Origin: Gemmatimonadota bacterium
Lineage (GTDB): Bacteria > Gemmatimonadota > Gemmatimonadetes > Palauibacterales > KS3-K002
DNA: 57,833 nucleotides
Assembly (NCBI GenBank): GCA_039586795.1
Contig: JBDHJS010000020.1
Span: 1 to 57,833 of the forward strand
Direction: 5' to 3'
In this document: positions 1 to 57,833 of the stretch, in pieces
How the letters are laid out: every line of letters starts with the position of its first letter
Numbering within the stretch: the first letter of the stretch is position 1
Translations under genes and position numbers: made by a program
The notes under the pieces: model-generated
Databases searched by the model: none
Seen by the model: only the letters and a program-made list of their open reading frames with translations
What the model was told of the DNA's origin: nothing

Positions 1-282
1 CTGGAGGTCGACCTGGGCGACGCCGTGTACTTCGATCGCGTCATGATCCAGGAGCCGATCCTCTTTGGACAACGGATCTCGGCTTTCGCGCTCGAGATTC
101 GCGCGAATGGCCAGTGGGCCACCGTGGCTCGAGGAACGACGGTCGGCTACAAGAGGCTTCTTCGAATCGAAGGAGTCGAAGCGGATCGCGTTCGTATCAT
201 CATTGAGCAGGCTAACAACGTCCCCGCACTGTCGAACCTGGGGCTCTTCCGGGCCTCGGCTGGGGAAGCCGTGCGGGAATAG
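1..282 (+). CDS. C-terminal F5/8-type (CBM32-like) domain of a probable alpha-L-fucosidase (GH29); 5' truncated by the window edge
   Basis: Frame is open from base 1: LEVDLGDAVYFDRVMIQEPILFGQRISAF...GTTVGYKRLLR, typical of GH29 C-termini. Confidence 0.7.
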   Translation: MEVDLGDAVYFDRVMIQEPILFGQRISAFALEIRANGQWATVARGTTVGYKRLLRIEGVEADRVRIIIEQANNVPALSNLGLFRASAGEAVRE

Positions 283-298
283 AGTAGGGGAGAAACCC

Positions 299-1402
299 AT
301 GAGCAGTCGCCGATCGGCTCTGATATCGCTCGCCCTGTTATGCGGTGCCACGAACGCGTTCGCCCAGCTCGTTCAGCCACCCGCCGATACGCTTGCCGAG
401 ATTGACCACTTCATCGAGGCCTACATGCAAGACGCCAATATCCCCGGGGGATTGGTGGCCGTGGCTTCCAGGGGCGAGATCGTCCATCTCAGGACGTACG
501 GCTTGGCGAACGTGGAGCTGAGGGTGCCCGTGACGGACAGCACGGTGTTCGAGATCGGCTCGATCAGCAAGCAGTTCGTCGCGGCCGCCGCGATGCTTCA
601 AGTCGAGGACGGCCTGCTCGATCTCGATGAGCCCATTCACCATCGCTTACCCGACCTGCCAAGCGAGTGGCTGGGCGTGACGATGCGGCACCTGCTGACG
701 CACACCTCGGGCATTCCGGACTACGAAGAGATCATGACCTACGATGTGTACGGCTTCCGTCTGACGCCGGAGGAGGTGATTCGCGCCGCGCATTCGCGCC
801 CCATGGACTTTGAGTCCGGTCAAGGCTGGTACTACAGCAACACCGGCTACTTCCTGGCCAGCATGATCGTGGAGCGGGTCGACGGCCGGCCGCTGGGCGA
901 GGTTCTCGAAACTCGAATCTTCGGGCCGCTGGGGATGGGCCAGACACGTCTGGCGGATCCCGAGGATATCATTCCGCACCGGGCGTCCGGCTACTGGGTG
1001 AACAAGCTGGGCGAGCTGATCAACCGACGACCCACCGAGACGTCGTCGACGTTGGGAGCGGGTGGAATCCTCAGCTCGGCCTACGACCTGGCGAAATGGG
1101 ACGAAGCGCTCTACGGAGACGAGCTACTGAGCGCCGAATCCAAGGCGACCATGTGGACCTCGACCGTGCTGCCCAACGGTGAAGACACAGGCTACGCCTT
1201 CGGTTGGGTCGTAAGGCCCTACCAGGACCACACCACACAAAGACACGGAGGACAGGTCGCGGGGTTCGTAGCGAACTTCCACCGATTCCCGGACCAGGAA
1301 GCCGTGTTCATCGTTTTCTTGAATCGCTATCGCGTGAGCAGCGGGCGCGTGAGCTCGGCCGTAATGCACAGGTTTATGCCGAGCCTCGGCCCGATCCCGT
1401 AA
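299..1402 (+). CDS. Serine hydrolase, beta-lactamase class C/PBP-like family, secreted
   Basis: SxxK (SISK), YxN (YSN), LLTHTSG and HGG motifs; signal peptide ending AFA; ATG at 299 after GGGGAG. Confidence 0.9.
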   Translation: MSSRRSALISLALLCGATNAFAQLVQPPADTLAEIDHFIEAYMQDANIPGGLVAVASRGEIVHLRTYGLANVELRVPVTDSTVFEIGSISKQFVAAAAMLQVEDGLLDLDEPIHHRLPDLPSEWLGVTMRHLLTHTSGIPDYEEIMTYDVYGFRLTPEEVIRAAHSRPMDFESGQGWYYSNTGYFLASMIVERVDGRPLGEVLETRIFGPLGMGQTRLADPEDIIPHRASGYWVNKLGELINRRPTETSSTLGAGGILSSAYDLAKWDEALYGDELLSAESKATMWTSTVLPNGEDTGYAFGWVVRPYQDHTTQRHGGQVAGFVANFHRFPDQEAVFIVFLNRYRVSSGRVSSAVMHRFMPSLGPIP

Positions 1403-1518
1403 CGAGACGGCCAAGCCGCGACCCGCCACCGGCTGACAGGTGACACTACCGTTCAGCTTGCACGGTTTGAAGAGAATGACATCAGGTAGGGTGTGATGGC
1501 TCCCGGCGAGATTGTGCA

Positions 1519-2412
1519 ATGAAAGTGCTGGGTCGCGCGGCGCTGTCCGCAGTAGCGGTGGCCCTGACAGTTGTCGTGACATCCACGTTGTCGGGTCAGC
1601 AATTGGACGACACTGCAGATGCGTGCTTGCGATGCCACGCTGCGAGACCAGAAACCCCGGGCAGAGGCATCAGTGTTGAGCGGTTTGCGGCATCAGTGCA
1701 TGCGTCGCTTGGGTGCAAGGTTTGTCATTCTACGGGATACGAGCGGTTCCCACACAGCGCAACCCAAGAGCAAAAGGCCGGAGATTGCTCATCCTGCCAT
1801 ATCGGTAACGAGCCCCCTTACCACTTTGGCTGGATCGCGAACGAAGTCCGTGCCAGCGTCCACGGTCGACTCGTGTCCGAGACCTTTGCCTGCACCGAAT
1901 GCCATGACCCACATGAGTACCTTCCCTCCCACAGGTCGGCGGATCTGAGAGCGGCCATCGCAGAAGCCAACAGTCGCTGCCTGACATGTCACGCCCTGGA
2001 GGGTGAGCTGGCCGTAGAAGACGAGCGGCATTCCTTGGCCCAACTGAGGCGAGCTCACGCGTTCTTACCGCGCCTCGTCAGTCATGCAAGATCTGCCCGC
2101 TGCGTCGAGTGCCATACACCTGGCCGTGAGCAGACCGTGCATCTGATCCTCTCCGCGAAGAGCGCCGTTCGCGAGTGCGTCGAATGCCACACGGCGAACT
2201 CCGCATTGACAGAGAAACTCTTCCGCCACATGGCGACGGAGGATCGGCAGTCCGGCTTTCTTAACTCGGTGATTCTGAACAACTACTACATGGTTGGCGC
2301 GACGCAGAACAAGATGCTGGATGAGTTCATGTGGGGTCTGTTCGGGTTGTCGCTTCTGGGAATCCTCCTTCATGGCGCAACGCGCTTGGCAACAGGGAGG
2401 AAGCGCGCGTGA
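1519..2412 (+). CDS. Heptaheme c-type cytochrome with C-terminal membrane anchor
   Basis: Seven CxxCH motifs (CLRCH, CKVCH, CSSCH, CTECH, CLTCH, CVECH, CVECH), N-terminal signal and C-terminal hydrophobic helix containing His. Confidence 0.9.
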   Translation: MKVLGRAALSAVAVALTVVVTSTLSGQQLDDTADACLRCHAARPETPGRGISVERFAASVHASLGCKVCHSTGYERFPHSATQEQKAGDCSSCHIGNEPPYHFGWIANEVRASVHGRLVSETFACTECHDPHEYLPSHRSADLRAAIAEANSRCLTCHALEGELAVEDERHSLAQLRRAHAFLPRLVSHARSARCVECHTPGREQTVHLILSAKSAVRECVECHTANSALTEKLFRHMATEDRQSGFLNSVILNNYYMVGATQNKMLDEFMWGLFGLSLLGILLHGATRLATGRKRA

Positions 2413-3041
2413 AGAAGATTCTACTCTATCCGACGTGGGTGCGATCCTGGCACTGGATCAACGTGATTTTGTTTGTGTTGCTCATATGGACCGGTGTGGA
2501 GCTCCATTTCGCGAGGCCACGAACGGCAGGTTTCGGCTTTCAGACCTCCCGCGTGATTCACAACGCGGCAGGCATTCTGCTCACCGTCAACTACCTCGTC
2601 TTCCTGCTCGGGAACCTGTTGACTCGAAACGGCAGGTACTACGTACCGAACCTCGGAGACATTACCAGGGGCATAGCACGGCAATTGCGTTTCTACGTAT
2701 GGGGGATCTTCCGGGGAGAGCCGCCCCCTTATCCGCACAGCGAGGTACGGAAGTTCAATCCACTGCAAAAGATCACGTACGCGGTCGTGATGTACGCGAT
2801 TCTCCCGCTGATGATCGTCGGCGGCTGGTTGATGTTCTTTCCCGACAAGATTCCGGGAGAGATTATCGGGATCCAGGGCAGGCTATTCTACGCCCTGACG
2901 CATACGTTCTTGGGGTGGCTCTTGGGCTTGTTCATGATGGTGCACATCTACCTCGGCACCACGGGCAATACTCCTACAGAGTTGTACAAAGGGATCCTCA
3001 CGGGCTGGATCCGTGCGCACGACGGCGACGGGGCCAAGTAG
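2409..3041 (+). CDS. Di-heme cytochrome b (PhsC/YdhU/hydrogenase b-type family)
   Basis: R-x-WHW-x-N, IHN, KFNPLQK, THT and VHIYL motifs across 4 TM helices; GTG overlaps the upstream stop (GTGA). Confidence 0.9.
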   Translation: MKKILLYPTWVRSWHWINVILFVLLIWTGVELHFARPRTAGFGFQTSRVIHNAAGILLTVNYLVFLLGNLLTRNGRYYVPNLGDITRGIARQLRFYVWGIFRGEPPPYPHSEVRKFNPLQKITYAVVMYAILPLMIVGGWLMFFPDKIPGEIIGIQGRLFYALTHTFLGWLLGLFMMVHIYLGTTGNTPTELYKGILTGWIRAHDGDGAK

Positions 3042-3105
3042 GTCAGCGGGCGATTGCAGGGCACATCTTGTTGGGCACTTTGCGTTGAAGACCTGCGAGC
3101 CGCGA

Positions 3106-3249
3106 TCAGAGCAACGCTGCGGCCAGTGTTGCCAGCCCCAGAAAACTCAGGAACCCAACCACGTCCGTCACCGTCGTCAGGATGATCGAGGACGCCTGTG
3201 CCGGATCCTGCTTCAGAATGGTCAAGACCATCGGTACCGCAGCGCCGGC
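3106..3249 (-). pseudogene. mgtE: Remnant of the MgtE magnesium transporter C-terminus
   Basis: Manual translation gives [47 protein letters not shown], matching the MgtE DPA..S...TT.TD..G signature; upstream sequence in this frame is unrelated. Confidence 0.75.
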
Positions 3250-3361
3250 CCATCGACCGGAACTCGGAGTTCCTGGACAGGATGGCGCAGATGCTGCTGC
3301 CGCCTCAATAGCCGCGCCCGAGCTGTGATGGTTCAGGGTCAGTAGAATGAGGCGTCTCCAG

Positions 3362-3595
3362 CTACAAGAACCAGGAGAAACGCCGGAACGTTAGAGCGAC
3401 GAAAAGGACTGCGCCTGCTGCCGCCAAGAGGATCACGGTGTCCAGCGCGTCCAGGTCCTGAGACGTGCCGCCCGGGTCGACGGCCTCTTCTGCCCCCTCA
3501 GCCTGATCGGAATGAGCCGAGCAGAAGCGAGTACCCTCAGGGACCTGTCGTTTGCAGCGTGCCCCGGACTTCGTCTTGCCATGGCATCTATCCAC
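3362..3595 (-). CDS. Small membrane-anchored protein with a CCCH zinc-finger-like N-terminus (DUF5763-like)
   Basis: [14 protein letters not shown]...FCSAH followed by a C-terminal TM helix; AGGAGG RBS upstream. Confidence 0.7.
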
Positions 3596-3739
3596 GTTTC
3601 CGCCTCCTGTTCTCTTATCCTACGGATCCTGGACCAGATCAGATTCATGTGAGAGGATCAGAGTCTTGCGCTGACTGTTCTGTAAGTTGCATAATCGTGT
3701 CGACTCCAGCGATGGTCCATTCAGAGGGAGGGGAAGAGG

Positions 3740-3946
3740 ATGGCGAAGCAGACGACTTACGTGATCCGGAGCAGTGCGGACGGGTGGGTGGTCCAGAAGG
3801 AAGGCAAGAAGTCGCCGGAGAGTAAGCACAAGAAGAAAGAAGTAGCGGTCAAGAAGGGTCGATCGCTGGCTAAGCGCGCAAAAGGCGTGCTGAAGATCAA
3901 AGCAAAGAACGGGAAGATTCAGGCGAAGCGGAACTACGGGACTTAG
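3740..3946 (+). CDS. Small basic DUF2188-like protein
   Basis: GWVV..EG...K..A...GR.LAK.....L.I...NGKIQ pattern; purine-rich RBS. Confidence 0.75.
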   Translation: MAKQTTYVIRSSADGWVVQKEGKKSPESKHKKKEVAVKKGRSLAKRAKGVLKIKAKNGKIQAKRNYGT

Positions 3947-4021
3947 TTCCGGTCGGACTTCGCAGTCTGATCACACCGGGCGGTAGGCCGGACCCAGTCC
4001 AGGGTAGACGGAGGTGGGCGG

Positions 4022-5662
4022 CTATGGGGATGTGTTAATTCCCAGCGCCGTGCCGTCGCGCCGCACGTCAGCCACGCCCTGGAACCCGGGTCCTGCCTGC
4101 CGCTTGAGAACCGCCTGCACGCAACCCAGGTAATAAGCGAACGGCTCTAACGCACTGAGCTTGTAGCCGAGGGTGCGAAGGTAGTCCGTAACCTCTAGGT
4201 TGAACCGGCTCGCTTCCAGACTCAGCTTGCCACCGATAGAGCAGTGGAATCGCGGTTCCATCATCGCGGCTTCGATGGAGTCTGATCCATCGATAACGCG
4301 TACCAGGAACTGGGCCAGGGTTGAGAGAATGCGCTGGCTGCCGGGACTGCCGAGGGCGAGCCAGGCCTCCTTCTGCCGGAAGACGATGGTCGGTGCGGTC
4401 GAGGACCAGGGTGTGGCGTTGGGCCGCAGGTAGTAGGGGTGCGCCGGGTTGTCTAGCTCCAACGAGCTCATGTAGTTGTTGTAGAGAAACCCGAGCCCAT
4501 CGGCTGCCACCTTTGCGCCATAGGTCAGCTCGATCGACTGGGTCATGGCCACCGCGTTGCCATCCGCGTCCATGATCGAGAAATGCGTCGTGTCGTCGGC
4601 TTCCGATCCCGCCGGCTCCTCGATGGGCAGCTCGGCGTCGATGTCATCGGCAATCCCCAGGGCGATCCGCCGGGCGAAGTCCCGACTCAACATCCGCTCG
4701 CCTCTGATTTGTGGATAGGTGTCGGCGTCGAATGGGCGGTCTTTGCGTTGTAGAAAAGCCTTGCGGAATGCCTCCGCCATGAAGTGAAAACGACTCGGCT
4801 CGCGTCGCCCGAGAAAGCCGGACTCGAGGTTGCTGAGGATCATGAGGACGAGAAGTAGCGTGCGTCCGGAGCCGGGCGGCGGCATCGTCTGCACCAGCAG
4901 GCTTCGATAGCGGCGGGCGAGGGGTCGGCGTTCGATCGGCCAGGGGATGAGCGCCAGGTCCTCGACTCGAATGAAACCGTCGTTGGCGCGCATGTCGGCG
5001 TCAATCTGCGCCGCTATCTCGCCCAGGTAGAAGGCCTCCGCTCCCTGGCGGGCGATGACCTCAAGAACGTTGGCTAGCTCGGGCTGACGAAACCGGTCGC
5101 CGGGCGCGTACGGCTCGCGGCCGCCTTTGAGGAAGTAGCGTGCGCCGGAGTGAGACTCCACGGAAAGCAAGCTATCCAGCTCTCGAAACTGGAGATTCTG
5201 CTGCAGCTGGGTGATGTGGTAGCCGTCACGAGCGATCCGAATCGCCGGCTCGAGCAAACTGGGCCAGTCAAGCCTACCGTACGTGCGGCTCAGCCAGGCA
5301 TAGGTGGCTACGGTGCTGGGAACCGTAGCTGCGCGGAAGCCGATACGGCGCTGTTCGGAACTGATGCGTGAACGATGGGCGAGCGACGGCACGCGGCTGG
5401 ACCCATCGATGGCCACAGTACGACCCTCGAAGTGCAGCAACCCGGTGCACTGTCCCCCCAGGCCGCTGGCCTGCGGTTCGCACACGGCCAAAGCCAGACC
5501 TACGGCGCATGCGGCGTCCACCGCGTTGCCGCCCTGGGCGAGCATCTGGATTCCCGCCGCGCTCGCGGCGGGGAAAGCCGATGAGACGATGCCTGCCTCA
5601 CCGACGGCACACTTATCGTCGTGCGTTGGCGCGAAGGAGTCCTCGACGCGGCGGATGCGCAC
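4022..5662 (-). CDS. ggt: Gamma-glutamyltransferase family Ntn hydrolase, no signal peptide
   Basis: GGNAVDAA, EPQASGLGG, nucleophile TTHFS, GFLYNN and GSPGS motifs. Confidence 0.92.
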   Translation of the reverse strand: MRIRRVEDSFAPTHDDKCAVGEAGIVSSAFPAASAAGIQMLAQGGNAVDAACAVGLALAVCEPQASGLGGQCTGLLHFEGRTVAIDGSSRVPSLAHRSRISSEQRRIGFRAATVPSTVATYAWLSRTYGRLDWPSLLEPAIRIARDGYHITQLQQNLQFRELDSLLSVESHSGARYFLKGGREPYAPGDRFRQPELANVLEVIARQGAEAFYLGEIAAQIDADMRANDGFIRVEDLALIPWPIERRPLARRYRSLLVQTMPPPGSGRTLLLVLMILSNLESGFLGRREPSRFHFMAEAFRKAFLQRKDRPFDADTYPQIRGERMLSRDFARRIALGIADDIDAELPIEEPAGSEADDTTHFSIMDADGNAVAMTQSIELTYGAKVAADGLGFLYNNYMSSLELDNPAHPYYLRPNATPWSSTAPTIVFRQKEAWLALGSPGSQRILSTLAQFLVRVIDGSDSIEAAMMEPRFHCSIGGKLSLEASRFNLEVTDYLRTLGYKLSALEPFAYYLGCVQAVLKRQAGPGFQGVADVRRDGTALGINTSP

Positions 5663-5665
5663 TCG

Positions 5666-7834
5666 TTACTCCGATTGCAGGCGGCAGTGGCGGATCACCA
5701 TGGCGAGTAGCGCAGCGTGCTCGATGAGCGAGCTGCCTATGATGTACTCCCGTTCCGTGCGCTCGTCGCCACCGATCGGTCCCGCCCCATCGATCTTGGG
5801 GACTTCATCGGGAGCGAAACAGAGGTCGGACGAGTGCCACCGGTGACCGGCCAAAACGGGCACGTTCAGCCTTCTGGCGATCGCGGCGATCTCGTCGTAG
5901 AAGCCCTGATTGGCAGCGTTGCTTACTAGTGGCGGGCGACGCAGGCCGCCGGACACGTGGAAGCGCACGCCGCTCCGGGAGCGCTGTCGCCCGACGGTCC
6001 TGATACGATCCAGCAGCGCCGCGCCATCTTCGGGTCGGTTGAACCTCACGGTCACTGTCGCTTCGGCCGACTCGGGCAAGCGACCAAATGGAGCATCGAC
6101 GCCGATTCGTCTCACGCTGACATGAATCCCCGCTTCGGGATCCGAGAGCTTCTGCAACGCGCTGAGGCGACGGAACAGGTGTCCGATCACTTGTTCCGCT
6201 GCAGCCTCAAACTTGCCCTTACCGTAAACGGCCTCCAGATGGAACGTGGCGCGCCCGGCCCGCGAGATGATGAGCTCGCCATGTTCACCCGCGGCTTTGA
6301 GGCCGACTACGTGGCGAGCACGTTTGGTGTGCTGTTCGACTATCGACCGTCCGTTGACTCCGTTTAGCGTGTCATCGCTCGTGAGCAGCAACCCGCAGCG
6401 GACGGAGGGTAGGGCCCGGGCGAAGCGCAGCGCACGCAGGGCGGCGAGCGCCACGGCGATGCCGCCCTTGTTTTCGGCGATCCCGCTGCCGAGCAGTCTG
6501 TTTCCCTGTCTGTTGAACGGCACGAAGGCGCGCTCGGGAATGGCCGAGTCCAGGTGCCCCAGCAGCAGGATGTCGTCCTCTTCCTCTTCGTGATTGGAGA
6601 AGTAGAGCACATTACCCACCTGTACCTGGGGATAGACGCTCACCACAAAGCCGATCTGTCGGAGTTGCGCAGCAAGCCACTCGCCGAATGCGTTCACGCG
6701 CTCCGCATCTCGGGCGGGCGTGCGCATGTTGACCATTTTCTCCAGCGTAGATTCGATGGTCTCCGCCTGACTGCGAAGGTAGGTGCGTATTCTGGCGGAG
6801 AGCTTTTCCGGCTTAGTTTGAGTCGCCCGCTTCGCGGACGCTTCTGTGAGATATTCCTGACCAAAATAGCGTACCGCGGCGACATCGAGGATACGATTGA
6901 TGAGATCGTCGTAGCTGTATCCAGCGACCTTCGCCGCGTGCACAAACGATCCCGTGGGACCGAGGCTGGCCATCGAGTTGATCTCAAGGATGTACGGGTT
7001 GTCTGCCTCGTCCAGGCGGATGTCCACGCGGGCAAAGTCGAATAGCTGCAGGGAGCCGAAAGCTCGTTTCACCAGCGCCTGCAGGTCAGCCGTCAGCTCT
7101 GGCGTGAGTGGGGCGGGGCAGATCTTCCCGCGCGGTTCCTCGAGCTTGTCTTGAGCGCTCTGAATTGCAGTCGGGTCACCGTCCAGGTCGATCTCGACGA
7201 CAGGGAATACCTCCGGATCCTGATTACCAAGCAATCCTATGGCCAGCTCACGCCCGCGGATGAACTCTTCGACGAGAACGTGTTGCTGGAATTCGCCTAT
7301 GAGTTCCGCGACCGCTTCCCGGAGGTCCGCCTCGATATGCACGACTCGGATTCCATACGATACCGCCTCCATCTTCGGCTTCACGATGACCGGAAAGGTC
7401 AGATCCCCAAACTCGTCTTCGGGAGTGGCGAAGTTCCAGAAGCGTGGCGTAGGGAGACCAGCATCGCGAAAGACGATCTTGGCTATGACCTTGTCCAGCG
7501 CCAGGCCGTGGGCCATCGGGTTCGAGCCGACATAGGGCAACCCCAGCATCTCGAGCATCGACGGAAGATGCGTATAGCGACTTACCCCCTGGATTCCGTA
7601 TGCCATGTTGAAGACCATGCCCGGGCGCTCGCCTTCGATGACCTGAGGCATGAAATCACGAAGCTGATCCACGACGTGCATGTTACCGTCGATGATACGA
7701 ACGGCATGACCGCCCTTCTCGAGCGCCGACGCTACGCGCTCTACCGTGCGCGGGTTGTACGTTTCCCGGTTCTGGGGTCCGAAGACGTTGATGACGCCGG
7801 TCCGGTCGGTGTTGTGAACGACGGCTACTTTCAT
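5666..7834 (-). CDS. D-Ala-D-Ala-ligase-like ATP-grasp domain fused to an M20 (carboxypeptidase G2-like) domain
   Basis: N-terminal LDKV.AK, PVIVKP, VEEFI.GRE, ARVDIR and LEIN; C-terminal LLGHLD, G.GIAENKGG and dimerisation region. Confidence 0.85.
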   Translation of the reverse strand: MKVAVVHNTDRTGVINVFGPQNRETYNPRTVERVASALEKGGHAVRIIDGNMHVVDQLRDFMPQVIEGERPGMVFNMAYGIQGVSRYTHLPSMLEMLGLPYVGSNPMAHGLALDKVIAKIVFRDAGLPTPRFWNFATPEDEFGDLTFPVIVKPKMEAVSYGIRVVHIEADLREAVAELIGEFQQHVLVEEFIRGRELAIGLLGNQDPEVFPVVEIDLDGDPTAIQSAQDKLEEPRGKICPAPLTPELTADLQALVKRAFGSLQLFDFARVDIRLDEADNPYILEINSMASLGPTGSFVHAAKVAGYSYDDLINRILDVAAVRYFGQEYLTEASAKRATQTKPEKLSARIRTYLRSQAETIESTLEKMVNMRTPARDAERVNAFGEWLAAQLRQIGFVVSVYPQVQVGNVLYFSNHEEEEDDILLLGHLDSAIPERAFVPFNRQGNRLLGSGIAENKGGIAVALAALRALRFARALPSVRCGLLLTSDDTLNGVNGRSIVEQHTKRARHVVGLKAAGEHGELIISRAGRATFHLEAVYGKGKFEAAAEQVIGHLFRRLSALQKLSDPEAGIHVSVRRIGVDAPFGRLPESAEATVTVRFNRPEDGAALLDRIRTVGRQRSRSGVRFHVSGGLRRPPLVSNAANQGFYDEIAAIARRLNVPVLAGHRWHSSDLCFAPDEVPKIDGAGPIGGDERTEREYIIGSSLIEHAALLAMVIRHCRLQSE

Positions 7835-7965
7835 GTGAGATCGTGTTGGTCAGCCGTCTTGTAGAAACGGCTGAGGGGTCTGTGAGCCCGTACTATGGGC
7901 TTTAGAGCGAAAGCTATATCGATGGCGAAGGCACGGGAATATCTCTGAGGGCGGAGTCGAAGCTA

Positions 7966-7997
7966 GAAGGGGGCGCCAGTGAACCGGCGACCCCTTC
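7966..7997. terminator. Imperfect GC-rich hairpin, probable terminator of the minus-strand metabolic operon
   Basis: GAAGGGGGCGCC...GGCGACCCCTTC, just downstream of the stop at 8022. Confidence 0.5.
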
Positions 7998-8021
7998 CTA
8001 TGCCGACCGCTCTGTCAGCTC

Positions 8022-10115
8022 TCACACGGCCATCGTTCGTGCGTACTCGGCTCCGACTATCCCCTGTCGGCAGGTATCGGAGTTCAGGAAGTCGGCGGCG
8101 AGCTTAGCCGAAACCTCCAACGCCGCGGAGAGGGGCAGGGCACCGGCCTGGTTCAGGCAGTCAATGATGGCGCCGCGGGCCGTTTCCATCTCCGGTGAGC
8201 CCGCGGGTGGAAGGTCGCCGAAGTCGGTGGGTATCCCCTTCAGCGCGCCTTCCTCGACGGGCCTCTGCTTTAGCCCGTGGTCACCATCGCTGGCCACCTT
8301 CCAGGCCATCGCCAGGGCCTGATCCATCGGTCCGGCGTAGTCGACCAACCAACCTTGGGCGTCGGTGGCCCGGATCGGTTGTCCGGTGAGCAGCAGGTGC
8401 AGCAACTTGGGCCAGTGGTCGGGGTCAGCTTTGCGCAGCGGCCAGTGGCAGCCCTCCATGCCGGGAACCACCGGCAGCGTCACTTCGGGCCAACCGAGCT
8501 GGGCATCATCCACCGTCACCAGGTAGTGACAGTGCATCAGCGCCTCGAGCATGCCGCCCAGGCAGCGCTTACCGTTCACGAAGCCGACGGAGACCTTGAA
8601 CTCGTCGTTGAAGCGGCGTGCCGTCGAGGACCAGCCGTGGGTGATCTTGTAGCCGTCCTCGAAGTTCTCCAGCGCCGAGAAGAAGTCGCTGGTGTCGGCG
8701 CCGATCATCTGGGTAGCGATGTGGAAGTCGCCCGTGACGATCACCCGATCGATGGCCTCGGCCTTAAGCCAGTCGATGGCCCGGTTGAGCTCGTGATCGA
8801 CGTCCCAGTTGTAGCTTTCACGATTAATCGTGATCAGGCCGACCTCGCCGTTGTGCTCGGCGTTGACGTACAACTGCTGCCAGTCGGCGCTCTCCATTCC
8901 GTCGAAGGCATCCGGGAACCAGCTCTTACCCTTCTTCGCTTGCGGGTGCAGCTGGTGATAGGCCTCGACGGTGCCGATCACCTTGTCGGGGCCCAGGTCG
9001 CGGACGACCGCCAGGATGCCGCGCCGGAACTGGGCGCACAGCTCCCCGATGGCGTTCAAATGCGAGAAGTGGCCGCGGTTCTCGTGGAGCATGAGGCTGG
9101 TCATCTGGAACATCGGTCCGAGGATCCAGCTCGCGAATTCCTCCTCCGCTCCGTCCTTCAGCGCCCAGTCGACCAGCGGCCGGAAGTGGTTGGGCGGATA
9201 CCAGGTTTGACCGGTTTCCTTCCGCTCCTCCAGCACAGCGGTGGGTTGGAAAAGCTCGCCGTAGGTCCCGGCCAGGTGGTGCAGGCAGGACCAGGTCAGG
9301 AAGTCGGCGCCCTTCGCCCCGATGGCGTCGTGGGCCCGGAACGGGTTAGGTCCCAGCAGCTTGCGGGTGAACTTGTCGATCTTCCAGAACGGCATGTTAC
9401 TGGCGTCGTGATAGCGCAGACCGGCCAGCGTCACGCCGCAGAACAGCACGTCGAGGATGAACGACCAGTTGTCGCTCACTGGTAGCGGGATCAGGCCCAT
9501 CGACCAGAACATCTGGGTGATGGCGGACGGCTCGGGCTCGACGATCTCCCACACCTTGTTTATCTCGTGGGGGAACGCCGGGTGAGCGATGCCGACGCCC
9601 AACTCGGAGGCGGGGAAGCCGGAGGTGACGGACCGGATCTCGATTCCCGGTACGGCCTCGCGGAACATCTTGTAGTGCGCCCGCTTGATCTCGAGAATCT
9701 CGGGGATCGCCTCCAACAAGAAGCGCGGGTTGAGGGCGCTCAGTTCATCTGGAAGACGCTTGCCGTCGTAACTCATGCGGGTGATGTTGGCCATGATTCG
9801 GTCGGCGCCCTCGCGTCCGAACGCGTCAACCAGGCCCGGGTACTTGGCACCGATACCGTCGGGCGCGCTGGGGAAGTCCAACCCCACGACCCGCACGCCG
9901 AAGGGCTGCAGCCGTGAGCCGAGCTGCATCGCCTTGCCGGCCCCGACGATTCCGTTGGCTCCGGAAATAACCAGCGAGCCCCGCTGTCCCGAATTCCCGA
10001 ACACTTGATCGACCAGGTCGCCGGTATCGGCGGGGGTCCGTCCGTTCTGAAATATGTCGATGACATTCCCCAGGCCCATCGTCTGGAGTGTCGGTTCTCT
10101 CATTGCCTTGGACAT
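8022..10115 (-). CDS. Bifunctional 3-hydroxyacyl-CoA dehydrogenase (N-terminal) / enoyl-CoA hydratase (C-terminal)
   Basis: Rossmann SGANGIVG and EAIPE.L.IK; C-terminal crotonase motif NGKRCLGGMLE...LGWPEV.L...PG with both Glu; ATG at 10115 after GGGAGA. Confidence 0.8.
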   Translation of the reverse strand: MSKAMREPTLQTMGLGNVIDIFQNGRTPADTGDLVDQVFGNSGQRGSLVISGANGIVGAGKAMQLGSRLQPFGVRVVGLDFPSAPDGIGAKYPGLVDAFGREGADRIMANITRMSYDGKRLPDELSALNPRFLLEAIPEILEIKRAHYKMFREAVPGIEIRSVTSGFPASELGVGIAHPAFPHEINKVWEIVEPEPSAITQMFWSMGLIPLPVSDNWSFILDVLFCGVTLAGLRYHDASNMPFWKIDKFTRKLLGPNPFRAHDAIGAKGADFLTWSCLHHLAGTYGELFQPTAVLEERKETGQTWYPPNHFRPLVDWALKDGAEEEFASWILGPMFQMTSLMLHENRGHFSHLNAIGELCAQFRRGILAVVRDLGPDKVIGTVEAYHQLHPQAKKGKSWFPDAFDGMESADWQQLYVNAEHNGEVGLITINRESYNWDVDHELNRAIDWLKAEAIDRVIVTGDFHIATQMIGADTSDFFSALENFEDGYKITHGWSSTARRFNDEFKVSVGFVNGKRCLGGMLEALMHCHYLVTVDDAQLGWPEVTLPVVPGMEGCHWPLRKADPDHWPKLLHLLLTGQPIRATDAQGWLVDYAGPMDQALAMAWKVASDGDHGLKQRPVEEGALKGIPTDFGDLPPAGSPEMETARGAIIDCLNQAGALPLSAALEVSAKLAADFLNSDTCRQGIVGAEYARTMAV

Positions 10116-10129
10116 GTTTCTATATCTCC

Positions 10130-11326
10130 CTACGAGACCTTGAACACAGCCGCTATACCGACATCGCCTGCGGCACAACCAAAGATCAGAACGTGACCAC
10201 CGCCCAGATCGACTGCTTCCTCGAGAGCCTCTATGATCACTCGAGTGAGCGTCGGGCCCTGGGGGTGCCCCCAGACCATCGAGCAGCCGGTGTTGTTCAT
10301 CTTGCGCCAGTCGTAGCCGGTAATCTTGGAGAAGATGACGTCGTTTACGGCAAAGGGATTGTGGTTTTTAACCACGGCCATGTCGTCCATGGTCAGCCCG
10401 GTCCTGTCCAGCAGTTTCTGTACGGCGAATGCCGGCGCTTCCGGCATCAGGCTGGGTTGGGTCCGGGCCTCCACCTTAGCGACGAACTGAATGTCGATCT
10501 CGGGTCGAGAGCTGAGCTCCTTCGCCTTCTCCTTGGTCGTCACGAGTAGGGTCGACATGCCGTCGGAGGCGTGGGTCTGGCCGCCACCGGTAACACACGT
10601 ATCGAGCTCGCGCATCGCGCGGAGCCCGGCCCGCGTTACCATGCGCACACCAAAGTCGTCATCGATGCGGCCCAGCGGGCGGCCCGCCACGTTCAGCACA
10701 TCAAGAGGCACGAGGACGCGTTCCAGGAATCCCGACTCCTTGGCATCGAAGTACTGGTCGTAGCGCAGGAAGGCCACTTCGTCCGTCTCCTCGCGATCGC
10801 AATTGTACTTGCGAGCCGTGATGCCGGCGGCCGTGATCATGGCGTTACCCGTCGCCGGGTCGAAGCCGAAGTTGTCCCACACGTCGGCGATCGCCTGAGT
10901 GCGCTCGTGGGCCCGGCGCTCTGGGAAGACGCCTACGGGCGAGTCGCTGGTTCGGTCGAACGTGAGCACGCCGACGGTGTCGAAGGCGCCCGACTGGACC
11001 TCGGCGCCGGCCAGCAGCACCGCCTGGAGGCCGGTGGCGCAGGCCTGCTCGACGTGGTAGCCCGGGATCCGGTGTCCCATACAGCTGGCGACCAACGGCG
11101 CGTTCCAGAACTTCCAGTGCCAGGGTATCGTGGATCCGATAACCAGGTAGTCCAGCTCGCTCTTGGGTACTTTTCTGAGCCCCAGTATCTGGGCCATCGA
11201 CTCGCCGGCGAACTGGCCGATGTTGACCTCCGCCAGGGCGGACGTCTGCCAGGCCGGGAAATAGCTGCTTCCCCAGGTTCCATAAGGGATTCTGGCGTCA
11301 GGGAGCATCTGGCGTGCCTTTGTCAT
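10130..11326 (-). CDS. Thiolase family acyl-CoA acetyltransferase
   Basis: QACATG, SDG, GHPQG and GCAAG motifs; NEAF is replaced by HNPF. Confidence 0.9.
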   Translation of the reverse strand: MTKARQMLPDARIPYGTWGSSYFPAWQTSALAEVNIGQFAGESMAQILGLRKVPKSELDYLVIGSTIPWHWKFWNAPLVASCMGHRIPGYHVEQACATGLQAVLLAGAEVQSGAFDTVGVLTFDRTSDSPVGVFPERRAHERTQAIADVWDNFGFDPATGNAMITAAGITARKYNCDREETDEVAFLRYDQYFDAKESGFLERVLVPLDVLNVAGRPLGRIDDDFGVRMVTRAGLRAMRELDTCVTGGGQTHASDGMSTLLVTTKEKAKELSSRPEIDIQFVAKVEARTQPSLMPEAPAFAVQKLLDRTGLTMDDMAVVKNHNPFAVNDVIFSKITGYDWRKMNNTGCSMVWGHPQGPTLTRVIIEALEEAVDLGGGHVLIFGCAAGDVGIAAVFKVS

Positions 11327-11389
11327 AGGGTATCCCCCCTCAAATAGCTGATGGCTATCTGGTGAGTTGTCGTGCAGTGGTGGGGCAGG

Positions 11390-13621
11390 TTATCGCCCTA
11401 TTTTAGCACCACAGAACCTAGTTAACAAACGCAGGGCGCGGTCAGCGGTTCTGAAGGTCGGGATCCCGTGCTCCTCCAGGAGCCGGGCCATGGGGTCGTA
11501 CAGGGGGCCGCCGTCTACTGCCACCACCCAGGGCTTGTCTACTTGATCCTTCAGCCTGACAAGCCGCATAGCGACGGAGTTCTCGGCGTAAATGTCCTCG
11601 GCGTGGCTATCACCGGGGGCAAGGGTCTGTAGGGCGCCGGTGAGAGGGACGCAAGCGACAAGGGCCACGTCGACGTTGTCGTCCTCGAGGACGAGGCGCA
11701 CCGCCTTCTCGAACGGGGCGTCAGGCATGATCGGCGTGATATCCACCGGATTGCGAACATCGATCACTTCGTCGAGCCGAGCCTCTTTCAGCAGAGCACG
11801 AAGACCGGTTTTCGTAGGCTCTGTGAACTCCGTCAATCGCAAGTCGGTGAGGTGATCGGAGATCGAGACGCACTCGAAGCCGGCGTTGGAGATGGCGCCC
11901 AGCCGTGAGCCATTGACCGTCTTCGATCCGAGAAACGCGAACAGCTTGACCATGTCCTCGAAATCGTCCGTGGTGTCGCAGACAATGACGCCCGCCGACT
12001 CGGCCAGCTGGCGGGTGACGGCGTAGTCGCCGGCGATGGAGGCCGTGTGGCTGGCGGAAGCGCTCTGGCCTTCAGCCGTACGGCCAGCACGGTAGAGAAC
12101 GATGGTCTTGCCACGCTTGGATATTTCCCGCGCCGCGCTCAGGAAGCGCGCCCCATCCAGCGGTTGAAACCCCTCGACGTAGATGGCGAATATCTCGAGC
12201 TTCGGGTCATCCTTCAGATACGCCAGGTAGTCCCCGATGGTCAGGTCGGTTTGGTTGCCGACGGAGATGGCGTAACGGGGCGCCAGCCCGACCTTACCGC
12301 CTTTCGCTCCGTAAAAAGCCCCGCTCTGCGAGATGTAGGCGATGGGCGCCAGCGGCGCTTCGGGCATCGGTAGCTTTCGCTCCGGCAAAAACGTTGTGTC
12401 GTAACGGCCGGGCACCGATCGAACGCCCATGGAGTTCGCGCCGACCAGCAGCGGGCCACGCCAGTCACTGTCCCTAGCCTTGGCCAGAGCGTGGTGCAGC
12501 TTCTCCACGATCGCTGTGGACCCTTCTGTCTCACCTATGCCACCGGGAATGAGAACAACGTTCTCGGCCAGTTGCTTCTCTAATATGACGGCGAGCATCT
12601 CGGGGACTTGTCCGGCGGCGACGGCGAGCACGAGTTTGTCGACCTTTTCGGGCAGCGACTCCAAATCGGGATAGCATGCGCACCCTTCGATCGTGTCCGA
12701 GCCCGGCTTCACGACGTAGACGCGCTCGCGCTCGAACCCGGCACGCAGCGTGTTGATCAGACTTACGCGACCCGGGTTCATTCGCTCCGACACGCCAACA
12801 AACGCGATTGACTTGGGTTCGAACAGGTTCTTTAGCTTGCGAACAGGGCGGCTAGCCGGCTTCGCGGCTGTGGCCAGCGCGCACCTAGCGAGCACGTCGA
12901 GAGGTACGAGCCGCCCCTCGGAGATGACGAACGGGTTCACCTCGAACTCGCTAAGAACGTCTGGCATCGTCTCCCGCGCCAACGCGCCGAACTTCAGGAG
13001 GGTCTCGATGATCTGGTGCATCGCGATCCGCTCGTCCTGCCCACGTAGCTCTCCGGTTAGCAGCTTGGTAACTGCGACCCCGCGGATCAACGCCTCAGCG
13101 CTCGCCGGACTCAGGTCCTCTGCCGACGCAATGGCCACATCCCGGCTGGCCCTGAAGTTCTCAGCCAGGAATTCCGTGTAGACCCCACCCGCGCCGTAGG
13201 TGACGACAGGGCCGAAATCGTCCGTCCATCGAGCACTCATCAACAATTCGCCGCCGAGCGACGGGTCGTATTCAACGCACTCGACCAACAGGTATCCGCG
13301 CACATCCCGGCCGTCGAACGCCTCCTCCATAGACTGGATCGTCTGTTTGACGCTGTTGACCTCTTTTGCCGCGAAGACGACGCCACCCTCGTCGCTCTTG
13401 TGAAGCACCTCGGGCGATACGACTTTGACGACGACTTCAAAGCCCGGAAGCGCCCGCAGGTCGCCCTCGCCCAACTGCGCCGCGTCACGTACGAAGACGC
13501 ACTCCGGCACCGCGATGCCAATGGCACGGAGTAGCTCTAATCCCTCTGTTTCTAGAAGATTGTCCCGCCCGTCGGACCGGGCAGCCTCAACGATCTTGGC
13601 AGGGCTCCTACCGCTCACCAC
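11390..13621 (-). CDS. ADP-forming acetate/acyl-CoA synthetase (ATP-grasp beta domain fused N-terminally to the alpha domain)
   Basis: HKSDEGGV, FGPVV, FEVNP, GANSMG, SQSGA, SVGN, phospho-His SHTAS, SNAG and NPVD motifs. Confidence 0.9.
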   Translation of the reverse strand: MVSGRSPAKIVEAARSDGRDNLLETEGLELLRAIGIAVPECVFVRDAAQLGEGDLRALPGFEVVVKVVSPEVLHKSDEGGVVFAAKEVNSVKQTIQSMEEAFDGRDVRGYLLVECVEYDPSLGGELLMSARWTDDFGPVVTYGAGGVYTEFLAENFRASRDVAIASAEDLSPASAEALIRGVAVTKLLTGELRGQDERIAMHQIIETLLKFGALARETMPDVLSEFEVNPFVISEGRLVPLDVLARCALATAAKPASRPVRKLKNLFEPKSIAFVGVSERMNPGRVSLINTLRAGFERERVYVVKPGSDTIEGCACYPDLESLPEKVDKLVLAVAAGQVPEMLAVILEKQLAENVVLIPGGIGETEGSTAIVEKLHHALAKARDSDWRGPLLVGANSMGVRSVPGRYDTTFLPERKLPMPEAPLAPIAYISQSGAFYGAKGGKVGLAPRYAISVGNQTDLTIGDYLAYLKDDPKLEIFAIYVEGFQPLDGARFLSAAREISKRGKTIVLYRAGRTAEGQSASASHTASIAGDYAVTRQLAESAGVIVCDTTDDFEDMVKLFAFLGSKTVNGSRLGAISNAGFECVSISDHLTDLRLTEFTEPTKTGLRALLKEARLDEVIDVRNPVDITPIMPDAPFEKAVRLVLEDDNVDVALVACVPLTGALQTLAPGDSHAEDIYAENSVAMRLVRLKDQVDKPWVVAVDGGPLYDPMARLLEEHGIPTFRTADRALRLLTRFCGAKIGR

Positions 13622-13649
13622 TCACCACCTACCACCCACCACCTACCTC
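13615..13649. repeat. Degenerate heptamer tandem repeat (CTCACCA/CCTACCA) at the citF stop codon
   Basis: ctcacca ctcacca cctacca cccacca cctacct. Confidence 0.75.
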
Positions 13650-15232
13650 ACCCTCCACACCGTATCAATCACCGTCCCATCCACCCACTTGATCACCGCC
13701 ACCGGCTCGTCGGTCAAAGCTGCCTTCGCCGGCGGCCCACCCACCATCTTCTCCACCTCTTCCTTGATCTCCTCGATGGGCCGAATCGGCAAGTTCGATC
13801 CCTTCACGGCATCAAGCAAATCCGTGCGTCGCGGATTGATCGCCAATCCGCGTTCGGTGGCGATCACGTCGATCAGCTCGCCGGGCCCAGTCACGGTGGT
13901 GACCTCGTCGAGGAGCACGGGGATGCGGTCGCGGAACGACGGGACGGCGAGGATCGTGCAGCCGGAGGACAGGCAGTTCTGCCAGCCGCCGATGCCGTGG
14001 AGCAGCACGCCGTCGGAGTGGGTGTTGACGTTGGCGTTGAAGTTGACATCGACTTCTGTGGCGCCGAGAACCACGGCGTCGACCATCGATGCGAAGTTGC
14101 CCTTGCCGTGGTAGTTGTAGGAGGTGAAGGGCGACGTCGCGATGTGGCGCGGGTCGGAGGCGATGGACTCGACGGCGGCCAGGTCGAATGTCTGGCCGTC
14201 GAGGATGTAGTCGGTGTAGCCCTCGTTCAGCAGGTCGACCAGGTACTGGGTCGAGCCGCCGCGGACGAAGCGCGCTTTAACTCCGGCCTCCTTCATCATC
14301 TCCTTCAAGAAACCGACGAAGGCCAGGGCGATACCGCCGGCGCCGGCCTGGAACGAGAAGCCGTCCTTCATGATCCCGGCTTCTTTGAGGAAGCGGGCCA
14401 CGTACTCGGCGATGAGCAGGCGGTCAGGACTCTTTGTGATCTGCGTAGTGCCGGAGACGATCTTCGACGGGTCGCCGATGGAATCGACCTCGACGACGCA
14501 GTCGACGTTATTGCCCTGGATCTGCCACGGGATGCAAGGGAAGGGGACCAGGTTATCGGTGACGACGATAACGTGATCGGCGTAGATCGAGTCGGCCAGC
14601 GCGAAGCCGAGAGATCCGCAGGCCGACGGTCCGTGGGACCCGTCGGAGTTGCCGAACGGGTCGGCGGTGGGCGCGGCGATCACGGCGATGTCGATGTGGA
14701 CCTCGCCGTCCTGGATCGCTTGCCAGCGGCCGCCGTGGGAGCGGAGAACGCCCATGCCGCGCATCTTCCCCTCGGAGCAATAGCGGCCCAGCGGGCCGTT
14801 CATGCTGCCTTCGATATGATGGACGACGCCTTGGTCCATCAGGTCGATCACCGGGGCGTGGCAGGGGAAGGAGGCGCTGGGCAGCCACATGAGGTCTTTG
14901 GCGCCCAGTTCAGCGGCGGCGTTGAGGGCCAACAGGGCGACCTCGTCGCCGTTCCTCAAGTGATGGTGGGTCGAGATCGTCATGCCGTCCTTGAGACCGC
15001 ACTTTTGGAGCGCCGTCTTGAGGTCGGCTACGCGCTTGTCGCCGCTGTCGGGATAGTCCTTTACGGATCGGATGGGCGGAGCCGCTTTGGTGCCTTGCGG
15101 CTGGTACGCGCCTGGTCCCTGGAAGGGGGCTTGTTCCTTGCCGTTGACGATCGTTGGGACGCGGCGGCCTAGAGAATTCTTGACGAGTTCCATGTTCTTC
15201 AAATCATCAATCATCAGTCGCTCAATGCTCAA
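13643..15232 (-). CDS. citF: Citrate lyase alpha subunit-like CoA/ACP transferase (true start may be a downstream ATG)
   Basis: GLKDGMTIS.HHH.R.GD, RSHGGR, ACGSLG, FSFQ.GAGG, LGATEVD..FN.NV.T and GIGG motifs. Confidence 0.92.
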   Translation of the reverse strand: MSIERLMIDDLKNMELVKNSLGRRVPTIVNGKEQAPFQGPGAYQPQGTKAAPPIRSVKDYPDSGDKRVADLKTALQKCGLKDGMTISTHHHLRNGDEVALLALNAAAELGAKDLMWLPSASFPCHAPVIDLMDQGVVHHIEGSMNGPLGRYCSEGKMRGMGVLRSHGGRWQAIQDGEVHIDIAVIAAPTADPFGNSDGSHGPSACGSLGFALADSIYADHVIVVTDNLVPFPCIPWQIQGNNVDCVVEVDSIGDPSKIVSGTTQITKSPDRLLIAEYVARFLKEAGIMKDGFSFQAGAGGIALAFVGFLKEMMKEAGVKARFVRGGSTQYLVDLLNEGYTDYILDGQTFDLAAVESIASDPRHIATSPFTSYNYHGKGNFASMVDAVVLGATEVDVNFNANVNTHSDGVLLHGIGGWQNCLSSGCTILAVPSFRDRIPVLLDEVTTVTGPGELIDVIATERGLAINPRRTDLLDAVKGSNLPIRPIEEIKEEVEKMVGGPPAKAALTDEPVAVIKWVDGTVIDTVWRVR

Positions 15233-16443
15233 TCGCTCAGCAGATTCATGCGGCGCGCGTTGTCTACGAGGCGTTGTGCGCGGAGGACGACGGGTGGGTC
15301 GATCATCTTGGTGCCGAGTCGCACCACGCCAAGGCCTTTTGCCTGTGCTTCATCGAAGGCGGCGACGATCTTTTGTGCCTTTTCGATTTCGTCGGCCGAT
15401 GGCGCGAAGGCTTCGTGAATTGGTTCGATCTGGCGCGGGTGGATGCAGCCCATTCCTTCGAAGCCGAGAGCGCGAGAACGAGCTGCCCATTCCCGGAGTC
15501 CTTCGACGTTGCCCACCTCGCCGTAGACGGAGTCGATGGCCTGAACGCCGGCGGCGCGGGCTGCGTTGACGAGGCGCTGACGGGCGAACAGCGACTCGCT
15601 GCCTTCCTGTGTTTTGCGGACGCCCATGTCGGCCGTGTAGTCCTCCAGACCGATGGTCAGCGCGACGATGGATTCGGCGGCGCTGGCTATGGCGAAGGCG
15701 TTTTCGATGCCAAGAGCCGATTCGAGGATCGGCATCAGCCAGATCGGGTGTCCGTCACCGGCCTTGGCCCGGACGCCGCGGATCCGCTCTTCCACCTCGG
15801 CGACCTGCTCGGCGTGTTCGACCTTGGGGATCAGGATCAGGTCCGGTCCTTCGGGAACGACGGCCTTCAGGTCTTCGAAGCCAAGAGGCAACTGATTGAT
15901 GCGGACCATGCGCTCGGCGCCCATGAAGTCGACGCAGCGTAGCGCGTTCCGCACGATCAATCGAGCCGTGTCCTTCTCGTCCGGGTGGACCGAGTCCTCC
16001 AGATCGAGAATCACCCCGTCCGGGTGATGCAGCCCGGCGTTGACGAACAGCTTGGGTTGATTGCCAGGTAGATAGAGTCGCGACCGCCGGAGACGATCGA
16101 CGGCGGTGGGTCCGTCGCGGGTAACGAGACGGTCCGGGCGCGCGTCGCCTTTCCGCTTAGCGCCGGCCCGGAGAGCCGCGGCCTCGACCCGAGCGGCGAT
16201 GGTGAAGGGAAGGCCGCCGCCGTCATCGATCTCGACCCGAGCGTTCTTCACGCCCAGCGCGCCGAGCACGCCTTGGGTCGCTTCGCGGATCGAGTCGCCG
16301 TACATCGCGCCGACCTTGGAGCGGACGTCGAGCTCCACGCCGCCAGAGTCCGCGAGCTCGACGGCAACGTGGAGATCGGAACGAACGTCGTCGCCGACCG
16401 GGCCCGCTTCACCGCGGCCGGCTTTCGCGGCCTTCCCGCCCAT
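15229..16443 (-). CDS. citE: Fusion of citrate lyase ACP (CitD/gamma) and citryl-CoA lyase (CitE/beta)
   Basis: N-terminal S.V..MYG.SI...DDGG.L...I.AR.EAA (CitD-like); C-terminal RRSRLYLPGN, LDLEDSV, VRIN, ILIPKVE, ILES, GLEDYTAD, IHPRQI and MIDPP. Confidence 0.9.
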   Translation of the reverse strand: MGGKAAKAGRGEAGPVGDDVRSDLHVAVELADSGGVELDVRSKVGAMYGDSIREATQGVLGALGVKNARVEIDDGGGLPFTIAARVEAAALRAGAKRKGDARPDRLVTRDGPTAVDRLRRSRLYLPGNQPKLFVNAGLHHPDGVILDLEDSVHPDEKDTARLIVRNALRCVDFMGAERMVRINQLPLGFEDLKAVVPEGPDLILIPKVEHAEQVAEVEERIRGVRAKAGDGHPIWLMPILESALGIENAFAIASAAESIVALTIGLEDYTADMGVRKTQEGSESLFARQRLVNAARAAGVQAIDSVYGEVGNVEGLREWAARSRALGFEGMGCIHPRQIEPIHEAFAPSADEIEKAQKIVAAFDEAQAKGLGVVRLGTKMIDPPVVLRAQRLVDNARRMNLLSD

Positions 16444-16454
16444 GCTTTCCCTCC

Positions 16455-17642
16455 TCAGCCCAGGTGGGCGATGATCGCGTCGGTCACCTGGTTGGTGGTG
16501 GCGGCGCCCTGGGCGATCGACTTCGGTCCGCCAGGGATCTTCAGCATGTCGTAGGTGCGGACCTTACCCTCGACGACGACCGCCGCGATCGCACCGCGCA
16601 TCGCCTCCGCCTTATCCGTTTCGCCGATGTGGTCGAGCATCATGGCGGCGCTGAGAACCATGGCGATGGGATTCACGATCGACGGATCGAGGGTTTCGTA
16701 TTTGGGCGCCGAGCCGTGGGTCGGCTCGAACACCGCGACCTCGTCGCCGATGTTGGCGGAGCAGGCAAACCCGAGGCCGCCGACCAGGCCGGCGAACGCG
16801 TCGGAGACGATATCGCCGAACATGTTACCGGCGACGATCACCGAGTAATCCTCGGGGTTCTTGGTCAGCCACATCATCTGGGCGTCGATGTTGGTGGACC
16901 AATGTTCGATGCCGGGGTAATCCGGTTTGACCTCTCGAGCTACCTCTTCCAGCATGCCCGATGTCTCGCGGAGCACGTTCGGCTTCTCGCATATCGTCAC
17001 CGACTTATAGCCGTGCTTCTTCGCGTACTCGAACGCCGCGGTGACGATGCGGCGGCAGGCGTTGCGGGTGAACACGCGGGTCGAGATCGCCATCTCCGGG
17101 CTAGGCACATGGGCGAAGCCCTTGAACTTGGGGTGCGTCGCCAACGCGTCCCGCACCTGGTCCGGCGGGTTCGTCCACTCGAGCCCGGCGTACAGACCCT
17201 CGGTGTTCTGTCGGAAGATCACCGCATCAACCTTTGGCTCCTCGTAGCCGCCGCCCGCCTTTTGGCGGATGAAGTTCAGCGGGTTGCCCGGGAAGGAGCG
17301 GCAGGGCCGAATGCAGACGTCTAGGTTGAATCGCTGGCGCAGCCCGACGATGGGGCTGTAGTAGACGAGTCCCTTGTCCTGAAGTTCGGGCTTCAGCTCC
17401 TTGGCCGCTTCGTTCTTAGGCTTCGAGGTGATCGCCCCGAACAGCCCCAACTTGTGCTCCTGCAAGAGCTCGATCGTTTTCTCGGGGAGCGGATTGCCGT
17501 CATTGATCCAGCAATCCCACCCGATATCCGCGTGCACGTAGTCGGCCTCGAACCCTACCGCGTCGAGGACCCTGATCGCCTCAGGCAATACGGTCTTTCC
17601 TATGCCGTCGCCCGGCATGCTCACTACTGTGTTCTTAGCCAT
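16455..17642 (-). CDS. Beta-decarboxylating dehydrogenase, isocitrate/homoisocitrate type
   Basis: PGDGIG, YSPIVGLR, RQNTEGLY, KPNVL, NMFGDIVSD and EPTHGSAP; ATG at 17642 after AGGAG. Confidence 0.9.
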   Translation of the reverse strand: MAKNTVVSMPGDGIGKTVLPEAIRVLDAVGFEADYVHADIGWDCWINDGNPLPEKTIELLQEHKLGLFGAITSKPKNEAAKELKPELQDKGLVYYSPIVGLRQRFNLDVCIRPCRSFPGNPLNFIRQKAGGGYEEPKVDAVIFRQNTEGLYAGLEWTNPPDQVRDALATHPKFKGFAHVPSPEMAISTRVFTRNACRRIVTAAFEYAKKHGYKSVTICEKPNVLRETSGMLEEVAREVKPDYPGIEHWSTNIDAQMMWLTKNPEDYSVIVAGNMFGDIVSDAFAGLVGGLGFACSANIGDEVAVFEPTHGSAPKYETLDPSIVNPIAMVLSAAMMLDHIGETDKAEAMRGAIAAVVVEGKVRTYDMLKIPGGPKSIAQGAATTNQVTDAIIAHLG

Positions 17643-17694
17643 GATCTCCTTACGTCTGCCTATTTGTTTTAGTTGTACGCTGCCAATTCTAACT

Positions 17695-19635
17695 TCATAG
17701 TCCAAGCTTGGTTTTCACCAGGTTCTCAACGCCGCCCGCCACGACCAACGATTGAGGAACCGAGCCCAGCGCCGGGAAGTTGTACAGCGCTTCACCGTGC
17801 CGCACAGTGCCGCTCTTGAAGTCGACCTCAAGGGTATCCCCTGGGATCAGCGTCAGCTCGCCGGCCTTTATCTCTTTCGTGTGCACATCGTAGAGTCGTT
17901 CAACGAGAGCTGGACATTCGATGCAAACGAAACCGTTGTTGAAGGCGTTGCGCAGGTACGTTTGCGAGAAGCTGCCGGCGATCACAAGCGGGATGCCCGC
18001 CGCCTGTAGCGATGTGGCCGCCTGCTCTCGACTGGAGCCGGTGCCGAAGTTGTAGCCGCCGACCAGCACATCGCCGGGGCCTGTCCGCTCGACGAAGGCC
18101 GGGTCGTAGTTCTCCATCACGACCTTCGCCATCTCGTCCCGGGTCAGGTCGCGATAGGTGTAGTCCTTACCGTAGATCCCGTCGGTGTTCAGGTTGTCCT
18201 GCGGCAGAAAGACGAGACGTCCCTCGATGCGATCGGGGAATCCGGCGAGGATCTCCACCTCGTCGTCCGCGTCGACCGGTTGGCCGACTCGTTCGAACGC
18301 GTAGGCAGGCGCCTGCCCATCCGACGGTTCGGGGCCAGTGATGTACCCGGCGACGGCGGAAGCGGCGACGACCTGCGGGCTGGCCAGGTAGGCCTGAGCA
18401 TCCCGTGAGCCCATGCGACCCTTGAAGTTCCGATTGGTGGCGGAGATGCCGACCTCACCCGGTTCCAGCAACCCTGTGCCGAGACCGATGCAGGGCCCGC
18501 AACCGGGCGGCAATGGGACGGCGCCGGCATCGAGCAGGGCGCCCCAGGCGCCAGTGTGCTCGGCCTCGCCCTGGATCTCGGCGCTGGCCGCGGCGACGTA
18601 CATGTCGACGCCATCGGCGATCTGCTTGCCGCGGAGCACGGCGGCGGCCGCCTCGATGTCCTCCAGCCGGCTGTTCACGCAGCTGACTAGGTATGCCTTT
18701 TGGATGGCGATCTTGTCGGTCTCGATGTCGGCCAGCGAGCGCATGACCTGCACGCTGTCCGGTCCCGAGACGTGGGGACTCACGGCGCCGAGGTCGATCT
18801 CGATGCGCGCCGCGTAACCCGCGTCTTCATCGGCGGCGATGGGATCGGCGGCCCAGCTCTCGAGATCGGCGTCGCTGTAACGCTCGACGCCCTTCGCCGC
18901 GAGAAGTGCCTTTCGCTTCTTCAGATACTGGAGGGTCGTGGCGTCGGCGGGGAACCAGCCGACGAGAGCGCCCCACTCGGTGGTCATGTTGGAGATCGCC
19001 ATGCGCTCGTCCATGCTGAGCGCCGCGACGCCGGGCCCAGTGAACTCGACCGCTGCGTTCAGTACCTCCCCCTGATTGTACAGACCGCAGAGCGTGACGA
19101 TCACGTCCTTGCCGGTGGCGCCGTCGCGCAGCTCGCCGGTCATCACGACCTGAACCGTGCGCGGGATCTGCCACCAGAACTCGCCGGTCGCCCAGATGGC
19201 CGCCGCGTCGGTACGGACCACCGGCGTGCCCAGGGCGCCCAGGGCGCCATACATATTAGAGTGAGAGTCGGAGCCGACGACGAGGGAGCCCGGGACCACG
19301 TAACCCTGCGAGACCATGATCTGGTGGCTGATCCCGGTGCCCGCGGGATAGAAGTCGACGCCCTGATCCTTGGCAAACGCCTCGATGTCGGCGTACTTGG
19401 CCAGATTGCTCTCCGACGTGTTCTGGATGTCGTGATCGAGAGCGTAGACCGGCTGCTTGGGGTTCTTGATGCGAGAAGCACCGATCGCCCGGAATTTCTG
19501 CATCACCGCGGCCGTGTTATCGTGGGTCATGATGTGCCGAGGCCTGAGCGATATGACGTCACCGGTACGTAGCGCCCGTTTCGGCCCCTCCGCCATGTGT
19601 CGTTGCGCGATCTTCTCTACAACTGTCTGACCCAT
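17695..19635 (-). CDS. lysF: Single-chain homoaconitase-like [4Fe-4S] hydro-lyase (large and small domains fused)
   Basis: MTHDN, GSDSHSNMYG, SCVNSR, GCGPCIGLG, ISATNRNFKGRMG, NTDGIY and NFGTGSSREQA; resembles fungal Lys4/LysF architecture. Confidence 0.85.
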   Translation of the reverse strand: MGQTVVEKIAQRHMAEGPKRALRTGDVISLRPRHIMTHDNTAAVMQKFRAIGASRIKNPKQPVYALDHDIQNTSESNLAKYADIEAFAKDQGVDFYPAGTGISHQIMVSQGYVVPGSLVVGSDSHSNMYGALGALGTPVVRTDAAAIWATGEFWWQIPRTVQVVMTGELRDGATGKDVIVTLCGLYNQGEVLNAAVEFTGPGVAALSMDERMAISNMTTEWGALVGWFPADATTLQYLKKRKALLAAKGVERYSDADLESWAADPIAADEDAGYAARIEIDLGAVSPHVSGPDSVQVMRSLADIETDKIAIQKAYLVSCVNSRLEDIEAAAAVLRGKQIADGVDMYVAAASAEIQGEAEHTGAWGALLDAGAVPLPPGCGPCIGLGTGLLEPGEVGISATNRNFKGRMGSRDAQAYLASPQVVAASAVAGYITGPEPSDGQAPAYAFERVGQPVDADDEVEILAGFPDRIEGRLVFLPQDNLNTDGIYGKDYTYRDLTRDEMAKVVMENYDPAFVERTGPGDVLVGGYNFGTGSSREQAATSLQAAGIPLVIAGSFSQTYLRNAFNNGFVCIECPALVERLYDVHTKEIKAGELTLIPGDTLEVDFKSGTVRHGEALYNFPALGSVPQSLVVAGGVENLVKTKLGL

Positions 19636-19667
19636 CGTCCTGCCGACTCCTCTCAAGGCGAACAGCT

Positions 19668-19712
19668 ACCGTTTACCGTCAACCGTCTACCGTCTACCGT
19701 CTACTATCTACC
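19668..19712. repeat. ACCGTCT heptamer tandem array
   Basis: accgttt accgtca accgtct accgtct accgtct actatct acc. Confidence 0.85.
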
Positions 19713-21088
19713 TACTGGTCCGCTCGGCACATCTCCATCAAATCCGTGATCGACTCGATCTCCTCCAGATTCCACACCGCGTCCTTCAGCCGCTCACGAC
19801 CCGCTTCCGAGAGAACCGGCGCAGCTAGAGCGTCGAACTTCTCCTCCACCTCCTGGTCGGTCAGCGGATTGCGCGGATCACCCTTCGGGTAGTCGAGTTG
19901 CTCGTTGAACTCGCGGCCGTCGGTGGTCGTGATCGTCACGCTGACGCGCTGCAACTTCGGGAAGACGGCCTCGATCTCGGGATCGGCGACGACTTCGACC
20001 TTGTTCAGCTGGGCGCGGATCGTCGGATCCATGATCTTGTCCATCTCGAACTGGGCCGGCGTGACCTGGCGTTCCGCCACGGCAGCGGCGATCACATAGG
20101 GCAGGCTGTGGTCCGCGGTCTCCTTGCTCCGCGGATCGTACTTCGTGGGATCGGCCAGGATGTCCGCCGCCCGCGCCAGCGAGCGGATATGCACCTTCTC
20201 CACATCGTCGGCCGCCAGGTCGTTCTCCTGTACGATCTTCAGTACGGCGGAGATCGGAGCGTGGGTCAGCGCCTCGGTGGGGAAGGCCTTCATGCCGCAG
20301 CGCTCGATGCGCCAGGATTCGCCCAACCCGTCGGTGAGGATGTTCAGCTTCCACTCCGGTCCCATGCAGTGGACCAGGCCTTCCTTGCCATCGATCACGT
20401 GCTCGGGCCCGCTGTAACCCTTCTCGGCCAGCAGCGCGCCCATCACGCCTGCCTCGGTAGCCATGGGATCGACGGTGTTCTTCATCATTGTCAGCTTACC
20501 GGCCGTCACCGCGCCCAGCGAGCAATGATGCGACGCCGAGATGCCAATGGCGTGCTGGATCTTGTCCCACGGTAAGTGAAGCATCCGCCCCGCCACCATG
20601 GGCGAAACGAATGCGGTGAGCGTGGCGTGGTGCCAGCCTCGCTCGCGAATGCCGGGGAAGGCCGCCTCGCAAAGGCGCATCTCGAACTCGTGACCCAACA
20701 CGATACCGACGACCAGCTCTTTACCATCGCTACCGTGCCGTTCGCCGCAGGCTATCGCTGCCGGGATGATGTCCGACGGATGCGACGGATCTTGCTGCCA
20801 ATAGATGTCGTTGTAGTCCATCACGCGCACCATCAACGCGTTGGCAAGCGCCGCCGAGACCACATCGACCTTGGAACCGCTGCCCAGGATCGTTGCCGGC
20901 CCTGCACCCGCTACCTCATCGAGCACCTCCAACGCGATGAGCGCATCTTCCTGCCGATACCCTCCAAACGCACAGCCCAACGAGTCCAGCAGATAACGCT
21001 TCGCTTCATGAACCGCCTGCTCACCGATGTCGCCGAATTTGAGATCAGCCGCCCACCGGCTCATCGCCGCCGTAATCGTCTCCGACAT
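19712..21088 (-). CDS. prpD: MmgE/PrpD family (2-methylcitrate dehydratase-like) protein
   Basis: LDSLGC, DYNDIY, SHPSD, RGWHH, KETADHSLPY and PKGDPRNPL motifs. Confidence 0.88.
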   Translation of the reverse strand: MSETITAAMSRWAADLKFGDIGEQAVHEAKRYLLDSLGCAFGGYRQEDALIALEVLDEVAGAGPATILGSGSKVDVVSAALANALMVRVMDYNDIYWQQDPSHPSDIIPAAIACGERHGSDGKELVVGIVLGHEFEMRLCEAAFPGIRERGWHHATLTAFVSPMVAGRMLHLPWDKIQHAIGISASHHCSLGAVTAGKLTMMKNTVDPMATEAGVMGALLAEKGYSGPEHVIDGKEGLVHCMGPEWKLNILTDGLGESWRIERCGMKAFPTEALTHAPISAVLKIVQENDLAADDVEKVHIRSLARAADILADPTKYDPRSKETADHSLPYVIAAAVAERQVTPAQFEMDKIMDPTIRAQLNKVEVVADPEIEAVFPKLQRVSVTITTTDGREFNEQLDYPKGDPRNPLTDQEVEEKFDALAAPVLSEAGRERLKDAVWNLEEIESITDLMEMCRADQ

Positions 21089-21130
21089 GTCTTCTCTCCC
21101 TATGCCATTAAGAACGGCGCTTCGTTAGTC

Positions 21131-21153
21131 ACCGTCTACCGTCCACCGTCTAC
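21131..21153. repeat. ACCGTCT heptamer array at the HD-gene stop codon
   Basis: accgtct accgtcc accgtct ac. Confidence 0.7.
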
Positions 21154-21686
21154 AGGTTCTTGAACGGCAAATACGTCATAAAATCAGCGTGATGCACGAT
21201 ATAGGCCTCGGTGCTTCGCTTCACGAGATCTCCCTCCGCCGCGTGCGCCGCTATTATATGACACACCTCGTCGGGCACACCGCACTCCATGGCGATGGAG
21301 ACGCCGGTGAACGGGTGCCTGAGCGCCTTGCCCCGATCGCTCTGTACCGCTTTCCCGTCGACCTGCTCGTATTCCAGCAGCTTGCCCACGTCGGCGAGTA
21401 TCGCGCCAGCGATCACCGTGTCCTTGTCTATCTTCAGCGCCCGGCCCAGGAACTCCTGCATCGATTCCGCCGACTTCCGGGCGACATGGACCACGCACCG
21501 CTTGTGCTCCATGAACGTCGCCGGGCAGTTGGGCACCAGCAGGGTGAACGGAATCTCGTTCAGGTCCTGCGGGTCGAGGGGGCTGCGCTCGAAGGCGAGG
21601 ACCCAAGTCTGGGTCACCTGCTCCCGCAGCTCGGGGTTGTCTATCCACTCTAGCTCCGGCCAGAGCTCTTCCACCGCTTTCCGCAT
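21150..21686 (-). CDS. HD/HDIG-fold protein with the HD motif changed to AD
   Basis: EH...V, AGAILADVGKLLEY, LRHP..G, HII.AH and IVHHAD. Confidence 0.8.
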   Translation of the reverse strand: MRKAVEELWPELEWIDNPELREQVTQTWVLAFERSPLDPQDLNEIPFTLLVPNCPATFMEHKRCVVHVARKSAESMQEFLGRALKIDKDTVIAGAILADVGKLLEYEQVDGKAVQSDRGKALRHPFTGVSIAMECGVPDEVCHIIAAHAAEGDLVKRSTEAYIVHHADFMTYLPFKNL

Positions 21687-21955
21687 AGCATCGCTCCGTG
21701 AGGTTTCCCGGCAAACGGCTGCAGGATTCGTGCAATGACGCCGGGTTGGGAGGCCCGTTCGGGCCCGCCAGCTATCCTTTTGAGCCAGCTAATCTAGGGG
21801 CTCTTTGCTGGGCTGCCTAGACATCGAAGGCGATTCGATGGAGCGGGTGGAAGGAGAGGCGAAAGGCCCCAGGCGGGGCCGGGCTTGCATGGCGTGCCGT
21901 TTCTTTCAGATTATCATGCGAAATTGCCTATCGTCACCAACGCTGGCTTCTGACA

Positions 21956-22369
21956 TTGATTTCTAAAACTGCCGAGTACGGCCTCCGGGCCGTCATCTAC
22001 ATAGCCGGACGAGAAGACGACCAACCGGTGCGGGCGAACGAAATCGCCCACGATCTGGATGTGCCCGCTAACTATCTGTCTAAGATTCTCCATAGCATGG
22101 CCCGGGCCGGCATTTTGACATCCGGGCGGGGTCCTCGGGGGGGCTTTCGGTTGGCGAAACCGCCGGAGGAGATGAATCTGGCCGAGGTCGTCGGGCCGCT
22201 CGACCCGGCGCTGTTGGATGAGACTTGTCTGCTGGGTAATCCGTCCTGCTCGGATCACAATTCCTGCGCCGTCCATGAGCGCTGGAAACGGGTGAAGGAG
22301 CCGCTCCTGGCCTTCTTCGCCAGGACGACGGTCGCGGACGTGCTGGGCGGGGGTGCCGTCGTACCTTAG
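21956..22369 (+). CDS. Rrf2-family transcriptional regulator, probably Fe-S binding
   Basis: SKTAEYGLRA, YLSKIL, S.RG..GGF.L and C-x6-C-x5-C-x2-H. Confidence 0.92.
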   Translation: MISKTAEYGLRAVIYIAGREDDQPVRANEIAHDLDVPANYLSKILHSMARAGILTSGRGPRGGFRLAKPPEEMNLAEVVGPLDPALLDETCLLGNPSCSDHNSCAVHERWKRVKEPLLAFFARTTVADVLGGGAVVP

Positions 22370-22561
22370 CGCTCTCAGTGGCGAAGGAACGCGGTGAGGG
22401 GACACCCGGCGATGCACCAACGCGCGGCGCTGCCGAGCTTGAGCTGTAGGCTGAGCTCTACTACCTAAATCACACAACGATAATAACTTAGCGCAACGGA
22501 CAGCTTTCGCGTACTGCTGGGGCGGTCAAATCGCGACAGAAATCACTAATAATTCCCATTA

Positions 22562-22589
22562 TTGACACGGCTCGGGATTCTAATATGAT
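22562..22589 (+). promoter_or_regulatory. Putative sigma70 promoter for the cba operon
   Basis: TTGACA-16 bp-TATGAT in an AT-rich region about 65 bp upstream of cbaD. Confidence 0.55.
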
Positions 22590-22654
22590 GCCGCGGTCTA
22601 ATTCACACCCGTAGGGGAGAAATTCCTAACCACTTCAAGCATCCGGAGGGACGC

Positions 22655-22819
22655 GTGAGCGAGGAGCATCTCCATTCGTCGTCCGAAGGCTCGCCGGACG
22701 TCGGGGGGCACCCGAAGGGGACCCTGGCGATCGTGGGAGTCTACGGCCTGCTATTCGTGGTCGGTTGGTTGATCCTGTACTTCGCGGTATTTGTACCGCG
22801 CGGCGCACTGACTCCGTGA
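22655..22819 (+). CDS. cbaD: ba3-type cytochrome c oxidase subunit IIa (54 aa; below the ORF-track cutoff)
   Basis: Manual translation ...HPKGTLAIVGVYGLLFVVGWLILYFAVFVPRG..., the PKG-TM-RG pattern of Thermus subunit IIa; GGAGG RBS. Confidence 0.85.
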   Translation: MSEEHLHSSSEGSPDVGGHPKGTLAIVGVYGLLFVVGWLILYFAVFVPRGALTP

Positions 22820-22826
22820 GGTAGCC

Positions 22827-23321
22827 GTGCACATCGATTTCTATGAGAGGATCTGGATGTGGGCTGCGGCGGGGATCGTCGTGATCTTCCTGGCGTCCAT
22901 GGGCTTCACGTTCTTCGGGCGAGCGATTCAGCCGCCGAGTCATGTGGAGATGATCGATCCGACGACGGTACGATCCGACGAGGAGTTCGGCAGCCCCGGA
23001 GTAACGATCAACGCCGACGGCAGCGCGACGGTTGTGGTTCAGGCGTTCATGTTCGCGTTTCTGCCGAATGAGATTCGCGTGCCGCGTGGCCGACCGGTGA
23101 CGTTCCGGATGACCAGCGCCGATGTGATCCACGGATTCCAGATCGTGGGCACGAACGGCAACACGATGGTGGTGCCGGGCTACGTCAGTCAGTTCACGAC
23201 TGAGTTCAGCCGGGCGGGTGAGTACCTGATCGTCTGCAACGAGTATTGCGGACTGGGTCATCACGTGATGTCGGCGAAGCTGATCGTGGAGGACGGAGCC
23301 GGGATGGGAGGTGCGAGATGA
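22827..23321 (+). CDS. cbaB: ba3-type (B-family) cytochrome c oxidase subunit II
   Basis: Single TM helix; CuA ligands DVIHG and CNEYCGLGHHVM. Confidence 0.95.
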   Translation: MHIDFYERIWMWAAAGIVVIFLASMGFTFFGRAIQPPSHVEMIDPTTVRSDEEFGSPGVTINADGSATVVVQAFMFAFLPNEIRVPRGRPVTFRMTSADVIHGFQIVGTNGNTMVVPGYVSQFTTEFSRAGEYLIVCNEYCGLGHHVMSAKLIVEDGAGMGGAR

Positions 23322-24940
23322 TCGAATCGAGAAAGCTTGCACTGGCGAATCTCTGGGTCGCGATCTCGGCCTTCGGCATCGCGGCGGCGATGGCGATGAT
23401 GCAGGCGCTTTCGCGTGCCGATCTCGACCTGCCGTGGCGAACGGCGAAGATGTACTACCTGTCGGTGACGGCGCACGGTGTACTGATGGCGCTGGTCTTC
23501 ACGACATTCTTCATCATGGGGTTCGGCTACGTCGTCGCGGAGAAGACGCTGGGCCGGCCGATCACGATGAAGAAGTTCGCCTGGGGTTCGTTCTGGGTCG
23601 CGCTGATCGGGACAGCCTTTACGGCCTGGGCGATCCTGTGGGGTAAAGCGACAGTCCTCTACACGTTCTATCCGCCGCTCAAGGCGCACCCGCTGTTCTA
23701 CATCGGTGCTGCGCTGCTGGTGGTCGGCTCGTGGGGCTGGTGTTGGGTTCTCATCCATACCTACCTGACCTGGAAGCGTGAGAACCCGGGTGTTCGCACG
23801 CCGCTGGCGATGCATGGCTACATGACGACGATCATCGTCTGGATTTTGGCGACGATCGGTGTTGCGATTGAGGTTGTGGTGCTGCTGATCCCGTGGTCGC
23901 TGGGGATCACGGAGAAGATCGACCCGGTACTGGCGCGCATCCTCTTCTGGTGGTTCGGCCACCCGCTGGTCTATTTCTGGCTGCTGCCAGCCTACGTGAT
24001 CTGGTACACGATGGCGCCGAAGATCGCTGGCGGTAAGCTGTTCAGCGATCCGCTGGCGCGCCTGGTGTTCGTGCTGTTCATCGTGCTGTCGACGCCGGTC
24101 GGTTTCCACCACCAGTTCCTCGATCCGGGGGTGCGAGCGGGCTGGAAGCTCTTCCACTCGTTCAACACGCAGTGGATTCTGTTCCCGAGCTTCGTGACGG
24201 CGTTCACGGTGATCGCCTCATTCGAGATCGCCGGGCGAATGAAGGGGAAGAAGGGGTGGTTCGACTGGCTCGAGTCACTACCGTGGGGCAATCCCGCGTT
24301 CTCGAGCGTCGCGCTGTCGATGTTGATCTTCGCGATCGGTGGCTGGGGCGGCGCAATCAACGCGGCCTACGGCATGAACGCCATGGTGCACAACACGGCG
24401 TGGATCCAGGGCCACTTCCACCTGACGGTGGGGACGGCGGTGGCGCTCAGCTTCATGGGCATATCGTACTATTTGATGCCCAGGTTGCTGGGTCGCGAGC
24501 TGGAGCTATCGCTGCTGGCCCGAATTCAGCCTTACATCTGGTTCGTGGGAATGCTGCTCTTCTCCGTCGCCAACCACCTGACGGGTCTGGCGGGCATGCC
24601 TCGTAGGATCTACACGTTCGAGTACGGCGGCAGCGAGGCGGCGCAGGCTTGGATAGCCGGGACGGGGATCTCGGCGTTGGGCGGCGTGTTCCTGTTCATC
24701 AGCGCCGCCTGCTATGTGGCGGTGATGTTTGGCACGGGGCTGGCCGGAAAGAAGGAGTCGGCGGAGCCGATCGAGTTTGCGGAGGCGATGGAAGGACCCA
24801 ACGACAAGGCGCCGATTCTAGATAATCTCAAACTCTGGACCGCCATAGCGGTGGTACTGATCGTGCTGGCGTATGCGTGGCCGATTGCGGAGCATTTGAT
24901 GACGCCGCGCTTTGGCTCACCGGGGTTTAGTCCGTTCTAA
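23318..24940 (+). CDS. cbaA: ba3-type (B-family) heme-copper oxidase subunit I
   Basis: TAHG, LYTFYPPL, WWFGHPLVYFW, GFHH, HNTAWIQGHFH and GMPRR; ATG at 23318 overlaps the cbaB stop. Confidence 0.95.
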   Translation: MIESRKLALANLWVAISAFGIAAAMAMMQALSRADLDLPWRTAKMYYLSVTAHGVLMALVFTTFFIMGFGYVVAEKTLGRPITMKKFAWGSFWVALIGTAFTAWAILWGKATVLYTFYPPLKAHPLFYIGAALLVVGSWGWCWVLIHTYLTWKRENPGVRTPLAMHGYMTTIIVWILATIGVAIEVVVLLIPWSLGITEKIDPVLARILFWWFGHPLVYFWLLPAYVIWYTMAPKIAGGKLFSDPLARLVFVLFIVLSTPVGFHHQFLDPGVRAGWKLFHSFNTQWILFPSFVTAFTVIASFEIAGRMKGKKGWFDWLESLPWGNPAFSSVALSMLIFAIGGWGGAINAAYGMNAMVHNTAWIQGHFHLTVGTAVALSFMGISYYLMPRLLGRELELSLLARIQPYIWFVGMLLFSVANHLTGLAGMPRRIYTFEYGGSEAAQAWIAGTGISALGGVFLFISAACYVAVMFGTGLAGKKESAEPIEFAEAMEGPNDKAPILDNLKLWTAIAVVLIVLAYAWPIAEHLMTPRFGSPGFSPF

Positions 24941-24967
24941 ATGCTGGTTTGGTGGTTCCTAATAGGA

Positions 24968-24996
24968 AAAGAGCCCCGGCTTTGCCGGGGCTCTTT
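24968..24996. terminator. Intrinsic terminator, likely bidirectional
   Basis: AAAGAGCCCCGGC-TTT-GCCGGGGCTCTTT perfect hairpin after cbaA. Confidence 0.85.
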
Positions 24997-25003
24997 ACAT
25001 CTG

Positions 25004-25167
25004 GACAGCCGACAGCCGACAGCCGCGTACCAACGCCCACACCCTGTTCGGCGACCGACTCTCGACGTACGACGCACGCGTTCGACGTACGACGAGAATA
25101 GGAAGTCGGGAGTGGATCGCCGAGTAGGATTTGGTCGCCGGTACGCGGCTGTCGGCTGTTGGCTGTC
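25004..25167. repeat. 164-bp element bounded by 28-bp inverted repeats built from GACAGCC heptamers (MITE/REP-like)
   Basis: 25004-25031 matches the reverse complement of 25140-25167 at 27/28 positions. Confidence 0.8.
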
Positions 25168-25232
25168 GAAATAGAAACGTCCGATGAGCGACGGCCGTCG
25201 GCTGTCGACCGCCGAAAGAAGTACCCAACCCG

Positions 25233-25979
25233 TCAGCCAGCCACAGTGCTCCCCGGCCAGATCAACACAGGCCGGTCCGACTCCTCAACCAGCGGCTTCA
25301 CAACCGGCACACCCGTCGAGTCGGCGGCCTTCTCGGATGGATCATCGGCAAGGATCGTCACCAGGGTAGCCCTGCAGTCATGCGCTTGCTGCAAGAGCGT
25401 GGTGGCGATGTCGTCATCGGATTGCACTGTCTCCAACTTGACGCCATCGCACTCCGGATAGCTGTTGGTCTGAGCCTCACCGACGATTCGAATCGCCCGC
25501 AGTTGGCCGGAACCAAACCACTCTACCAGCTGCGGCACCGTACGCTCGAACGTCGCCGCGCCTTTCACCGCGACCAATACGCGACTTCCCAGAGAGCCCT
25601 CCACCGGGCTCTCCGGCAGGAAGAGGATCGGGATCCCCAGACTCCGCAGCGGGGACGACACGCGCTCCAGATCCCAGTCCTCCTCGTGTGTGGCGCTCGA
25701 GATCACGACGATGTCTACGTCGCGCACCCGGGCTAGCTCGAACAGCCACTTCACCGCGTCACCGCGCTTGAGGGCCAGCTCGACCTTCGGGATGGCCGCC
25801 TCGAAGTGGCGCACCCAGTTGGCCAACTCCGGCATCGGTTCGGCGGGCCCCGGGTCCGCCGGCAGAAGATGCAGGACCGTCGCTTCCGTGAGCCCAATGC
25901 CACGCAGTTCCGGCAGCACCCGGAGAAACTGCTCTCCGGCCTCCGGACTGGTCAGCACGAATATGGCTCGCTTGATCAC
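25233..25979 (-). CDS. Degenerate tandem universal-stress-protein-like protein (start uncertain; ORF extends to 26033)
   Basis: TVLHL, GD...L.ELA....VDIVVI, PILFLP, RVLVAV and PLVEESDRPVLIWP USP-type motifs. Confidence 0.65.
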   Translation of the reverse strand: MIKRAIFVLTSPEAGEQFLRVLPELRGIGLTEATVLHLLPADPGPAEPMPELANWVRHFEAAIPKVELALKRGDAVKWLFELARVRDVDIVVISSATHEEDWDLERVSSPLRSLGIPILFLPESPVEGSLGSRVLVAVKGAATFERTVPQLVEWFGSGQLRAIRIVGEAQTNSYPECDGVKLETVQSDDDIATTLLQQAHDCRATLVTILADDPSEKAADSTGVPVVKPLVEESDRPVLIWPGSTVAG

Positions 25980-26144
25980 CTGACGGTCATCCACTCCTGG
26001 CGGTTCAAAGCACCCATGCAGAGCGATCTGCATTTCACCTTGCCCACCTCTATGGATGAATCATGCCGCGTGATGCGTGAACTGTAAGGTATTTGCATAC
26101 AATGATTTACGGCATCCACCGTGGCTCGACCTCGCAGTTTCTGA

Positions 26145-26164
26145 GGGGCATACTGCCCCGATTA
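26145..26164. promoter_or_regulatory. Palindromic site GGGGCA-N3-TGCCCC-GATTA, putative activator binding site
   Basis: Near-identical to the site at 30977-30996; lies upstream of the USP-like gene. Confidence 0.6.
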
Positions 26165-26220
26165 TCGTGTCACTAGCCCGAATCTGCCCCAGAGCTGTGG
26201 GCGACAAACCGTGGTCTAAT

Positions 26221-27981
26221 TCAGCTTTGGACGGCGGTGCCGGCGGGTAGCGAGAGAACGAAGCAAGCGCCGGGCTCTTCGTCCCTCAGGTAGGCCAGTT
26301 CGCCACCGAGCAAGCGGGCGAGCTCGCGGGAGATAGCGAGTCCCAGACCGGCACCGCTCTTTGACGAGCGATTCGTACCTGCTCGGTGAGCCTTGAAGAC
26401 ATCTTCGCCGAGGGCGGAATCGATTCCCGGGCCGGTATCGCGGACCGTCACCTGCCAGCCCCGTTCGCTTGGCGCCAGGTCGAGGTCGATGCGGCCGTTT
26501 GACTTGGTGAACTTCACGGCGTTGGAGAGAAGGTTGAGGATGATCTGGCGAACCCGTGTGGCGTCGCTAAAGGCGATGGCCCGGTGGTCGAGGCCGGAGA
26601 CGTGAAGCTCGATGCCGTGTCGCTCCACAGTCGGCTTCATGCTGGCCCCCACTTCGCGGACCAGGGCGCGGAGGTCAACTTGCTGAAAGTCGAGCTGAAG
26701 CTGCCGCGCTTCGATGCGGCTCAAGTCGAGCAGGTCGACGACGAGGCGGTGCAATTGCTGGGCGCCTTCGTAGGCGTAGCCGATTCCCTGGTCGATGCGG
26801 TCCTCGACGCCGTCGGCGGCGAGTGCGCGGAGGCGCTCGGTCCAGCCGACGACGCCCGCGGCGGCGTTCTTGATTTCGTGGTTGACGATGGCAAGGAACT
26901 GACCGCGTTGTGCCGCGAGGTTTGCGTTCTCGATGGCGACGGCGGCCTGTGCCGCCAGCAGCTCGGCGAGTTCTTCGTCTTCGGTACTAAACTCGGTGCT
27001 ACCGATCTTTTCCGTAAGATACAGGTTGCCGAATACCTGGTTGCCGATGCGAATCGGCAGGCCGAGCAGCGAGTGCATCGGCGGGTGTCCCTCGGGGAAA
27101 CCGGCGTACTCTGGATGCTTCTGGAGATCGGCGATCCGAATGTTCACCGCTTCCCGGAGCATGATGCCCAACGTACCGCCTCCGGTCGGCCAGCGCCCGA
27201 TACGAGACACGGTCGCCTTATCCATGCCGGAGTGGAGGAACCGTGCCAGCTTGGATCCGGAGCTATCAACAACGGCAAGAGCGGCGTAGCGCGCCCGGAT
27301 GACGGCGCGGGCAGAATCGAGGAGCGTTTGGAGAACCTCGTCGAGGGAGAGCGTGCTGCTCAACACCATGCCGGCGCGGATCAACGCCTGCAGTCGGTGC
27401 ATGTTCTCGTCCTGCGCCGTACGCAGAGCGGTCAACTCGGCGAGTCGCTGCTCTTCGCGCTCGAACCGGTGCGCGTTGTGTAGGGCGATGGCCGCCTGGG
27501 CGGCCAGCGCTTCCAGGATCTCGGCGTCGGCGTCGTCGAAGTCGCGCTCACCGCGGGGGTTGAACGCGAAAATGGTTCCCAGCGCCGTGTCCCCGTAGTA
27601 GAGCGGCGATATGACCTCTTTGCGCACGCCTAGCTTCTTCGCCATGGCATGGTCGGCGCGGGGCTCCGCACCGACGTTGTTGATGAATAGGGTCTTGCGG
27701 CTGGTGATCGCGACACCGTTAAGGCTGCCTTCGATCGACAAGCACTCGCCGAGCCCCAGGGCCGCGTCGGGGCTGGTGGCGACGACTTTGAGGCAGGGGC
27801 CGCAGCCGTCGCAGGGATCAAGCTTCTCGGTGACTACAGCGGACTCGGCATCGAGTAATCGAACGGCGTGATGGCAGATTTGGGCGAGGATATCCTGGTG
27901 CGCCAGGGAAGCGCTGATGGCACGGCCGACGTCGACCAGGGCGCGCAGTCTTTGTTCGCGGGAACGGCTATTCTCTGTCAT
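26221..27981 (-). CDS. Tandem-GAF sensor histidine kinase; second GAF is DosS/DevS-like
   Basis: GFPEGHPPMHSLLGLPI...FGNLYLT; H-box NHEIKN; NLLSNAVKF, DTGPGI and GAGLGL; ATG at 27981 overlaps the regulator stop. Confidence 0.9.
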   Translation of the reverse strand: MTENSRSREQRLRALVDVGRAISASLAHQDILAQICHHAVRLLDAESAVVTEKLDPCDGCGPCLKVVATSPDAALGLGECLSIEGSLNGVAITSRKTLFINNVGAEPRADHAMAKKLGVRKEVISPLYYGDTALGTIFAFNPRGERDFDDADAEILEALAAQAAIALHNAHRFEREEQRLAELTALRTAQDENMHRLQALIRAGMVLSSTLSLDEVLQTLLDSARAVIRARYAALAVVDSSGSKLARFLHSGMDKATVSRIGRWPTGGGTLGIMLREAVNIRIADLQKHPEYAGFPEGHPPMHSLLGLPIRIGNQVFGNLYLTEKIGSTEFSTEDEELAELLAAQAAVAIENANLAAQRGQFLAIVNHEIKNAAAGVVGWTERLRALAADGVEDRIDQGIGYAYEGAQQLHRLVVDLLDLSRIEARQLQLDFQQVDLRALVREVGASMKPTVERHGIELHVSGLDHRAIAFSDATRVRQIILNLLSNAVKFTKSNGRIDLDLAPSERGWQVTVRDTGPGIDSALGEDVFKAHRAGTNRSSKSGAGLGLAISRELARLLGGELAYLRDEEPGACFVLSLPAGTAVQS

Positions 27982-29384
27982 TCCGGTGTGCGGGCGCCCT
28001 CGCTCTCGTAGCGCTTGAGCTTGCGATAGAGAGTTCGGCGATCGATGCCGAGGATATCCGCTGCCTCCGTCTTCTTCCAGCGGACGCTCTCCAGGACGCG
28101 GAAGATATACTCGCGCTCGAGATCTTCGAACGTCCAGCGTTTGCGTTGCGCTTCGTCCAGGATGTCCTGACCGTCTTCTTCCTGCTCGGCGTCGGCGGGT
28201 AACTCGAAGCCGATCGTGCCGGCGCCGCCGCTGGCGTGGAGAACGACCGCGCGCTCGATGAAGTTCTCCAGCTCGCGGACGTTGCCCGGCCAATTATAGC
28301 CCATCATGCGATCCAGCGTGCGGCCGGGTAGCTTGGGCGGTTCGACCTCGTAGAGCTCGGAGTACTTGCTGATGAAGAAGTTCGAGAGCAGCGGGATGTC
28401 CTCTCTTCGCTCTTTGAGTGACGGGACCTCGATCGGGAAGACGTTGAGGCGATAGAACAGGTCCTCACGGTACTCACCCTCGGCGACCCGCTTCTTGAGG
28501 TCGAGGTTCGTCGCCGCGATCAGGCGGATATTGACGGGGATCGGCTGCCGGCCGCCGACGCGCATGATCACGTATTCCTGTAACACGCGGAGCAGCTTCG
28601 GCTGCAGCGACATCGACATGGTGCTGATCTCGTCCAGGAACACCGTGCCGCCCTGCGCCTCCTCGAACAGTCCCTTCTTGTTCTGGATCGCGCCTGTGAA
28701 GGCGCCTTTCATATGCCCGAACAGCTCGGACTCCAGGAGATTGTCGGGGATCGCCACAACATTGATCGGCATGAACGGTTTGGCGGCGCGGTCGGAGGCG
28801 GCGTGTACCGCTCTGGCGACGAGTTCTTTGCCGGTACCGGTGTCGCCGGTGATGAGAACCGTCGCACGGCTGGGCGCCACTCGGGCGATCAGGTCGATGA
28901 CTCGCTGGATCGCCGGGCTCTTGCCGACGATCTGGATGTCGCCGCCTACACCGCGCGCCCGCTGGCGCAGCAACGCCAGCTCGCGCCTCAGGTTCTTTTC
29001 CTCCAGCGCGCGCTGAATGGTCAGGACCAACTCGTCGGTGCTGAACGGCTTGTTGATGTAGTCGAACGCGCCCTGTTTCATCGCCTCAACGGCGGTATCG
29101 ACGGTCCCGAAGGCGGTCATCATCACGACCTGGGTGTCGGGCTGGCGTGTCGGCACCAGGCGGAGCACGTCCATCCCGTCCATGCCCGGTAGATTGATGT
29201 CGAGCAGGATCACGTCGTAGACATCCTGCTCCATCGCCCGGAGGCCGTCTTCACCCGTTTCCGCCGACTCGACCTCGTGGCCAAGGTCGCTGAGCACATC
29301 TATCAGCAATTGGCGGAGGACCTCGTCGTCCTCGACAACGAGAACCTTCGCTTCGGTTTCTACGGCAACAGCTTCGTCATGCAT
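27978..29384 (-). CDS. Sigma54-dependent response regulator (NtrC/AtoC family)
   Basis: Receiver domain (VEDD, LDINLP, KPF), GDTGTGKE, ESELFGH, GAFTGA, WPGNVREL and a Fis-type HTH. Confidence 0.95.
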   Translation of the reverse strand: MHDEAVAVETEAKVLVVEDDEVLRQLLIDVLSDLGHEVESAETGEDGLRAMEQDVYDVILLDINLPGMDGMDVLRLVPTRQPDTQVVMMTAFGTVDTAVEAMKQGAFDYINKPFSTDELVLTIQRALEEKNLRRELALLRQRARGVGGDIQIVGKSPAIQRVIDLIARVAPSRATVLITGDTGTGKELVARAVHAASDRAAKPFMPINVVAIPDNLLESELFGHMKGAFTGAIQNKKGLFEEAQGGTVFLDEISTMSMSLQPKLLRVLQEYVIMRVGGRQPIPVNIRLIAATNLDLKKRVAEGEYREDLFYRLNVFPIEVPSLKERREDIPLLSNFFISKYSELYEVEPPKLPGRTLDRMMGYNWPGNVRELENFIERAVVLHASGGAGTIGFELPADAEQEEDGQDILDEAQRKRWTFEDLEREYIFRVLESVRWKKTEAADILGIDRRTLYRKLKRYESEGARTPE

Positions 29385-30816
29385 CAGAATCCACCGGTAG
29401 AATTACGGTAAACGTCGCGCCTTTCCCCAGCGAGGATCGCGCTTCGATCGCGCCGCCGTGCGCATGAATGATCTGCTTAGCCAGCGCCAGCCCAAGGCCA
29501 GATCCGCCCGAACGGGAGAAGAACGGCGCGAAGATATAGTGCAGGTCCGCCGGCTCGATCCCCGGTCCATCGTCGCTCACTTCAACCTTGATCACCTGCC
29601 GCATCGGCCGGCCTACGATGGGGAAGCCGCGCGTTAGTTCGGTGCCGATTGTGACGATCCCGCCGCCCTTTGGCTCCATCGCCCGCTGGGCGTTCATCAG
29701 GAGATTCAGGAACACCTGCTGCAGCTGACCGGCGTCCGCTTGGATCAGCGGTAGCGTCGTGCCCGAGTTGATTTCGACCTCCGGCTCCACGCTGGCCCGA
29801 TCGAACGACGGGCCGAGTAGCTCCAACACACGGTCGATCACATCGGTGATCTGCACCGGTTCGAGGTCCAGCTCTCCCGGCTTGGCTAGCTCGACCAGAC
29901 CGTGGGTCAACCGGGCGATACGGCTCAGCTGCTCGGCCGCCGTGGTCAGTTGCCGCTCTGCGTCTTCGTCGCCCAGACCCGCTCGTCGAAGGTTCTCGAC
30001 CACGATGCCGATCGACGTCAGCGGCGCGCCGATCTCCTGCGCCACGCTGGCGGCTAGTTGACCCAGCGTGACCAGCTTCTCGGACTCGATCACCTGGCGC
30101 TCCACCTGCCGTCGCTGCGACAGGTCGCGCACGATCGTCAGGCTGGCCAGTCCGGCGCCATTGCGTTGGCCGTTCCGCGGCACGGTCCGTGTCAAGCTCA
30201 CCTCTACCTCACGCCCGTCCTTCGTCACGCGACGCGTCTGGTAGTCGCGAACGGCGCCCAACTCGCGTAGCGCCTTGCGCAACCGCTCGGGCTCACGCTC
30301 GGCGATCAGATCCGCAGGGATCAGCTTGGTCAGCGGCTCACCGACCATCTCGTCGGATGTGTAGCCGAACATCTCTTCCGCACCGCGGTTCCAGGCGATG
30401 ATCCGCTCGTCATCATCAAGAGCCCAGATCGCGTCCGCCGAGTCCGCCAAGAGCTCGGGCCACCCGGACTGATGCGCCGACGACGGGACACAGTAGACCG
30501 CGGTCATGTCATCTGATCCGCGGGTGACCCGCACGTCCCAGTAGCCGTGACCGATTCGCACCGAGGCCAACGACGCCGGCGTCGCTTCCCGGGGCGGCGT
30601 TGGTGTCAGCAACGCCAGCAGTCCCTCGTCGAGGTCACCGCCCAGCGCGTCGCCCACACCCCGACCGCACACGTCGGCCACCGTCGTATCGAACGCCGCC
30701 TCACAAGCCGCGTTCAGGTACACGACCTTCCCATGCCCGTTAACGATAAATATCGGATCGGGCAGGCCATCCAGAATCGACATTACCCCCTGCGACAACA
30801 CGCTCCTCCAGGTCAT
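29377..30816 (-). CDS. PAS-PAS histidine kinase-like protein lacking the phospho-acceptor His
   Basis: Two PAS domains; H-box reads LAASVAQEIGAPL; intact N, G1, F and G2 boxes. Confidence 0.88.
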   Translation of the reverse strand: MTWRSVLSQGVMSILDGLPDPIFIVNGHGKVVYLNAACEAAFDTTVADVCGRGVGDALGGDLDEGLLALLTPTPPREATPASLASVRIGHGYWDVRVTRGSDDMTAVYCVPSSAHQSGWPELLADSADAIWALDDDERIIAWNRGAEEMFGYTSDEMVGEPLTKLIPADLIAEREPERLRKALRELGAVRDYQTRRVTKDGREVEVSLTRTVPRNGQRNGAGLASLTIVRDLSQRRQVERQVIESEKLVTLGQLAASVAQEIGAPLTSIGIVVENLRRAGLGDEDAERQLTTAAEQLSRIARLTHGLVELAKPGELDLEPVQITDVIDRVLELLGPSFDRASVEPEVEINSGTTLPLIQADAGQLQQVFLNLLMNAQRAMEPKGGGIVTIGTELTRGFPIVGRPMRQVIKVEVSDDGPGIEPADLHYIFAPFFSRSGGSGLGLALAKQIIHAHGGAIEARSSLGKGATFTVILPVDSDA

Positions 30817-30976
30817 ACACGGTTTCCAACCTTCTCCCTAATGAACGTTCCGTGCCGCCCGTCGCGAGATCGGCCCAGAACAAGTAAAATGTTGCCATAT
30901 AATCACTTACGACACCTGCATCAAGCCGATCTGGGGCCAGGTCCGAAGAGTGGAGCGCGCCGGGGGGACGCCGATT

Positions 30977-30996
30977 GGGACACATTGTCCCGATTA
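30977..30996. promoter_or_regulatory. Palindromic enhancer-like site GGGACA-N3-TGTCCC-GATTA
   Basis: Perfect 6-3-6 palindrome about 220 bp upstream of a sigma54 promoter; related half-sites at about 31060 and 31095. Confidence 0.6.
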
Positions 30997-31167
30997 CCAT
31001 GCCGGGTTCCCGTTCGAGATGCAAGTCGGCGCGTTTCGCGGGCCGATGGATGGGGCCAGTTGGGACGATCCGGATAGAACAGGCATCGCCCGCTTGTCCC
31101 GCTGTGTGTCACGCTGTCACGGGGAAGAACGGCGATTTTGAAGGGCTGACTGAGCTAAGATGTTACA

Positions 31168-31180
31168 AATCAAGGCGTTG
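31168..31180 (+). promoter_or_regulatory. IHF binding site
   Basis: AATCAAGGCGTTG is an exact WATCAANNNNTTR match, immediately upstream of the -24/-12 element. Confidence 0.65.
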
Positions 31181-31198
31181 AGAACGGCGGCCTTTCGC

Positions 31199-31214
31199 TG
31201 GTACAAGTTGTGCA
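31199..31214 (+). promoter_or_regulatory. Sigma54 (-24/-12) promoter
   Basis: TGGTACAAGTTGTGCA has GG-N10-GC spacing and lies divergent from a sigma54 activator operon. Confidence 0.7.
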
Positions 31215-31224
31215 ACTATAGAAA

Positions 31225-31372
31225 GCAACCACGCCGTATGGCGCATCTAAAAACACGGTGCCACAGCGCTTGCGGATGTGGGGATTTGTGAGCCCGGGTA
31301 GCCTGTCGGAAAAAGATGGTTGGGGCTAATCGCACGAGGACTGACAGGTTCACCCGGGCTTACTACATCCTG
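31225..31372 (+). ncRNA. Candidate sigma54-dependent small RNA
   Basis: Downstream of the sigma54 promoter with no convincing CDS; long interrupted hairpin 31274-31370 (GGATGTG/TACATCC, GTGAGCCCGGGT/ACCCGGGCTTAC, CCTGTC/GACAGG). Confidence 0.5.
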
Positions 31373-31373
31373 T

Positions 31374-31497
31374 AGATTCGGTGATTACGAGATTCTGGGG
31401 TTAGGGGATTCCGGGATTGGCTGGACGACCCAGAGTCCGGGGTGACACTCCCACACCGAATCTCTAAACCCCCGCACCGCCGAATCCCCTAATCCTC
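31374..31497. repeat. Degenerate 8-mer repeats forming interleaved inverted repeats
   Basis: AGATTCGGTG (31374) pairs with CACCGAATCT (31454); TTAGGGGATTC (31402) pairs with GAATCCCCTAA (31482). Confidence 0.65.
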
Positions 31498-31510
31498 AGC
31501 AGGTCCTTCC

Positions 31511-32431
31511 TTAGAGAAGCGTCTTCCCAGAAGCCTTAACCGTAAAGACAGGACAAGTCGCGCGGCGAACCACCTGCTCGGTAACGCTCCCCAGCAGCAT
31601 GTGCCCGAGGCCGGTGAGGCCGTGGCTGGCGATGACGATGAGGTCGGCGTCGATTTCGGAGGTGAAGTCGGCGATTTCCGGGGCGGCGCGGCCGGCGCGG
31701 ACGTGGATCTCGGTGCGGGCGGCGTCGGTATCCGTCTCCGTCAGCAGCTTGCTGAGCCGTTCGATGGATTGTCCCCGCAGCTCGTCGGTGACCGAGCCGC
31801 CGGAAGGCATGACGGGCGGGTAGAAGTCGGGGTAGACTACCTCGTCCACGATGTGGATGAGATGGAGCTGTGCCTCGAAGAGGGCGGAGAGCTCTTTGGC
31901 GTAGTTGAGGGCGAGCCGGGCGTGCTCCGAGAAATCTACGGGCACGACGATCTGGCTGATGCAAACGTCGGGATCGGCCTTTTTTTTCTCCGGCACGGTC
32001 ATCACGGGGCAGGGTGCCAGGCGTACGATCTCCTCGGCCACGCTGCCCAGCAGAAGTCGCCTCAGTCCCCGTCGGCCGTGGGTCCCCATCACTATAAGGT
32101 CGATGTTGTTCTCGGCGGCATAGTCGAGTATCCCGGCGGCCGCCGAGATCCCACGGCTCTGAGCCCGCTTGACGGTGAATCCGGTGCCCGCTTCGCCGTC
32201 GGTCGCTGCCAACATCTGAGTCTCGGCATGCACCTCCAGGGCGCCGTAGAGCTCCTCCATGTTGGGAAGACGGTGGGCCGCGTTACCGGGGTCGGCCTCG
32301 TGGATGACCAGGCTGTGAAAGAGGTGTAGCTCCGCGTTGAAACGCCTTGCCAGCTCCCGGGTGCAGGGCATCGCATGACTCGCGCACCTGGAAAAGTCGG
32401 TGGGATAGAGGATCCGTTTGATGTCCAGCAT
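31511..32431 (-). CDS. Tandem-domain universal stress protein
   Basis: ILYPTDFS, DLIVMGTHGRRG..LLGSVAE..VR.APCPV, then PVDFS and ASHG..LLGSVTE; ATG at 32431 after AAGGAG. Confidence 0.95.
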   Translation of the reverse strand: MLDIKRILYPTDFSRCASHAMPCTRELARRFNAELHLFHSLVIHEADPGNAAHRLPNMEELYGALEVHAETQMLAATDGEAGTGFTVKRAQSRGISAAAGILDYAAENNIDLIVMGTHGRRGLRRLLLGSVAEEIVRLAPCPVMTVPEKKKADPDVCISQIVVPVDFSEHARLALNYAKELSALFEAQLHLIHIVDEVVYPDFYPPVMPSGGSVTDELRGQSIERLSKLLTETDTDAARTEIHVRAGRAAPEIADFTSEIDADLIVIASHGLTGLGHMLLGSVTEQVVRRATCPVFTVKASGKTLL

Positions 32432-32596
32432 GACCGGGCTCCTTCTGGGGGGACCTATTAAATATGTACCACGCCGCTGGTCCTTCGGCCAGCCCCGCCA
32501 GTCTGAAACTGGAGCGCCGGGCTGTTCGTAGGGGAAATCGAATGGCTCCCCTATCAGCGACCAAAGCGGGATTTTCAGACAGAACGGAAGAAAGCC

Positions 32597-33982
32597 ATGC
32601 GACGGGTACTGATCATCGCGACGGCCATGCTCAGCCTCGCGTCGTCGTCTGCCTACGCGCAGAAGGACTGTGGCGGAGGTTTCAATGTCGCCATCGACTG
32701 CAACGGGATCGGGTTCGGCAATTCCAGCCGCTTCACCGGTCTGCGGTTCAACTGGAGCGACCGGGATCTCGATACGATCAACGGGTTGAACTTCACGCTC
32801 TGGCGACCGCGAGATTGGCCGGATCGGGACTGGATGGGTTCGCCCGGGGGCACGATCAACGGACTTGCCTTTGGCCTGTTCCCGGCGGCGGATCACATCT
32901 ACGGTGCGTCGATCGGGATCGGCGCCACCGTGGTGGGGCGAAGCGCGGCGGGCCTGACGTTTGGGTTGCTCGCGACCGTCTCGGAGGGATCGCTGTCCGG
33001 TATCAACGTGGGCGGTCTGGCGATGGTTTCTCAGGGTTCGGCGTCGGGTCTCAACGTGGGCGGCCTGGCCGTTGTCTCGGAGGGTTCGCTCAGCGGGATC
33101 AACGTCGGTGGCCTCGCCTCGGTCTCCCAGGGTAGCCAGAGCGGGATCAACCTCAGCCTTCTGGCGTTGGTTGCCGAGGGCTCGCTGACGGGGATCAATC
33201 TGGGCGGTCTGGCGAACGTGTCGGAGGGGAGTCAGACCGGGCTCAACCTGGGTGGCCTGGCTCTCGTGAGCGAGGGTCCGCTAACCGGCATCAACCTCGG
33301 CGGGCTGGCCACGGTCTCGGAAGGCAGCCAGACGGGGATCAACATGAGCTTGCTGGCGCTGGTGTCGAGCGGGGCGCTCACCGGAGCGAACGTCGGCGGT
33401 CTGGCCGTGGTGGCCGATCGGTCGATGAACGGCATCAACGGGGCGTTGCTGGCCGGTGTTTCGGGCGGTTCGATGACCGGGATCAGCGCCGGCGGTTTGG
33501 CGCTGGTGGCCGACGGGGCGATGACCGGCCTCGGGGTCGGTGGTCTGGCGACCGTGGCGAACGGCCGCTTCGAGGGTATCGGCGTGGGCGGCCTGGCTCT
33601 GGTTGCCGATCGCTCCATAGAGGGCATCACGGTAGGTGGTCTGGCCGTCGTCAGCGGAGGCGGCATCCACGGTAGCGGGATGAGCTTGGGTAAGGTGCAT
33701 GCCGAGGACGAGATCTACGGCTTCGCGGTGGGCGGCTACATGGTGGAGGCGATCGATTTCCGCGGCGCATCGGTCGGCATCATCCGCACGAAGATGGAGG
33801 AGATGCGCGGGTTCGCCGTGTCGGGCTACAACCAGATCACGCTGGAACAACGCGGCCTGACGATCGGCATCTACAACCGGGCCCGGGAGCTGCACGGCGT
33901 GCAGATCGGCCTCTTGAACTACGCCGGTAACAATCCGCCCGGGTTGCGCTGGCTACCGATCATCAATCTCAACCTGAATTGA
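32597..33982 (+). CDS. Secreted Gly-rich 15-residue repeat protein (LA_2272-like surface repeat family)
   Basis: Signal peptide; many repeats of G(I/L)N(L/V)GGLA.VS(E/Q)GS.(T/S); C-terminal GVQIGLLNYA...LPIIN. Confidence 0.8.
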   Translation: MRRVLIIATAMLSLASSSAYAQKDCGGGFNVAIDCNGIGFGNSSRFTGLRFNWSDRDLDTINGLNFTLWRPRDWPDRDWMGSPGGTINGLAFGLFPAADHIYGASIGIGATVVGRSAAGLTFGLLATVSEGSLSGINVGGLAMVSQGSASGLNVGGLAVVSEGSLSGINVGGLASVSQGSQSGINLSLLALVAEGSLTGINLGGLANVSEGSQTGLNLGGLALVSEGPLTGINLGGLATVSEGSQTGINMSLLALVSSGALTGANVGGLAVVADRSMNGINGALLAGVSGGSMTGISAGGLALVADGAMTGLGVGGLATVANGRFEGIGVGGLALVADRSIEGITVGGLAVVSGGGIHGSGMSLGKVHAEDEIYGFAVGGYMVEAIDFRGASVGIIRTKMEEMRGFAVSGYNQITLEQRGLTIGIYNRARELHGVQIGLLNYAGNNPPGLRWLPIINLNLN

Positions 33983-34014
33983 TCTGACGGGGTGGGGGGC
34001 GCTAGCTTTTCCGC

Positions 34015-36105
34015 ATGACCCTAAGAACATGCAGGCTAGCGTTCGCCCTCGTCATCGCGGGGGCGGTCCTGGGGTGCCAGGACCGCACCTCCGGAACTTC
34101 CGCTGGATATCGTGAGCTTGGGGACCTACCGGCGCTGCGCGAGCGCGGGGCAATCCGAATTCTGACGCCCCCGCTGGCCGACACCGAGGGCTTGCCGCGC
34201 CAAGGTCACCTCATCCGCCTGGAGCAAGAACTGATCGAAGCGTTCGTTCGCCTCGAGGGTCTCGAGCCGTTGTGGATATGGGTGGACGAGCGCGACGACC
34301 TCATCCCGGCGCTGCTCGATGGTCGGGGCGATGTGATCGCCGCCAACCTGACGGCAACGCCGAACCGTCGGGAGCTGGTCGCGTTCGGCGCGCCGCTGAC
34401 TACCGTGCGCGAGCGGATCGTCTCGGGTCCGGACGCGCCGGCGATCGAGAGCGTCGACGATCTGACCGGTCGCGAAGTTGTCGTCCGCGCTTCGTCGTCG
34501 TACGTAGAAACGCTGGAGACTCTGCTGATTGAGAACCCGGACATCTACGCCGCGGCGGCGCCGGAGGACATGGAAACAGAGGAGATCCTCTATCGGGTGT
34601 CGCAGGGCGAGTTCGATGTCACGCTGGCCGACGACCGGATCATCCGTGATGTGCAGGCTTACCTCCCCGATCTGCGCGTCGGCCCCGAGGTGACCGGTGA
34701 CCGCGAAATCGCCTGGGCGTTTCGACCCGACAACAGCGAGTTGATCGACGCCGCCGACGCATTCATCTACCAATACAATCCGGCAAGCGATATCCCCGAC
34801 CGCTACACCGGCGACCTGGACCAGATCAAGCAACGTGGCGTGCTCAGGGTCCTGACGCGGAACAACCCGTCCACCTATTTCGTCTACCGCGGTCACGTGA
34901 TGGGCTTCGAGTACGATCTGGCTCGTGAGTTCGCCAGGCGTCACGGTTTGCACGCTCAGTTCATCGTCGTCCCCACGCGGGCGGGGCTCATCACGTGGCT
35001 GGTTCAGGGCAGAGGCGACATCGTGGCGGCGGGGATGACGGCCACGGAGTTTCGTACCGACATCGGCGCTCAGTTCTCCCGGCCCTATGCGTTCATATCT
35101 GAGATAGTGGTGGCGCGACCGGGGGATTCCACGCTGGTTGCACCGTCGGATCTGAGCGGTCGGACGATCGTGGTGCGGCGCGGTAGCTCGTACTGGCAAA
35201 CGGCCGTCGGGCTGCAAGAGCGTGGCATCGACGTTCAGCTGGTTGCCGCTTCCGAGGCGTTGGAGACCGAAGACATCATCGACGGTGTCGCCAGCGGTGA
35301 GCACGACCTCACGATCGCCGATAGCAACATCCTCGATATCGAGCTCACTTGGCGCGAAGATATCATCGGCGCGTTCTCGCTCGGCGACTCCATCGGACAC
35401 GCCTGGGCGATGCGTGAGACCGATGCCCAGCTGAAAGCGGCCGTCGACGCGTTCTTCAGCGCCGAGTACCGAGGCGAGTTCTACAACATCACGCGCCGGA
35501 AGTACTTCAACCCTTCGATGCGGGTCAGAAGACACGCCACCTCGCGTGCTGCGTTGACCGGAGTGCTCTCTCCGTACGACGAGTTGTTTCGAAACTACGC
35601 CAACCGCTACCAGGTCGACTGGCTTCTGGTTGCCGCTCAGTCGTATCAAGAAAGTCGCTTCGACCCGGACGTGGTCTCCTTCGCCGGCGCCGTCGGGCTC
35701 ATGCAGGTGATGCCGGGCACCGGTCGCGAGTTGGGCTTCGAGTCCCTGCACGAGCCGGAGCAGGGCGTCCACGCCGGGGTGATGTATCTGTATCGGCTCT
35801 ACAATCGGCTGGACGAAATCCCTGACGACGAAGACCGGCTCTGGTTCTCCCTCGCCGCCTACAATGCGGGCCTGGGACACGTCAACGATGCCCGGCGATT
35901 GGCGGTCGAGTTGGGGCGCGATCCCGACGTCTGGTTCGGGGAAGTGGCGGAGGTGATGCCGCTGCTTCAAAAGCGGGAGTACTACAGTCGCGCCCGCCAC
36001 GGGTACTGCCGCTGCACCGAGCCGGTGGACTACGTAGCGCGAATTCGCGATCGCTATCGTGCCTACTCCGACGCGATCGCCGACTCGGCCCAAGCGTCGC
36101 CATAG
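34015..36105 (+). CDS. MltF-like lytic transglycosylase with two periplasmic-binding-protein domains; probable lipoprotein
   Basis: VLGC lipobox; two SBP family 3 modules; SLT motifs YQES.F, GAVGLMQ and AAYNAG.GH. Confidence 0.88.
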   Translation: MTLRTCRLAFALVIAGAVLGCQDRTSGTSAGYRELGDLPALRERGAIRILTPPLADTEGLPRQGHLIRLEQELIEAFVRLEGLEPLWIWVDERDDLIPALLDGRGDVIAANLTATPNRRELVAFGAPLTTVRERIVSGPDAPAIESVDDLTGREVVVRASSSYVETLETLLIENPDIYAAAAPEDMETEEILYRVSQGEFDVTLADDRIIRDVQAYLPDLRVGPEVTGDREIAWAFRPDNSELIDAADAFIYQYNPASDIPDRYTGDLDQIKQRGVLRVLTRNNPSTYFVYRGHVMGFEYDLAREFARRHGLHAQFIVVPTRAGLITWLVQGRGDIVAAGMTATEFRTDIGAQFSRPYAFISEIVVARPGDSTLVAPSDLSGRTIVVRRGSSYWQTAVGLQERGIDVQLVAASEALETEDIIDGVASGEHDLTIADSNILDIELTWREDIIGAFSLGDSIGHAWAMRETDAQLKAAVDAFFSAEYRGEFYNITRRKYFNPSMRVRRHATSRAALTGVLSPYDELFRNYANRYQVDWLLVAAQSYQESRFDPDVVSFAGAVGLMQVMPGTGRELGFESLHEPEQGVHAGVMYLYRLYNRLDEIPDDEDRLWFSLAAYNAGLGHVNDARRLAVELGRDPDVWFGEVAEVMPLLQKREYYSRARHGYCRCTEPVDYVARIRDRYRAYSDAIADSAQASP

Positions 36106-36148
36106 GCGTAACACGACGTTCCTTGACAGTTCCGGGGGGAGGGTTCAT

Positions 36149-36164
36149 TTTAGGGTAACCTAAA
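36149..36164. promoter_or_regulatory. DtxR/MntR(SirR)-type operator
   Basis: TTTAGG-GTAA-CCTAAA palindrome overlapping a TTGACA(36123)-17 bp-CATTTT promoter; degenerate second copy at about 36174-36187. Confidence 0.65.
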
Positions 36165-36198
36165 TATTGATTTTGAATACCCTAATAATGCCCCGAAC

Positions 36199-36966
36199 AT
36201 GCGTGCTGTTCCTACAATAGTAGGTCTATTCCTGGTCTTTCCGGCTACCCTCGACGGGTCGCAGGACCCGCTGATCACCGACCGACCCGATTTCACCGAG
36301 AGCCCTCAGGCCGTAGACCCGGGACGCGTCCAGATCGAGGCGGGCTATACGTTCAATCGCGAGGGTGAGCTGAGGCTCCACTCGTTGGGTGAAGTGCTAG
36401 TGCGGATCGGCGCGGTGAACCGCTTCGAGGTCCGCCTGGGACTCAATTCATTTGGGATCAGCGAAGAATCGGGTGGTGAATCGACGGGCTTCGAGGATGT
36501 GGCGTTGGGGGCGAAGATCGCCCTCGCCGACGGCTCGTCCGAGTTCGACCTGGTGCGACCGGCCATCGGGGTGCTGGTTGGCGCCGCCATACCTACCGGT
36601 TCGGGCCCGTTCGGCGAGCGGGGGATTCGACCGCAGGCGACGCTCTCGGTCGGCTGGCCGGTGTCGGAAGCGCTGTCGGTGGGCGCGAATCTGGGCGCCG
36701 CTTCGGCCAGCATCGATGACAACCGATTCGCGATACTCTCTGGTAGCGTCGCTCTTGGGATCGGCCTTACCGACTGGCTTGGCGCCTACGCCGAGGCGTT
36801 CGGCTTCGCGAACACGGAGAACGAATTCTGGGACTCCGGGTTCTTGAACGGCGGCTTCACGTTTCTGGTGAATCCGGATCTACAGCTCGACCTTCGTCTT
36901 GGCGTGTCGCTCAGCGATCCTGCGCCGTCGTACTTCGCCGGGCTTGGATTCGGGTGGCGGATCTAG
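36199..36966 (+). CDS. Outer-membrane beta-barrel transporter (MetA-pathway/phenol degradation-like family)
   Basis: TDRPDFTES..V..G..QIE.GY, PTG and QLD motifs; terminal beta-strand GFGWRI. Confidence 0.8.
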   Translation: MRAVPTIVGLFLVFPATLDGSQDPLITDRPDFTESPQAVDPGRVQIEAGYTFNREGELRLHSLGEVLVRIGAVNRFEVRLGLNSFGISEESGGESTGFEDVALGAKIALADGSSEFDLVRPAIGVLVGAAIPTGSGPFGERGIRPQATLSVGWPVSEALSVGANLGAASASIDDNRFAILSGSVALGIGLTDWLGAYAEAFGFANTENEFWDSGFLNGGFTFLVNPDLQLDLRLGVSLSDPAPSYFAGLGFGWRI

Positions 36967-36973
36967 CTATCGC

Positions 36974-37330
36974 TCAGGGTGCGGCAGTCGAGAAGAAGAC
37001 CAGGACCTCGAGCTCTTCCTCTATATCATAGAAGCGGTGATCGGTGCGCGCTTTTACAAAGACGGTGCTCCCCGGTCCCACGTTCATGCTGTCACCCTCG
37101 ACCTCCAGCTTCGCCTTTCCTTTGACCACGAAGTACAGCTCATCGCGCTCGTGGGGCACCTGGGGGTCGACCCCGGCCTCCGGCAAGACGTACAGACCGA
37201 CGGTCATTGTTGAAGCGGTCAGAAAGGGAAACCAGGGCTTTCCGGTCTGCTGGCGTTTGGCCAGCAGCTCCTGTATTTGAAAGGCAGCCCACGTCGGGTC
37301 AGCGCTGTTCAATTTCAAATCCAGCCTCAC
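36974..37330 (-). CDS. Cupin domain protein (start uncertain)
   Basis: DPQ.PH..DELYFVV.G...G..VFV.A...HRF. Confidence 0.85.
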   Translation of the reverse strand: MRLDLKLNSADPTWAAFQIQELLAKRQQTGKPWFPFLTASTMTVGLYVLPEAGVDPQVPHERDELYFVVKGKAKLEVEGDSMNVGPGSTVFVKARTDHRFYDIEEELEVLVFFSTAAP

Positions 37331-37446
37331 TCTATATATAAGAACACAAGGGACAACGATCACTCGCGAAGCCGCTACATCTAGCCCCGGGACGTCTCTG
37401 GATCAAGCGTCGGCATCTTGACGCGCCGCACGCGGTCGCGATCTTC

Positions 37447-37950
37447 ATGGCCATGGTTGATATCATATCTATGACGCCGGAGCATTGGAACGACGTGCGG
37501 CGGATCCATATGGAGGGCATCGCCACGGGCGAGGCGACGTTCGAGACGGAATCGGCGCCGGATTGGGCGACGTGGTCGGAGGAGCATCTCGAGTACGCTC
37601 GCCATGTCGCAGTCGAGGATGATCACGTGTTGGGCTGGGCGGCGCTAACGCCGGTCTCCGATCGCTGCGTCTACGCCGGTGTAGCGGAGGTCAGCGTCTA
37701 CGTCGGTGAGGACGCGCGCGGGCGTGGCGTCGGCTCGATGCTGCTGGGAAGCTTGGTCGAGAGCTCCGAGGCAAACGGTCTTTGGACGTTGCAGGCGGGA
37801 ATCTTCGACGGGAACGATGCGAGCGTGGCGCTCCATGAGAAACACGGCTTCCGTGTCGTGGGTCGTCGCGAACGGCTCGGCAAACTGAGCGGTGCCTGGC
37901 GCGATGTGCTGTTGCTGGAGCGGCGGAGCGCGCAGGTCGGAATCGACTGA
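37447..37950 (+). CDS. GNAT N-acetyltransferase (YncA/phosphinothricin acetyltransferase-like)
   Basis: ATFE, R.VYAGVAEVSVYV...ARGRGVG, N.AS..LH...GF and WRDV. Confidence 0.9.
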   Translation: MAMVDIISMTPEHWNDVRRIHMEGIATGEATFETESAPDWATWSEEHLEYARHVAVEDDHVLGWAALTPVSDRCVYAGVAEVSVYVGEDARGRGVGSMLLGSLVESSEANGLWTLQAGIFDGNDASVALHEKHGFRVVGRRERLGKLSGAWRDVLLLERRSAQVGID

Positions 37951-37971
37951 GGGAACGGGCGGAGTCTGCGA

Positions 37972-40473
37972 ATGAAGAAGGGAATCATAGTCAGGGGACT
38001 GGTGGCCGCCGTCATTCTCGCGGGCGTGGCGCATATCGGTGCGCGCCGCGTCGGGCCGATCCCACCGTTGGGTCAGCTGCTCGATCCGTGGCACGGCGCC
38101 TGGGCGGCCGCGGCGGTTTCTGAGTTGCCGGATCAACAAACGGTCGCCTTCGCCGCGCTCGATGCCCCGGTGCGCGTCGTGTTCGACGTTCGCGGGGTGC
38201 CTCATATCTTCGCCGAAAGTCAGGAGGATGCGGCGAGAGCGTTGGGCTACGTCGTGGCCCGGGATCGTCTCTTCCAGTTGGAGATGCGATGGCGCTCGAC
38301 CGCGGGTCGGGTCTCGGAGCTGGTCGGCTATGTAGCTCTCGGCTTCGATCGGTACATCCGGGAGTTGGGGCTGGCCTGGAGCGCCGAGCGCGATTTCGCG
38401 GCCCTCGACCCGGGCTCGGATGCGCTGGCCATGATGAACGCGTACGCTGAAGGCGTGAACGCTTGGGTCGATGGATTGGGTCCGCGCGACGTACCGGTGG
38501 AGTACCGGATCCTCGGCGCGACGCCTTCGCGTTGGGAACCCGTCTACTCCTTCTATCTGCTCAAGCAGATGGGCTGGAATCTGAGCCACGGTATCGAGAC
38601 GGACCTCCTCAGGTTGCGCGCCATGGCGCGGGTGGGGCGGGAGGCGACGGATGCGCTGCTCCCGGTGAACAACCCGATTCAGCAGCCGATCCAACCGAAC
38701 GGACAAGCCGACCCGCGTTACGACTTCGCGCCCATCCCGCCGCCCGGCGCACCCGACGAACAGGCAGCCGCATTGGCAGATGACATAGAGAGCTTCTTGG
38801 GCCCGCTGGCGTTAAGAAGCGAGGCGGACAGGGTTCTGGGTAGCAACAATTGGGTCGTATCGCCGGACCGGACCGAGTCGGGCTACGCGTTGCTATCCGG
38901 CGATCCGCACCTGGGCCTCACCTTGCCATCGATCTGGTACGAAGCACACATGGTCGTGCCCGGTGAGCTCGATGTGTACGGCGTGACGATCCCCAGCAAC
39001 CCGGTCGTGATTCTCGGTTTCAACCGTGACGTGGCGTGGAGCATGACGAACACGGGGGCCGACGTCATCGACTACTACGAGGAAGTCTTCGATGATCCCG
39101 ATCGTCCCACCCGTTACCGGGTCGACGATGAGTGGCGGCCGCTGGAGATCCGTACCGAACAATACTTCGGGCGCGGCGGAAGGTTATTGGGGACCGACAC
39201 GTTGTACGTGACGCATCGCGGTCCGGTGATCGAGGCCGACGACCGCAAGCTCTCGATGCGCTGGACCGTACTCGAACCGCAGGGCGTGACCCAGGCCGTG
39301 ATGCGAGTCGCGACAACGACAACGGTCGAGGAGTACCTCAAGGCGATGGAGACGTTCAACGCGCCGGCTCAGAACATGGTCGTCGCGGACCGAAACGGGA
39401 CCGTGGCCATCCGTTCCACCGGACACTATCCGCTTCAGCCAGATAACAGCGGGTTGCCGGTGCGCGACGGAACGCAAAGCACAAGCGACTGGCTGGGCTA
39501 TTGGCCGCCGGAGCGATACCCCCAGTCGGTGAGCCCCGATCAGGGCTACCTGGCCTCGGCGAACCAACAGCCCATCGATCCGCTTGCAGACAGCACGTAC
39601 ATGGGAGCCAACTGGCCGTCGCCCTGGCGTGCGATACGCATCAACCAGCTGTTGGCGGCGGACTCGGTCGTGACGCCGGAGGCGATGCAGCGCTACCAGC
39701 TTGACCCCGGTAACGCTCGCGCCGACATGTTCGTCCCCTTCCTCATCGACGCGGCCCGGGGTCGGGCGGAGCAGGGTGAGTACGATGACGCAGCCCTCGA
39801 GGCGGCAGAACTGTTGTCGCAGTGGGACCGCCTCTATACGAAGGAGAACGAGCGAGCGGTTCTGTTCGAGCTGGCGATGGACGAATTATACGATCGAACC
39901 TGGGACGAGCTGCTGGGCGAACCCGAAGGCGAACGCCGGGCGCGACGCGTGTTCACGCCGGCGTCGGCGGTGCTGGCCAGCCTGCTTCACCAGCCGGAGA
40001 GCGTCTGGTGGGATGATTCGCGGACCAGCAATACCGTCGAGGATCGAGATGCGATCCTCACGGCGAGTCTGGCCGCTGCTCTGGAGACCGCGAAGCGCGA
40101 ACACGGCGAGCCGCACGACGGCGGTTGGCGTTGGGATGGGATCCGCCACGCCAACATCTATCACCTGCTGAACCTGGGATCGTTTTCGGCTCTCGATCTG
40201 CCGATTCAGGGTGGGTCCGGCACCCTCAACCCGTCGTCGGGGGGCGGGACCCACGGCGCGAGCTGGCGCATGGTCGTGCAACTCGGCCCCGAGATCGAGG
40301 CCTGGAGCATCTATCCCGGCGGTCAGTCGGGGAATCCAGTGAGCAGCCGTTACGCCGACCGAATCGAGAAGTGGGTGAACGGTGAGTTGGATCCCGTGGT
40401 CCTTCCGCGCCAGGCGTCCGACATTCGTCGGTCGCAAACCGCATCGGTCCTTCAACTCAACCCGGAGCGCTGA
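37972..40473 (+). CDS. Penicillin acylase family Ntn hydrolase
   Basis: GVPHIFA, ARDRLFQ, nucleophile GSNNW, DPHL, WYE and PGGQSG motifs. Confidence 0.93.
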   Translation: MKKGIIVRGLVAAVILAGVAHIGARRVGPIPPLGQLLDPWHGAWAAAAVSELPDQQTVAFAALDAPVRVVFDVRGVPHIFAESQEDAARALGYVVARDRLFQLEMRWRSTAGRVSELVGYVALGFDRYIRELGLAWSAERDFAALDPGSDALAMMNAYAEGVNAWVDGLGPRDVPVEYRILGATPSRWEPVYSFYLLKQMGWNLSHGIETDLLRLRAMARVGREATDALLPVNNPIQQPIQPNGQADPRYDFAPIPPPGAPDEQAAALADDIESFLGPLALRSEADRVLGSNNWVVSPDRTESGYALLSGDPHLGLTLPSIWYEAHMVVPGELDVYGVTIPSNPVVILGFNRDVAWSMTNTGADVIDYYEEVFDDPDRPTRYRVDDEWRPLEIRTEQYFGRGGRLLGTDTLYVTHRGPVIEADDRKLSMRWTVLEPQGVTQAVMRVATTTTVEEYLKAMETFNAPAQNMVVADRNGTVAIRSTGHYPLQPDNSGLPVRDGTQSTSDWLGYWPPERYPQSVSPDQGYLASANQQPIDPLADSTYMGANWPSPWRAIRINQLLAADSVVTPEAMQRYQLDPGNARADMFVPFLIDAARGRAEQGEYDDAALEAAELLSQWDRLYTKENERAVLFELAMDELYDRTWDELLGEPEGERRARRVFTPASAVLASLLHQPESVWWDDSRTSNTVEDRDAILTASLAAALETAKREHGEPHDGGWRWDGIRHANIYHLLNLGSFSALDLPIQGGSGTLNPSSGGGTHGASWRMVVQLGPEIEAWSIYPGGQSGNPVSSRYADRIEKWVNGELDPVVLPRQASDIRRSQTASVLQLNPER

Positions 40474-40476
40474 GCG

Positions 40477-40851
40477 ATGATGAACCGACTGATCCCGTGG
40501 CTCGTGTTGGTCGAGGTCATCGCGCTGGTAACGGCGATCGTGGGGTGGTGGACCGTTCCGATTCTAGCGGCGGTTTACGCTTTGATCTACCCGGACCGCA
40601 AGCACTGGTTGAGCACGGCGCTGGCGGGGCTGTGCGGATGGGGACTATTGATCGATATCACGTGGTTCCAGGGGCCGGTGTTCGAGCTTGCGGGCAAGGT
40701 GGGTGGAGCCCTTGGGTTACCCGGGGCGGCGTTCGTTCTTCTCACGCTGATCTTTCCGGCGCTGCTCGCGGGGAGCGCGGCTGAGCTGGCAGCTGCCGTC
40801 CGCCGCGCGGTCGCTGATATGGCCAGGCCCGAACGAGCACGAGCACGATAG
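40477..40851 (+). CDS. Small integral membrane protein of unknown function
   Basis: Three to four hydrophobic segments; starts 3 bp after the acylase stop. Confidence 0.7.
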   Translation: MMNRLIPWLVLVEVIALVTAIVGWWTVPILAAVYALIYPDRKHWLSTALAGLCGWGLLIDITWFQGPVFELAGKVGGALGLPGAAFVLLTLIFPALLAGSAAELAAAVRRAVADMARPERARAR

Positions 40852-40945
40852 CGAGCAGAGGCACGAGTTCTCCCGCTCCTGCTCGTGCTCGACAGCCTTG
40901 ACCGTCGACCGTCCACCGTCTACCGTCCACCGTCAACTATCTACC
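40834..40945. repeat. GAGCAC-based 12-bp inverted repeat followed by an ACCGTCY heptamer array
   Basis: CGAGCACGAGCA (40834) pairs with TGCTCGTGCTCG (40880); accgtcg accgtcc accgtct accgtcc accgtca actatct acc (40901-40945). Confidence 0.8.
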
Positions 40946-40957
40946 GAGGCTAATGCC

Positions 40958-41599
40958 ATGAAACGACTCGCAGCTCTAGCGATATTCACCGTACTCCTCT
41001 CCTCGACCAGCACCGCGCAGGCCCAGGGCCAGGTCCCCGACTCGAAATGGTTCGTCGGGATCTCCGCCGGCCCGACGCTGACCAACGTGACCGGCGACTT
41101 CGTCCGGCAGTCGGAGTGGGAGTGGGGCCTCCTGGTTGGCGGCTATATCGAGTACGCGGCACACAAGAACTTCTCGGTCGAGCTAGGTGCCAACTTCGTT
41201 CAGAAGGGCACGCAGCTGGGCCAGACCGCGCAGGGTGACTTCGGCTCGCTGCGGCTTCGCTATCTCGAGCTGCCTCTGCTGCTGGCCGCCCAGGTCCCGA
41301 TACACCCGGACTGGGTGTTCAGGGTCTTCGGCGGTGGCACGATGGGTATCAACCTCAGTTGCCAGGTGAAAGGGATATCCAACGTATGGGAGAACTGTAG
41401 TAGCGCGGCGGTCAGCGATGCTGAGACGATCGAATGGAGTGTGCCGTTCGGTGGCGGCTTCGCCTACAAGGCTCCATTCTCTAACTCCAGCTTCGTCATC
41501 GATGTGCGGTACGTCATCGGGATGTCCGACGTGTTCAACGGCGTCGATCTGAAGACCAAGCTCTGGGAGTTCCTGGCGCGCTGGCAGTTCGGCATCTAG
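40958..41599 (+). CDS. Outer-membrane beta-barrel protein (PorT-like porin family)
   Basis: Signal peptide; E..FVQKG, YLELPLL and DVRY..G motifs; terminal WQFGI. Confidence 0.8.
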   Translation: MKRLAALAIFTVLLSSTSTAQAQGQVPDSKWFVGISAGPTLTNVTGDFVRQSEWEWGLLVGGYIEYAAHKNFSVELGANFVQKGTQLGQTAQGDFGSLRLRYLELPLLLAAQVPIHPDWVFRVFGGGTMGINLSCQVKGISNVWENCSSAAVSDAETIEWSVPFGGGFAYKAPFSNSSFVIDVRYVIGMSDVFNGVDLKTKLWEFLARWQFGI

Positions 41600-41810
41600 C
41601 CGGCGGCGGCGCCTCGCCGCCGCTTCGGCGGCCGCCTCACAATACTGATAATTCCTAGCCCGCACCGCCCATCTGGGTGGTGCGGGCAAAGCATAACCGG
41701 GTTAGATTTGTGGCCGTTCAGAATCGAGATCCGTGCGAAAACCCCGTGAAGCCCGCTGCGCCTGGCGTCGGCGGGCCGAGCGACATCTCTGTGGAGCGAG
41801 GAGCTTGCCG

Positions 41811-43151
41811 ATGAGATTGCTGACCAAGACGATGCTGGCCTTGGCTCTGGTTGCGGCGCTGACTGCGACCGCCAGCGCCCAGGAATCGGACGGGTTCTTT
41901 CCGTTCGAGTACCGGCTGGTCGAGTTGGACAACGGATTCAAGGCCTACTTGATCCGTGCGGGCGCGCCGAACCAGGTCGCCTACGTATCGATGGTACGGA
42001 CCGGCAGTCGCGAGGAGTGGGAGCCGGGGAAGAGCGGCTTTGCGCACTTCTTCGAGCACATGATGTTCGCCGGGACCGAGAAGTACCCGAACTTCGACGC
42101 CGTCACGACCGAGATGGGCGCATCGCGCAACGCGTTCACCAGTATCGATCGGACGGTCTACTACATCATCGCGTCGAACGAGTACCTGGAGCAGATCGTC
42201 GACCTGGAGTCGGATCGTTTCCGGAACCTGCGCTATACCGAGCCTTCCTTCCGCACCAAGGCCGGCGCCGTGCTCGGCGAGTATCAGCAGAGCGCCGGCT
42301 CGCCGTTCCAATACCTGTACCAGAGAGTGCTGGAGACGGCGTTCGACGAGCATACCTATCGCCACACCACGATCGGTTTCGAGGAAGACGTGCGGGCGAT
42401 GCCGGAAGGCTACGACTACAGCATCACGTTTTACCAGCGCTACTATCGCCCGGAGAACGTGGTGCTCGTCCTGGCGGGCGATTTCGATTTCGACGAGACG
42501 GAGCAAATGATCCGCGACTACTACACAGAGTGGGAAGCCGGGTACGTCGCGCCGCAGATCACTCCTGAGCCGCCCCACACCGGACCGCGGCGTCGCACGA
42601 TTCGCTATCCGGGACGCACGCTACCGATCCTGACGGTCAACTACATGGGGCCCGCCTGGAGCGCTTCCGACAAGATAGCCGTCGCCACCGAGGTGTTGGG
42701 CCGAGTCGCGTTCGGTTCCAACTCTGACATCTATCGCCGGCTGGTTCTTGACGAGCAGAAGGTGCAGTTCCTGAGCGGAGATTTCGGTCTGTCTCGGGAT
42801 CCTAACCTGCTCAGCATCAGCTCCATGGTGATCAATCCCGCCGACGTCGATGGCATCGAGCAGGAGATCATGGCGACGGTGGAGCGATTCCGCGAAGAGC
42901 TCGTCGATGAGGAACTATTCGAGGCCACGAAGAGCAACATGAAGTACGGGTTCCTCATGGGGCTCGAGACCGCGCAGAGCGTAGCTTTCTCGACGATGAC
43001 TGCGGTGATCAACACCGGCGGCATCGAGGCGATTAACGAGTACTATCGCACCCTCGATTCGGTCACCCGTGAAGATGTGCGCGAAGCGGCGCGCAGATTC
43101 CTGGTCGAAAATGAGAAGACCGTGGTGACCATGGTACAGGAGGGGAGATAG
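41811..43151 (+). CDS. M16 (pitrilysin) zinc peptidase, catalytic subunit
   Basis: HFFEH (HxxEH), NAFT, ESDR and YYRPEN motifs; signal peptide. Confidence 0.93.
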   Translation: MRLLTKTMLALALVAALTATASAQESDGFFPFEYRLVELDNGFKAYLIRAGAPNQVAYVSMVRTGSREEWEPGKSGFAHFFEHMMFAGTEKYPNFDAVTTEMGASRNAFTSIDRTVYYIIASNEYLEQIVDLESDRFRNLRYTEPSFRTKAGAVLGEYQQSAGSPFQYLYQRVLETAFDEHTYRHTTIGFEEDVRAMPEGYDYSITFYQRYYRPENVVLVLAGDFDFDETEQMIRDYYTEWEAGYVAPQITPEPPHTGPRRRTIRYPGRTLPILTVNYMGPAWSASDKIAVATEVLGRVAFGSNSDIYRRLVLDEQKVQFLSGDFGLSRDPNLLSISSMVINPADVDGIEQEIMATVERFREELVDEELFEATKSNMKYGFLMGLETAQSVAFSTMTAVINTGGIEAINEYYRTLDSVTREDVREAARRFLVENEKTVVTMVQEGR

Positions 43152-43155
43152 ACAG

Positions 43156-44679
43156 ATGAAAAAGCTAGCGCTATTACCCGCGTTCCTGTTGGCCATCTCG
43201 GCCTGCGAGATGGCTCCCGAGGGCACCGTCGCCATGCCCGAGTCCGAGTCGCCGTTCATCGCCTTCAACATCTGGGTGAAGGTCGGCTCGCAGAACGATC
43301 CGGCTGGCAAAGAGGGCCTGGCCGCGATGACGGCCAATTTGCTGTCCGACGGCGCGACGACCGAAGACAGCTACGAGGCGATCCTCGAGAAGCTGTACCC
43401 GATGGCCGCCGGCTACGGATACAACGTCGACAAGGAGATGTCCGTATTCACCGGGCGTATCCACAAGGACAACCTCGACGCGTACTACGAGTTGTTCCGC
43501 AATCACCTGCTGAACCCGGCGTTTGACGAGGCGGACTTCGATCGGATCAAGTCGCAGACGATGAACTACCTGCAGCGTTCACGTCGGTACGGCCGGGACG
43601 AAGAACTGTCAAAAGAACTGCTGTTCAGCGCCGCTTACGCCGGCACGCCGTACGCCCACCCCGTGGAGGGCTATGTGCAGTCGGTCGAATCGATCACGCT
43701 GGATGATGTGAAAGAGTTTTACGAGACATACTTCGTCAGCAACAACATCGTCGTCGGTATCGGCGGTGGATATCCGGCCGGCTTCATCTCCAGTGTACGT
43801 GATGACTTCAACACGCTGCCCGAGGGTGAGGTGATGGCGGTGGCGGCGCCGCAGCCGCGGGTGCCGGACGGTGTGCAGGTGCTGATCGTCGAGAAGCAGA
43901 CGGACGCGACGCCTATTTCGATGGGTTTCCCGCTGCCGTTCGTTCGCGGCGAGCCCGACTACTTCCCGATGATGGCGATGGCCTCGTGGTTCGGTGAGCA
44001 TCGCAATTCGTTCAGCCACCTCTACCAGGTGATCCGTGAGACGCGGGGCATGAACTACGGGGACTACGCCTACATCGAGGCGTTCCCTCGTGGCTTCGCA
44101 ACACAGCAGCCTCGCGTCAACACGTCACGCCGCAGCCACCTGTTCGAGATCTGGATCCGACCCATCTCGAGCACGGCACCGGGCAACCTGCACGATCGCA
44201 CCCTGTTCGCCACGCGCGCCGCGCTGCGCGAACTGAACAAGATCGTCGACAATGGAATGACCGAGGAGACGTTGACCGGGACGCAGCAGTTCTTGAAGAA
44301 CTACACGATCAACTGGGGTAGCACGATCAATCGGCGCCTGGCCTACGCCATGGATGACAAGTTCTACGGCATCGACGGCTACCTGGAATCGATTCGTCCG
44401 GGGCTTGCCGCGCTTTCGCTGGGCGGCGTGAACGAAGCGATCACGCGAAACCTCCAGTACGACAACATCTACCTGGTCTTTATCACCAGCGACGCTCAGG
44501 AATTCAAGCGTCTGTTGTTGAGCGGTGAAGGTACGTATATCACGTACGCCGGCGAGAAGCCGCCCGAGGTCTTTGCCGAGGACGAGGAGATCGCGAACTT
44601 CCCGATCCCGGTTCGTGAGGAGAACATCACGATCATCGGTATAAACGATGTGTACGAATCCGGTCCCCCCATGCAGTAA
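43156..44679 (+). CDS. M16 peptidase non-catalytic partner subunit, lipoprotein
   Basis: ISAC lipobox; GS..DP.GKEGLA..TA with no HxxEH; IRE.RG.NYG (R/Y pair). Confidence 0.88.
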   Translation: MKKLALLPAFLLAISACEMAPEGTVAMPESESPFIAFNIWVKVGSQNDPAGKEGLAAMTANLLSDGATTEDSYEAILEKLYPMAAGYGYNVDKEMSVFTGRIHKDNLDAYYELFRNHLLNPAFDEADFDRIKSQTMNYLQRSRRYGRDEELSKELLFSAAYAGTPYAHPVEGYVQSVESITLDDVKEFYETYFVSNNIVVGIGGGYPAGFISSVRDDFNTLPEGEVMAVAAPQPRVPDGVQVLIVEKQTDATPISMGFPLPFVRGEPDYFPMMAMASWFGEHRNSFSHLYQVIRETRGMNYGDYAYIEAFPRGFATQQPRVNTSRRSHLFEIWIRPISSTAPGNLHDRTLFATRAALRELNKIVDNGMTEETLTGTQQFLKNYTINWGSTINRRLAYAMDDKFYGIDGYLESIRPGLAALSLGGVNEAITRNLQYDNIYLVFITSDAQEFKRLLLSGEGTYITYAGEKPPEVFAEDEEIANFPIPVREENITIIGINDVYESGPPMQ

Positions 44680-44704
44680 GTTCATTATTTGACCGCCTGT
44701 AGTC

Positions 44705-44749
44705 AGCGGGAGAGGGCACCTCGTTAGCCCTCTCCCGCTTGGCTTTTCG
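44705..44749 (+). terminator. Intrinsic terminator
   Basis: AGCGGGAGAGGGC-loop-GCCCTCTCCCGCT followed by T-rich sequence. Confidence 0.75.
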
Positions 44750-44860
44750 GCTTTTGCACGCCACTTACCCCGCCCGTAGATTGTGACGTCAACGAATACA
44801 GATGAGCGCCGTGTCGAGAGGCCGCGGCGCTTGCCTCAAGGCGCGAACCGGAGATCTGTG

Positions 44861-45505
44861 ATGAAGAAACGAATCGGGGCTGGGATGACGGCCGCCGTGC
44901 TGGCTCTCCTGATCGCAGCACCTGCCGCCGGGCAGTACCGGGCCCAGGGGGATTTCAGGATAGGCGTGACGGGTGGTGCGACTCACAGCACGCTGAAGGG
45001 CGAGTACATCGTAAGCGGAGATTGGAGGACCGGATTCGTTGCCGGCCTATATGCCGACTACATGTACACCGGCGCGATCGCGATACGCATCGAGGCGAAC
45101 TACGTGCAGAAGGGCGCCGAGAACGTCGTGACGACCGTGGGCGACTCGCTGGAAGTGAAGCTGGTCTACTTCGAGATCCCCGTGCTGTTCAATTTCGTGA
45201 TATCGGTGGGCAATCGTATCGGGGTCGAGCTGTACACCGGAGCTACGCTGGGCTTCAACAGCTCGTGCGAGTTCACGGAGGCGGGCGGCCAATCTCAGGA
45301 CTGTGGTCCGGGCACGCCGATACCGACGGCAAAGAGCAACGAGTGGAGCTGGCCGCTGGGTGCGGCGCTGGGCGTAAAGGTCATGGACCGTTTGAACGTC
45401 CTGGCGGATGTGCGCTACAGCCAGACGTGGTCCAATACATTCGAGACCGTCGATGCCAAGACACGTATGTGGGAGGCGATGCTACGGGCCGAATTCGGTC
45501 TTTAG
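44861..45505 (+). CDS. Outer-membrane beta-barrel protein (PorT-like), paralog of 40958-41599
   Basis: Signal peptide; EANYVQKG, YFEIPV and DVRY motifs; terminal AEFGL. Confidence 0.8.
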   Translation: MKKRIGAGMTAAVLALLIAAPAAGQYRAQGDFRIGVTGGATHSTLKGEYIVSGDWRTGFVAGLYADYMYTGAIAIRIEANYVQKGAENVVTTVGDSLEVKLVYFEIPVLFNFVISVGNRIGVELYTGATLGFNSSCEFTEAGGQSQDCGPGTPIPTAKSNEWSWPLGAALGVKVMDRLNVLADVRYSQTWSNTFETVDAKTRMWEAMLRAEFGL

Positions 45506-45579
45506 CGGCGCCACGCCGGTAGGTGACGCGAATGGGCGGTGATGCTGCTGGCGGATTTCCGCTTGTGACGGGGGGAGTT

Positions 45580-47337
45580 ATGAGGTGTAGGTGGGCGACG
45601 GCAACGCTGTTGGGGGCGAGCCTGCTCCTCGTTCCTTCATCGCTGGTGCGACCCGATGCGCTCGTCATCACGATGGCGATGAAGGCGTCGACGATCGCCC
45701 AGGTGTCCATCGAGGAGGATTCGATCCTCGTCGAGATGGAGATCGGCGCCAACGATCTGCAGGGCTTCGCGAATCTCTTTCCCGACGAGTTGTACGAGCG
45801 CTTGGGGAACCAGCCCGAGCCATTTGCGGAACGTTATCGACGGTTCTTCTTCGAGGACTTCACACTGAGGCCCGACGGCGGGCTGCCGCTGATCGGTCGC
45901 GTTGTCGGGTTCGAGGCGCGGCGCCGAGTGATACGGGATCAGATCACCGGTGAGCCGTTGCCCGTGGTCGATGATGAGGCCGAGCCCGTCATCTTCATCA
46001 CCATCGTCTATCCGTTGGCCGGCCATCCCGAGAGCCTTACCCTGAAACCACCGAGTAACGCCGGGGGGTCGCCCACGGCGAACATCGGGTTTGTCGCCTT
46101 CCACCGTTCGCTGCCCGTCAACGACTTCCGGTACCTGAGCCAGGCGGAGCGATTGCGCCTCGACTGGGATGACCCGTGGTACTCCCAGTTCGAGAACCGC
46201 AATCTGCGGCGCCAGTTCTACGCACCGATCTCGGCGTTCCTGTATGTCGAACCGTACGAAGTTCGGAAAGAGATTGTAGCCCGGCCCAAGGACCTTCAGC
46301 AGTGGGTCGATCTCGGCCTCGATGGTAAGGACATCATCACGGTGGACGACCAGGAGGAGATCAAGCGCAAGGTCGCCGATTTCCTCGCCGCGAAGAACCC
46401 ATTGACCATCGACGGTCGTCCGGTGGAGGGCACCCTCGATCGTATTCACTTCATATACAGGAATCTCCGGACCAGCGGCATCATCGATCCGGCCCGGGAC
46501 CTCGAGGCGGTCTCCGCCACGCTGGGGATCATCTTCAGCTATCCGGTGGAGGGACTGCCCGACGAAGTCAGCATGGAGTGGGAGCTGTTCACGCCACGCA
46601 TGGACCGCGTGCCCAGCTCGGCCACCGACGAGGCGGGCGGACTGCCGTACATCCTGTCGCCGGACGACAACGTGCTCACCTGGCGGAACTTTCTGCAGAA
46701 CCCGACGATCCCGGGGCGGCTGGTGGAGGTGGAGACGCCCGCGTCCAGTGGCAGTCGTCTATTGATGCTGGTTGCGATCGTTGGAATCGTGGGTTTCTGG
46801 CTGCTGTTGGTCAGGTACAGAAAGGCGCTGATTCGTGGCGAGCAGCCGACCAGACTTGTTGCGATCGGGGGCGCGTCCCTGGCGGCGATAGCTGGGGTCG
46901 GTCTGGTGCTGGCTGTTGGCTCCAAGAGCATCCGGGCCGATGACTCGGCACGGATATCGGAGGCGCTGCTGCAGAACATCTACAAGTCGTTCGACTTCCG
47001 CGACGAGGAGCAGATCTACGACATGCTGTCCCGCACCGCCGCCGGCGACCTGCTCACCGACATCTATCTGGAGACGCGACGCAGCCTGGAGTTGGAGAAC
47101 CAGGGTGGCGCCCGAGTGAAGGTGAAAGAAGTCGAGGTCTTGAGCTCGGACCCCTCGCCGCTGGATGATGGCGCCGGCTTCACCACGCTGCTCACCTGGA
47201 ACGTCTCGGGCTCGGTGGGACACTGGGGTCATATCCACACCCGCAGGAACCAGTACGAAGCGCGGCTCACCGTAAGGGAAATCGAAGGCGCGTGGAAGGT
47301 CACCGGCGTCCAGCTGCTGCAGGAAACGCGACTATAA
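45580..47337 (+). CDS. Membrane-anchored hypothetical protein associated with an ABC transporter
   Basis: Signal-like N-terminus, two TM helices near the C-terminus and a GSVGHWGHIH motif; 1 bp from the ABC ATPase. Confidence 0.75.
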   Translation: MRCRWATATLLGASLLLVPSSLVRPDALVITMAMKASTIAQVSIEEDSILVEMEIGANDLQGFANLFPDELYERLGNQPEPFAERYRRFFFEDFTLRPDGGLPLIGRVVGFEARRRVIRDQITGEPLPVVDDEAEPVIFITIVYPLAGHPESLTLKPPSNAGGSPTANIGFVAFHRSLPVNDFRYLSQAERLRLDWDDPWYSQFENRNLRRQFYAPISAFLYVEPYEVRKEIVARPKDLQQWVDLGLDGKDIITVDDQEEIKRKVADFLAAKNPLTIDGRPVEGTLDRIHFIYRNLRTSGIIDPARDLEAVSATLGIIFSYPVEGLPDEVSMEWELFTPRMDRVPSSATDEAGGLPYILSPDDNVLTWRNFLQNPTIPGRLVEVETPASSGSRLLMLVAIVGIVGFWLLLVRYRKALIRGEQPTRLVAIGGASLAAIAGVGLVLAVGSKSIRADDSARISEALLQNIYKSFDFRDEEQIYDMLSRTAAGDLLTDIYLETRRSLELENQGGARVKVKEVEVLSSDPSPLDDGAGFTTLLTWNVSGSVGHWGHIHTRRNQYEARLTVREIEGAWKVTGVQLLQETRL

Positions 47338-47338
47338 T

Positions 47339-48013
47339 ATGATCAGCGTCTCCGATCTCGAGTTCCGCTACGGGGAAGGGGAGTTCCGACTCCGGGTACC
47401 CGAGCTGAAGGTGGAACGGGGCGTCGTCGCCGCCTGCATCGGCCCCAGTGGTTCCGGTAAGACAACGCTGCTTAACCTGATCGCGGGCATCATCGTGCCG
47501 CAGGGTGGCCAGGTGGTCACCAACCAGGTCGACGTGGCAGCGCTCTCGGATGAACAGCGTCGCTCCTTCCGCATTACCAACATCGGACTCGTCTTTCAGG
47601 AGTTCGAGCTCCTCGACTACCTGAGCGTTCTCGACAACATCCTGTTGCCCTACAGGATCAACCCGGCCCTGAAGCTGGAGTCGGCGGTGAAGGATCGGGC
47701 TGTGGCGCTTGCCGAGCAGATGGGGATCGGCGACAAACTGGAGCGTCACCCGGGCAAGCTCTCCCAGGGCGAGCGGCAGCGGGTCGCCGTGTGTCGGGCC
47801 GTGCTGCCCGAACCGGCGCTGATGCTCACCGACGAGCCGACCGGGAATCTCGATCCGGCCAACAAGGGGCGCGTTCTCGACCTCATCCTCGACTACGCGA
47901 AGCAGAGCGGCGCCACGCTGCTCACCGTGACCCACGATCACGATCTGCTGGAGCGCTTCGAGCGCGTGATCGACATAAAGGAGTTCGGCGTCATCGGAGG
48001 TGACGAGCGATGA
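47339..48013 (+). CDS. ABC transporter ATP-binding protein (LolD/MacB-like)
   Basis: GPSGSGKT, LSQGERQR, DEPTGNLD and VTHD motifs. Confidence 0.95.
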   Translation: MISVSDLEFRYGEGEFRLRVPELKVERGVVAACIGPSGSGKTTLLNLIAGIIVPQGGQVVTNQVDVAALSDEQRRSFRITNIGLVFQEFELLDYLSVLDNILLPYRINPALKLESAVKDRAVALAEQMGIGDKLERHPGKLSQGERQRVAVCRAVLPEPALMLTDEPTGNLDPANKGRVLDLILDYAKQSGATLLTVTHDHDLLERFERVIDIKEFGVIGGDER

Positions 48014-49191
48014 AGCAGACGCTCTACCTCGCTTGGCGCTATCTGGCCTATCACAAAGTCAAGACAGCAATCCTCATCACGTCGATCACGCTCATCGTCT
48101 TCCTGCCGGTAGGGCTGCGCGTGTTGGTCGACCAGAGCTCGCAGCAACTGACCGCACGAGCCGTGGCCACCCCGCTGGTGGTCGGTGCCAAGGGTAGCCC
48201 GCTGGAACTCACCCTCAACACGCTCTACTTTCGCTCCGATTTCCCGGAGATGATGCGTCACGAGCAGGTAACCCGGATCGACACCACCGGTTTGGCGCTG
48301 GCGATCCCCATGTATGTGCGCTTCAACGCCCAAGGCCATCCGATCGTTGGGACCAGCCTGGAGTACTTCGATTACCGTAGCCTGGCCATAGCAGAAGGGC
48401 GCCAGATGGTGACGCTCGGCGAGTGTGTGCTTGGCGCGCGCGCGGCAGCAGCGCTGGGAGTGGGGCCGGGCGATTTTGTCATCTCCTCGCCGGAGAGTGT
48501 CTTCGATCTTGCTGGCGTCTATCCGCTGAGGATGAAAGTAGTCGGCGTGCTTGCCTACTCGGACAGCCCGGACGATGAGGCGGTCTTTGTCGATGTGAAG
48601 ACGACGTGGGTGATCGAAGGGCTGGGTCACGGGCACCAGGATCTGACGCAACCCGATGCGGCCACCTATCTGCTCAGCCGCGATTCGGCCAACGTCGTGG
48701 GAAACCCGGCCGTCGTGCAGTACAACGAGATCACCGAAGACAACGTCGACTCTTTCCACTTCCACGGCGATATATCACAGTTCCCGGTCACCGCGGTCAT
48801 CGCGCTATCCCCCGACCAGCGCGCCTCGGCACTGCTCCAGGGGCGCTACCAGTCGCCGGACGAGACCGTGCAGGTCGTCCGACCGGCCGAGGTGATGGAC
48901 GAATTGCTGGGTACTATCCTGACGATACAGAGCTTCATCACTGCGGGAGCTGTGATCGTGGGGTTGGCAACGCTAGCGACAGCGGTGCTCGTCTTCATGC
49001 TCTCGCTGCGGTTGCGGCGCCGCGAGATTGAGACGTTGAGAAAGATCGGCGGATCGCGGGCCAGCGTGGCGACGATCATGGTCTCAGAGATCGTCGTTGT
49101 ATTGATCGTCGGTGTCGTGCTGGCGGGGGGACTGACGTTCCTGACCAGCCACTTCGGTTCCGCCGCGATTCGTGTCTTCATCACCATGTAA
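48010..49191 (+). CDS. ABC transporter permease (FtsX/MacB-like)
   Basis: One N-terminal TM, large periplasmic loop, C-terminal TMs with R..EI.TL..IG; ATGA overlap with the ATPase. Confidence 0.88.
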   Translation: MKQTLYLAWRYLAYHKVKTAILITSITLIVFLPVGLRVLVDQSSQQLTARAVATPLVVGAKGSPLELTLNTLYFRSDFPEMMRHEQVTRIDTTGLALAIPMYVRFNAQGHPIVGTSLEYFDYRSLAIAEGRQMVTLGECVLGARAAAALGVGPGDFVISSPESVFDLAGVYPLRMKVVGVLAYSDSPDDEAVFVDVKTTWVIEGLGHGHQDLTQPDAATYLLSRDSANVVGNPAVVQYNEITEDNVDSFHFHGDISQFPVTAVIALSPDQRASALLQGRYQSPDETVQVVRPAEVMDELLGTILTIQSFITAGAVIVGLATLATAVLVFMLSLRLRRREIETLRKIGGSRASVATIMVSEIVVVLIVGVVLAGGLTFLTSHFGSAAIRVFITM

Positions 49192-49203
49192 CGGGGAAGA
49201 CCT

Positions 49204-50028
49204 ATGCGCTCACTGCTGACCGCCACTGTTGTCGCGATCGCTCTGCTGCCCGCCCCGCTGTTCGCGCAGCAGGAGCCGACGGGGCAGGGCAGGCTGCGAG
49301 AAGATCTCACCGGTAAGCACGGCCCGTATCGCGTCGACATGTGGTACACCGAGAACGCGTTCATCATGAACAAGGTTCGCGGCGAGTCGTTCTACTTTCG
49401 CACGAAGAACGCCGGCGACGCGTGGTTGATGTCGTTGCAGGGCGAGTGGGCTTTCGCGCGCAATTTTTCCGTGTGGGGGCTTGTCAGCTATAACGTGGTC
49501 AGCCCGACCTTCGGAGAAGGAAAGACCGGGATCGGCGACTCGGAGCTGGCCGTGAAGTGGGCCACGATCAACAAGCGAACCCTTGTGCTCTCGCTGGTCG
49601 GAGGCACGCTCATCCCCACATCGGATCAACGGACCGTTCTGGCCGACAACGTTTGGTACGGCTATATCGGCCCGCGGCTATGGCTGCCCTTCGGGCCCGG
49701 CCACGAGTTCGAGCTTCAGGTCGATGCGCCCTTGTTCGCTCCTTTCGAAGAAGAAGAAGAGGCGTTTGGCGAGCTCAACGTCGCGCTCGCCTGGACGAGT
49801 GACATCGCGCTCACCCTGCTGGTCGAGGGAATCTTCGAGTTCTCGCTGGAGGGCAGCCGCCCGAATTCGTGGGTCGCACCCGGAGTTCAGTACCAGTTTC
49901 TCCGCGGCTGGATGGCCGGCGCCTCGATTACGTTCCCGATCAACGGTGAGTTCGCCGAAGAGGAGGACTACCGGCTGGTGTTCGGTTTGCTGAAGGAATT
50001 CGAGCTCCCTTGGGAAAGGGAGGAGTAG
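49204..50028 (+). CDS. Outer-membrane beta-barrel/transporter-like protein
   Basis: Signal peptide; G.GD.EL..K, PT and APG.QY motifs; alternating beta-strand pattern. Confidence 0.7.
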   Translation: MRSLLTATVVAIALLPAPLFAQQEPTGQGRLREDLTGKHGPYRVDMWYTENAFIMNKVRGESFYFRTKNAGDAWLMSLQGEWAFARNFSVWGLVSYNVVSPTFGEGKTGIGDSELAVKWATINKRTLVLSLVGGTLIPTSDQRTVLADNVWYGYIGPRLWLPFGPGHEFELQVDAPLFAPFEEEEEAFGELNVALAWTSDIALTLLVEGIFEFSLEGSRPNSWVAPGVQYQFLRGWMAGASITFPINGEFAEEEDYRLVFGLLKEFELPWEREE

Positions 50029-50960
50029 TGATCGAGATTCTCGGACTTCGTTCTCGCGCCCCCATCGCCCTGGCGCTGGCTGCCGTCCTCGCTGCGGTAT
50101 CGCCGGAGCCCGCACGCGGCCAGGAGATGCCTTCGCTTGACCCTGACCAGCTCGTGCACTACCCCTGGATCTACTCCAGTTCGGACGATGCCATCGACTT
50201 CGCCGGTGTGGGCCTGGGCGCGCAGAGCACAAACTTTCTCAGCATCCCCATCTCGTTCTGGATGCGCCGCCTACCTTGCTGCGGCAACCCTATCACTCCC
50301 AAGATCGAGGGCCGCACGTTCGGAGTGCGCTTGCGGATCACCGGTGTGATCGGGTTCGCCGAGTTCGACAGCATCGCGGAGTTCGACGTCAAGAGCGTTG
50401 ACCTGGGAGCGATATTCCCGGGTATCGAGCTCTTGTTCAAGACCGGTGAGCGGTCGATGCTGCGGCCTTACATCGATGTGGGTTGGGGCGCCACCAGTGC
50501 GGACACGACCACCCTCGTGTACGGCGAGATGGGACTGCGGACCGAGTTCGTCTTTCCGTGGAAGACCTGGGAGCTCGGGATCGAACCGAAGGTCAGCGGT
50601 GGCTACTCCTTCACCGACATCGAGAACGCCGACCTCGCCCACGTCAAGGTTTCCAGCAAGGTAGACGCGCGGTATCCGCTCGGATTCCTGATCCGAGGGC
50701 AGACCCCGGACGTCGGCGTCTATTTCGAGCCCATCTGGTACCCAAACTCGTTCACGTTTCCGACCTCCGGTGGCGAGGAGCAGGCGGTGCACGTTCAGTA
50801 CGAGCTCGGCGTCACGTTCGGCTTCCGCTACCTGGCCCCGATGCTCTGCAATCTATTCCGTTGGATGAGGCTCGGGGTCGGCTGGCGCTTCGGCGACGGG
50901 ACGGACGGGTGGCACATCCGGATCGGGGGCGACCGCGCCACCCGGCTTCCGCTGCCATGA
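50028..50960 (+). CDS. Secreted or outer-membrane hypothetical protein
   Basis: GTG overlapping the upstream TAG with a GGAGGAG RBS; signal peptide; aromatic-rich beta-strand pattern. Confidence 0.7.
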   Translation: MIEILGLRSRAPIALALAAVLAAVSPEPARGQEMPSLDPDQLVHYPWIYSSSDDAIDFAGVGLGAQSTNFLSIPISFWMRRLPCCGNPITPKIEGRTFGVRLRITGVIGFAEFDSIAEFDVKSVDLGAIFPGIELLFKTGERSMLRPYIDVGWGATSADTTTLVYGEMGLRTEFVFPWKTWELGIEPKVSGGYSFTDIENADLAHVKVSSKVDARYPLGFLIRGQTPDVGVYFEPIWYPNSFTFPTSGGEEQAVHVQYELGVTFGFRYLAPMLCNLFRWMRLGVGWRFGDGTDGWHIRIGGDRATRLPLP

Positions 50961-50995
50961 TCATGGGTGGCCTTGTGACCGAAGGGATACGCGAC

Positions 50996-51667
50996 ATGCG
51001 ATACCTGATGCCCCTCCTCACAGCGTTGTGCCTTGTTGGTCTGGTTCCGGCCGGCGCCCGGGGACAGGGCCCCACGTGGGGGCTCAAAGGCGGGTTCAAC
51101 GTCTCGACTCTGAGGGTCGACGACCCGGCCAACCCGGACCTCGCGCTCGACGACCAGACGGGTTTCCTGGCGGGCGCCTTCATGCAGTGTTCGGGCGGCG
51201 ACTGGTTCTCGCTGCAGGCGGAGGCCATCTACTCGCGGAACGGGGCGAAGGTGCAGGGCGCGGACCTGGTGACCCAGATCAGCATCGACTACCTCCGCGT
51301 CCCGGTGTACGTCATGGCGCGATTCTCATTCCGGGACAGCCCCCTGTACCCGGTAGTGTTCGCCGGTCCGCAGCTGGCGTTCGAGGCCCGCTGCAAGGTG
51401 ACCACGGAAGAGGGCGGGGTATCGGAGAGCTTCGATTGCGACAGTGAGCAGCTCGATGATCCCCTCGACACCAACAATGTCGAGTTCGGGTTCGTGTTCG
51501 GCGGCGGCTTCGAGTACCTGTTGAACCGTTGGATTTTGCAGCTCGACGCCCGCTACAACCTGGGACTCACGAACGTGAACGGCGGGTCGGACGCCAGCGT
51601 GGTCAGCGTGGAAAACCGGGGTTGGTCGTTTACGTTCGGGCTGGGCTTGTCGTTCGGACGACCTTAG
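50996..51667 (+). CDS. Outer-membrane beta-barrel protein (PorT-like), third paralog
   Basis: GLKGGFN.S, LQAE..YS..G, DYL.VP, GPQ and DARYNLGLT motifs. Confidence 0.85.
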   Translation: MRYLMPLLTALCLVGLVPAGARGQGPTWGLKGGFNVSTLRVDDPANPDLALDDQTGFLAGAFMQCSGGDWFSLQAEAIYSRNGAKVQGADLVTQISIDYLRVPVYVMARFSFRDSPLYPVVFAGPQLAFEARCKVTTEEGGVSESFDCDSEQLDDPLDTNNVEFGFVFGGGFEYLLNRWILQLDARYNLGLTNVNGGSDASVVSVENRGWSFTFGLGLSFGRP

Positions 51668-51701
51668 TGACGCCGGTTCGGTTGCCTTCGCGTCCGCAAA
51701 C

Positions 51702-54700
51702 TCATCTCTCCAGGATCCGCGCACGCTCTTCGGGCGTCAGCGTAATCGGCAGCCGAGACTCGGCCAGTTCGCGCACTTCGCCGAAGTCTACCGGCCAGAG
51801 TCGAGCCGTGCCGTCTCGGCTGGCCGTAACGACTCTTCTGCCATCCGGACTGAACACCGCGTGGTAGACGAAGTCACTGTGACCCGTCAGAACGGCCAGC
51901 GGTTCCCCCGTCTCCACCGACCAGAGCCGTGCCGTGTTGTCCCAGCTGGCCGTCACCACCCGCTCACCGTCCGGGCTGAATGACACGCGATCGATCTGGC
52001 CCTCGTGCCCACGCATGACGGCGAGTTGTTGCCCAGAGTCCACCGACCACAGCCGCACGGTATTGTCACGGCTCGCCGTAACCACCCGGTCACCAGTCGG
52101 ACTGAACGCCGCGTCCTGAATCAAATCTTCATGGCCGCGCAGCACGGCGATGGGCTCTCCCGTGGCCGCCGACCAGAGTCGTGCCGTGCCGTCATCGCTC
52201 GCCGTTAGCACTTGCTTGCCGTCCGGGCTGAACGCCGCGACGTTGACCAGGTCGCTGTGGCCAGTCAACACGGCCAGCGCCTCACCCGTCTCCACCGACC
52301 AGAGCCGTGCCGTGTTGTCCCAGCCGGCCGTGAGCACCCGCTCGCCGTCCGGGCTGAAGATCGCATGGATGACCAGGTCTTGGTGCCCGCGGAGCACGGC
52401 GAGCTCCTCTCCGGTCGACACCGCCCAAATCCGCGCCGTGCTGTCCTGGCTTGCCGTCACCACTACCTCTCCGCCCGGGCTGAACGCGGCCTTATCCACC
52501 CAGCTCTCATGCTGAAGTAACGCGAGCTCTTCACCCGTGGCCACCGACCAGAGCCGAGCTGTGCTGTCTCTGCTGGTCGTCACCAGCCGCTCGCCGTCTG
52601 GGCTGAACGCGGCGTGCACGACGGCGTTCCGGTGTCCGCGCAGCACAGCAAGCTCCTCATTCGTGGCCACCGACCAGATCCGCGCCGTTCTGTCAAAGCC
52701 TGCCGATACCACCCGCTCACCGTCGGGGCTGAACTCCGCGTGTTGGACCCAATTCCCGTGGCCCCGTAGAAGTCCGGTTATCTCAGCCACGTCCTTCACC
52801 GACCAGAGCCGCGCCGTGTAATCAAGGCTCGCTGTCGCCACGAGCTGGCCGTCCGGGCTGAACTCAGCATGCTGGATCATGGAGGCGTGGCCGTTTAGCA
52901 CGGCGAGCGCCGCGCCTGTCGCCACCGACCAGATCCGCGCCGTGTTGTCACGGCTCGTCGTCACCACCCGGTCACCGTCCGGGCTGAAGGCTGCGATGTT
53001 GACCAGGTCCGTGTGGCCTCTCAGCACGGCGAGCTCGGCGCCCGTCGAAGCTGACCACAGCCGCGCCGTGCTGTCCTGGCTGGCCGTCAGCACTTGTTCG
53101 CCGTCCGGGCTGAACGCCGCGTCCAAGACCCAGCCGCCGTGGCCGCGCAGCACGCCGAGCTCGGCACCCGTGACCACCGTCCAGAGACGCGCTGTGTTGT
53201 CCCAGCCTGCCGTCACCACGCGTTCGCCGTCCGGACTGAATGCCGCGCTATACACTAGCGCCTCGTGCCCGCGCAACACGGCCAGCTCTTCGCCAGTGGC
53301 CACCGACCAGAGCCGTCCTGTGCCGTCAGAGCTCGCTGTCACCACCCGTTGGCCGTCGGGGCTGAACACCGCCAGGCCAACAGTGTGCTCGTGCCCGCGC
53401 AGGACGGCGAGCTCAGCCCCGGTAGATGTGGACCAGAGCCGTGCCGTGCTGTCGCCGCTGGCCGTCACCACCCGTTCGCCGTCCGGGCTGAACGCAGCAG
53501 ATACCAGCTGCCTTGTGTGGCCGCTCAGCACAGCGAGCGCCTCGCCTGTCGCCACCGACCAGATCCGCGCCGTGTTGTCGTCCCAGCCTGCCGTCACCAC
53601 CCGCCGGCCGTCCGGGCTGAAGACACCGTTCCTGACCATGCCCTGGTGCCCGCGCAGGACGGCGAGTTCCTCCCCGGTCGCCACCGACCACAGCCGCGCC
53701 GTGCTGTCGCCGCTCACCGTCAGCACTTGTTCGCCGTCCGGGCTGAACTCCACACGGTTCACCATGTCGCTATGGCCGCGCAGCACCGCCATAGAGTGGG
53801 GAACGGCAACCGCACGACGCAGAGCGTTCCTGGCCTCGAACGTCTCCGCCCGTTCTGTGGCTTCCATGGCGTACACCAGTGCCGCCTCGGGACGCCGTTG
53901 GAGCAGCTGAGTCGCCCGCATAGCCAATTCTCGGGATTCCGCGACCCGCGCCCTGCGGGTGGCGGTCACGAACCCGATCGAAGTCGAGACGGTTCCGGCA
54001 ACCAGCGCGAGCGCGACCGCGATTCCTGCTGCCACCGCCACCTTGTTCCGCTTGACGAATTTCCGTATCCGGTAGCCGGCGGTTGGCGGCCGCGCCACGA
54101 CCGGCTCTTCGTTTAGATAGTGCTTGATGTCCGTAGCGAGGTCGTTCGCTGTCTCGTAGCGCCGCCCGCGCTTCTTCTCCATCGCCTTCACGATGATCCA
54201 GTCGAGGTCGCCACGCAGTCGATTGAACAGCGTGAATTGGTCCGTCCGCCGGTGGTCCGCAATCTCCCTCCGCACATCTCCGTCCAGGCTGTTGTAGCGG
54301 ATACTGGGGCGAGGAGGATCTGTCTCCAGCAGCGTGTAGAGGCCCGCCAGCCCATCCAGTTTTGTCACGTCGAACGGCGGCTCGCCGCTGAGCAGTTCGT
54401 AGAGGATGACACCGAGGGAGTAGACGTCCGCGCGCGTATCGATGTCCATTCCGGATCCCATCGCCTGCTCGGGGCTCATGTAGAGCGGCGTGCCCACCAT
54501 GAAGCCCGTCTGCGTCTGGAATGTCTGTTCGCTCAGGCGCCGGTCGATCGCCTTGGCGATCCCAAAGTCGATGATCTTGGGCTCGGGCTTGTCCTCTCCG
54601 CCCACCATGACGTTCGACGGCTTGAGGTCCCGGTGGATCACTCCTTTCTGATGGGCATGCTGCACCGCCTGACAGACTTCGATGAAGAGCTCCAGCCGCT

Positions 54701-55070
54701 CGCGGATCGTCAACTCCAGGGCATCGCAGTAGTCGGTGACGGGGAGGCCGCGCACCAGCTCCATGACGAAATAGGGGCGGCCTTCCTCGGTGACGCCGCC
54801 GTCGAAGACGCGGGCGATGTTGGGGTGGTCCATGACGGCGAGGGCCTGGCGCTCGGCATTGAAGCGTGAGATGACCTCGCGGCTGTCCATGCCGGGCTTG
54901 ATGACCTTGAGGGCGACCTGGCGTTTGACGGTCTCGGTCTGCTCGGCGAGGTAGACGACTCCGAAGCCGCCTTCGCCCAGCGTCCGCAGGATCTTGAACT
55001 CGCCGATCCGGTCCGGATGCGGACCGGCGGGGTCCGGGGTCTCGGTAGTGTCGTTAGGGGGATGTGGCAT
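51702..55070 (-). CDS. Hanks-type Ser/Thr kinase with a TM segment and 16 WD40 repeats
   Basis: LGEGGFG, VALK, HRDLKPSN, DFG and GTPLYMSPE; 16 GH...FSPDG...TARLW repeats. Confidence 0.96.
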   Translation of the reverse strand: MPHPPNDTTETPDPAGPHPDRIGEFKILRTLGEGGFGVVYLAEQTETVKRQVALKVIKPGMDSREVISRFNAERQALAVMDHPNIARVFDGGVTEEGRPYFVMELVRGLPVTDYCDALELTIRERLELFIEVCQAVQHAHQKGVIHRDLKPSNVMVGGEDKPEPKIIDFGIAKAIDRRLSEQTFQTQTGFMVGTPLYMSPEQAMGSGMDIDTRADVYSLGVILYELLSGEPPFDVTKLDGLAGLYTLLETDPPRPSIRYNSLDGDVRREIADHRRTDQFTLFNRLRGDLDWIIVKAMEKKRGRRYETANDLATDIKHYLNEEPVVARPPTAGYRIRKFVKRNKVAVAAGIAVALALVAGTVSTSIGFVTATRRARVAESRELAMRATQLLQRRPEAALVYAMEATERAETFEARNALRRAVAVPHSMAVLRGHSDMVNRVEFSPDGEQVLTVSGDSTARLWSVATGEELAVLRGHQGMVRNGVFSPDGRRVVTAGWDDNTARIWSVATGEALAVLSGHTRQLVSAAFSPDGERVVTASGDSTARLWSTSTGAELAVLRGHEHTVGLAVFSPDGQRVVTASSDGTGRLWSVATGEELAVLRGHEALVYSAAFSPDGERVVTAGWDNTARLWTVVTGAELGVLRGHGGWVLDAAFSPDGEQVLTASQDSTARLWSASTGAELAVLRGHTDLVNIAAFSPDGDRVVTTSRDNTARIWSVATGAALAVLNGHASMIQHAEFSPDGQLVATASLDYTARLWSVKDVAEITGLLRGHGNWVQHAEFSPDGERVVSAGFDRTARIWSVATNEELAVLRGHRNAVVHAAFSPDGERLVTTSRDSTARLWSVATGEELALLQHESWVDKAAFSPGGEVVVTASQDSTARIWAVSTGEELAVLRGHQDLVIHAIFSPDGERVLTAGWDNTARLWSVETGEALAVLTGHSDLVNVAAFSPDGKQVLTASDDGTARLWSAATGEPIAVLRGHEDLIQDAAFSPTGDRVVTASRDNTVRLWSVDSGQQLAVMRGHEGQIDRVSFSPDGERVVTASWDNTARLWSVETGEPLAVLTGHSDFVYHAVFSPDGRRVVTASRDGTARLWPVDFGEVRELAESRLPITLTPEERARILER

Positions 55071-55390
55071 GTCTGGCGTACGGTTTGAGGTTGGGGCCGA
55101 ACGGCCAATGTAACTGTGCTCGCGCGCGTGAGACAGAACGAGTCCACCCGCTTTCCAAGGTTGGCAGGATTAGGCCAGAAATCAGCGGCTCCCAAACATA
55201 TGGTTGGTGATCATCCCTCTTACCCGCGATGCGTCGTCAGGAAGATCACCGCGGCCACCGTTGGTGCTGATGACAATCACAGAACAGGAACAAGAGAAGC
55301 GGCTACAAGAAGCGTAATAGACCAAAGGTCTGAGAAACTGGTGTCGGTACGACACTATGCTCTTACACCAAGCACTTGGAACGGCAGACC

Positions 55391-57127
55391 ATGAAGACCC
55401 TCTTTGTTTTGGTGAGCGTGATGTTCCTTCTAGCGGCCTGCGGGTCCGCCGGAGATGGAACGCAAGGCAGGATCGGTGACGCTGATCCGATCCTGTATTA
55501 CGGCGGCGACATCCTCACGATGGAGGGCGACACACCCAACTACGTGGAAGCCGTGGTGGTACAGGGGGGCCGAATCGCTTTTGTCGGCGCTAGGGCCGAG
55601 GCAGAAGAGCGATTTGCAGATGCTCAAAGAGTGGACCTGGCAGGCAAGACCTTACTCCCTGGTTTCATCGATGCCCACGGGCACGTTTGGATCACAGGTT
55701 TTCAGGCACTCGCCGCTAATCTGTTGCCACCTCCGGATGGCCCGGGCAACACAATTCCTGCTCTAATTGAAGAAGTAGAGAAATGGAAAGCCAATAGTGA
55801 AGGGGCTATTGGCAAAGTGGGCTGGATCATCGGTTTCGGTTATGACGATGCCCAGTTGGAGGAGGGTCGCCACCCCACCGCCAGTGAACTGGATGCGATC
55901 AGTACCGAATATCCGGTACTGATGATTCATCAATCCGGTCATCTTGCCGTGATGAACCATAAGGCCCTCGAGATGTCCGGGTACACCACTGAAACGCCAA
56001 ATCCAAAAGGAGGAATTATCCAGAGGGTAGCCGGTAGTCAGGAGCCCAATGGAGTACTTGAAGAGATGGCTTTCTTCCAACCGGTATTCGGAATCTTCGC
56101 CAGTCTCGATCAGGAAGCCAACGAAAAGCTAGCCCTTGCCGGTCTGGAGGCTTATGCCCGCTTCGGTTTCACCACTGCCCAGGAGGGACGCGCCACTGCG
56201 GCAAATGTTGAGACCTGGCGAAAGCTCGCCGGAGAAGGTGCTCTAATGATCGATGTGGCGGCCTACCCGGATGTTCAGAATCAGATGGACTATGTCAAAG
56301 AGGTAGGTGTACAAAGTGAATACACCAACCGCTTTCGGGTGGCGGGAGTGAAAATCAGTCTCGATGGCTCACCCCAGGGCAAGACAGCATGGCTTACCGA
56401 ACCCTATGTAGTACCGCCTGCTGGAAAAGACAGTGACTACCGGGGCTATCCTGCATTCCCCAATGAATCAGACGTGTTGGCCTTAATCGATTCTACCTAC
56501 AAATACAACTGGCAAATCCTGGCTCATTGCAACGGTGATGCAGCGTCAGATGAGTTCATCCGCGCCCTGAGACACGCAACCGACATGTACGGAGAAGGCG
56601 ATCGGCGACCCGTCATGGTCCATGCCCAAACCGTCAGGGAAGACCAGCTGGATTCCATGAAGGTCTTGGGGGCCATCCCCTCCTACTTTGGCATGCACAC
56701 TTTCTATTGGGGAGACTGGCACCGCGATGAGACCTTGGGCATGGAAAGAGCCTACAGGATCTCTCCCGCCCAATCTACGCTCCGGCGCGACATGATCTTC
56801 ACCGAACATCACGACGCACCGGTGGCTTTGCCTAATTCCCTCATGATCTTGCATAGCATCGTCAACCGTACCAGCCGTTCGGGAGATATCATTGGTCCTG
56901 ATCAACGGGTCAGTCCGTATATCGCACTGAAATCCATTACCGACTGGGCGGCTTATCAATACTTCGAGGAAGACCGAAAAGGAACGATCACGGAAGGCAA
57001 GCTGGCAGATCTAGTCATTCTGGACAGGAACCCTTTGAAGGTCGCTGCTTCCGACATCATGAACATTCAGGTATTGGAAACGATAAAGGAGGGAAGCCAT
57101 GTCTATCAGGCTACAATCGCCCACTAA
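55391..57127 (+). CDS. Amidohydrolase (YtcJ-like, family 3), lipoprotein
   Basis: LAAC lipobox; PGFIDAHGH, K..LDGS.QG.TA, HCNGD, VHAQ, HHDAPV and GKLADLVIL motifs. Confidence 0.92.
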   Translation: MKTLFVLVSVMFLLAACGSAGDGTQGRIGDADPILYYGGDILTMEGDTPNYVEAVVVQGGRIAFVGARAEAEERFADAQRVDLAGKTLLPGFIDAHGHVWITGFQALAANLLPPPDGPGNTIPALIEEVEKWKANSEGAIGKVGWIIGFGYDDAQLEEGRHPTASELDAISTEYPVLMIHQSGHLAVMNHKALEMSGYTTETPNPKGGIIQRVAGSQEPNGVLEEMAFFQPVFGIFASLDQEANEKLALAGLEAYARFGFTTAQEGRATAANVETWRKLAGEGALMIDVAAYPDVQNQMDYVKEVGVQSEYTNRFRVAGVKISLDGSPQGKTAWLTEPYVVPPAGKDSDYRGYPAFPNESDVLALIDSTYKYNWQILAHCNGDAASDEFIRALRHATDMYGEGDRRPVMVHAQTVREDQLDSMKVLGAIPSYFGMHTFYWGDWHRDETLGMERAYRISPAQSTLRRDMIFTEHHDAPVALPNSLMILHSIVNRTSRSGDIIGPDQRVSPYIALKSITDWAAYQYFEEDRKGTITEGKLADLVILDRNPLKVAASDIMNIQVLETIKEGSHVYQATIAH

Positions 57128-57833
57128 CCACATCGGGCATCTTCTCCGCCAATTCGGCACGGCATTGGTATTGATGGCGGTCGTTTGTTCAACGGTCTAT
57201 GCCCAGGAAGAAGAAGTCGACCGGGCCCAGGAGGCGGCCGAACAGTTGGCCAATCCCAACTCCACCATTGGTTTTTTGACTTTTCCCACCGACGTGAAGT
57301 TCTATGATGGTACTCTTCCGGACGCAAGTTCTCAAACAGCTTTTAGATTCAATTTCCAGCCCAGTCTTCCTTATAATCTTGGCCCAGGGGTGAATCTCTT
57401 CGCGAGGCCACTTTTTCCGATTATAATCCAACAACCTGTAGTAACCGAAGATGGCTTTGAAAACGTTGGGGTGGCCTTGGGAGATATTTCAATCGATGTG
57501 GCCCTTGGGAAAAGCTGGAGCAGTGGAATAGTAACAATGATCGGAGGTTTTGTTTCTTTCCCCACCGCCACGGACGATAACCTCGGCACAGGACGCTACC
57601 TGGCCGGGCCGGAGTTTGTTGCTGGCTATGTCGGGGGATGGGGTTCTGTCTACGTGCTGATATTCCACAGTTGGAGTATTTCCGATAATGAAGAAGGCAC
57701 CCTCAGTGCGACCGGCGGCCAGTACTTCTACACCTTCAACTTGGGAAATGCCTGGCAGATACAGGGCCAGCCAGTGTTTTCCTATAACAGCAAGGCACCA
57801 GAGGGACAACAATGGTCGTTCCCTGTTGGAGGC
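57099..57833 (+). CDS. Outer-membrane beta-barrel-like protein, 3' truncated by the window edge (not in the ORF track)
   Basis: Manual translation from ATG 57099 (AAGGAGG RBS): signal peptide...AEQLANP...FQP.LP...LGDI...FPTATDDNLG.G...GP; frame is open to the window end. Confidence 0.8.
   Translation, partial: MSIRLQSPTNHIGHLLRQFGTALVLMAVVCSTVYAQEEEVDRAQEAAEQLANPNSTIGFLTFPTDVKFYDGTLPDASSQTAFRFNFQPSLPYNLGPGVNLFARPLFPIIIQQPVVTEDGFENVGVALGDISIDVALGKSWSSGIVTMIGGFVSFPTATDDNLGTGRYLAGPEFVAGYVGGWGSVYVLIFHSWSISDNEEGTLSATGGQYFYTFNLGNAWQIQGQPVFSYNSKAPEGQQWSFPVGG

Follow-up and report, generated by a model that had tools for sequence, protein, structure and literature searches.

The upper alpha-aminoadipate pathway of fungi and Thermus consists of homocitrate synthase, aconitase together with the homoaconitase Lys4/LysF, and the homoisocitrate dehydrogenase (HICDH) Lys12. 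In the part of the source used here, its isomerisation is described as divided over two enzymes, the fungal homoaconitase performing only the homoisocitrate half (PMC3556520). The 2-methylcitrate cycle (PrpC, PrpD or AcnD/PrpF, Acn and PrpB) pairs an MmgE/PrpD-family protein with an aconitase-family protein, and PrpD is interchangeable with an aconitase-family protein. In the available part of a published account, dehydration of the oxoacid-derived arm is assigned to aconitases and that of the acyl-derived arm to PrpD (PMC5690661).

The reductive TCA arm uses isocitrate dehydrogenase (IDH), aconitase and either ATP-citrate lyase or citryl-CoA synthetase and lyase. Canonical citrate lyase of E. 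coli and Klebsiella comprises CitD, CitE and CitF and is accompanied by CitC, CitG and CitX. In Ignavibacterium album, IALB_1146/1147 were recognized as CitF and a CitD-CitE fusion and interpreted as citrate lyase, and a citrate-cleavage role in an unconventional reverse TCA cycle was suggested for them; aconitase-family, dehydrogenase and HD neighbours and missing activation genes are not mentioned in the part of that paper compared here (PMC3362086).

The gene cluster and its conserved core

The window analyzed was a stretch of 57,833 nt (contig JBDHJS010000020.1) from a Gemmatimonadota bacterium (GCA_039586795.1, 97.8% complete, labelled G000 among the compared genomes). Nine open reading frames were located on the minus strand, running from 21686 to 8022, with spacers in gene order of 61, 76, 52, 11, -4, 21, 63 and 14 bases. 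An earlier note had described nine co-directional, closely spaced genes, which was borne out by the ORF positions and the profiles. As also stated there, no citrate, homocitrate or methylcitrate synthase, PrpB or lysine-pathway gene was found among the 39 ORFs of the window scanned by profiles. Promoter and terminator scans gave hits at chance level (5 against 3.6 and 15 against 10.9). Comparison of the locus with four marine-sediment runs resulted in short pieces from relatives on most genes, which carry no evidence on expression.

Of 80 related loci, 26 contained the complete set of genes for an HD protein, an MmgE/PrpD-family protein, homoaconitase, dehydrogenase, CitDE and CitF, in several arrangements and from several phyla. 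At least 585 loci in the database have the module; they belong to many uncultured phyla and to Ignavibacteria. The conserved unit is six genes, not nine: the synteny suggested for prpD, lysF, the dehydrogenase, citDE and citF is conserved and includes the HD gene, whereas the last three genes stood beside the core in only one of 80 genome loci and five of 80 thiolase loci.

Several core genes were exchanged in variant loci. The MmgE/PrpD-family gene and a second aconitase-like gene replacing it never occurred in the same locus (0/80), and neither did LysF and HacA, LysF being exchanged for a HacA/HacB-like pair. Two half-reaction enzymes thus always appear to be present, and these mutually exclusive replacements support the complementary dehydratase/hydratase pair that had been proposed. 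The cleavage unit was exchanged for ATP-citrate-lyase-like genes in L047, L058 and L062 and for citryl-CoA synthetase/lyase-like genes in genomes G020 and G009; some of the swapped-in ATP-citrate-lyase-like or citryl-CoA lyase-like genes scored above cut-off.

Enzymes encoded by the cluster

The first gene (21150..21686) encodes an HD-fold protein of 178 aa, for which the HD-like label held (HDIG domain TIGR00277, 36 bits, cut-off 27.6). The gene was present in 58 of the 80 loci. H61, D99, H124, H148, H165 and D168 were invariant in 59 aligned rows, in which the His of the HD motif was represented by Ala (32), Ile (14), His (11) or Cys (2). The structure model had a pLDDT of 94, with YhaM as the best structural match (E 3e-5). 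Homologue search, Atlas, AlphaFold and Foldseek yielded an HD/YhaM-like fold but no function; a lactonase or a repair enzyme can only be speculated upon.

The second gene (19712..21088, 458 aa) contains the N- and C-domains of the MmgE/PrpD family (PF03972 and PF19305), as its label PrpD had implied, but it is no genuine orthologue of PrpD, a point against the route proposed below. Scores against the PrpD equivalog profiles were far below cut-off (97 against 950 and 84 against 575 bits), and among solved relatives IDS epimerase (131 bits) and Bacillus IRG1 (122 bits) were nearer than true PrpD (at most 63 bits). It is predicted to be an (S)-homocitrate/cis-homoaconitate dehydratase. A 2-methylcitrate cycle was considered and rejected, as the module has no PrpB or PrpC and a dehydrogenase cannot oxidize the tertiary alcohol of 2-methylisocitrate. 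The third gene (17695..19635, 646 aa) was confirmed as a single-chain, fungal-type homoaconitase (LysF/Lys4-like), scoring 741 bits with TIGR00139 (cut-off 529.9) and carrying the cluster cysteines C319, C379 and C382.

The dehydrogenase (16455..17642, 395 aa, Iso_dh domain) contains a Y-x-S-P-I-V substrate loop that was conserved without exception in 79 rows, apart from its V (78). Its YSPIVGLR aligned with YSSPIVALR of S. pombe HICDH, in agreement with the fungal resemblance noted before, and the loop lacks the Asn of the isocitrate motif. K314-Y315, present in 79/79 rows, aligned with the K-Y of E. coli NADP-IDH and takes the place of the NAD-type D-I motif of T. thermophilus HICDH. The enzyme is thus predicted to combine a homoisocitrate-type loop with an NADP-type motif. 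The best NCBIfam scores were those of methanogen AksF (275 bits, cut-off 540); no curated HICDH profile was above cut-off, and no fungal HICDH profile was among the matches. A private insertion precedes the substrate loop. The link to the fungal and Thermus enzymes is based on profiles and printed alignments.

The cleavage unit consists of a CitD-CitE fusion (15229..16443, 404 aa) and a CitF-like CoA transferase (13643..15232, about 520 aa, PF04223). All three homologues of canonical citrate lyase are present, each slightly or well below the equivalog cut-off: 57.5 against 63.5 for CitD (TIGR01608), 271 against 443 for CitE (TIGR01588) and 493 against 501 bits for CitF (TIGR01584). CitE and CitF were each 39% identical to the E. 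coli proteins and differed from them at many near-invariant positions. Unlike in the canonical enzyme, CitD is fused to CitE and the genes are linked to isomerase and dehydrogenase genes. The column of Ser14 of CitD, presumably the site of the phosphoribosyl-dephospho-CoA group, held Arg in 43 of 45 rows; the position after it was Ser in 42 rows, which is a point against the route proposed below. CitG was found in none of 58 distinct carrier genomes, and CitC, CitX and CitG were all missing from G000. Because of the Arg at Ser14 and the absence of CitG, the lyase likely uses free CoA instead of a prosthetic group, and the fusion is predicted to be a free-CoA (homo)citryl-CoA lyase. The CoA-dependent lyase of the earlier note is supported in this respect.

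The last three genes encode an ADP-forming acyl-CoA synthetase (11390..13621, 743 aa, ADP-forming acyl-CoA ligase domains), a thiolase (10130..11326, 398 aa, thiolase profiles) and a 697-aa thiolase partner (8022..10115). The label HAD-ECH for the latter stood in part: a weak enoyl-CoA hydratase domain was present at residues about 440-630 (ECH_1, E 6e-5, below cut-off), whereas the HAD-like character of the N-terminal part is tentative, being confirmed by none of the profiles. A close homologue of the synthetase followed CitF directly in one of 80 genome loci and in five metagenome loci. Among 80 thiolase loci, 67 had an ECH-domain partner and 19 had benzoyl-CoA pathway genes (bcr, dch, had, oah), which G000 carries on contig C7. 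Judged by its gene neighbours, the thiolase would be of the 3-oxopimeloyl-CoA type, with a likely role in the lower benzoyl-CoA pathway, and the three genes are probably an add-on for anaerobic aromatic breakdown. Since the benzoyl-CoA genes with which they travel end in glutaryl-CoA, the thiolase and its partner point to glutaryl-CoA rather than to the C4 acyl-CoA coupling that had been put forward.

Substrate and direction

The sequences favour the homo series as substrate, since the homoaconitase is above cut-off, the dehydrogenase has the fungal HICDH loop, and G000 carries elsewhere a separate Si-citrate synthase, an IDH-like gene with an S-I-N-V motif and an AcnA fragment.

Co-occurrence was analyzed in 121 genomes of the phylum, 10 carriers and 111 others, in which kin are not independent. 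P6C dehydrogenase (P6CDH) was found in 10/10 carriers and 16/111 others, and lysine aminotransferase (LAT) in 7/10 and 6/111. P6CDH directly adjoins the module in L005 and G020, and G000 has LAT, P6CDH and LysA. LysX was not found in G000 and was present in one of the 9-10 tested carriers within the phylum. G000 has one LeuA/HCS-family gene, on contig C67 (198 bits, LeuA cut-off 517). Oah of the benzoyl-CoA pathway was also enriched (6/10 against 6/111), so part of the co-occurrence may reflect a shared lifestyle. Pointing the other way, neither LAT nor P6CDH was found in 12 of 49 locus genomes, including all five Bacteroidales, although some of these 12 genomes may be incomplete. HglS (PF07063), an alternative sink, was found in 0/121 genomes.

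The co-occurrence with P6CDH and LAT, the scarcity of LysX and the NADP-type motif indicate that the direction is probably catabolic. The earlier note held that substrate and direction cannot be read from the sequence; they are indeed not provable from it, but genome comparison constrains them. Its 2-oxoadipate/homocitrate example gained support from the homoaconitase score, the HICDH loop and the lysine-degradation co-occurrence.

A candidate reverse homocitrate route

It is considered probable, with modest assurance, that the six core genes run the upper aminoadipate pathway backwards, from 2-oxoadipate and CO2 via homocitrate to 2-oxoglutarate and acetate. The dehydrogenase would convert 2-oxoadipate, CO2 and NADPH to homoisocitrate, LysF would form cis-homoaconitate, and the MmgE/PrpD-family protein would hydrate this to (S)-homocitrate. 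This isomer is the one required by a Si-face lyase and would not be formed by an ordinary aconitase. CitF would activate homocitrate with the CoA of acetyl-CoA, so that acetate is set free, and CitE would split homocitryl-CoA into acetyl-CoA and 2-oxoglutarate. Reductive carboxylation is uphill and must be pulled by the cleavage. Lysine would be the main source of the 2-oxoadipate, via lysine 6-aminotransferase and P6CDH, with glutaryl-CoA as a possible second source in G000. On paper, lysine + 2-oxoglutarate + CO2 would give 2 glutamate + acetate, and the electrons balance; a C5 skeleton would thus be obtained from a ketogenic substrate in the absence of oxygen. A literature search, with most subscription journals outside its reach, found no paper on the pathway, and an oxygen-free lysine/2-oxoadipate route is apparently undescribed.

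Compared to the alpha-aminoadipate pathway, with which it shares the homoaconitase type and the HICDH loop, the module has, in place of a synthase, a PrpD-family protein together with a CoA transferase/lyase, as well as an NADP-type instead of an NAD-type motif, and carriers that mostly lack LysX and have lysine-degrading genes. The reaction logic is that of the reductive TCA arm, and variants use the same cleavage families, but the module is apparently one methylene longer, has two isomerizing enzymes and exists beside a separate TCA set. 2-Oxoacid:ferredoxin oxidoreductases flank few loci (L001, L058, L062, L070, L117 and L128). As a tentative and rather doubtful extension, these could complete a 'homo' reverse-TCA arm, in which two CO2 and glutaryl-CoA from benzoate or lysine would yield 2-oxoglutarate and acetate/acetyl-CoA, using a prosthetic-group-free lyase and an NADPH-driven HICDH. 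Heterotrophs of sediments would widely use such an arm as an electron sink that consumes CO2 and as an anaplerotic route, and the nine-gene cluster would join the glutaryl-CoA supply to it. A probable glutaryl-CoA dehydrogenase in G000, below cut-off, is a simpler sink and counts against the reverse homocitrate route.

The same chemistry could run forwards, from acetate/acetyl-CoA and 2-oxoglutarate via homocitrate to 2-oxoadipate, either to make lysine, where it would stand in for homocitrate synthase and save CoA, or to reach glutaryl-CoA oxidatively. HICDH and homoaconitase are known to work in the direction of oxidative decarboxylation, and the flanking oxidoreductases would fit. Furthermore, the lysW/lysX operons of 8 of 58 carriers have no homoaconitase/HICDH of their own in the fetched stretch, and the only other dehydrogenase-family members of G148 and G149 resemble LeuB and IDH, so some LysX carriers may use the enzymes forwards. 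As a general explanation this is nevertheless rather unlikely: 50 of the 58 carriers have no LysX above cut-off, five of the eight lysW operons have their own homocitrate-synthase-like gene, G000 has LysA, and it is the degradative genes for LAT and P6CDH with which the module associates. Cleavage, moreover, is the usual direction of the ATP-dependent synthetase/lyase variants.

Action on a different 2-oxoacid, which would be shortened or lengthened (2-oxopimelate to 2-oxoadipate, for instance), or on homo(n)-citrates over a broad range, is improbable. AksF enzymes act on several chain lengths, and the AksF match, although far below cut-off, the private insertion and the divergent CitE and CitF would agree with it, but the loop closely matches the fungal enzyme and the lysine-catabolism co-occurrence indicates 2-oxoadipate. 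A plain citrate arm, serving citrate fermentation or the unconventional reverse TCA cycle via CitDEF proposed for I. album (PMC3362086), is quite improbable, and the plain reversed TCA arm of the earlier note is likewise disfavoured. Citrate would require no more than one aconitase, whereas the module retains two different enzymes, the isocitrate-binding Asn is absent and G000 has its own TCA genes; this outweighs the CitF score just under the citrate lyase cut-off and the nature of the replacement genes. A single pathway of all nine genes, linked to the turnover of C4 acyl-CoA and to substrate-level ATP formation, is highly improbable. The spacers are short throughout and L001 and five metagenome loci share the nine-gene order, but this arrangement is limited to close relatives, and the thiolase pair lies mostly elsewhere, in 19 of 80 loci beside benzoyl-CoA genes. 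Of four other carrier genomes searched with the query used here, two did not yield it.

Some Ignavibacteria are cultured and all six enzymes are soluble. If the reverse homocitrate reading is true, the module would add to central catabolism a new route that includes a carboxylation and leads from lysine or glutaryl-CoA to 2-oxoglutarate without a need for oxygen. It would include a citrate lyase working without prosthetic group and an (S)-homocitrate branch, and would correct the 'citrate lyase' and 'homoaconitase' annotations behind reverse TCA cycles and lysine synthesis inferred in metagenome-assembled genomes.

A conserved six-gene module

Nine open reading frames were found on the minus strand, from 21686 to 8022, with intergenic spacers of -4 to 76 bases. 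The first six encode an HD protein, an MmgE/PrpD-family protein (PrpD), a LysF-type homoaconitase, a dehydrogenase resembling homoisocitrate dehydrogenase (HICDH), a CitDE fusion and CitF. An ADP-forming acyl-CoA synthetase, a thiolase and an ECH-domain protein follow. The families named in the earlier note were recovered by Pfam and NCBIfam, except that PrpD was identified only at family level and the HAD part of the last protein was undetected, a weak ECH domain being the sole domain found there by profile search. The PrpD-family protein scored 131 bits for IDS epimerase, 122 bits for IRG1 and at most 63 bits for true PrpD; judged by sequence, it is a member of the MmgE/PrpD family only. Nearby, at 4022-7834 on the minus strand, a 722-aa chain combining an ATP-grasp ligase with an M20 peptidase-like domain is followed after 3 bases by gamma-glutamyltransferase; this pair is not a conserved neighbour of the module. 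Cytochrome oxidase subunits II and I (22827-24940, plus strand) diverge from the cluster, and a protein kinase is joined to long WD40 repeats in one 1122-aa chain (51702-55070, minus strand).

Synteny was studied in 80 loci chosen from at least 585 dehydrogenase relatives in genome contigs; contig ends cut many of these loci, which span Gemmatimonadota, Ignavibacteria, Bacteroidales, Acidobacteriota, Chloroflexota, Planctomycetota and others. The dehydrogenase was adjoined by an aconitase-family gene in 64/80, HD in 58/80, CitDE in 45/80, CitF in 42/80 and PrpD in 36/80. The nine-gene cluster proposed earlier was conserved as six genes, all present in 26/80 loci; a close synthetase, thiolase and ECH protein adjoined the core in one (L001). 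Five Bacteroidales genomes without an adjacent CitF had CitDE-CitF elsewhere, with the same RSD motif in all five. The phylum comparison covered 121 genomes, 10 carriers of the module (including the variant carrier G009) and 111 others; in this even sample TIGR00139 was above cut-off in nine genomes, and CitF was present in eight, all within those nine. The six-gene module is real, widespread and uncharacterised, and is built from known enzyme families.

No paper on the pathway was found in literature searches. A paper on I. album (PMC3362086) notes its CitDE fusion and CitF, interprets them as citrate lyase serving either fermentation or a reverse TCA cycle of an unusual kind, and reports that complete lysine synthesis was not found.

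Six Ignavibacteria/Bacteroidetes loci (L059, L061, L066, L068, L069, L076) carry a CstA-family transporter, a candidate importer, between the dehydrogenase and HD. NAD(P) transhydrogenase beta subunit lies upstream of HD in 2/80 loci (L025:3973-5762, L046:1754-3444), and archaeal-type HMG-CoA synthase and thiolase lie downstream of CitF in several Gemmatimonadota (L011, L035, L099, L103).

Exchangeable parts and the lyase

No locus contained both PrpD and a second aconitase-like gene of 600 residues (0/80), and LysF was likewise never found together with a HacA/HacB-like pair. ATP-citrate-lyase-like genes take the place of CitDE-CitF in L047, L058 and L062, the latter two with 2-oxoacid:ferredoxin oxidoreductase upstream and acyl-CoA synthetase downstream of the module; in genomes G020 and G009 the replacement consists of SucC-like, SucD-like and citryl-CoA lyase genes. 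These swapped parts define the function of the module, in which a single dehydrogenase, a single CoA-linked cleavage unit and HD are constant and are usually joined by two isomerising enzymes. Departures from this plan are L012, L014 and L025, without PrpD, and nine loci (mostly Bacteroidales) with the second aconitase and HD alone. The HD protein was found in all variant types. It has six invariant His/Asp residues, the His of the HD motif is usually absent, and its predicted fold resembles YhaM.

The CitD column aligned to E. coli Ser14, the prosthetic group attachment site, held Arg in 43/45 rows. CitG, CitC and CitX were not found in the genome carrying the window (G000, 97.8% complete), and CitG was found in 0/59 carrier handles (58 distinct genomes, G111 being G129) against 8/21 non-carriers. 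Malonate decarboxylase subunits, related to the lyase, take free malonyl-CoA according to PMC5534430. Likely, on alignment and gene content, the lyase uses free CoA. In eight non-carriers (G013, G019, G025, G026, G028-G031) CitG-family genes directly adjoin RimK/LysX-like genes and are probably unrelated to citrate lyase.

The last three genes and aromatic degradation

The thiolase had 438 relatives in metagenomes. Among 80 thiolase loci, many of them short and scored with homologue thresholds chosen in this analysis, 67 held the ECH protein, 19 benzoyl-CoA reductase, Dch, Had or Oah homologues, and five the six-gene core. In G000, contig C7:415-10566 (L212) encodes benzoyl-CoA reductase subunits (about 32% to class I query subunits), Dch, Oah, Had, SDR, a thiolase with a DUF35-like partner and a TetR-like gene; no close thiolase of the window type was found alongside them. 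These genes form a cluster for anaerobic aromatic degradation in a probable Gemmatimonadota genome. The lower benzoyl-CoA pathway ends in glutaryl-CoA and acetyl-CoA. From the locus neighbours and the C7 genes, the thiolase and ECH protein pair probably belongs to this pathway rather than to the C4 acyl-CoA turnover suggested in the earlier note. Oah occurred in 6/10 carriers and 6/111 others (12/121 phylum genomes), a distribution consistent with a glutaryl-CoA link or, equally, with a common anaerobic lifestyle. Oxidoreductase genes follow the nine in L001, L117 and L128 and are absent there in the window.

A LeuA/homocitrate-synthase-family protein, under all cut-offs, adjoins indolepyruvate-type oxidoreductase genes on another G000 contig (C67:8343-9581, L210). 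In L175, L191 and L226, homologues 83-88% identical are found close to the thiolase pair and to an IPMDH-like gene. It is possibly an aromatic 2-oxoacid elongation enzyme.

Substrate and direction

LysF scored 741 bits against the fungal homoaconitase model (cut-off 530). The dehydrogenase loop Y-x-S-P-I-V was invariant in 79 rows, agrees with that of S. pombe HICDH, and is without the Asn present in E. coli IDH and the IDH-like paralogue of G000. G000 also encodes Si-citrate synthase, above cut-off, the C-terminal part of AcnA, cut off by a contig end, and another partial aconitase-family gene, so its TCA cycle does not require the module. CitE, ACL and Ccl have Si-face stereospecificity, so from 2-oxoglutarate they would form (S)-homocitrate. 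Its acetyl arm would be out of reach of an ordinary aconitase, which may explain the PrpD-family protein, although its actual activity could instead be that of an epimerase or isomerase. Fungal homoaconitases, as described in PMC3556520, interconvert homoaconitate and homoisocitrate only; PMC5690661 has aconitases dehydrating the oxaloacetate-derived arm, the acyl-derived arm requiring PrpD-type chemistry.

P6C dehydrogenase was present in 10/10 phylum carriers (in one case as a fragment, lying at a contig end) against 16/111 others, and lysine 6-aminotransferase in 7/10 (one split across two contig ends) against 6/111. Fisher values are below 1e-5, but related genomes do not count as independent. 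Inside family f3, P6C dehydrogenase occurred in 4/4 carriers and 5/52 others. It immediately follows PrpD in L005, and in G020 it lies with a class III aminotransferase divergent from the module. Of 49 further locus genomes, 37 had P6C dehydrogenase or lysine 6-aminotransferase above cut-off and 12 neither. LysX was above cut-off in 8/58 carriers against 2/21 non-carriers, and in 1/9 phylum carriers examined (G009 left out). It was not found in G000, which has LysA, a step looked at within the DAP route. Forward use of the module enzymes, towards lysine, is plausible in some genomes from the lysW stretches of carriers: a homocitrate-synthase-like gene was found in 5/8 (331-355 bits in the three that were scored, cut-off 414), and homoaconitase or HICDH in 0/8. 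The same gene content also supports a homo-series substrate. After HGSAP the module dehydrogenase has K-Y in 79/79 rows, like E. coli NADP-IDH and in contrast to T. thermophilus HICDH (D-I); NADPH use, if the motif is a guide, would favour carboxylation. On substrate, we consider it probable that the module is a 2-oxoadipate/homocitrate route. On direction, we lean slightly towards catabolic use, in which 2-oxoadipate and CO2 would pass through homoisocitrate and homocitrate to 2-oxoglutarate and acetate.

Follow-up and report, generated by a model that had tools for sequence, protein, structure and literature searches.

CrcZ is a sigma54-driven small RNA (sRNA), and GcvB is driven by sigma70 and GcvA and has a linear seed. 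To our knowledge, Mycobacterium tuberculosis, the host of DrrS (MTS1338), has no Hfq, and DosR is not a sigma54 activator. DrrS is an sRNA output of the DosR-regulated system (PMC5360333). Pxr of Myxococcus is a lineage-restricted sRNA (Cystobacterineae) with a sigma54 promoter beside an NtrC-type activator; it is about 110-140 nt long, with tandem paralogues in some species and a processed short form (PMC5568312; the arrangement is also covered in PMC11928866). GlmY has a sigma54 promoter, IHF and TGTC-type activator sites, and adjacent two-component genes (PMC4152352). GcvB uses a G/U-rich seed to pair immediately 5′ of the Shine-Dalgarno sequence (SD), on a C/A-rich enhancer, in many targets (PMC3879156), and it is Hfq-dependent (PMC4474525).

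We analyzed a stretch of 57,833 nucleotides (the window; plain coordinates are positions in it) from genome G000 (4.68 Mb, 97.8% complete), which belongs to one family of uncultured Gemmatimonadota, represented here by 31 genomes including G000. Like Pxr, the locus in Table 1 has a sigma54 promoter next to an NtrC-type activator, is lineage-restricted, encodes a predicted RNA of ~140 nt, and has tandem copies. Unlike Pxr, which lies downstream of nla19, the gene is divergent from the operon. Every Pxr paralogue is preceded by a promoter of its own; the tandem copies here are modules of the second hairpin (SL2) that lack one, and nothing in Rfam matched above chance level with E values up to 10. 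Sigma54, IHF, TGTC-type activator sites, and adjoining two-component genes are shared with GlmY, but GlmY is a decoy for the protein RapZ, while the RNA here has the signature of base-pairing and matches no Rfam family. As with DrrS, the predicted RNA would be an output of a Dos-type system in a host where Hfq was not found; in contrast, the kinase here has a HisKA domain and would feed an NtrC-type protein, and there is no sequence or Rfam similarity. The likeness to GcvB is in the predicted G-rich seed beside the SD on C/A-rich sequence and in the many candidate targets. The differences are that no Hfq was found, the promoter is of the sigma54 type, a loop carries the seed, and neither an amino-acid-transporter theme nor an Rfam match is present.

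We predict a two-hairpin RNA made from a sigma54 promoter that pairs at CCCCAACC sites, blocks translation, and is switched by the adjacent heme sensor, and we give this reading a probability of roughly 0.68. The RNA probably acts as GcvB does, repressing by base-pairing, without a chaperone and under O2/redox control. The element appears to be a sigma54-type sRNA gene that has not been described before, and its predicted regulon is unusually clear. Among the matches listed from main texts (no subscription journals), none describes an sRNA family or regulon for Gemmatimonadota, or this RNA; the main text of PMC11316326 has zero occurrences of "sRNA", "small RNA", and "Hfq". From the sequence one can read the RNA together with its promoter, likely signal, and predicted targets. 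The locus offers a test of multi-target pairing in a setting in which searches did not detect Hfq, ProQ, CsrA, or KhpA/B, and it suggests that the oxygen response of a widespread uncultured group has a post-transcriptional arm. If the reading is true, the seed left the strongest leader signature in the genome, and matching leader words to invariant loops could reveal sRNA regulons in uncultured phyla.

Table 1. Features of the predicted sRNA locus and its neighbors (positions in the window; a dot in the strand column is as recorded)
Feature	Position	Strand	Basis or remark
GAF-GAF histidine kinase, DosS/DosT-like heme GAF, intact H-box	26221..27981	-	Pfam, PDB matches, motifs in relatives
NtrC/AtoC-type sigma54 activator (receiver, AAA+, HTH)	27978..29384	-	receiver Asp and GAFTGA intact
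PAS-PAS histidine kinase, Gln replacing H-box His	29377..30816	-	Pfam; residue check in 21 genomes
Upstream activator site 1	30976..30992	.	family consensus roughly TG(G/T)GGCA-N3-TGCCACA
Upstream activator site 2	31095..31121	.	invariant TGTCCC then TGTGTCA-N3-TGTCACG; invariant columns, 23 loci
IHF-like site	31168..31180	.	exact in G000, degenerate in relatives
Sigma54 -24/-12 promoter, TGGTAC-N7-GC	31199..31213	+	conserved in 23/23 loci
Predicted sRNA, ~140 nt	31225..31365	+	start predicted from -12 spacing, end from SL2 base
SL1, variable long stem, conserved loop motif CGGUGCCA (31256-31263)	31229..31281	+	23/23 loci
SL2, ~21-bp stem, 31-nt loop	31288..31363	+	tandem and stand-alone copies elsewhere
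Predicted seed UGGUUGGGGC	31317..31326	+	inside 29-nt invariant stretch 31315-31343
Dispersed heptamer (GATTCGG-type) inverted repeat, outside the RNA	31374..31497	.	51 places on 30 contigs
Tandem universal stress protein gene	31511..32431	-	convergent, syntenic; present in 24/24 distinct loci

The RNA interval is flanked by a divergent three-gene operon and, as the initial annotation had it, by a convergent next gene, which encodes a tandem universal stress protein (Usp); there is no same-direction gene downstream. The operon order is intact in 17/17 fetched loci. The third gene, in all 17, encodes the GAF kinase. Its best PDB matches are the GAF-A domains of DosT and DevS (E 3e-33 to 7e-32), with which its second GAF domain aligns, and it keeps the equivalents of the proximal His149 and distal Tyr171 (numbering counted along the DosT/DevS alignment). 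The GFPxxHP motif is found in 16/16 readable relatives and the H-box His in 15/15. The roles of the GAF-A His and Tyr of DosS, and the inhibition of DosS by O2, have been described (PMC4082495). The kinase appears to have a DosS/DosT-type heme sensor fold; we predict heme binding and O2-controlled autophosphorylation, and it is likely the real sensor kinase of the system. The activator has 82-88% identity across 17/17 relatives.

The adjacent system had been called possibly oxygen-sensing, a view that has support from this third gene and not from the first, the PAS kinase. The latter has Gln at the H-box position in 19/21 genomes and His in two (the two g6 genomes checked), but it retains ATP-binding motifs despite the missing phospho-acceptor His, and it is a probable pseudokinase or phosphatase partner. 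FixL/DosP-like heme binding by this protein was rejected (weak match, His lost). No orthologue above 37% identity was found outside the host family in 120 genomes. The operon teams this conserved candidate pseudokinase (29377-30816) with a DosS-like kinase and a single activator. Just past the sensor operon, the interval 21956-26033 encodes an Rrf2 regulator and contains an operon for a cytochrome oxidase (COX2 and COX1 by Pfam), which we take to be ba3-like, followed by an unannotated 266-aa ORF with a Usp-like look. This setting is in keeping with low oxygen. One Gemmatimonadota order, not necessarily that of G000, consists of facultative aerobes (PMC10469786). We slightly favor oxygen or redox as the inducing signal.

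The initial annotation described a palindromic enhancer, an exact IHF consensus, and a GG-N10-GC element. The palindrome is present (GGGACA-cat-TGTCCC, 30977-30991) and is one of two conserved activator-type sites, of which the other, at 31095-31121, is better conserved. The GG (31200-31201) and GC (31212-31213) are also in place as TGGTAC-N7-GC, and this -24/-12 box is kept in relatives, with TGGTAC and TGC invariant in 23/23 distinct loci, 109-124 nt 5′ of the loop. These are the distinct loci with upstream sequence; one further locus, L014, is truncated. The IHF site is an exact match in G000 but in just 1 of the 23 loci, with 1-2 mismatches in 14 and 3-4 in eight; an AA/CAA/TT core is conserved at this position. 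The genome (4.68 Mb) contains 20 copies of the exact IHF word, only two of which precede a sigma54-like box. G000 encodes RpoN and two IHF/HU-family genes, so that a -24/-12 box, activator sites, RpoN, and a cognate activator are all found, as for a sigma54 sRNA beside its activator. By a pattern of our own making, the only pairs of upstream activator sites and sigma54 box in G000 are this promoter and one weaker candidate; because the pair is near-unique, the predicted RNA is likely the main output of the sensor system. The proposal of an sRNA gene linked to the adjacent system is supported by synteny, the conserved promoter, covariation, and the lack of a match in Rfam.

Bases 31220-31400 fold with -71.3 kcal/mol (z -3.9), and 0/200 shuffles are as good. 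A ~97-nt hairpin had been placed at 31274-31370. A structured non-coding element is indeed present, but with other boundaries, the real structure being SL1 plus SL2; the outer helix 31274-31279/31365-31370 competes with SL1, is specific to G000, and is not conserved. In SL1, 13-20 pairs surround CGGUGCCA in 23/23 loci (median z -2.2, with 13/23 below -2). Across orthologous regions the stems covary and the loop is invariant: 95.9% of cells are paired, and there are 17 two-sided changes vs 4.9 when shuffled (0/500 shuffles as high). The SL2 loop has 29 contiguous invariant bases. Its inner 6-bp hairpin never varies and is therefore uninformative for covariation, and five of the ten seed bases are within this weak hairpin. 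Neither Pxr, GlmY, Qrr, CrcZ, GcvB, nor any other known family was matched by Infernal against Rfam 15: there are 0 matches at the gathering threshold across the window, only chance-level miRNA, snoRNA, and IRES matches at E up to 10, and only chance-level matches at E up to 1 in five related loci. The thought that the region might be a dispersed repeat applies to 31374-31497 alone; the RNA itself is single-copy in G000. On this evidence the conserved non-coding two-hairpin gene is very probably a real sRNA.

SL2 is also found without the promoter or SL1, as three tandem copies in G010 (L039), two in G426 (L030), and two in L247. A separate terminator-like hairpin follows the third copy in G010. 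A stand-alone copy (L236:1170-1250) has a rewritten stem and an identical loop, with no sigma54 promoter and no SL1. It sits at the 3′ end of a radical-SAM gene (TIGR04053), in convergent orientation to the gene for an Ftr1/EfeU-like iron permease, and is possibly a 3′UTR-derived form; the neighboring gene has 63-70% identity to both G000 and another family. Since SL2 recurs without promoter or SL1, we infer that it is an autonomous module and the functional unit.

To examine leaders, we used 3,807 genes from a home-made ORF caller and ranked 8-mers in 3,718 leaders (-45 to -1) against an order-3 Markov expectation. The most over-represented is CCCCAACC (32 seen vs 4.1 expected), the exact complement of the seed GGUUGGGG. 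It is followed in the listed top three by CCCAACCA (22 vs 3.8) and GCCCCAAC (23 vs 4.3), and all three are overlapping complements of loop bases 31317-31326. The position of CCCCAACC peaks at -30 to -20, just 5′ of the SD, with only three occurrences on the antisense strand and three further upstream. Near SD-ATG, independent of gene calls, it is the best of 28 C6A2 permutations (21 vs 6 for the next). Pairing through the loop, as the initial annotation suggested, is strongly supported by this enrichment, and a conserved seed is complementary to many translation-initiation regions. The seed duplex is worth -19.3 kcal/mol vs an opening cost of 4.0. We are confident, on balance, that the RNA pairs with CCCCAACC-type leaders.

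Two other origins of the leader word were rejected. A product of heptamer repeats would explain the next-ranked ACCGTCTA and AATGTTCA but not CCCCAACC, for which 29 sites remain vs 3.5 expected after dropping 23 repeat-like leaders of 3,752. An extension of anti-SD pairing would be on the wrong side of the SD; the assembly has no recognizable 16S 3′ end. Other parts of the RNA were also considered as seeds. A word related to the SL1 loop, GTGGCACC, is enriched in G000 leaders (14 vs 2.8), among them those of GcvP, ornithine carbamoyltransferase, an acyl-CoA dehydrogenase, and a dipeptidase. It ranks only 409th of 1,120 permutations with the strict SD-ATG pattern, however, and when a loose pattern was used the family and the sister family did not differ, so that a second seed in SL1 is not supported. 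For the 3′ half of the SL2 loop the positional profile is flat; neither this half nor the SL1 loop has robust targets.

In 80 genomes of the order, the CCCCAACC-SD-ATG pattern occurs 227 times in 30 family genomes and 79 times in 50 sister-family genomes, and the control CCCACC-SD-ATG occurs 521 and 1,271 times. The ratio of seed to control is 185/400 in 23 carriers (0.46) and 79/1271 in the 50 sister genomes (0.06), contrasts that are non-independent through kinship and may reflect one or two evolutionary events, so that p-values overstate them. Among family genomes in which the RNA was not found, the ratio is 1/32 in G006 plus G013 and 18/35 in G002 plus G022; G001, G003, and G019 have the motif (23/54), but neither the RNA nor the kinase was found there.

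In G000, 52 genes have one of the three top words within 60 nt of the start, and we annotated 47 of these, the gene upstream of PFOR, and 14 SL1 candidates. The candidate targets include pyruvate:ferredoxin oxidoreductase (PFOR), ETF-QO, enoyl-CoA hydratase, GcvH, NadA, ThyX, a Cys/Met PLP enzyme, two isochorismatases, two SRPBCC proteins, a glyoxalase, a CBS protein, a disulphide isomerase family protein, MacB-type permeases, and many unnamed exported proteins. Sites in relatives (60 fetched of 328) add superoxide dismutase, glutamine synthetase, multiheme cytochromes, and NmrA. Of the fetched sites, 21 have a close G000 orthologue and 12 share the site; by distinct gene, 5/13 orthologues share it with G000, over a background of 93/3,807 (2.4%). 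The predicted target set turns over fast and is without a single functional theme.

PFOR is the best conserved predicted target. With loci picked without selecting on the motif, its leader has an exact site in 20/22 family loci, a G-U variant in one, and a misplaced window in one (21 readable family loci), as against 0/8 loci sampled from the 19 sister-family loci with the gene. The site overlaps the last codons of the upstream gene (Pro-Gln-Pro), so protein constraint contributes to this conservation; it retains CCC-CAA where neighboring Gln codons are mostly CAG. The PFOR gene (G000:C79:18397-23448) encodes a 1,683-aa fused protein and is translationally coupled to an upstream Fe-S gene.

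We propose that the NtrC-type activator would receive its phosphate from the DosS-like GAF kinase, that the PAS kinase without the H-box His would act as a modulator, and that the activator would bind two TG-N-CA sites and, aided by IHF, fire the -24/-12 promoter. The GGGC tip of the weak inner hairpin may nucleate on CCCC and zip to 8-13 bp with no known chaperone. The seed GGUUGGGG would pair with CCCCAACC just upstream of the SD in about 30-50 mRNAs, blocking translation. SL2 alone could be the working unit and may be freed by processing; release by RNase III was rejected, as this enzyme (PF00636) was not found in the 97.8%-complete G000.

The duplex would lie a median of 4 nt from the SD, in the 30S footprint and on a C/A-rich enhancer, which makes repression likelier than activation, and we consider it fairly probable that leader pairing represses translation. 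The RNA could instead pair with the same leaders and activate or stabilize the mRNAs, by SD unmasking or by shielding from RNase E/G, which G000 encodes. Blocking the site does lower the SD opening cost in a few leaders (4.2 to 1.0 and 3.7 to 0.2 kcal/mol), but over 23 leaders the median barely shifts (2.6 to 2.3), and at the median gap a duplex should hinder the 30S subunit. If O2 inhibits this kinase as it does DosS, repression of PFOR at low oxygen would be unexpected, and PFOR activation under low oxygen better fits a DosS-like signal. We regard activation as unlikely overall.

A little less probable again is that the RNA is a protein decoy or mimic, either GlmY/CsrB-like or a mimic of the activator site, with CCCCAACC read by an unrelated lineage-specific RNA-binding protein or acting as a general translational enhancer. 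The 29 invariant bases exceed the needs of an 8-10 nt seed, and the tandem loop copies look like sponge arrays. GGA words, as in the CsrB, RsmY/Z, and CrcZ sponges, are present; unlike in those RNAs they are few, the two conserved ones both being at the base of the SL2 loop, and no CsrA was found in 31 family genomes (0/31; controls positive in 3/14), nor Hfq in G000. The CsrA-type sponge put forward by the initial annotation is rejected on these grounds. ProQ and KhpA/B were also not found in the 97.8%-complete G000, the one genome searched for these and for Hfq. Against any decoy, the top leader word would exactly complement the ~138-nt RNA by chance with a probability of about 0.002, and CCCCAACC is scarce where the RNA is missing, while the C/A-rich control word is not. 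Tolerance of G-U also points to RNA-RNA pairing: all 8 G-U-compatible variants are enriched (45 vs 19.3 expected), more so than mismatch variants (68 vs 49.7; p 0.004).

The likeness of the SL1 loop to the activator half-site TGCCACA (window 31250-31265) would also suit a decoy. The left half of this site is not conserved, and its CGG spacer is invariant. The motif could have a second role in autoregulation, as a DNA site downstream of the promoter. Both the SL1 loop and the 3′ half of the SL2 loop are conserved and may bind a protein.

That the element acts mainly at the level of DNA or as a terminator (a bidirectional terminator for the convergent usp gene, plus activator sites) is improbable. 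Many relatives have a U-rich tail after SL2, the copy in L236 is at the 3′ end of a gene, and among the assembled contigs of the one RNA run (X1), one of 259 nt lies over the promoter (30950-31208) but none covers the RNA body. The U-tract in G000 is poor, and no + strand terminator was called there. A terminator would need neither the 29-nt invariant loop, nor the covarying upstream hairpin, nor a dedicated conserved sigma54 promoter, and it leaves the leader enrichment unexplained. The assembled contigs of X3 (kind unknown) cover 31198-31336 and 31307-31370 and, like those of X1, are no evidence of transcription. Least probable of all is a short peptide or a leader/attenuator: an AUG in the loop after the GGAAAAAG run gives a 19-codon frame in G000, but the 29 bases have no synonymous change over nine genera, the length of the A-run varies, the stop is not common, and no same-direction gene is downstream, in agreement with the earlier view that there is no convincing CDS here.

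Within the base-pairing repressor reading, a fuller picture can be offered tentatively. A heme-O2 sensor, a pseudokinase, and a sigma54 activator would have as their main output one RNA that silences dozens of mRNAs without a known RNA chaperone or RNase III, and its self-contained hairpin module, which presents the seed, would have multiplied in tandem and moved into the 3′ end of another gene, like a microRNA hairpin.

The RNA was found in 24/31 host-family genomes (G000 and 23/30 others by pattern), and its core is in 11/12 other family genomes that are at least 90% complete. By BLAST, the hairpin core is in 17/24 family relatives and 0/16 sister-family genomes, a count that omits G002, whose match is to the dispersed repeat only. 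In the GTDB collection, 23 stretches contain a 22-mer without mismatch; 22 of them are titled Gemmatimonadota or Gemmatimonadales and one "uncultured bacterium". A 26-mer with up to 3 mismatches gave one match in 400 genomes of the phylum, itself a member of the host family. The covariance model found 2/2 family genomes and 0/33 sister genomes, with two matches of ~21 bits treated as chance, and added nothing credible among 140 genomes of the class. Viral contigs gave 0 matches to the RNA. Metagenome contigs gave 23 stretches, 20 with the sigma54 box; several of these duplicate GTDB genomes and are not independent.

Among the family genomes in which the RNA was not found, the locus is interrupted by a contig end in G002 and G022. 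Neither the RNA nor the PAS kinase was found in G001, G003, and G019 (71-86% complete), and the RNA, kinase, and activator are all missing from G006 (91% complete). G013 has a diverged kinase and retains the activator and the first upstream activator site, with another gene in the position of the promoter and RNA.

Beyond the Usp gene, the window encodes a 461-aa exported protein of ~15-residue Gly-rich repeats (32597-33982, +) with no Pfam match. The intergenic regions of G000 contain heptamer repeats of unrelated families (GATTCGG-, ACCGTCT-, AATGTTC-, and CCCCAAC/T-types). These form short tandem arrays, often just 5′ of start codons (also at ~40900-40957).
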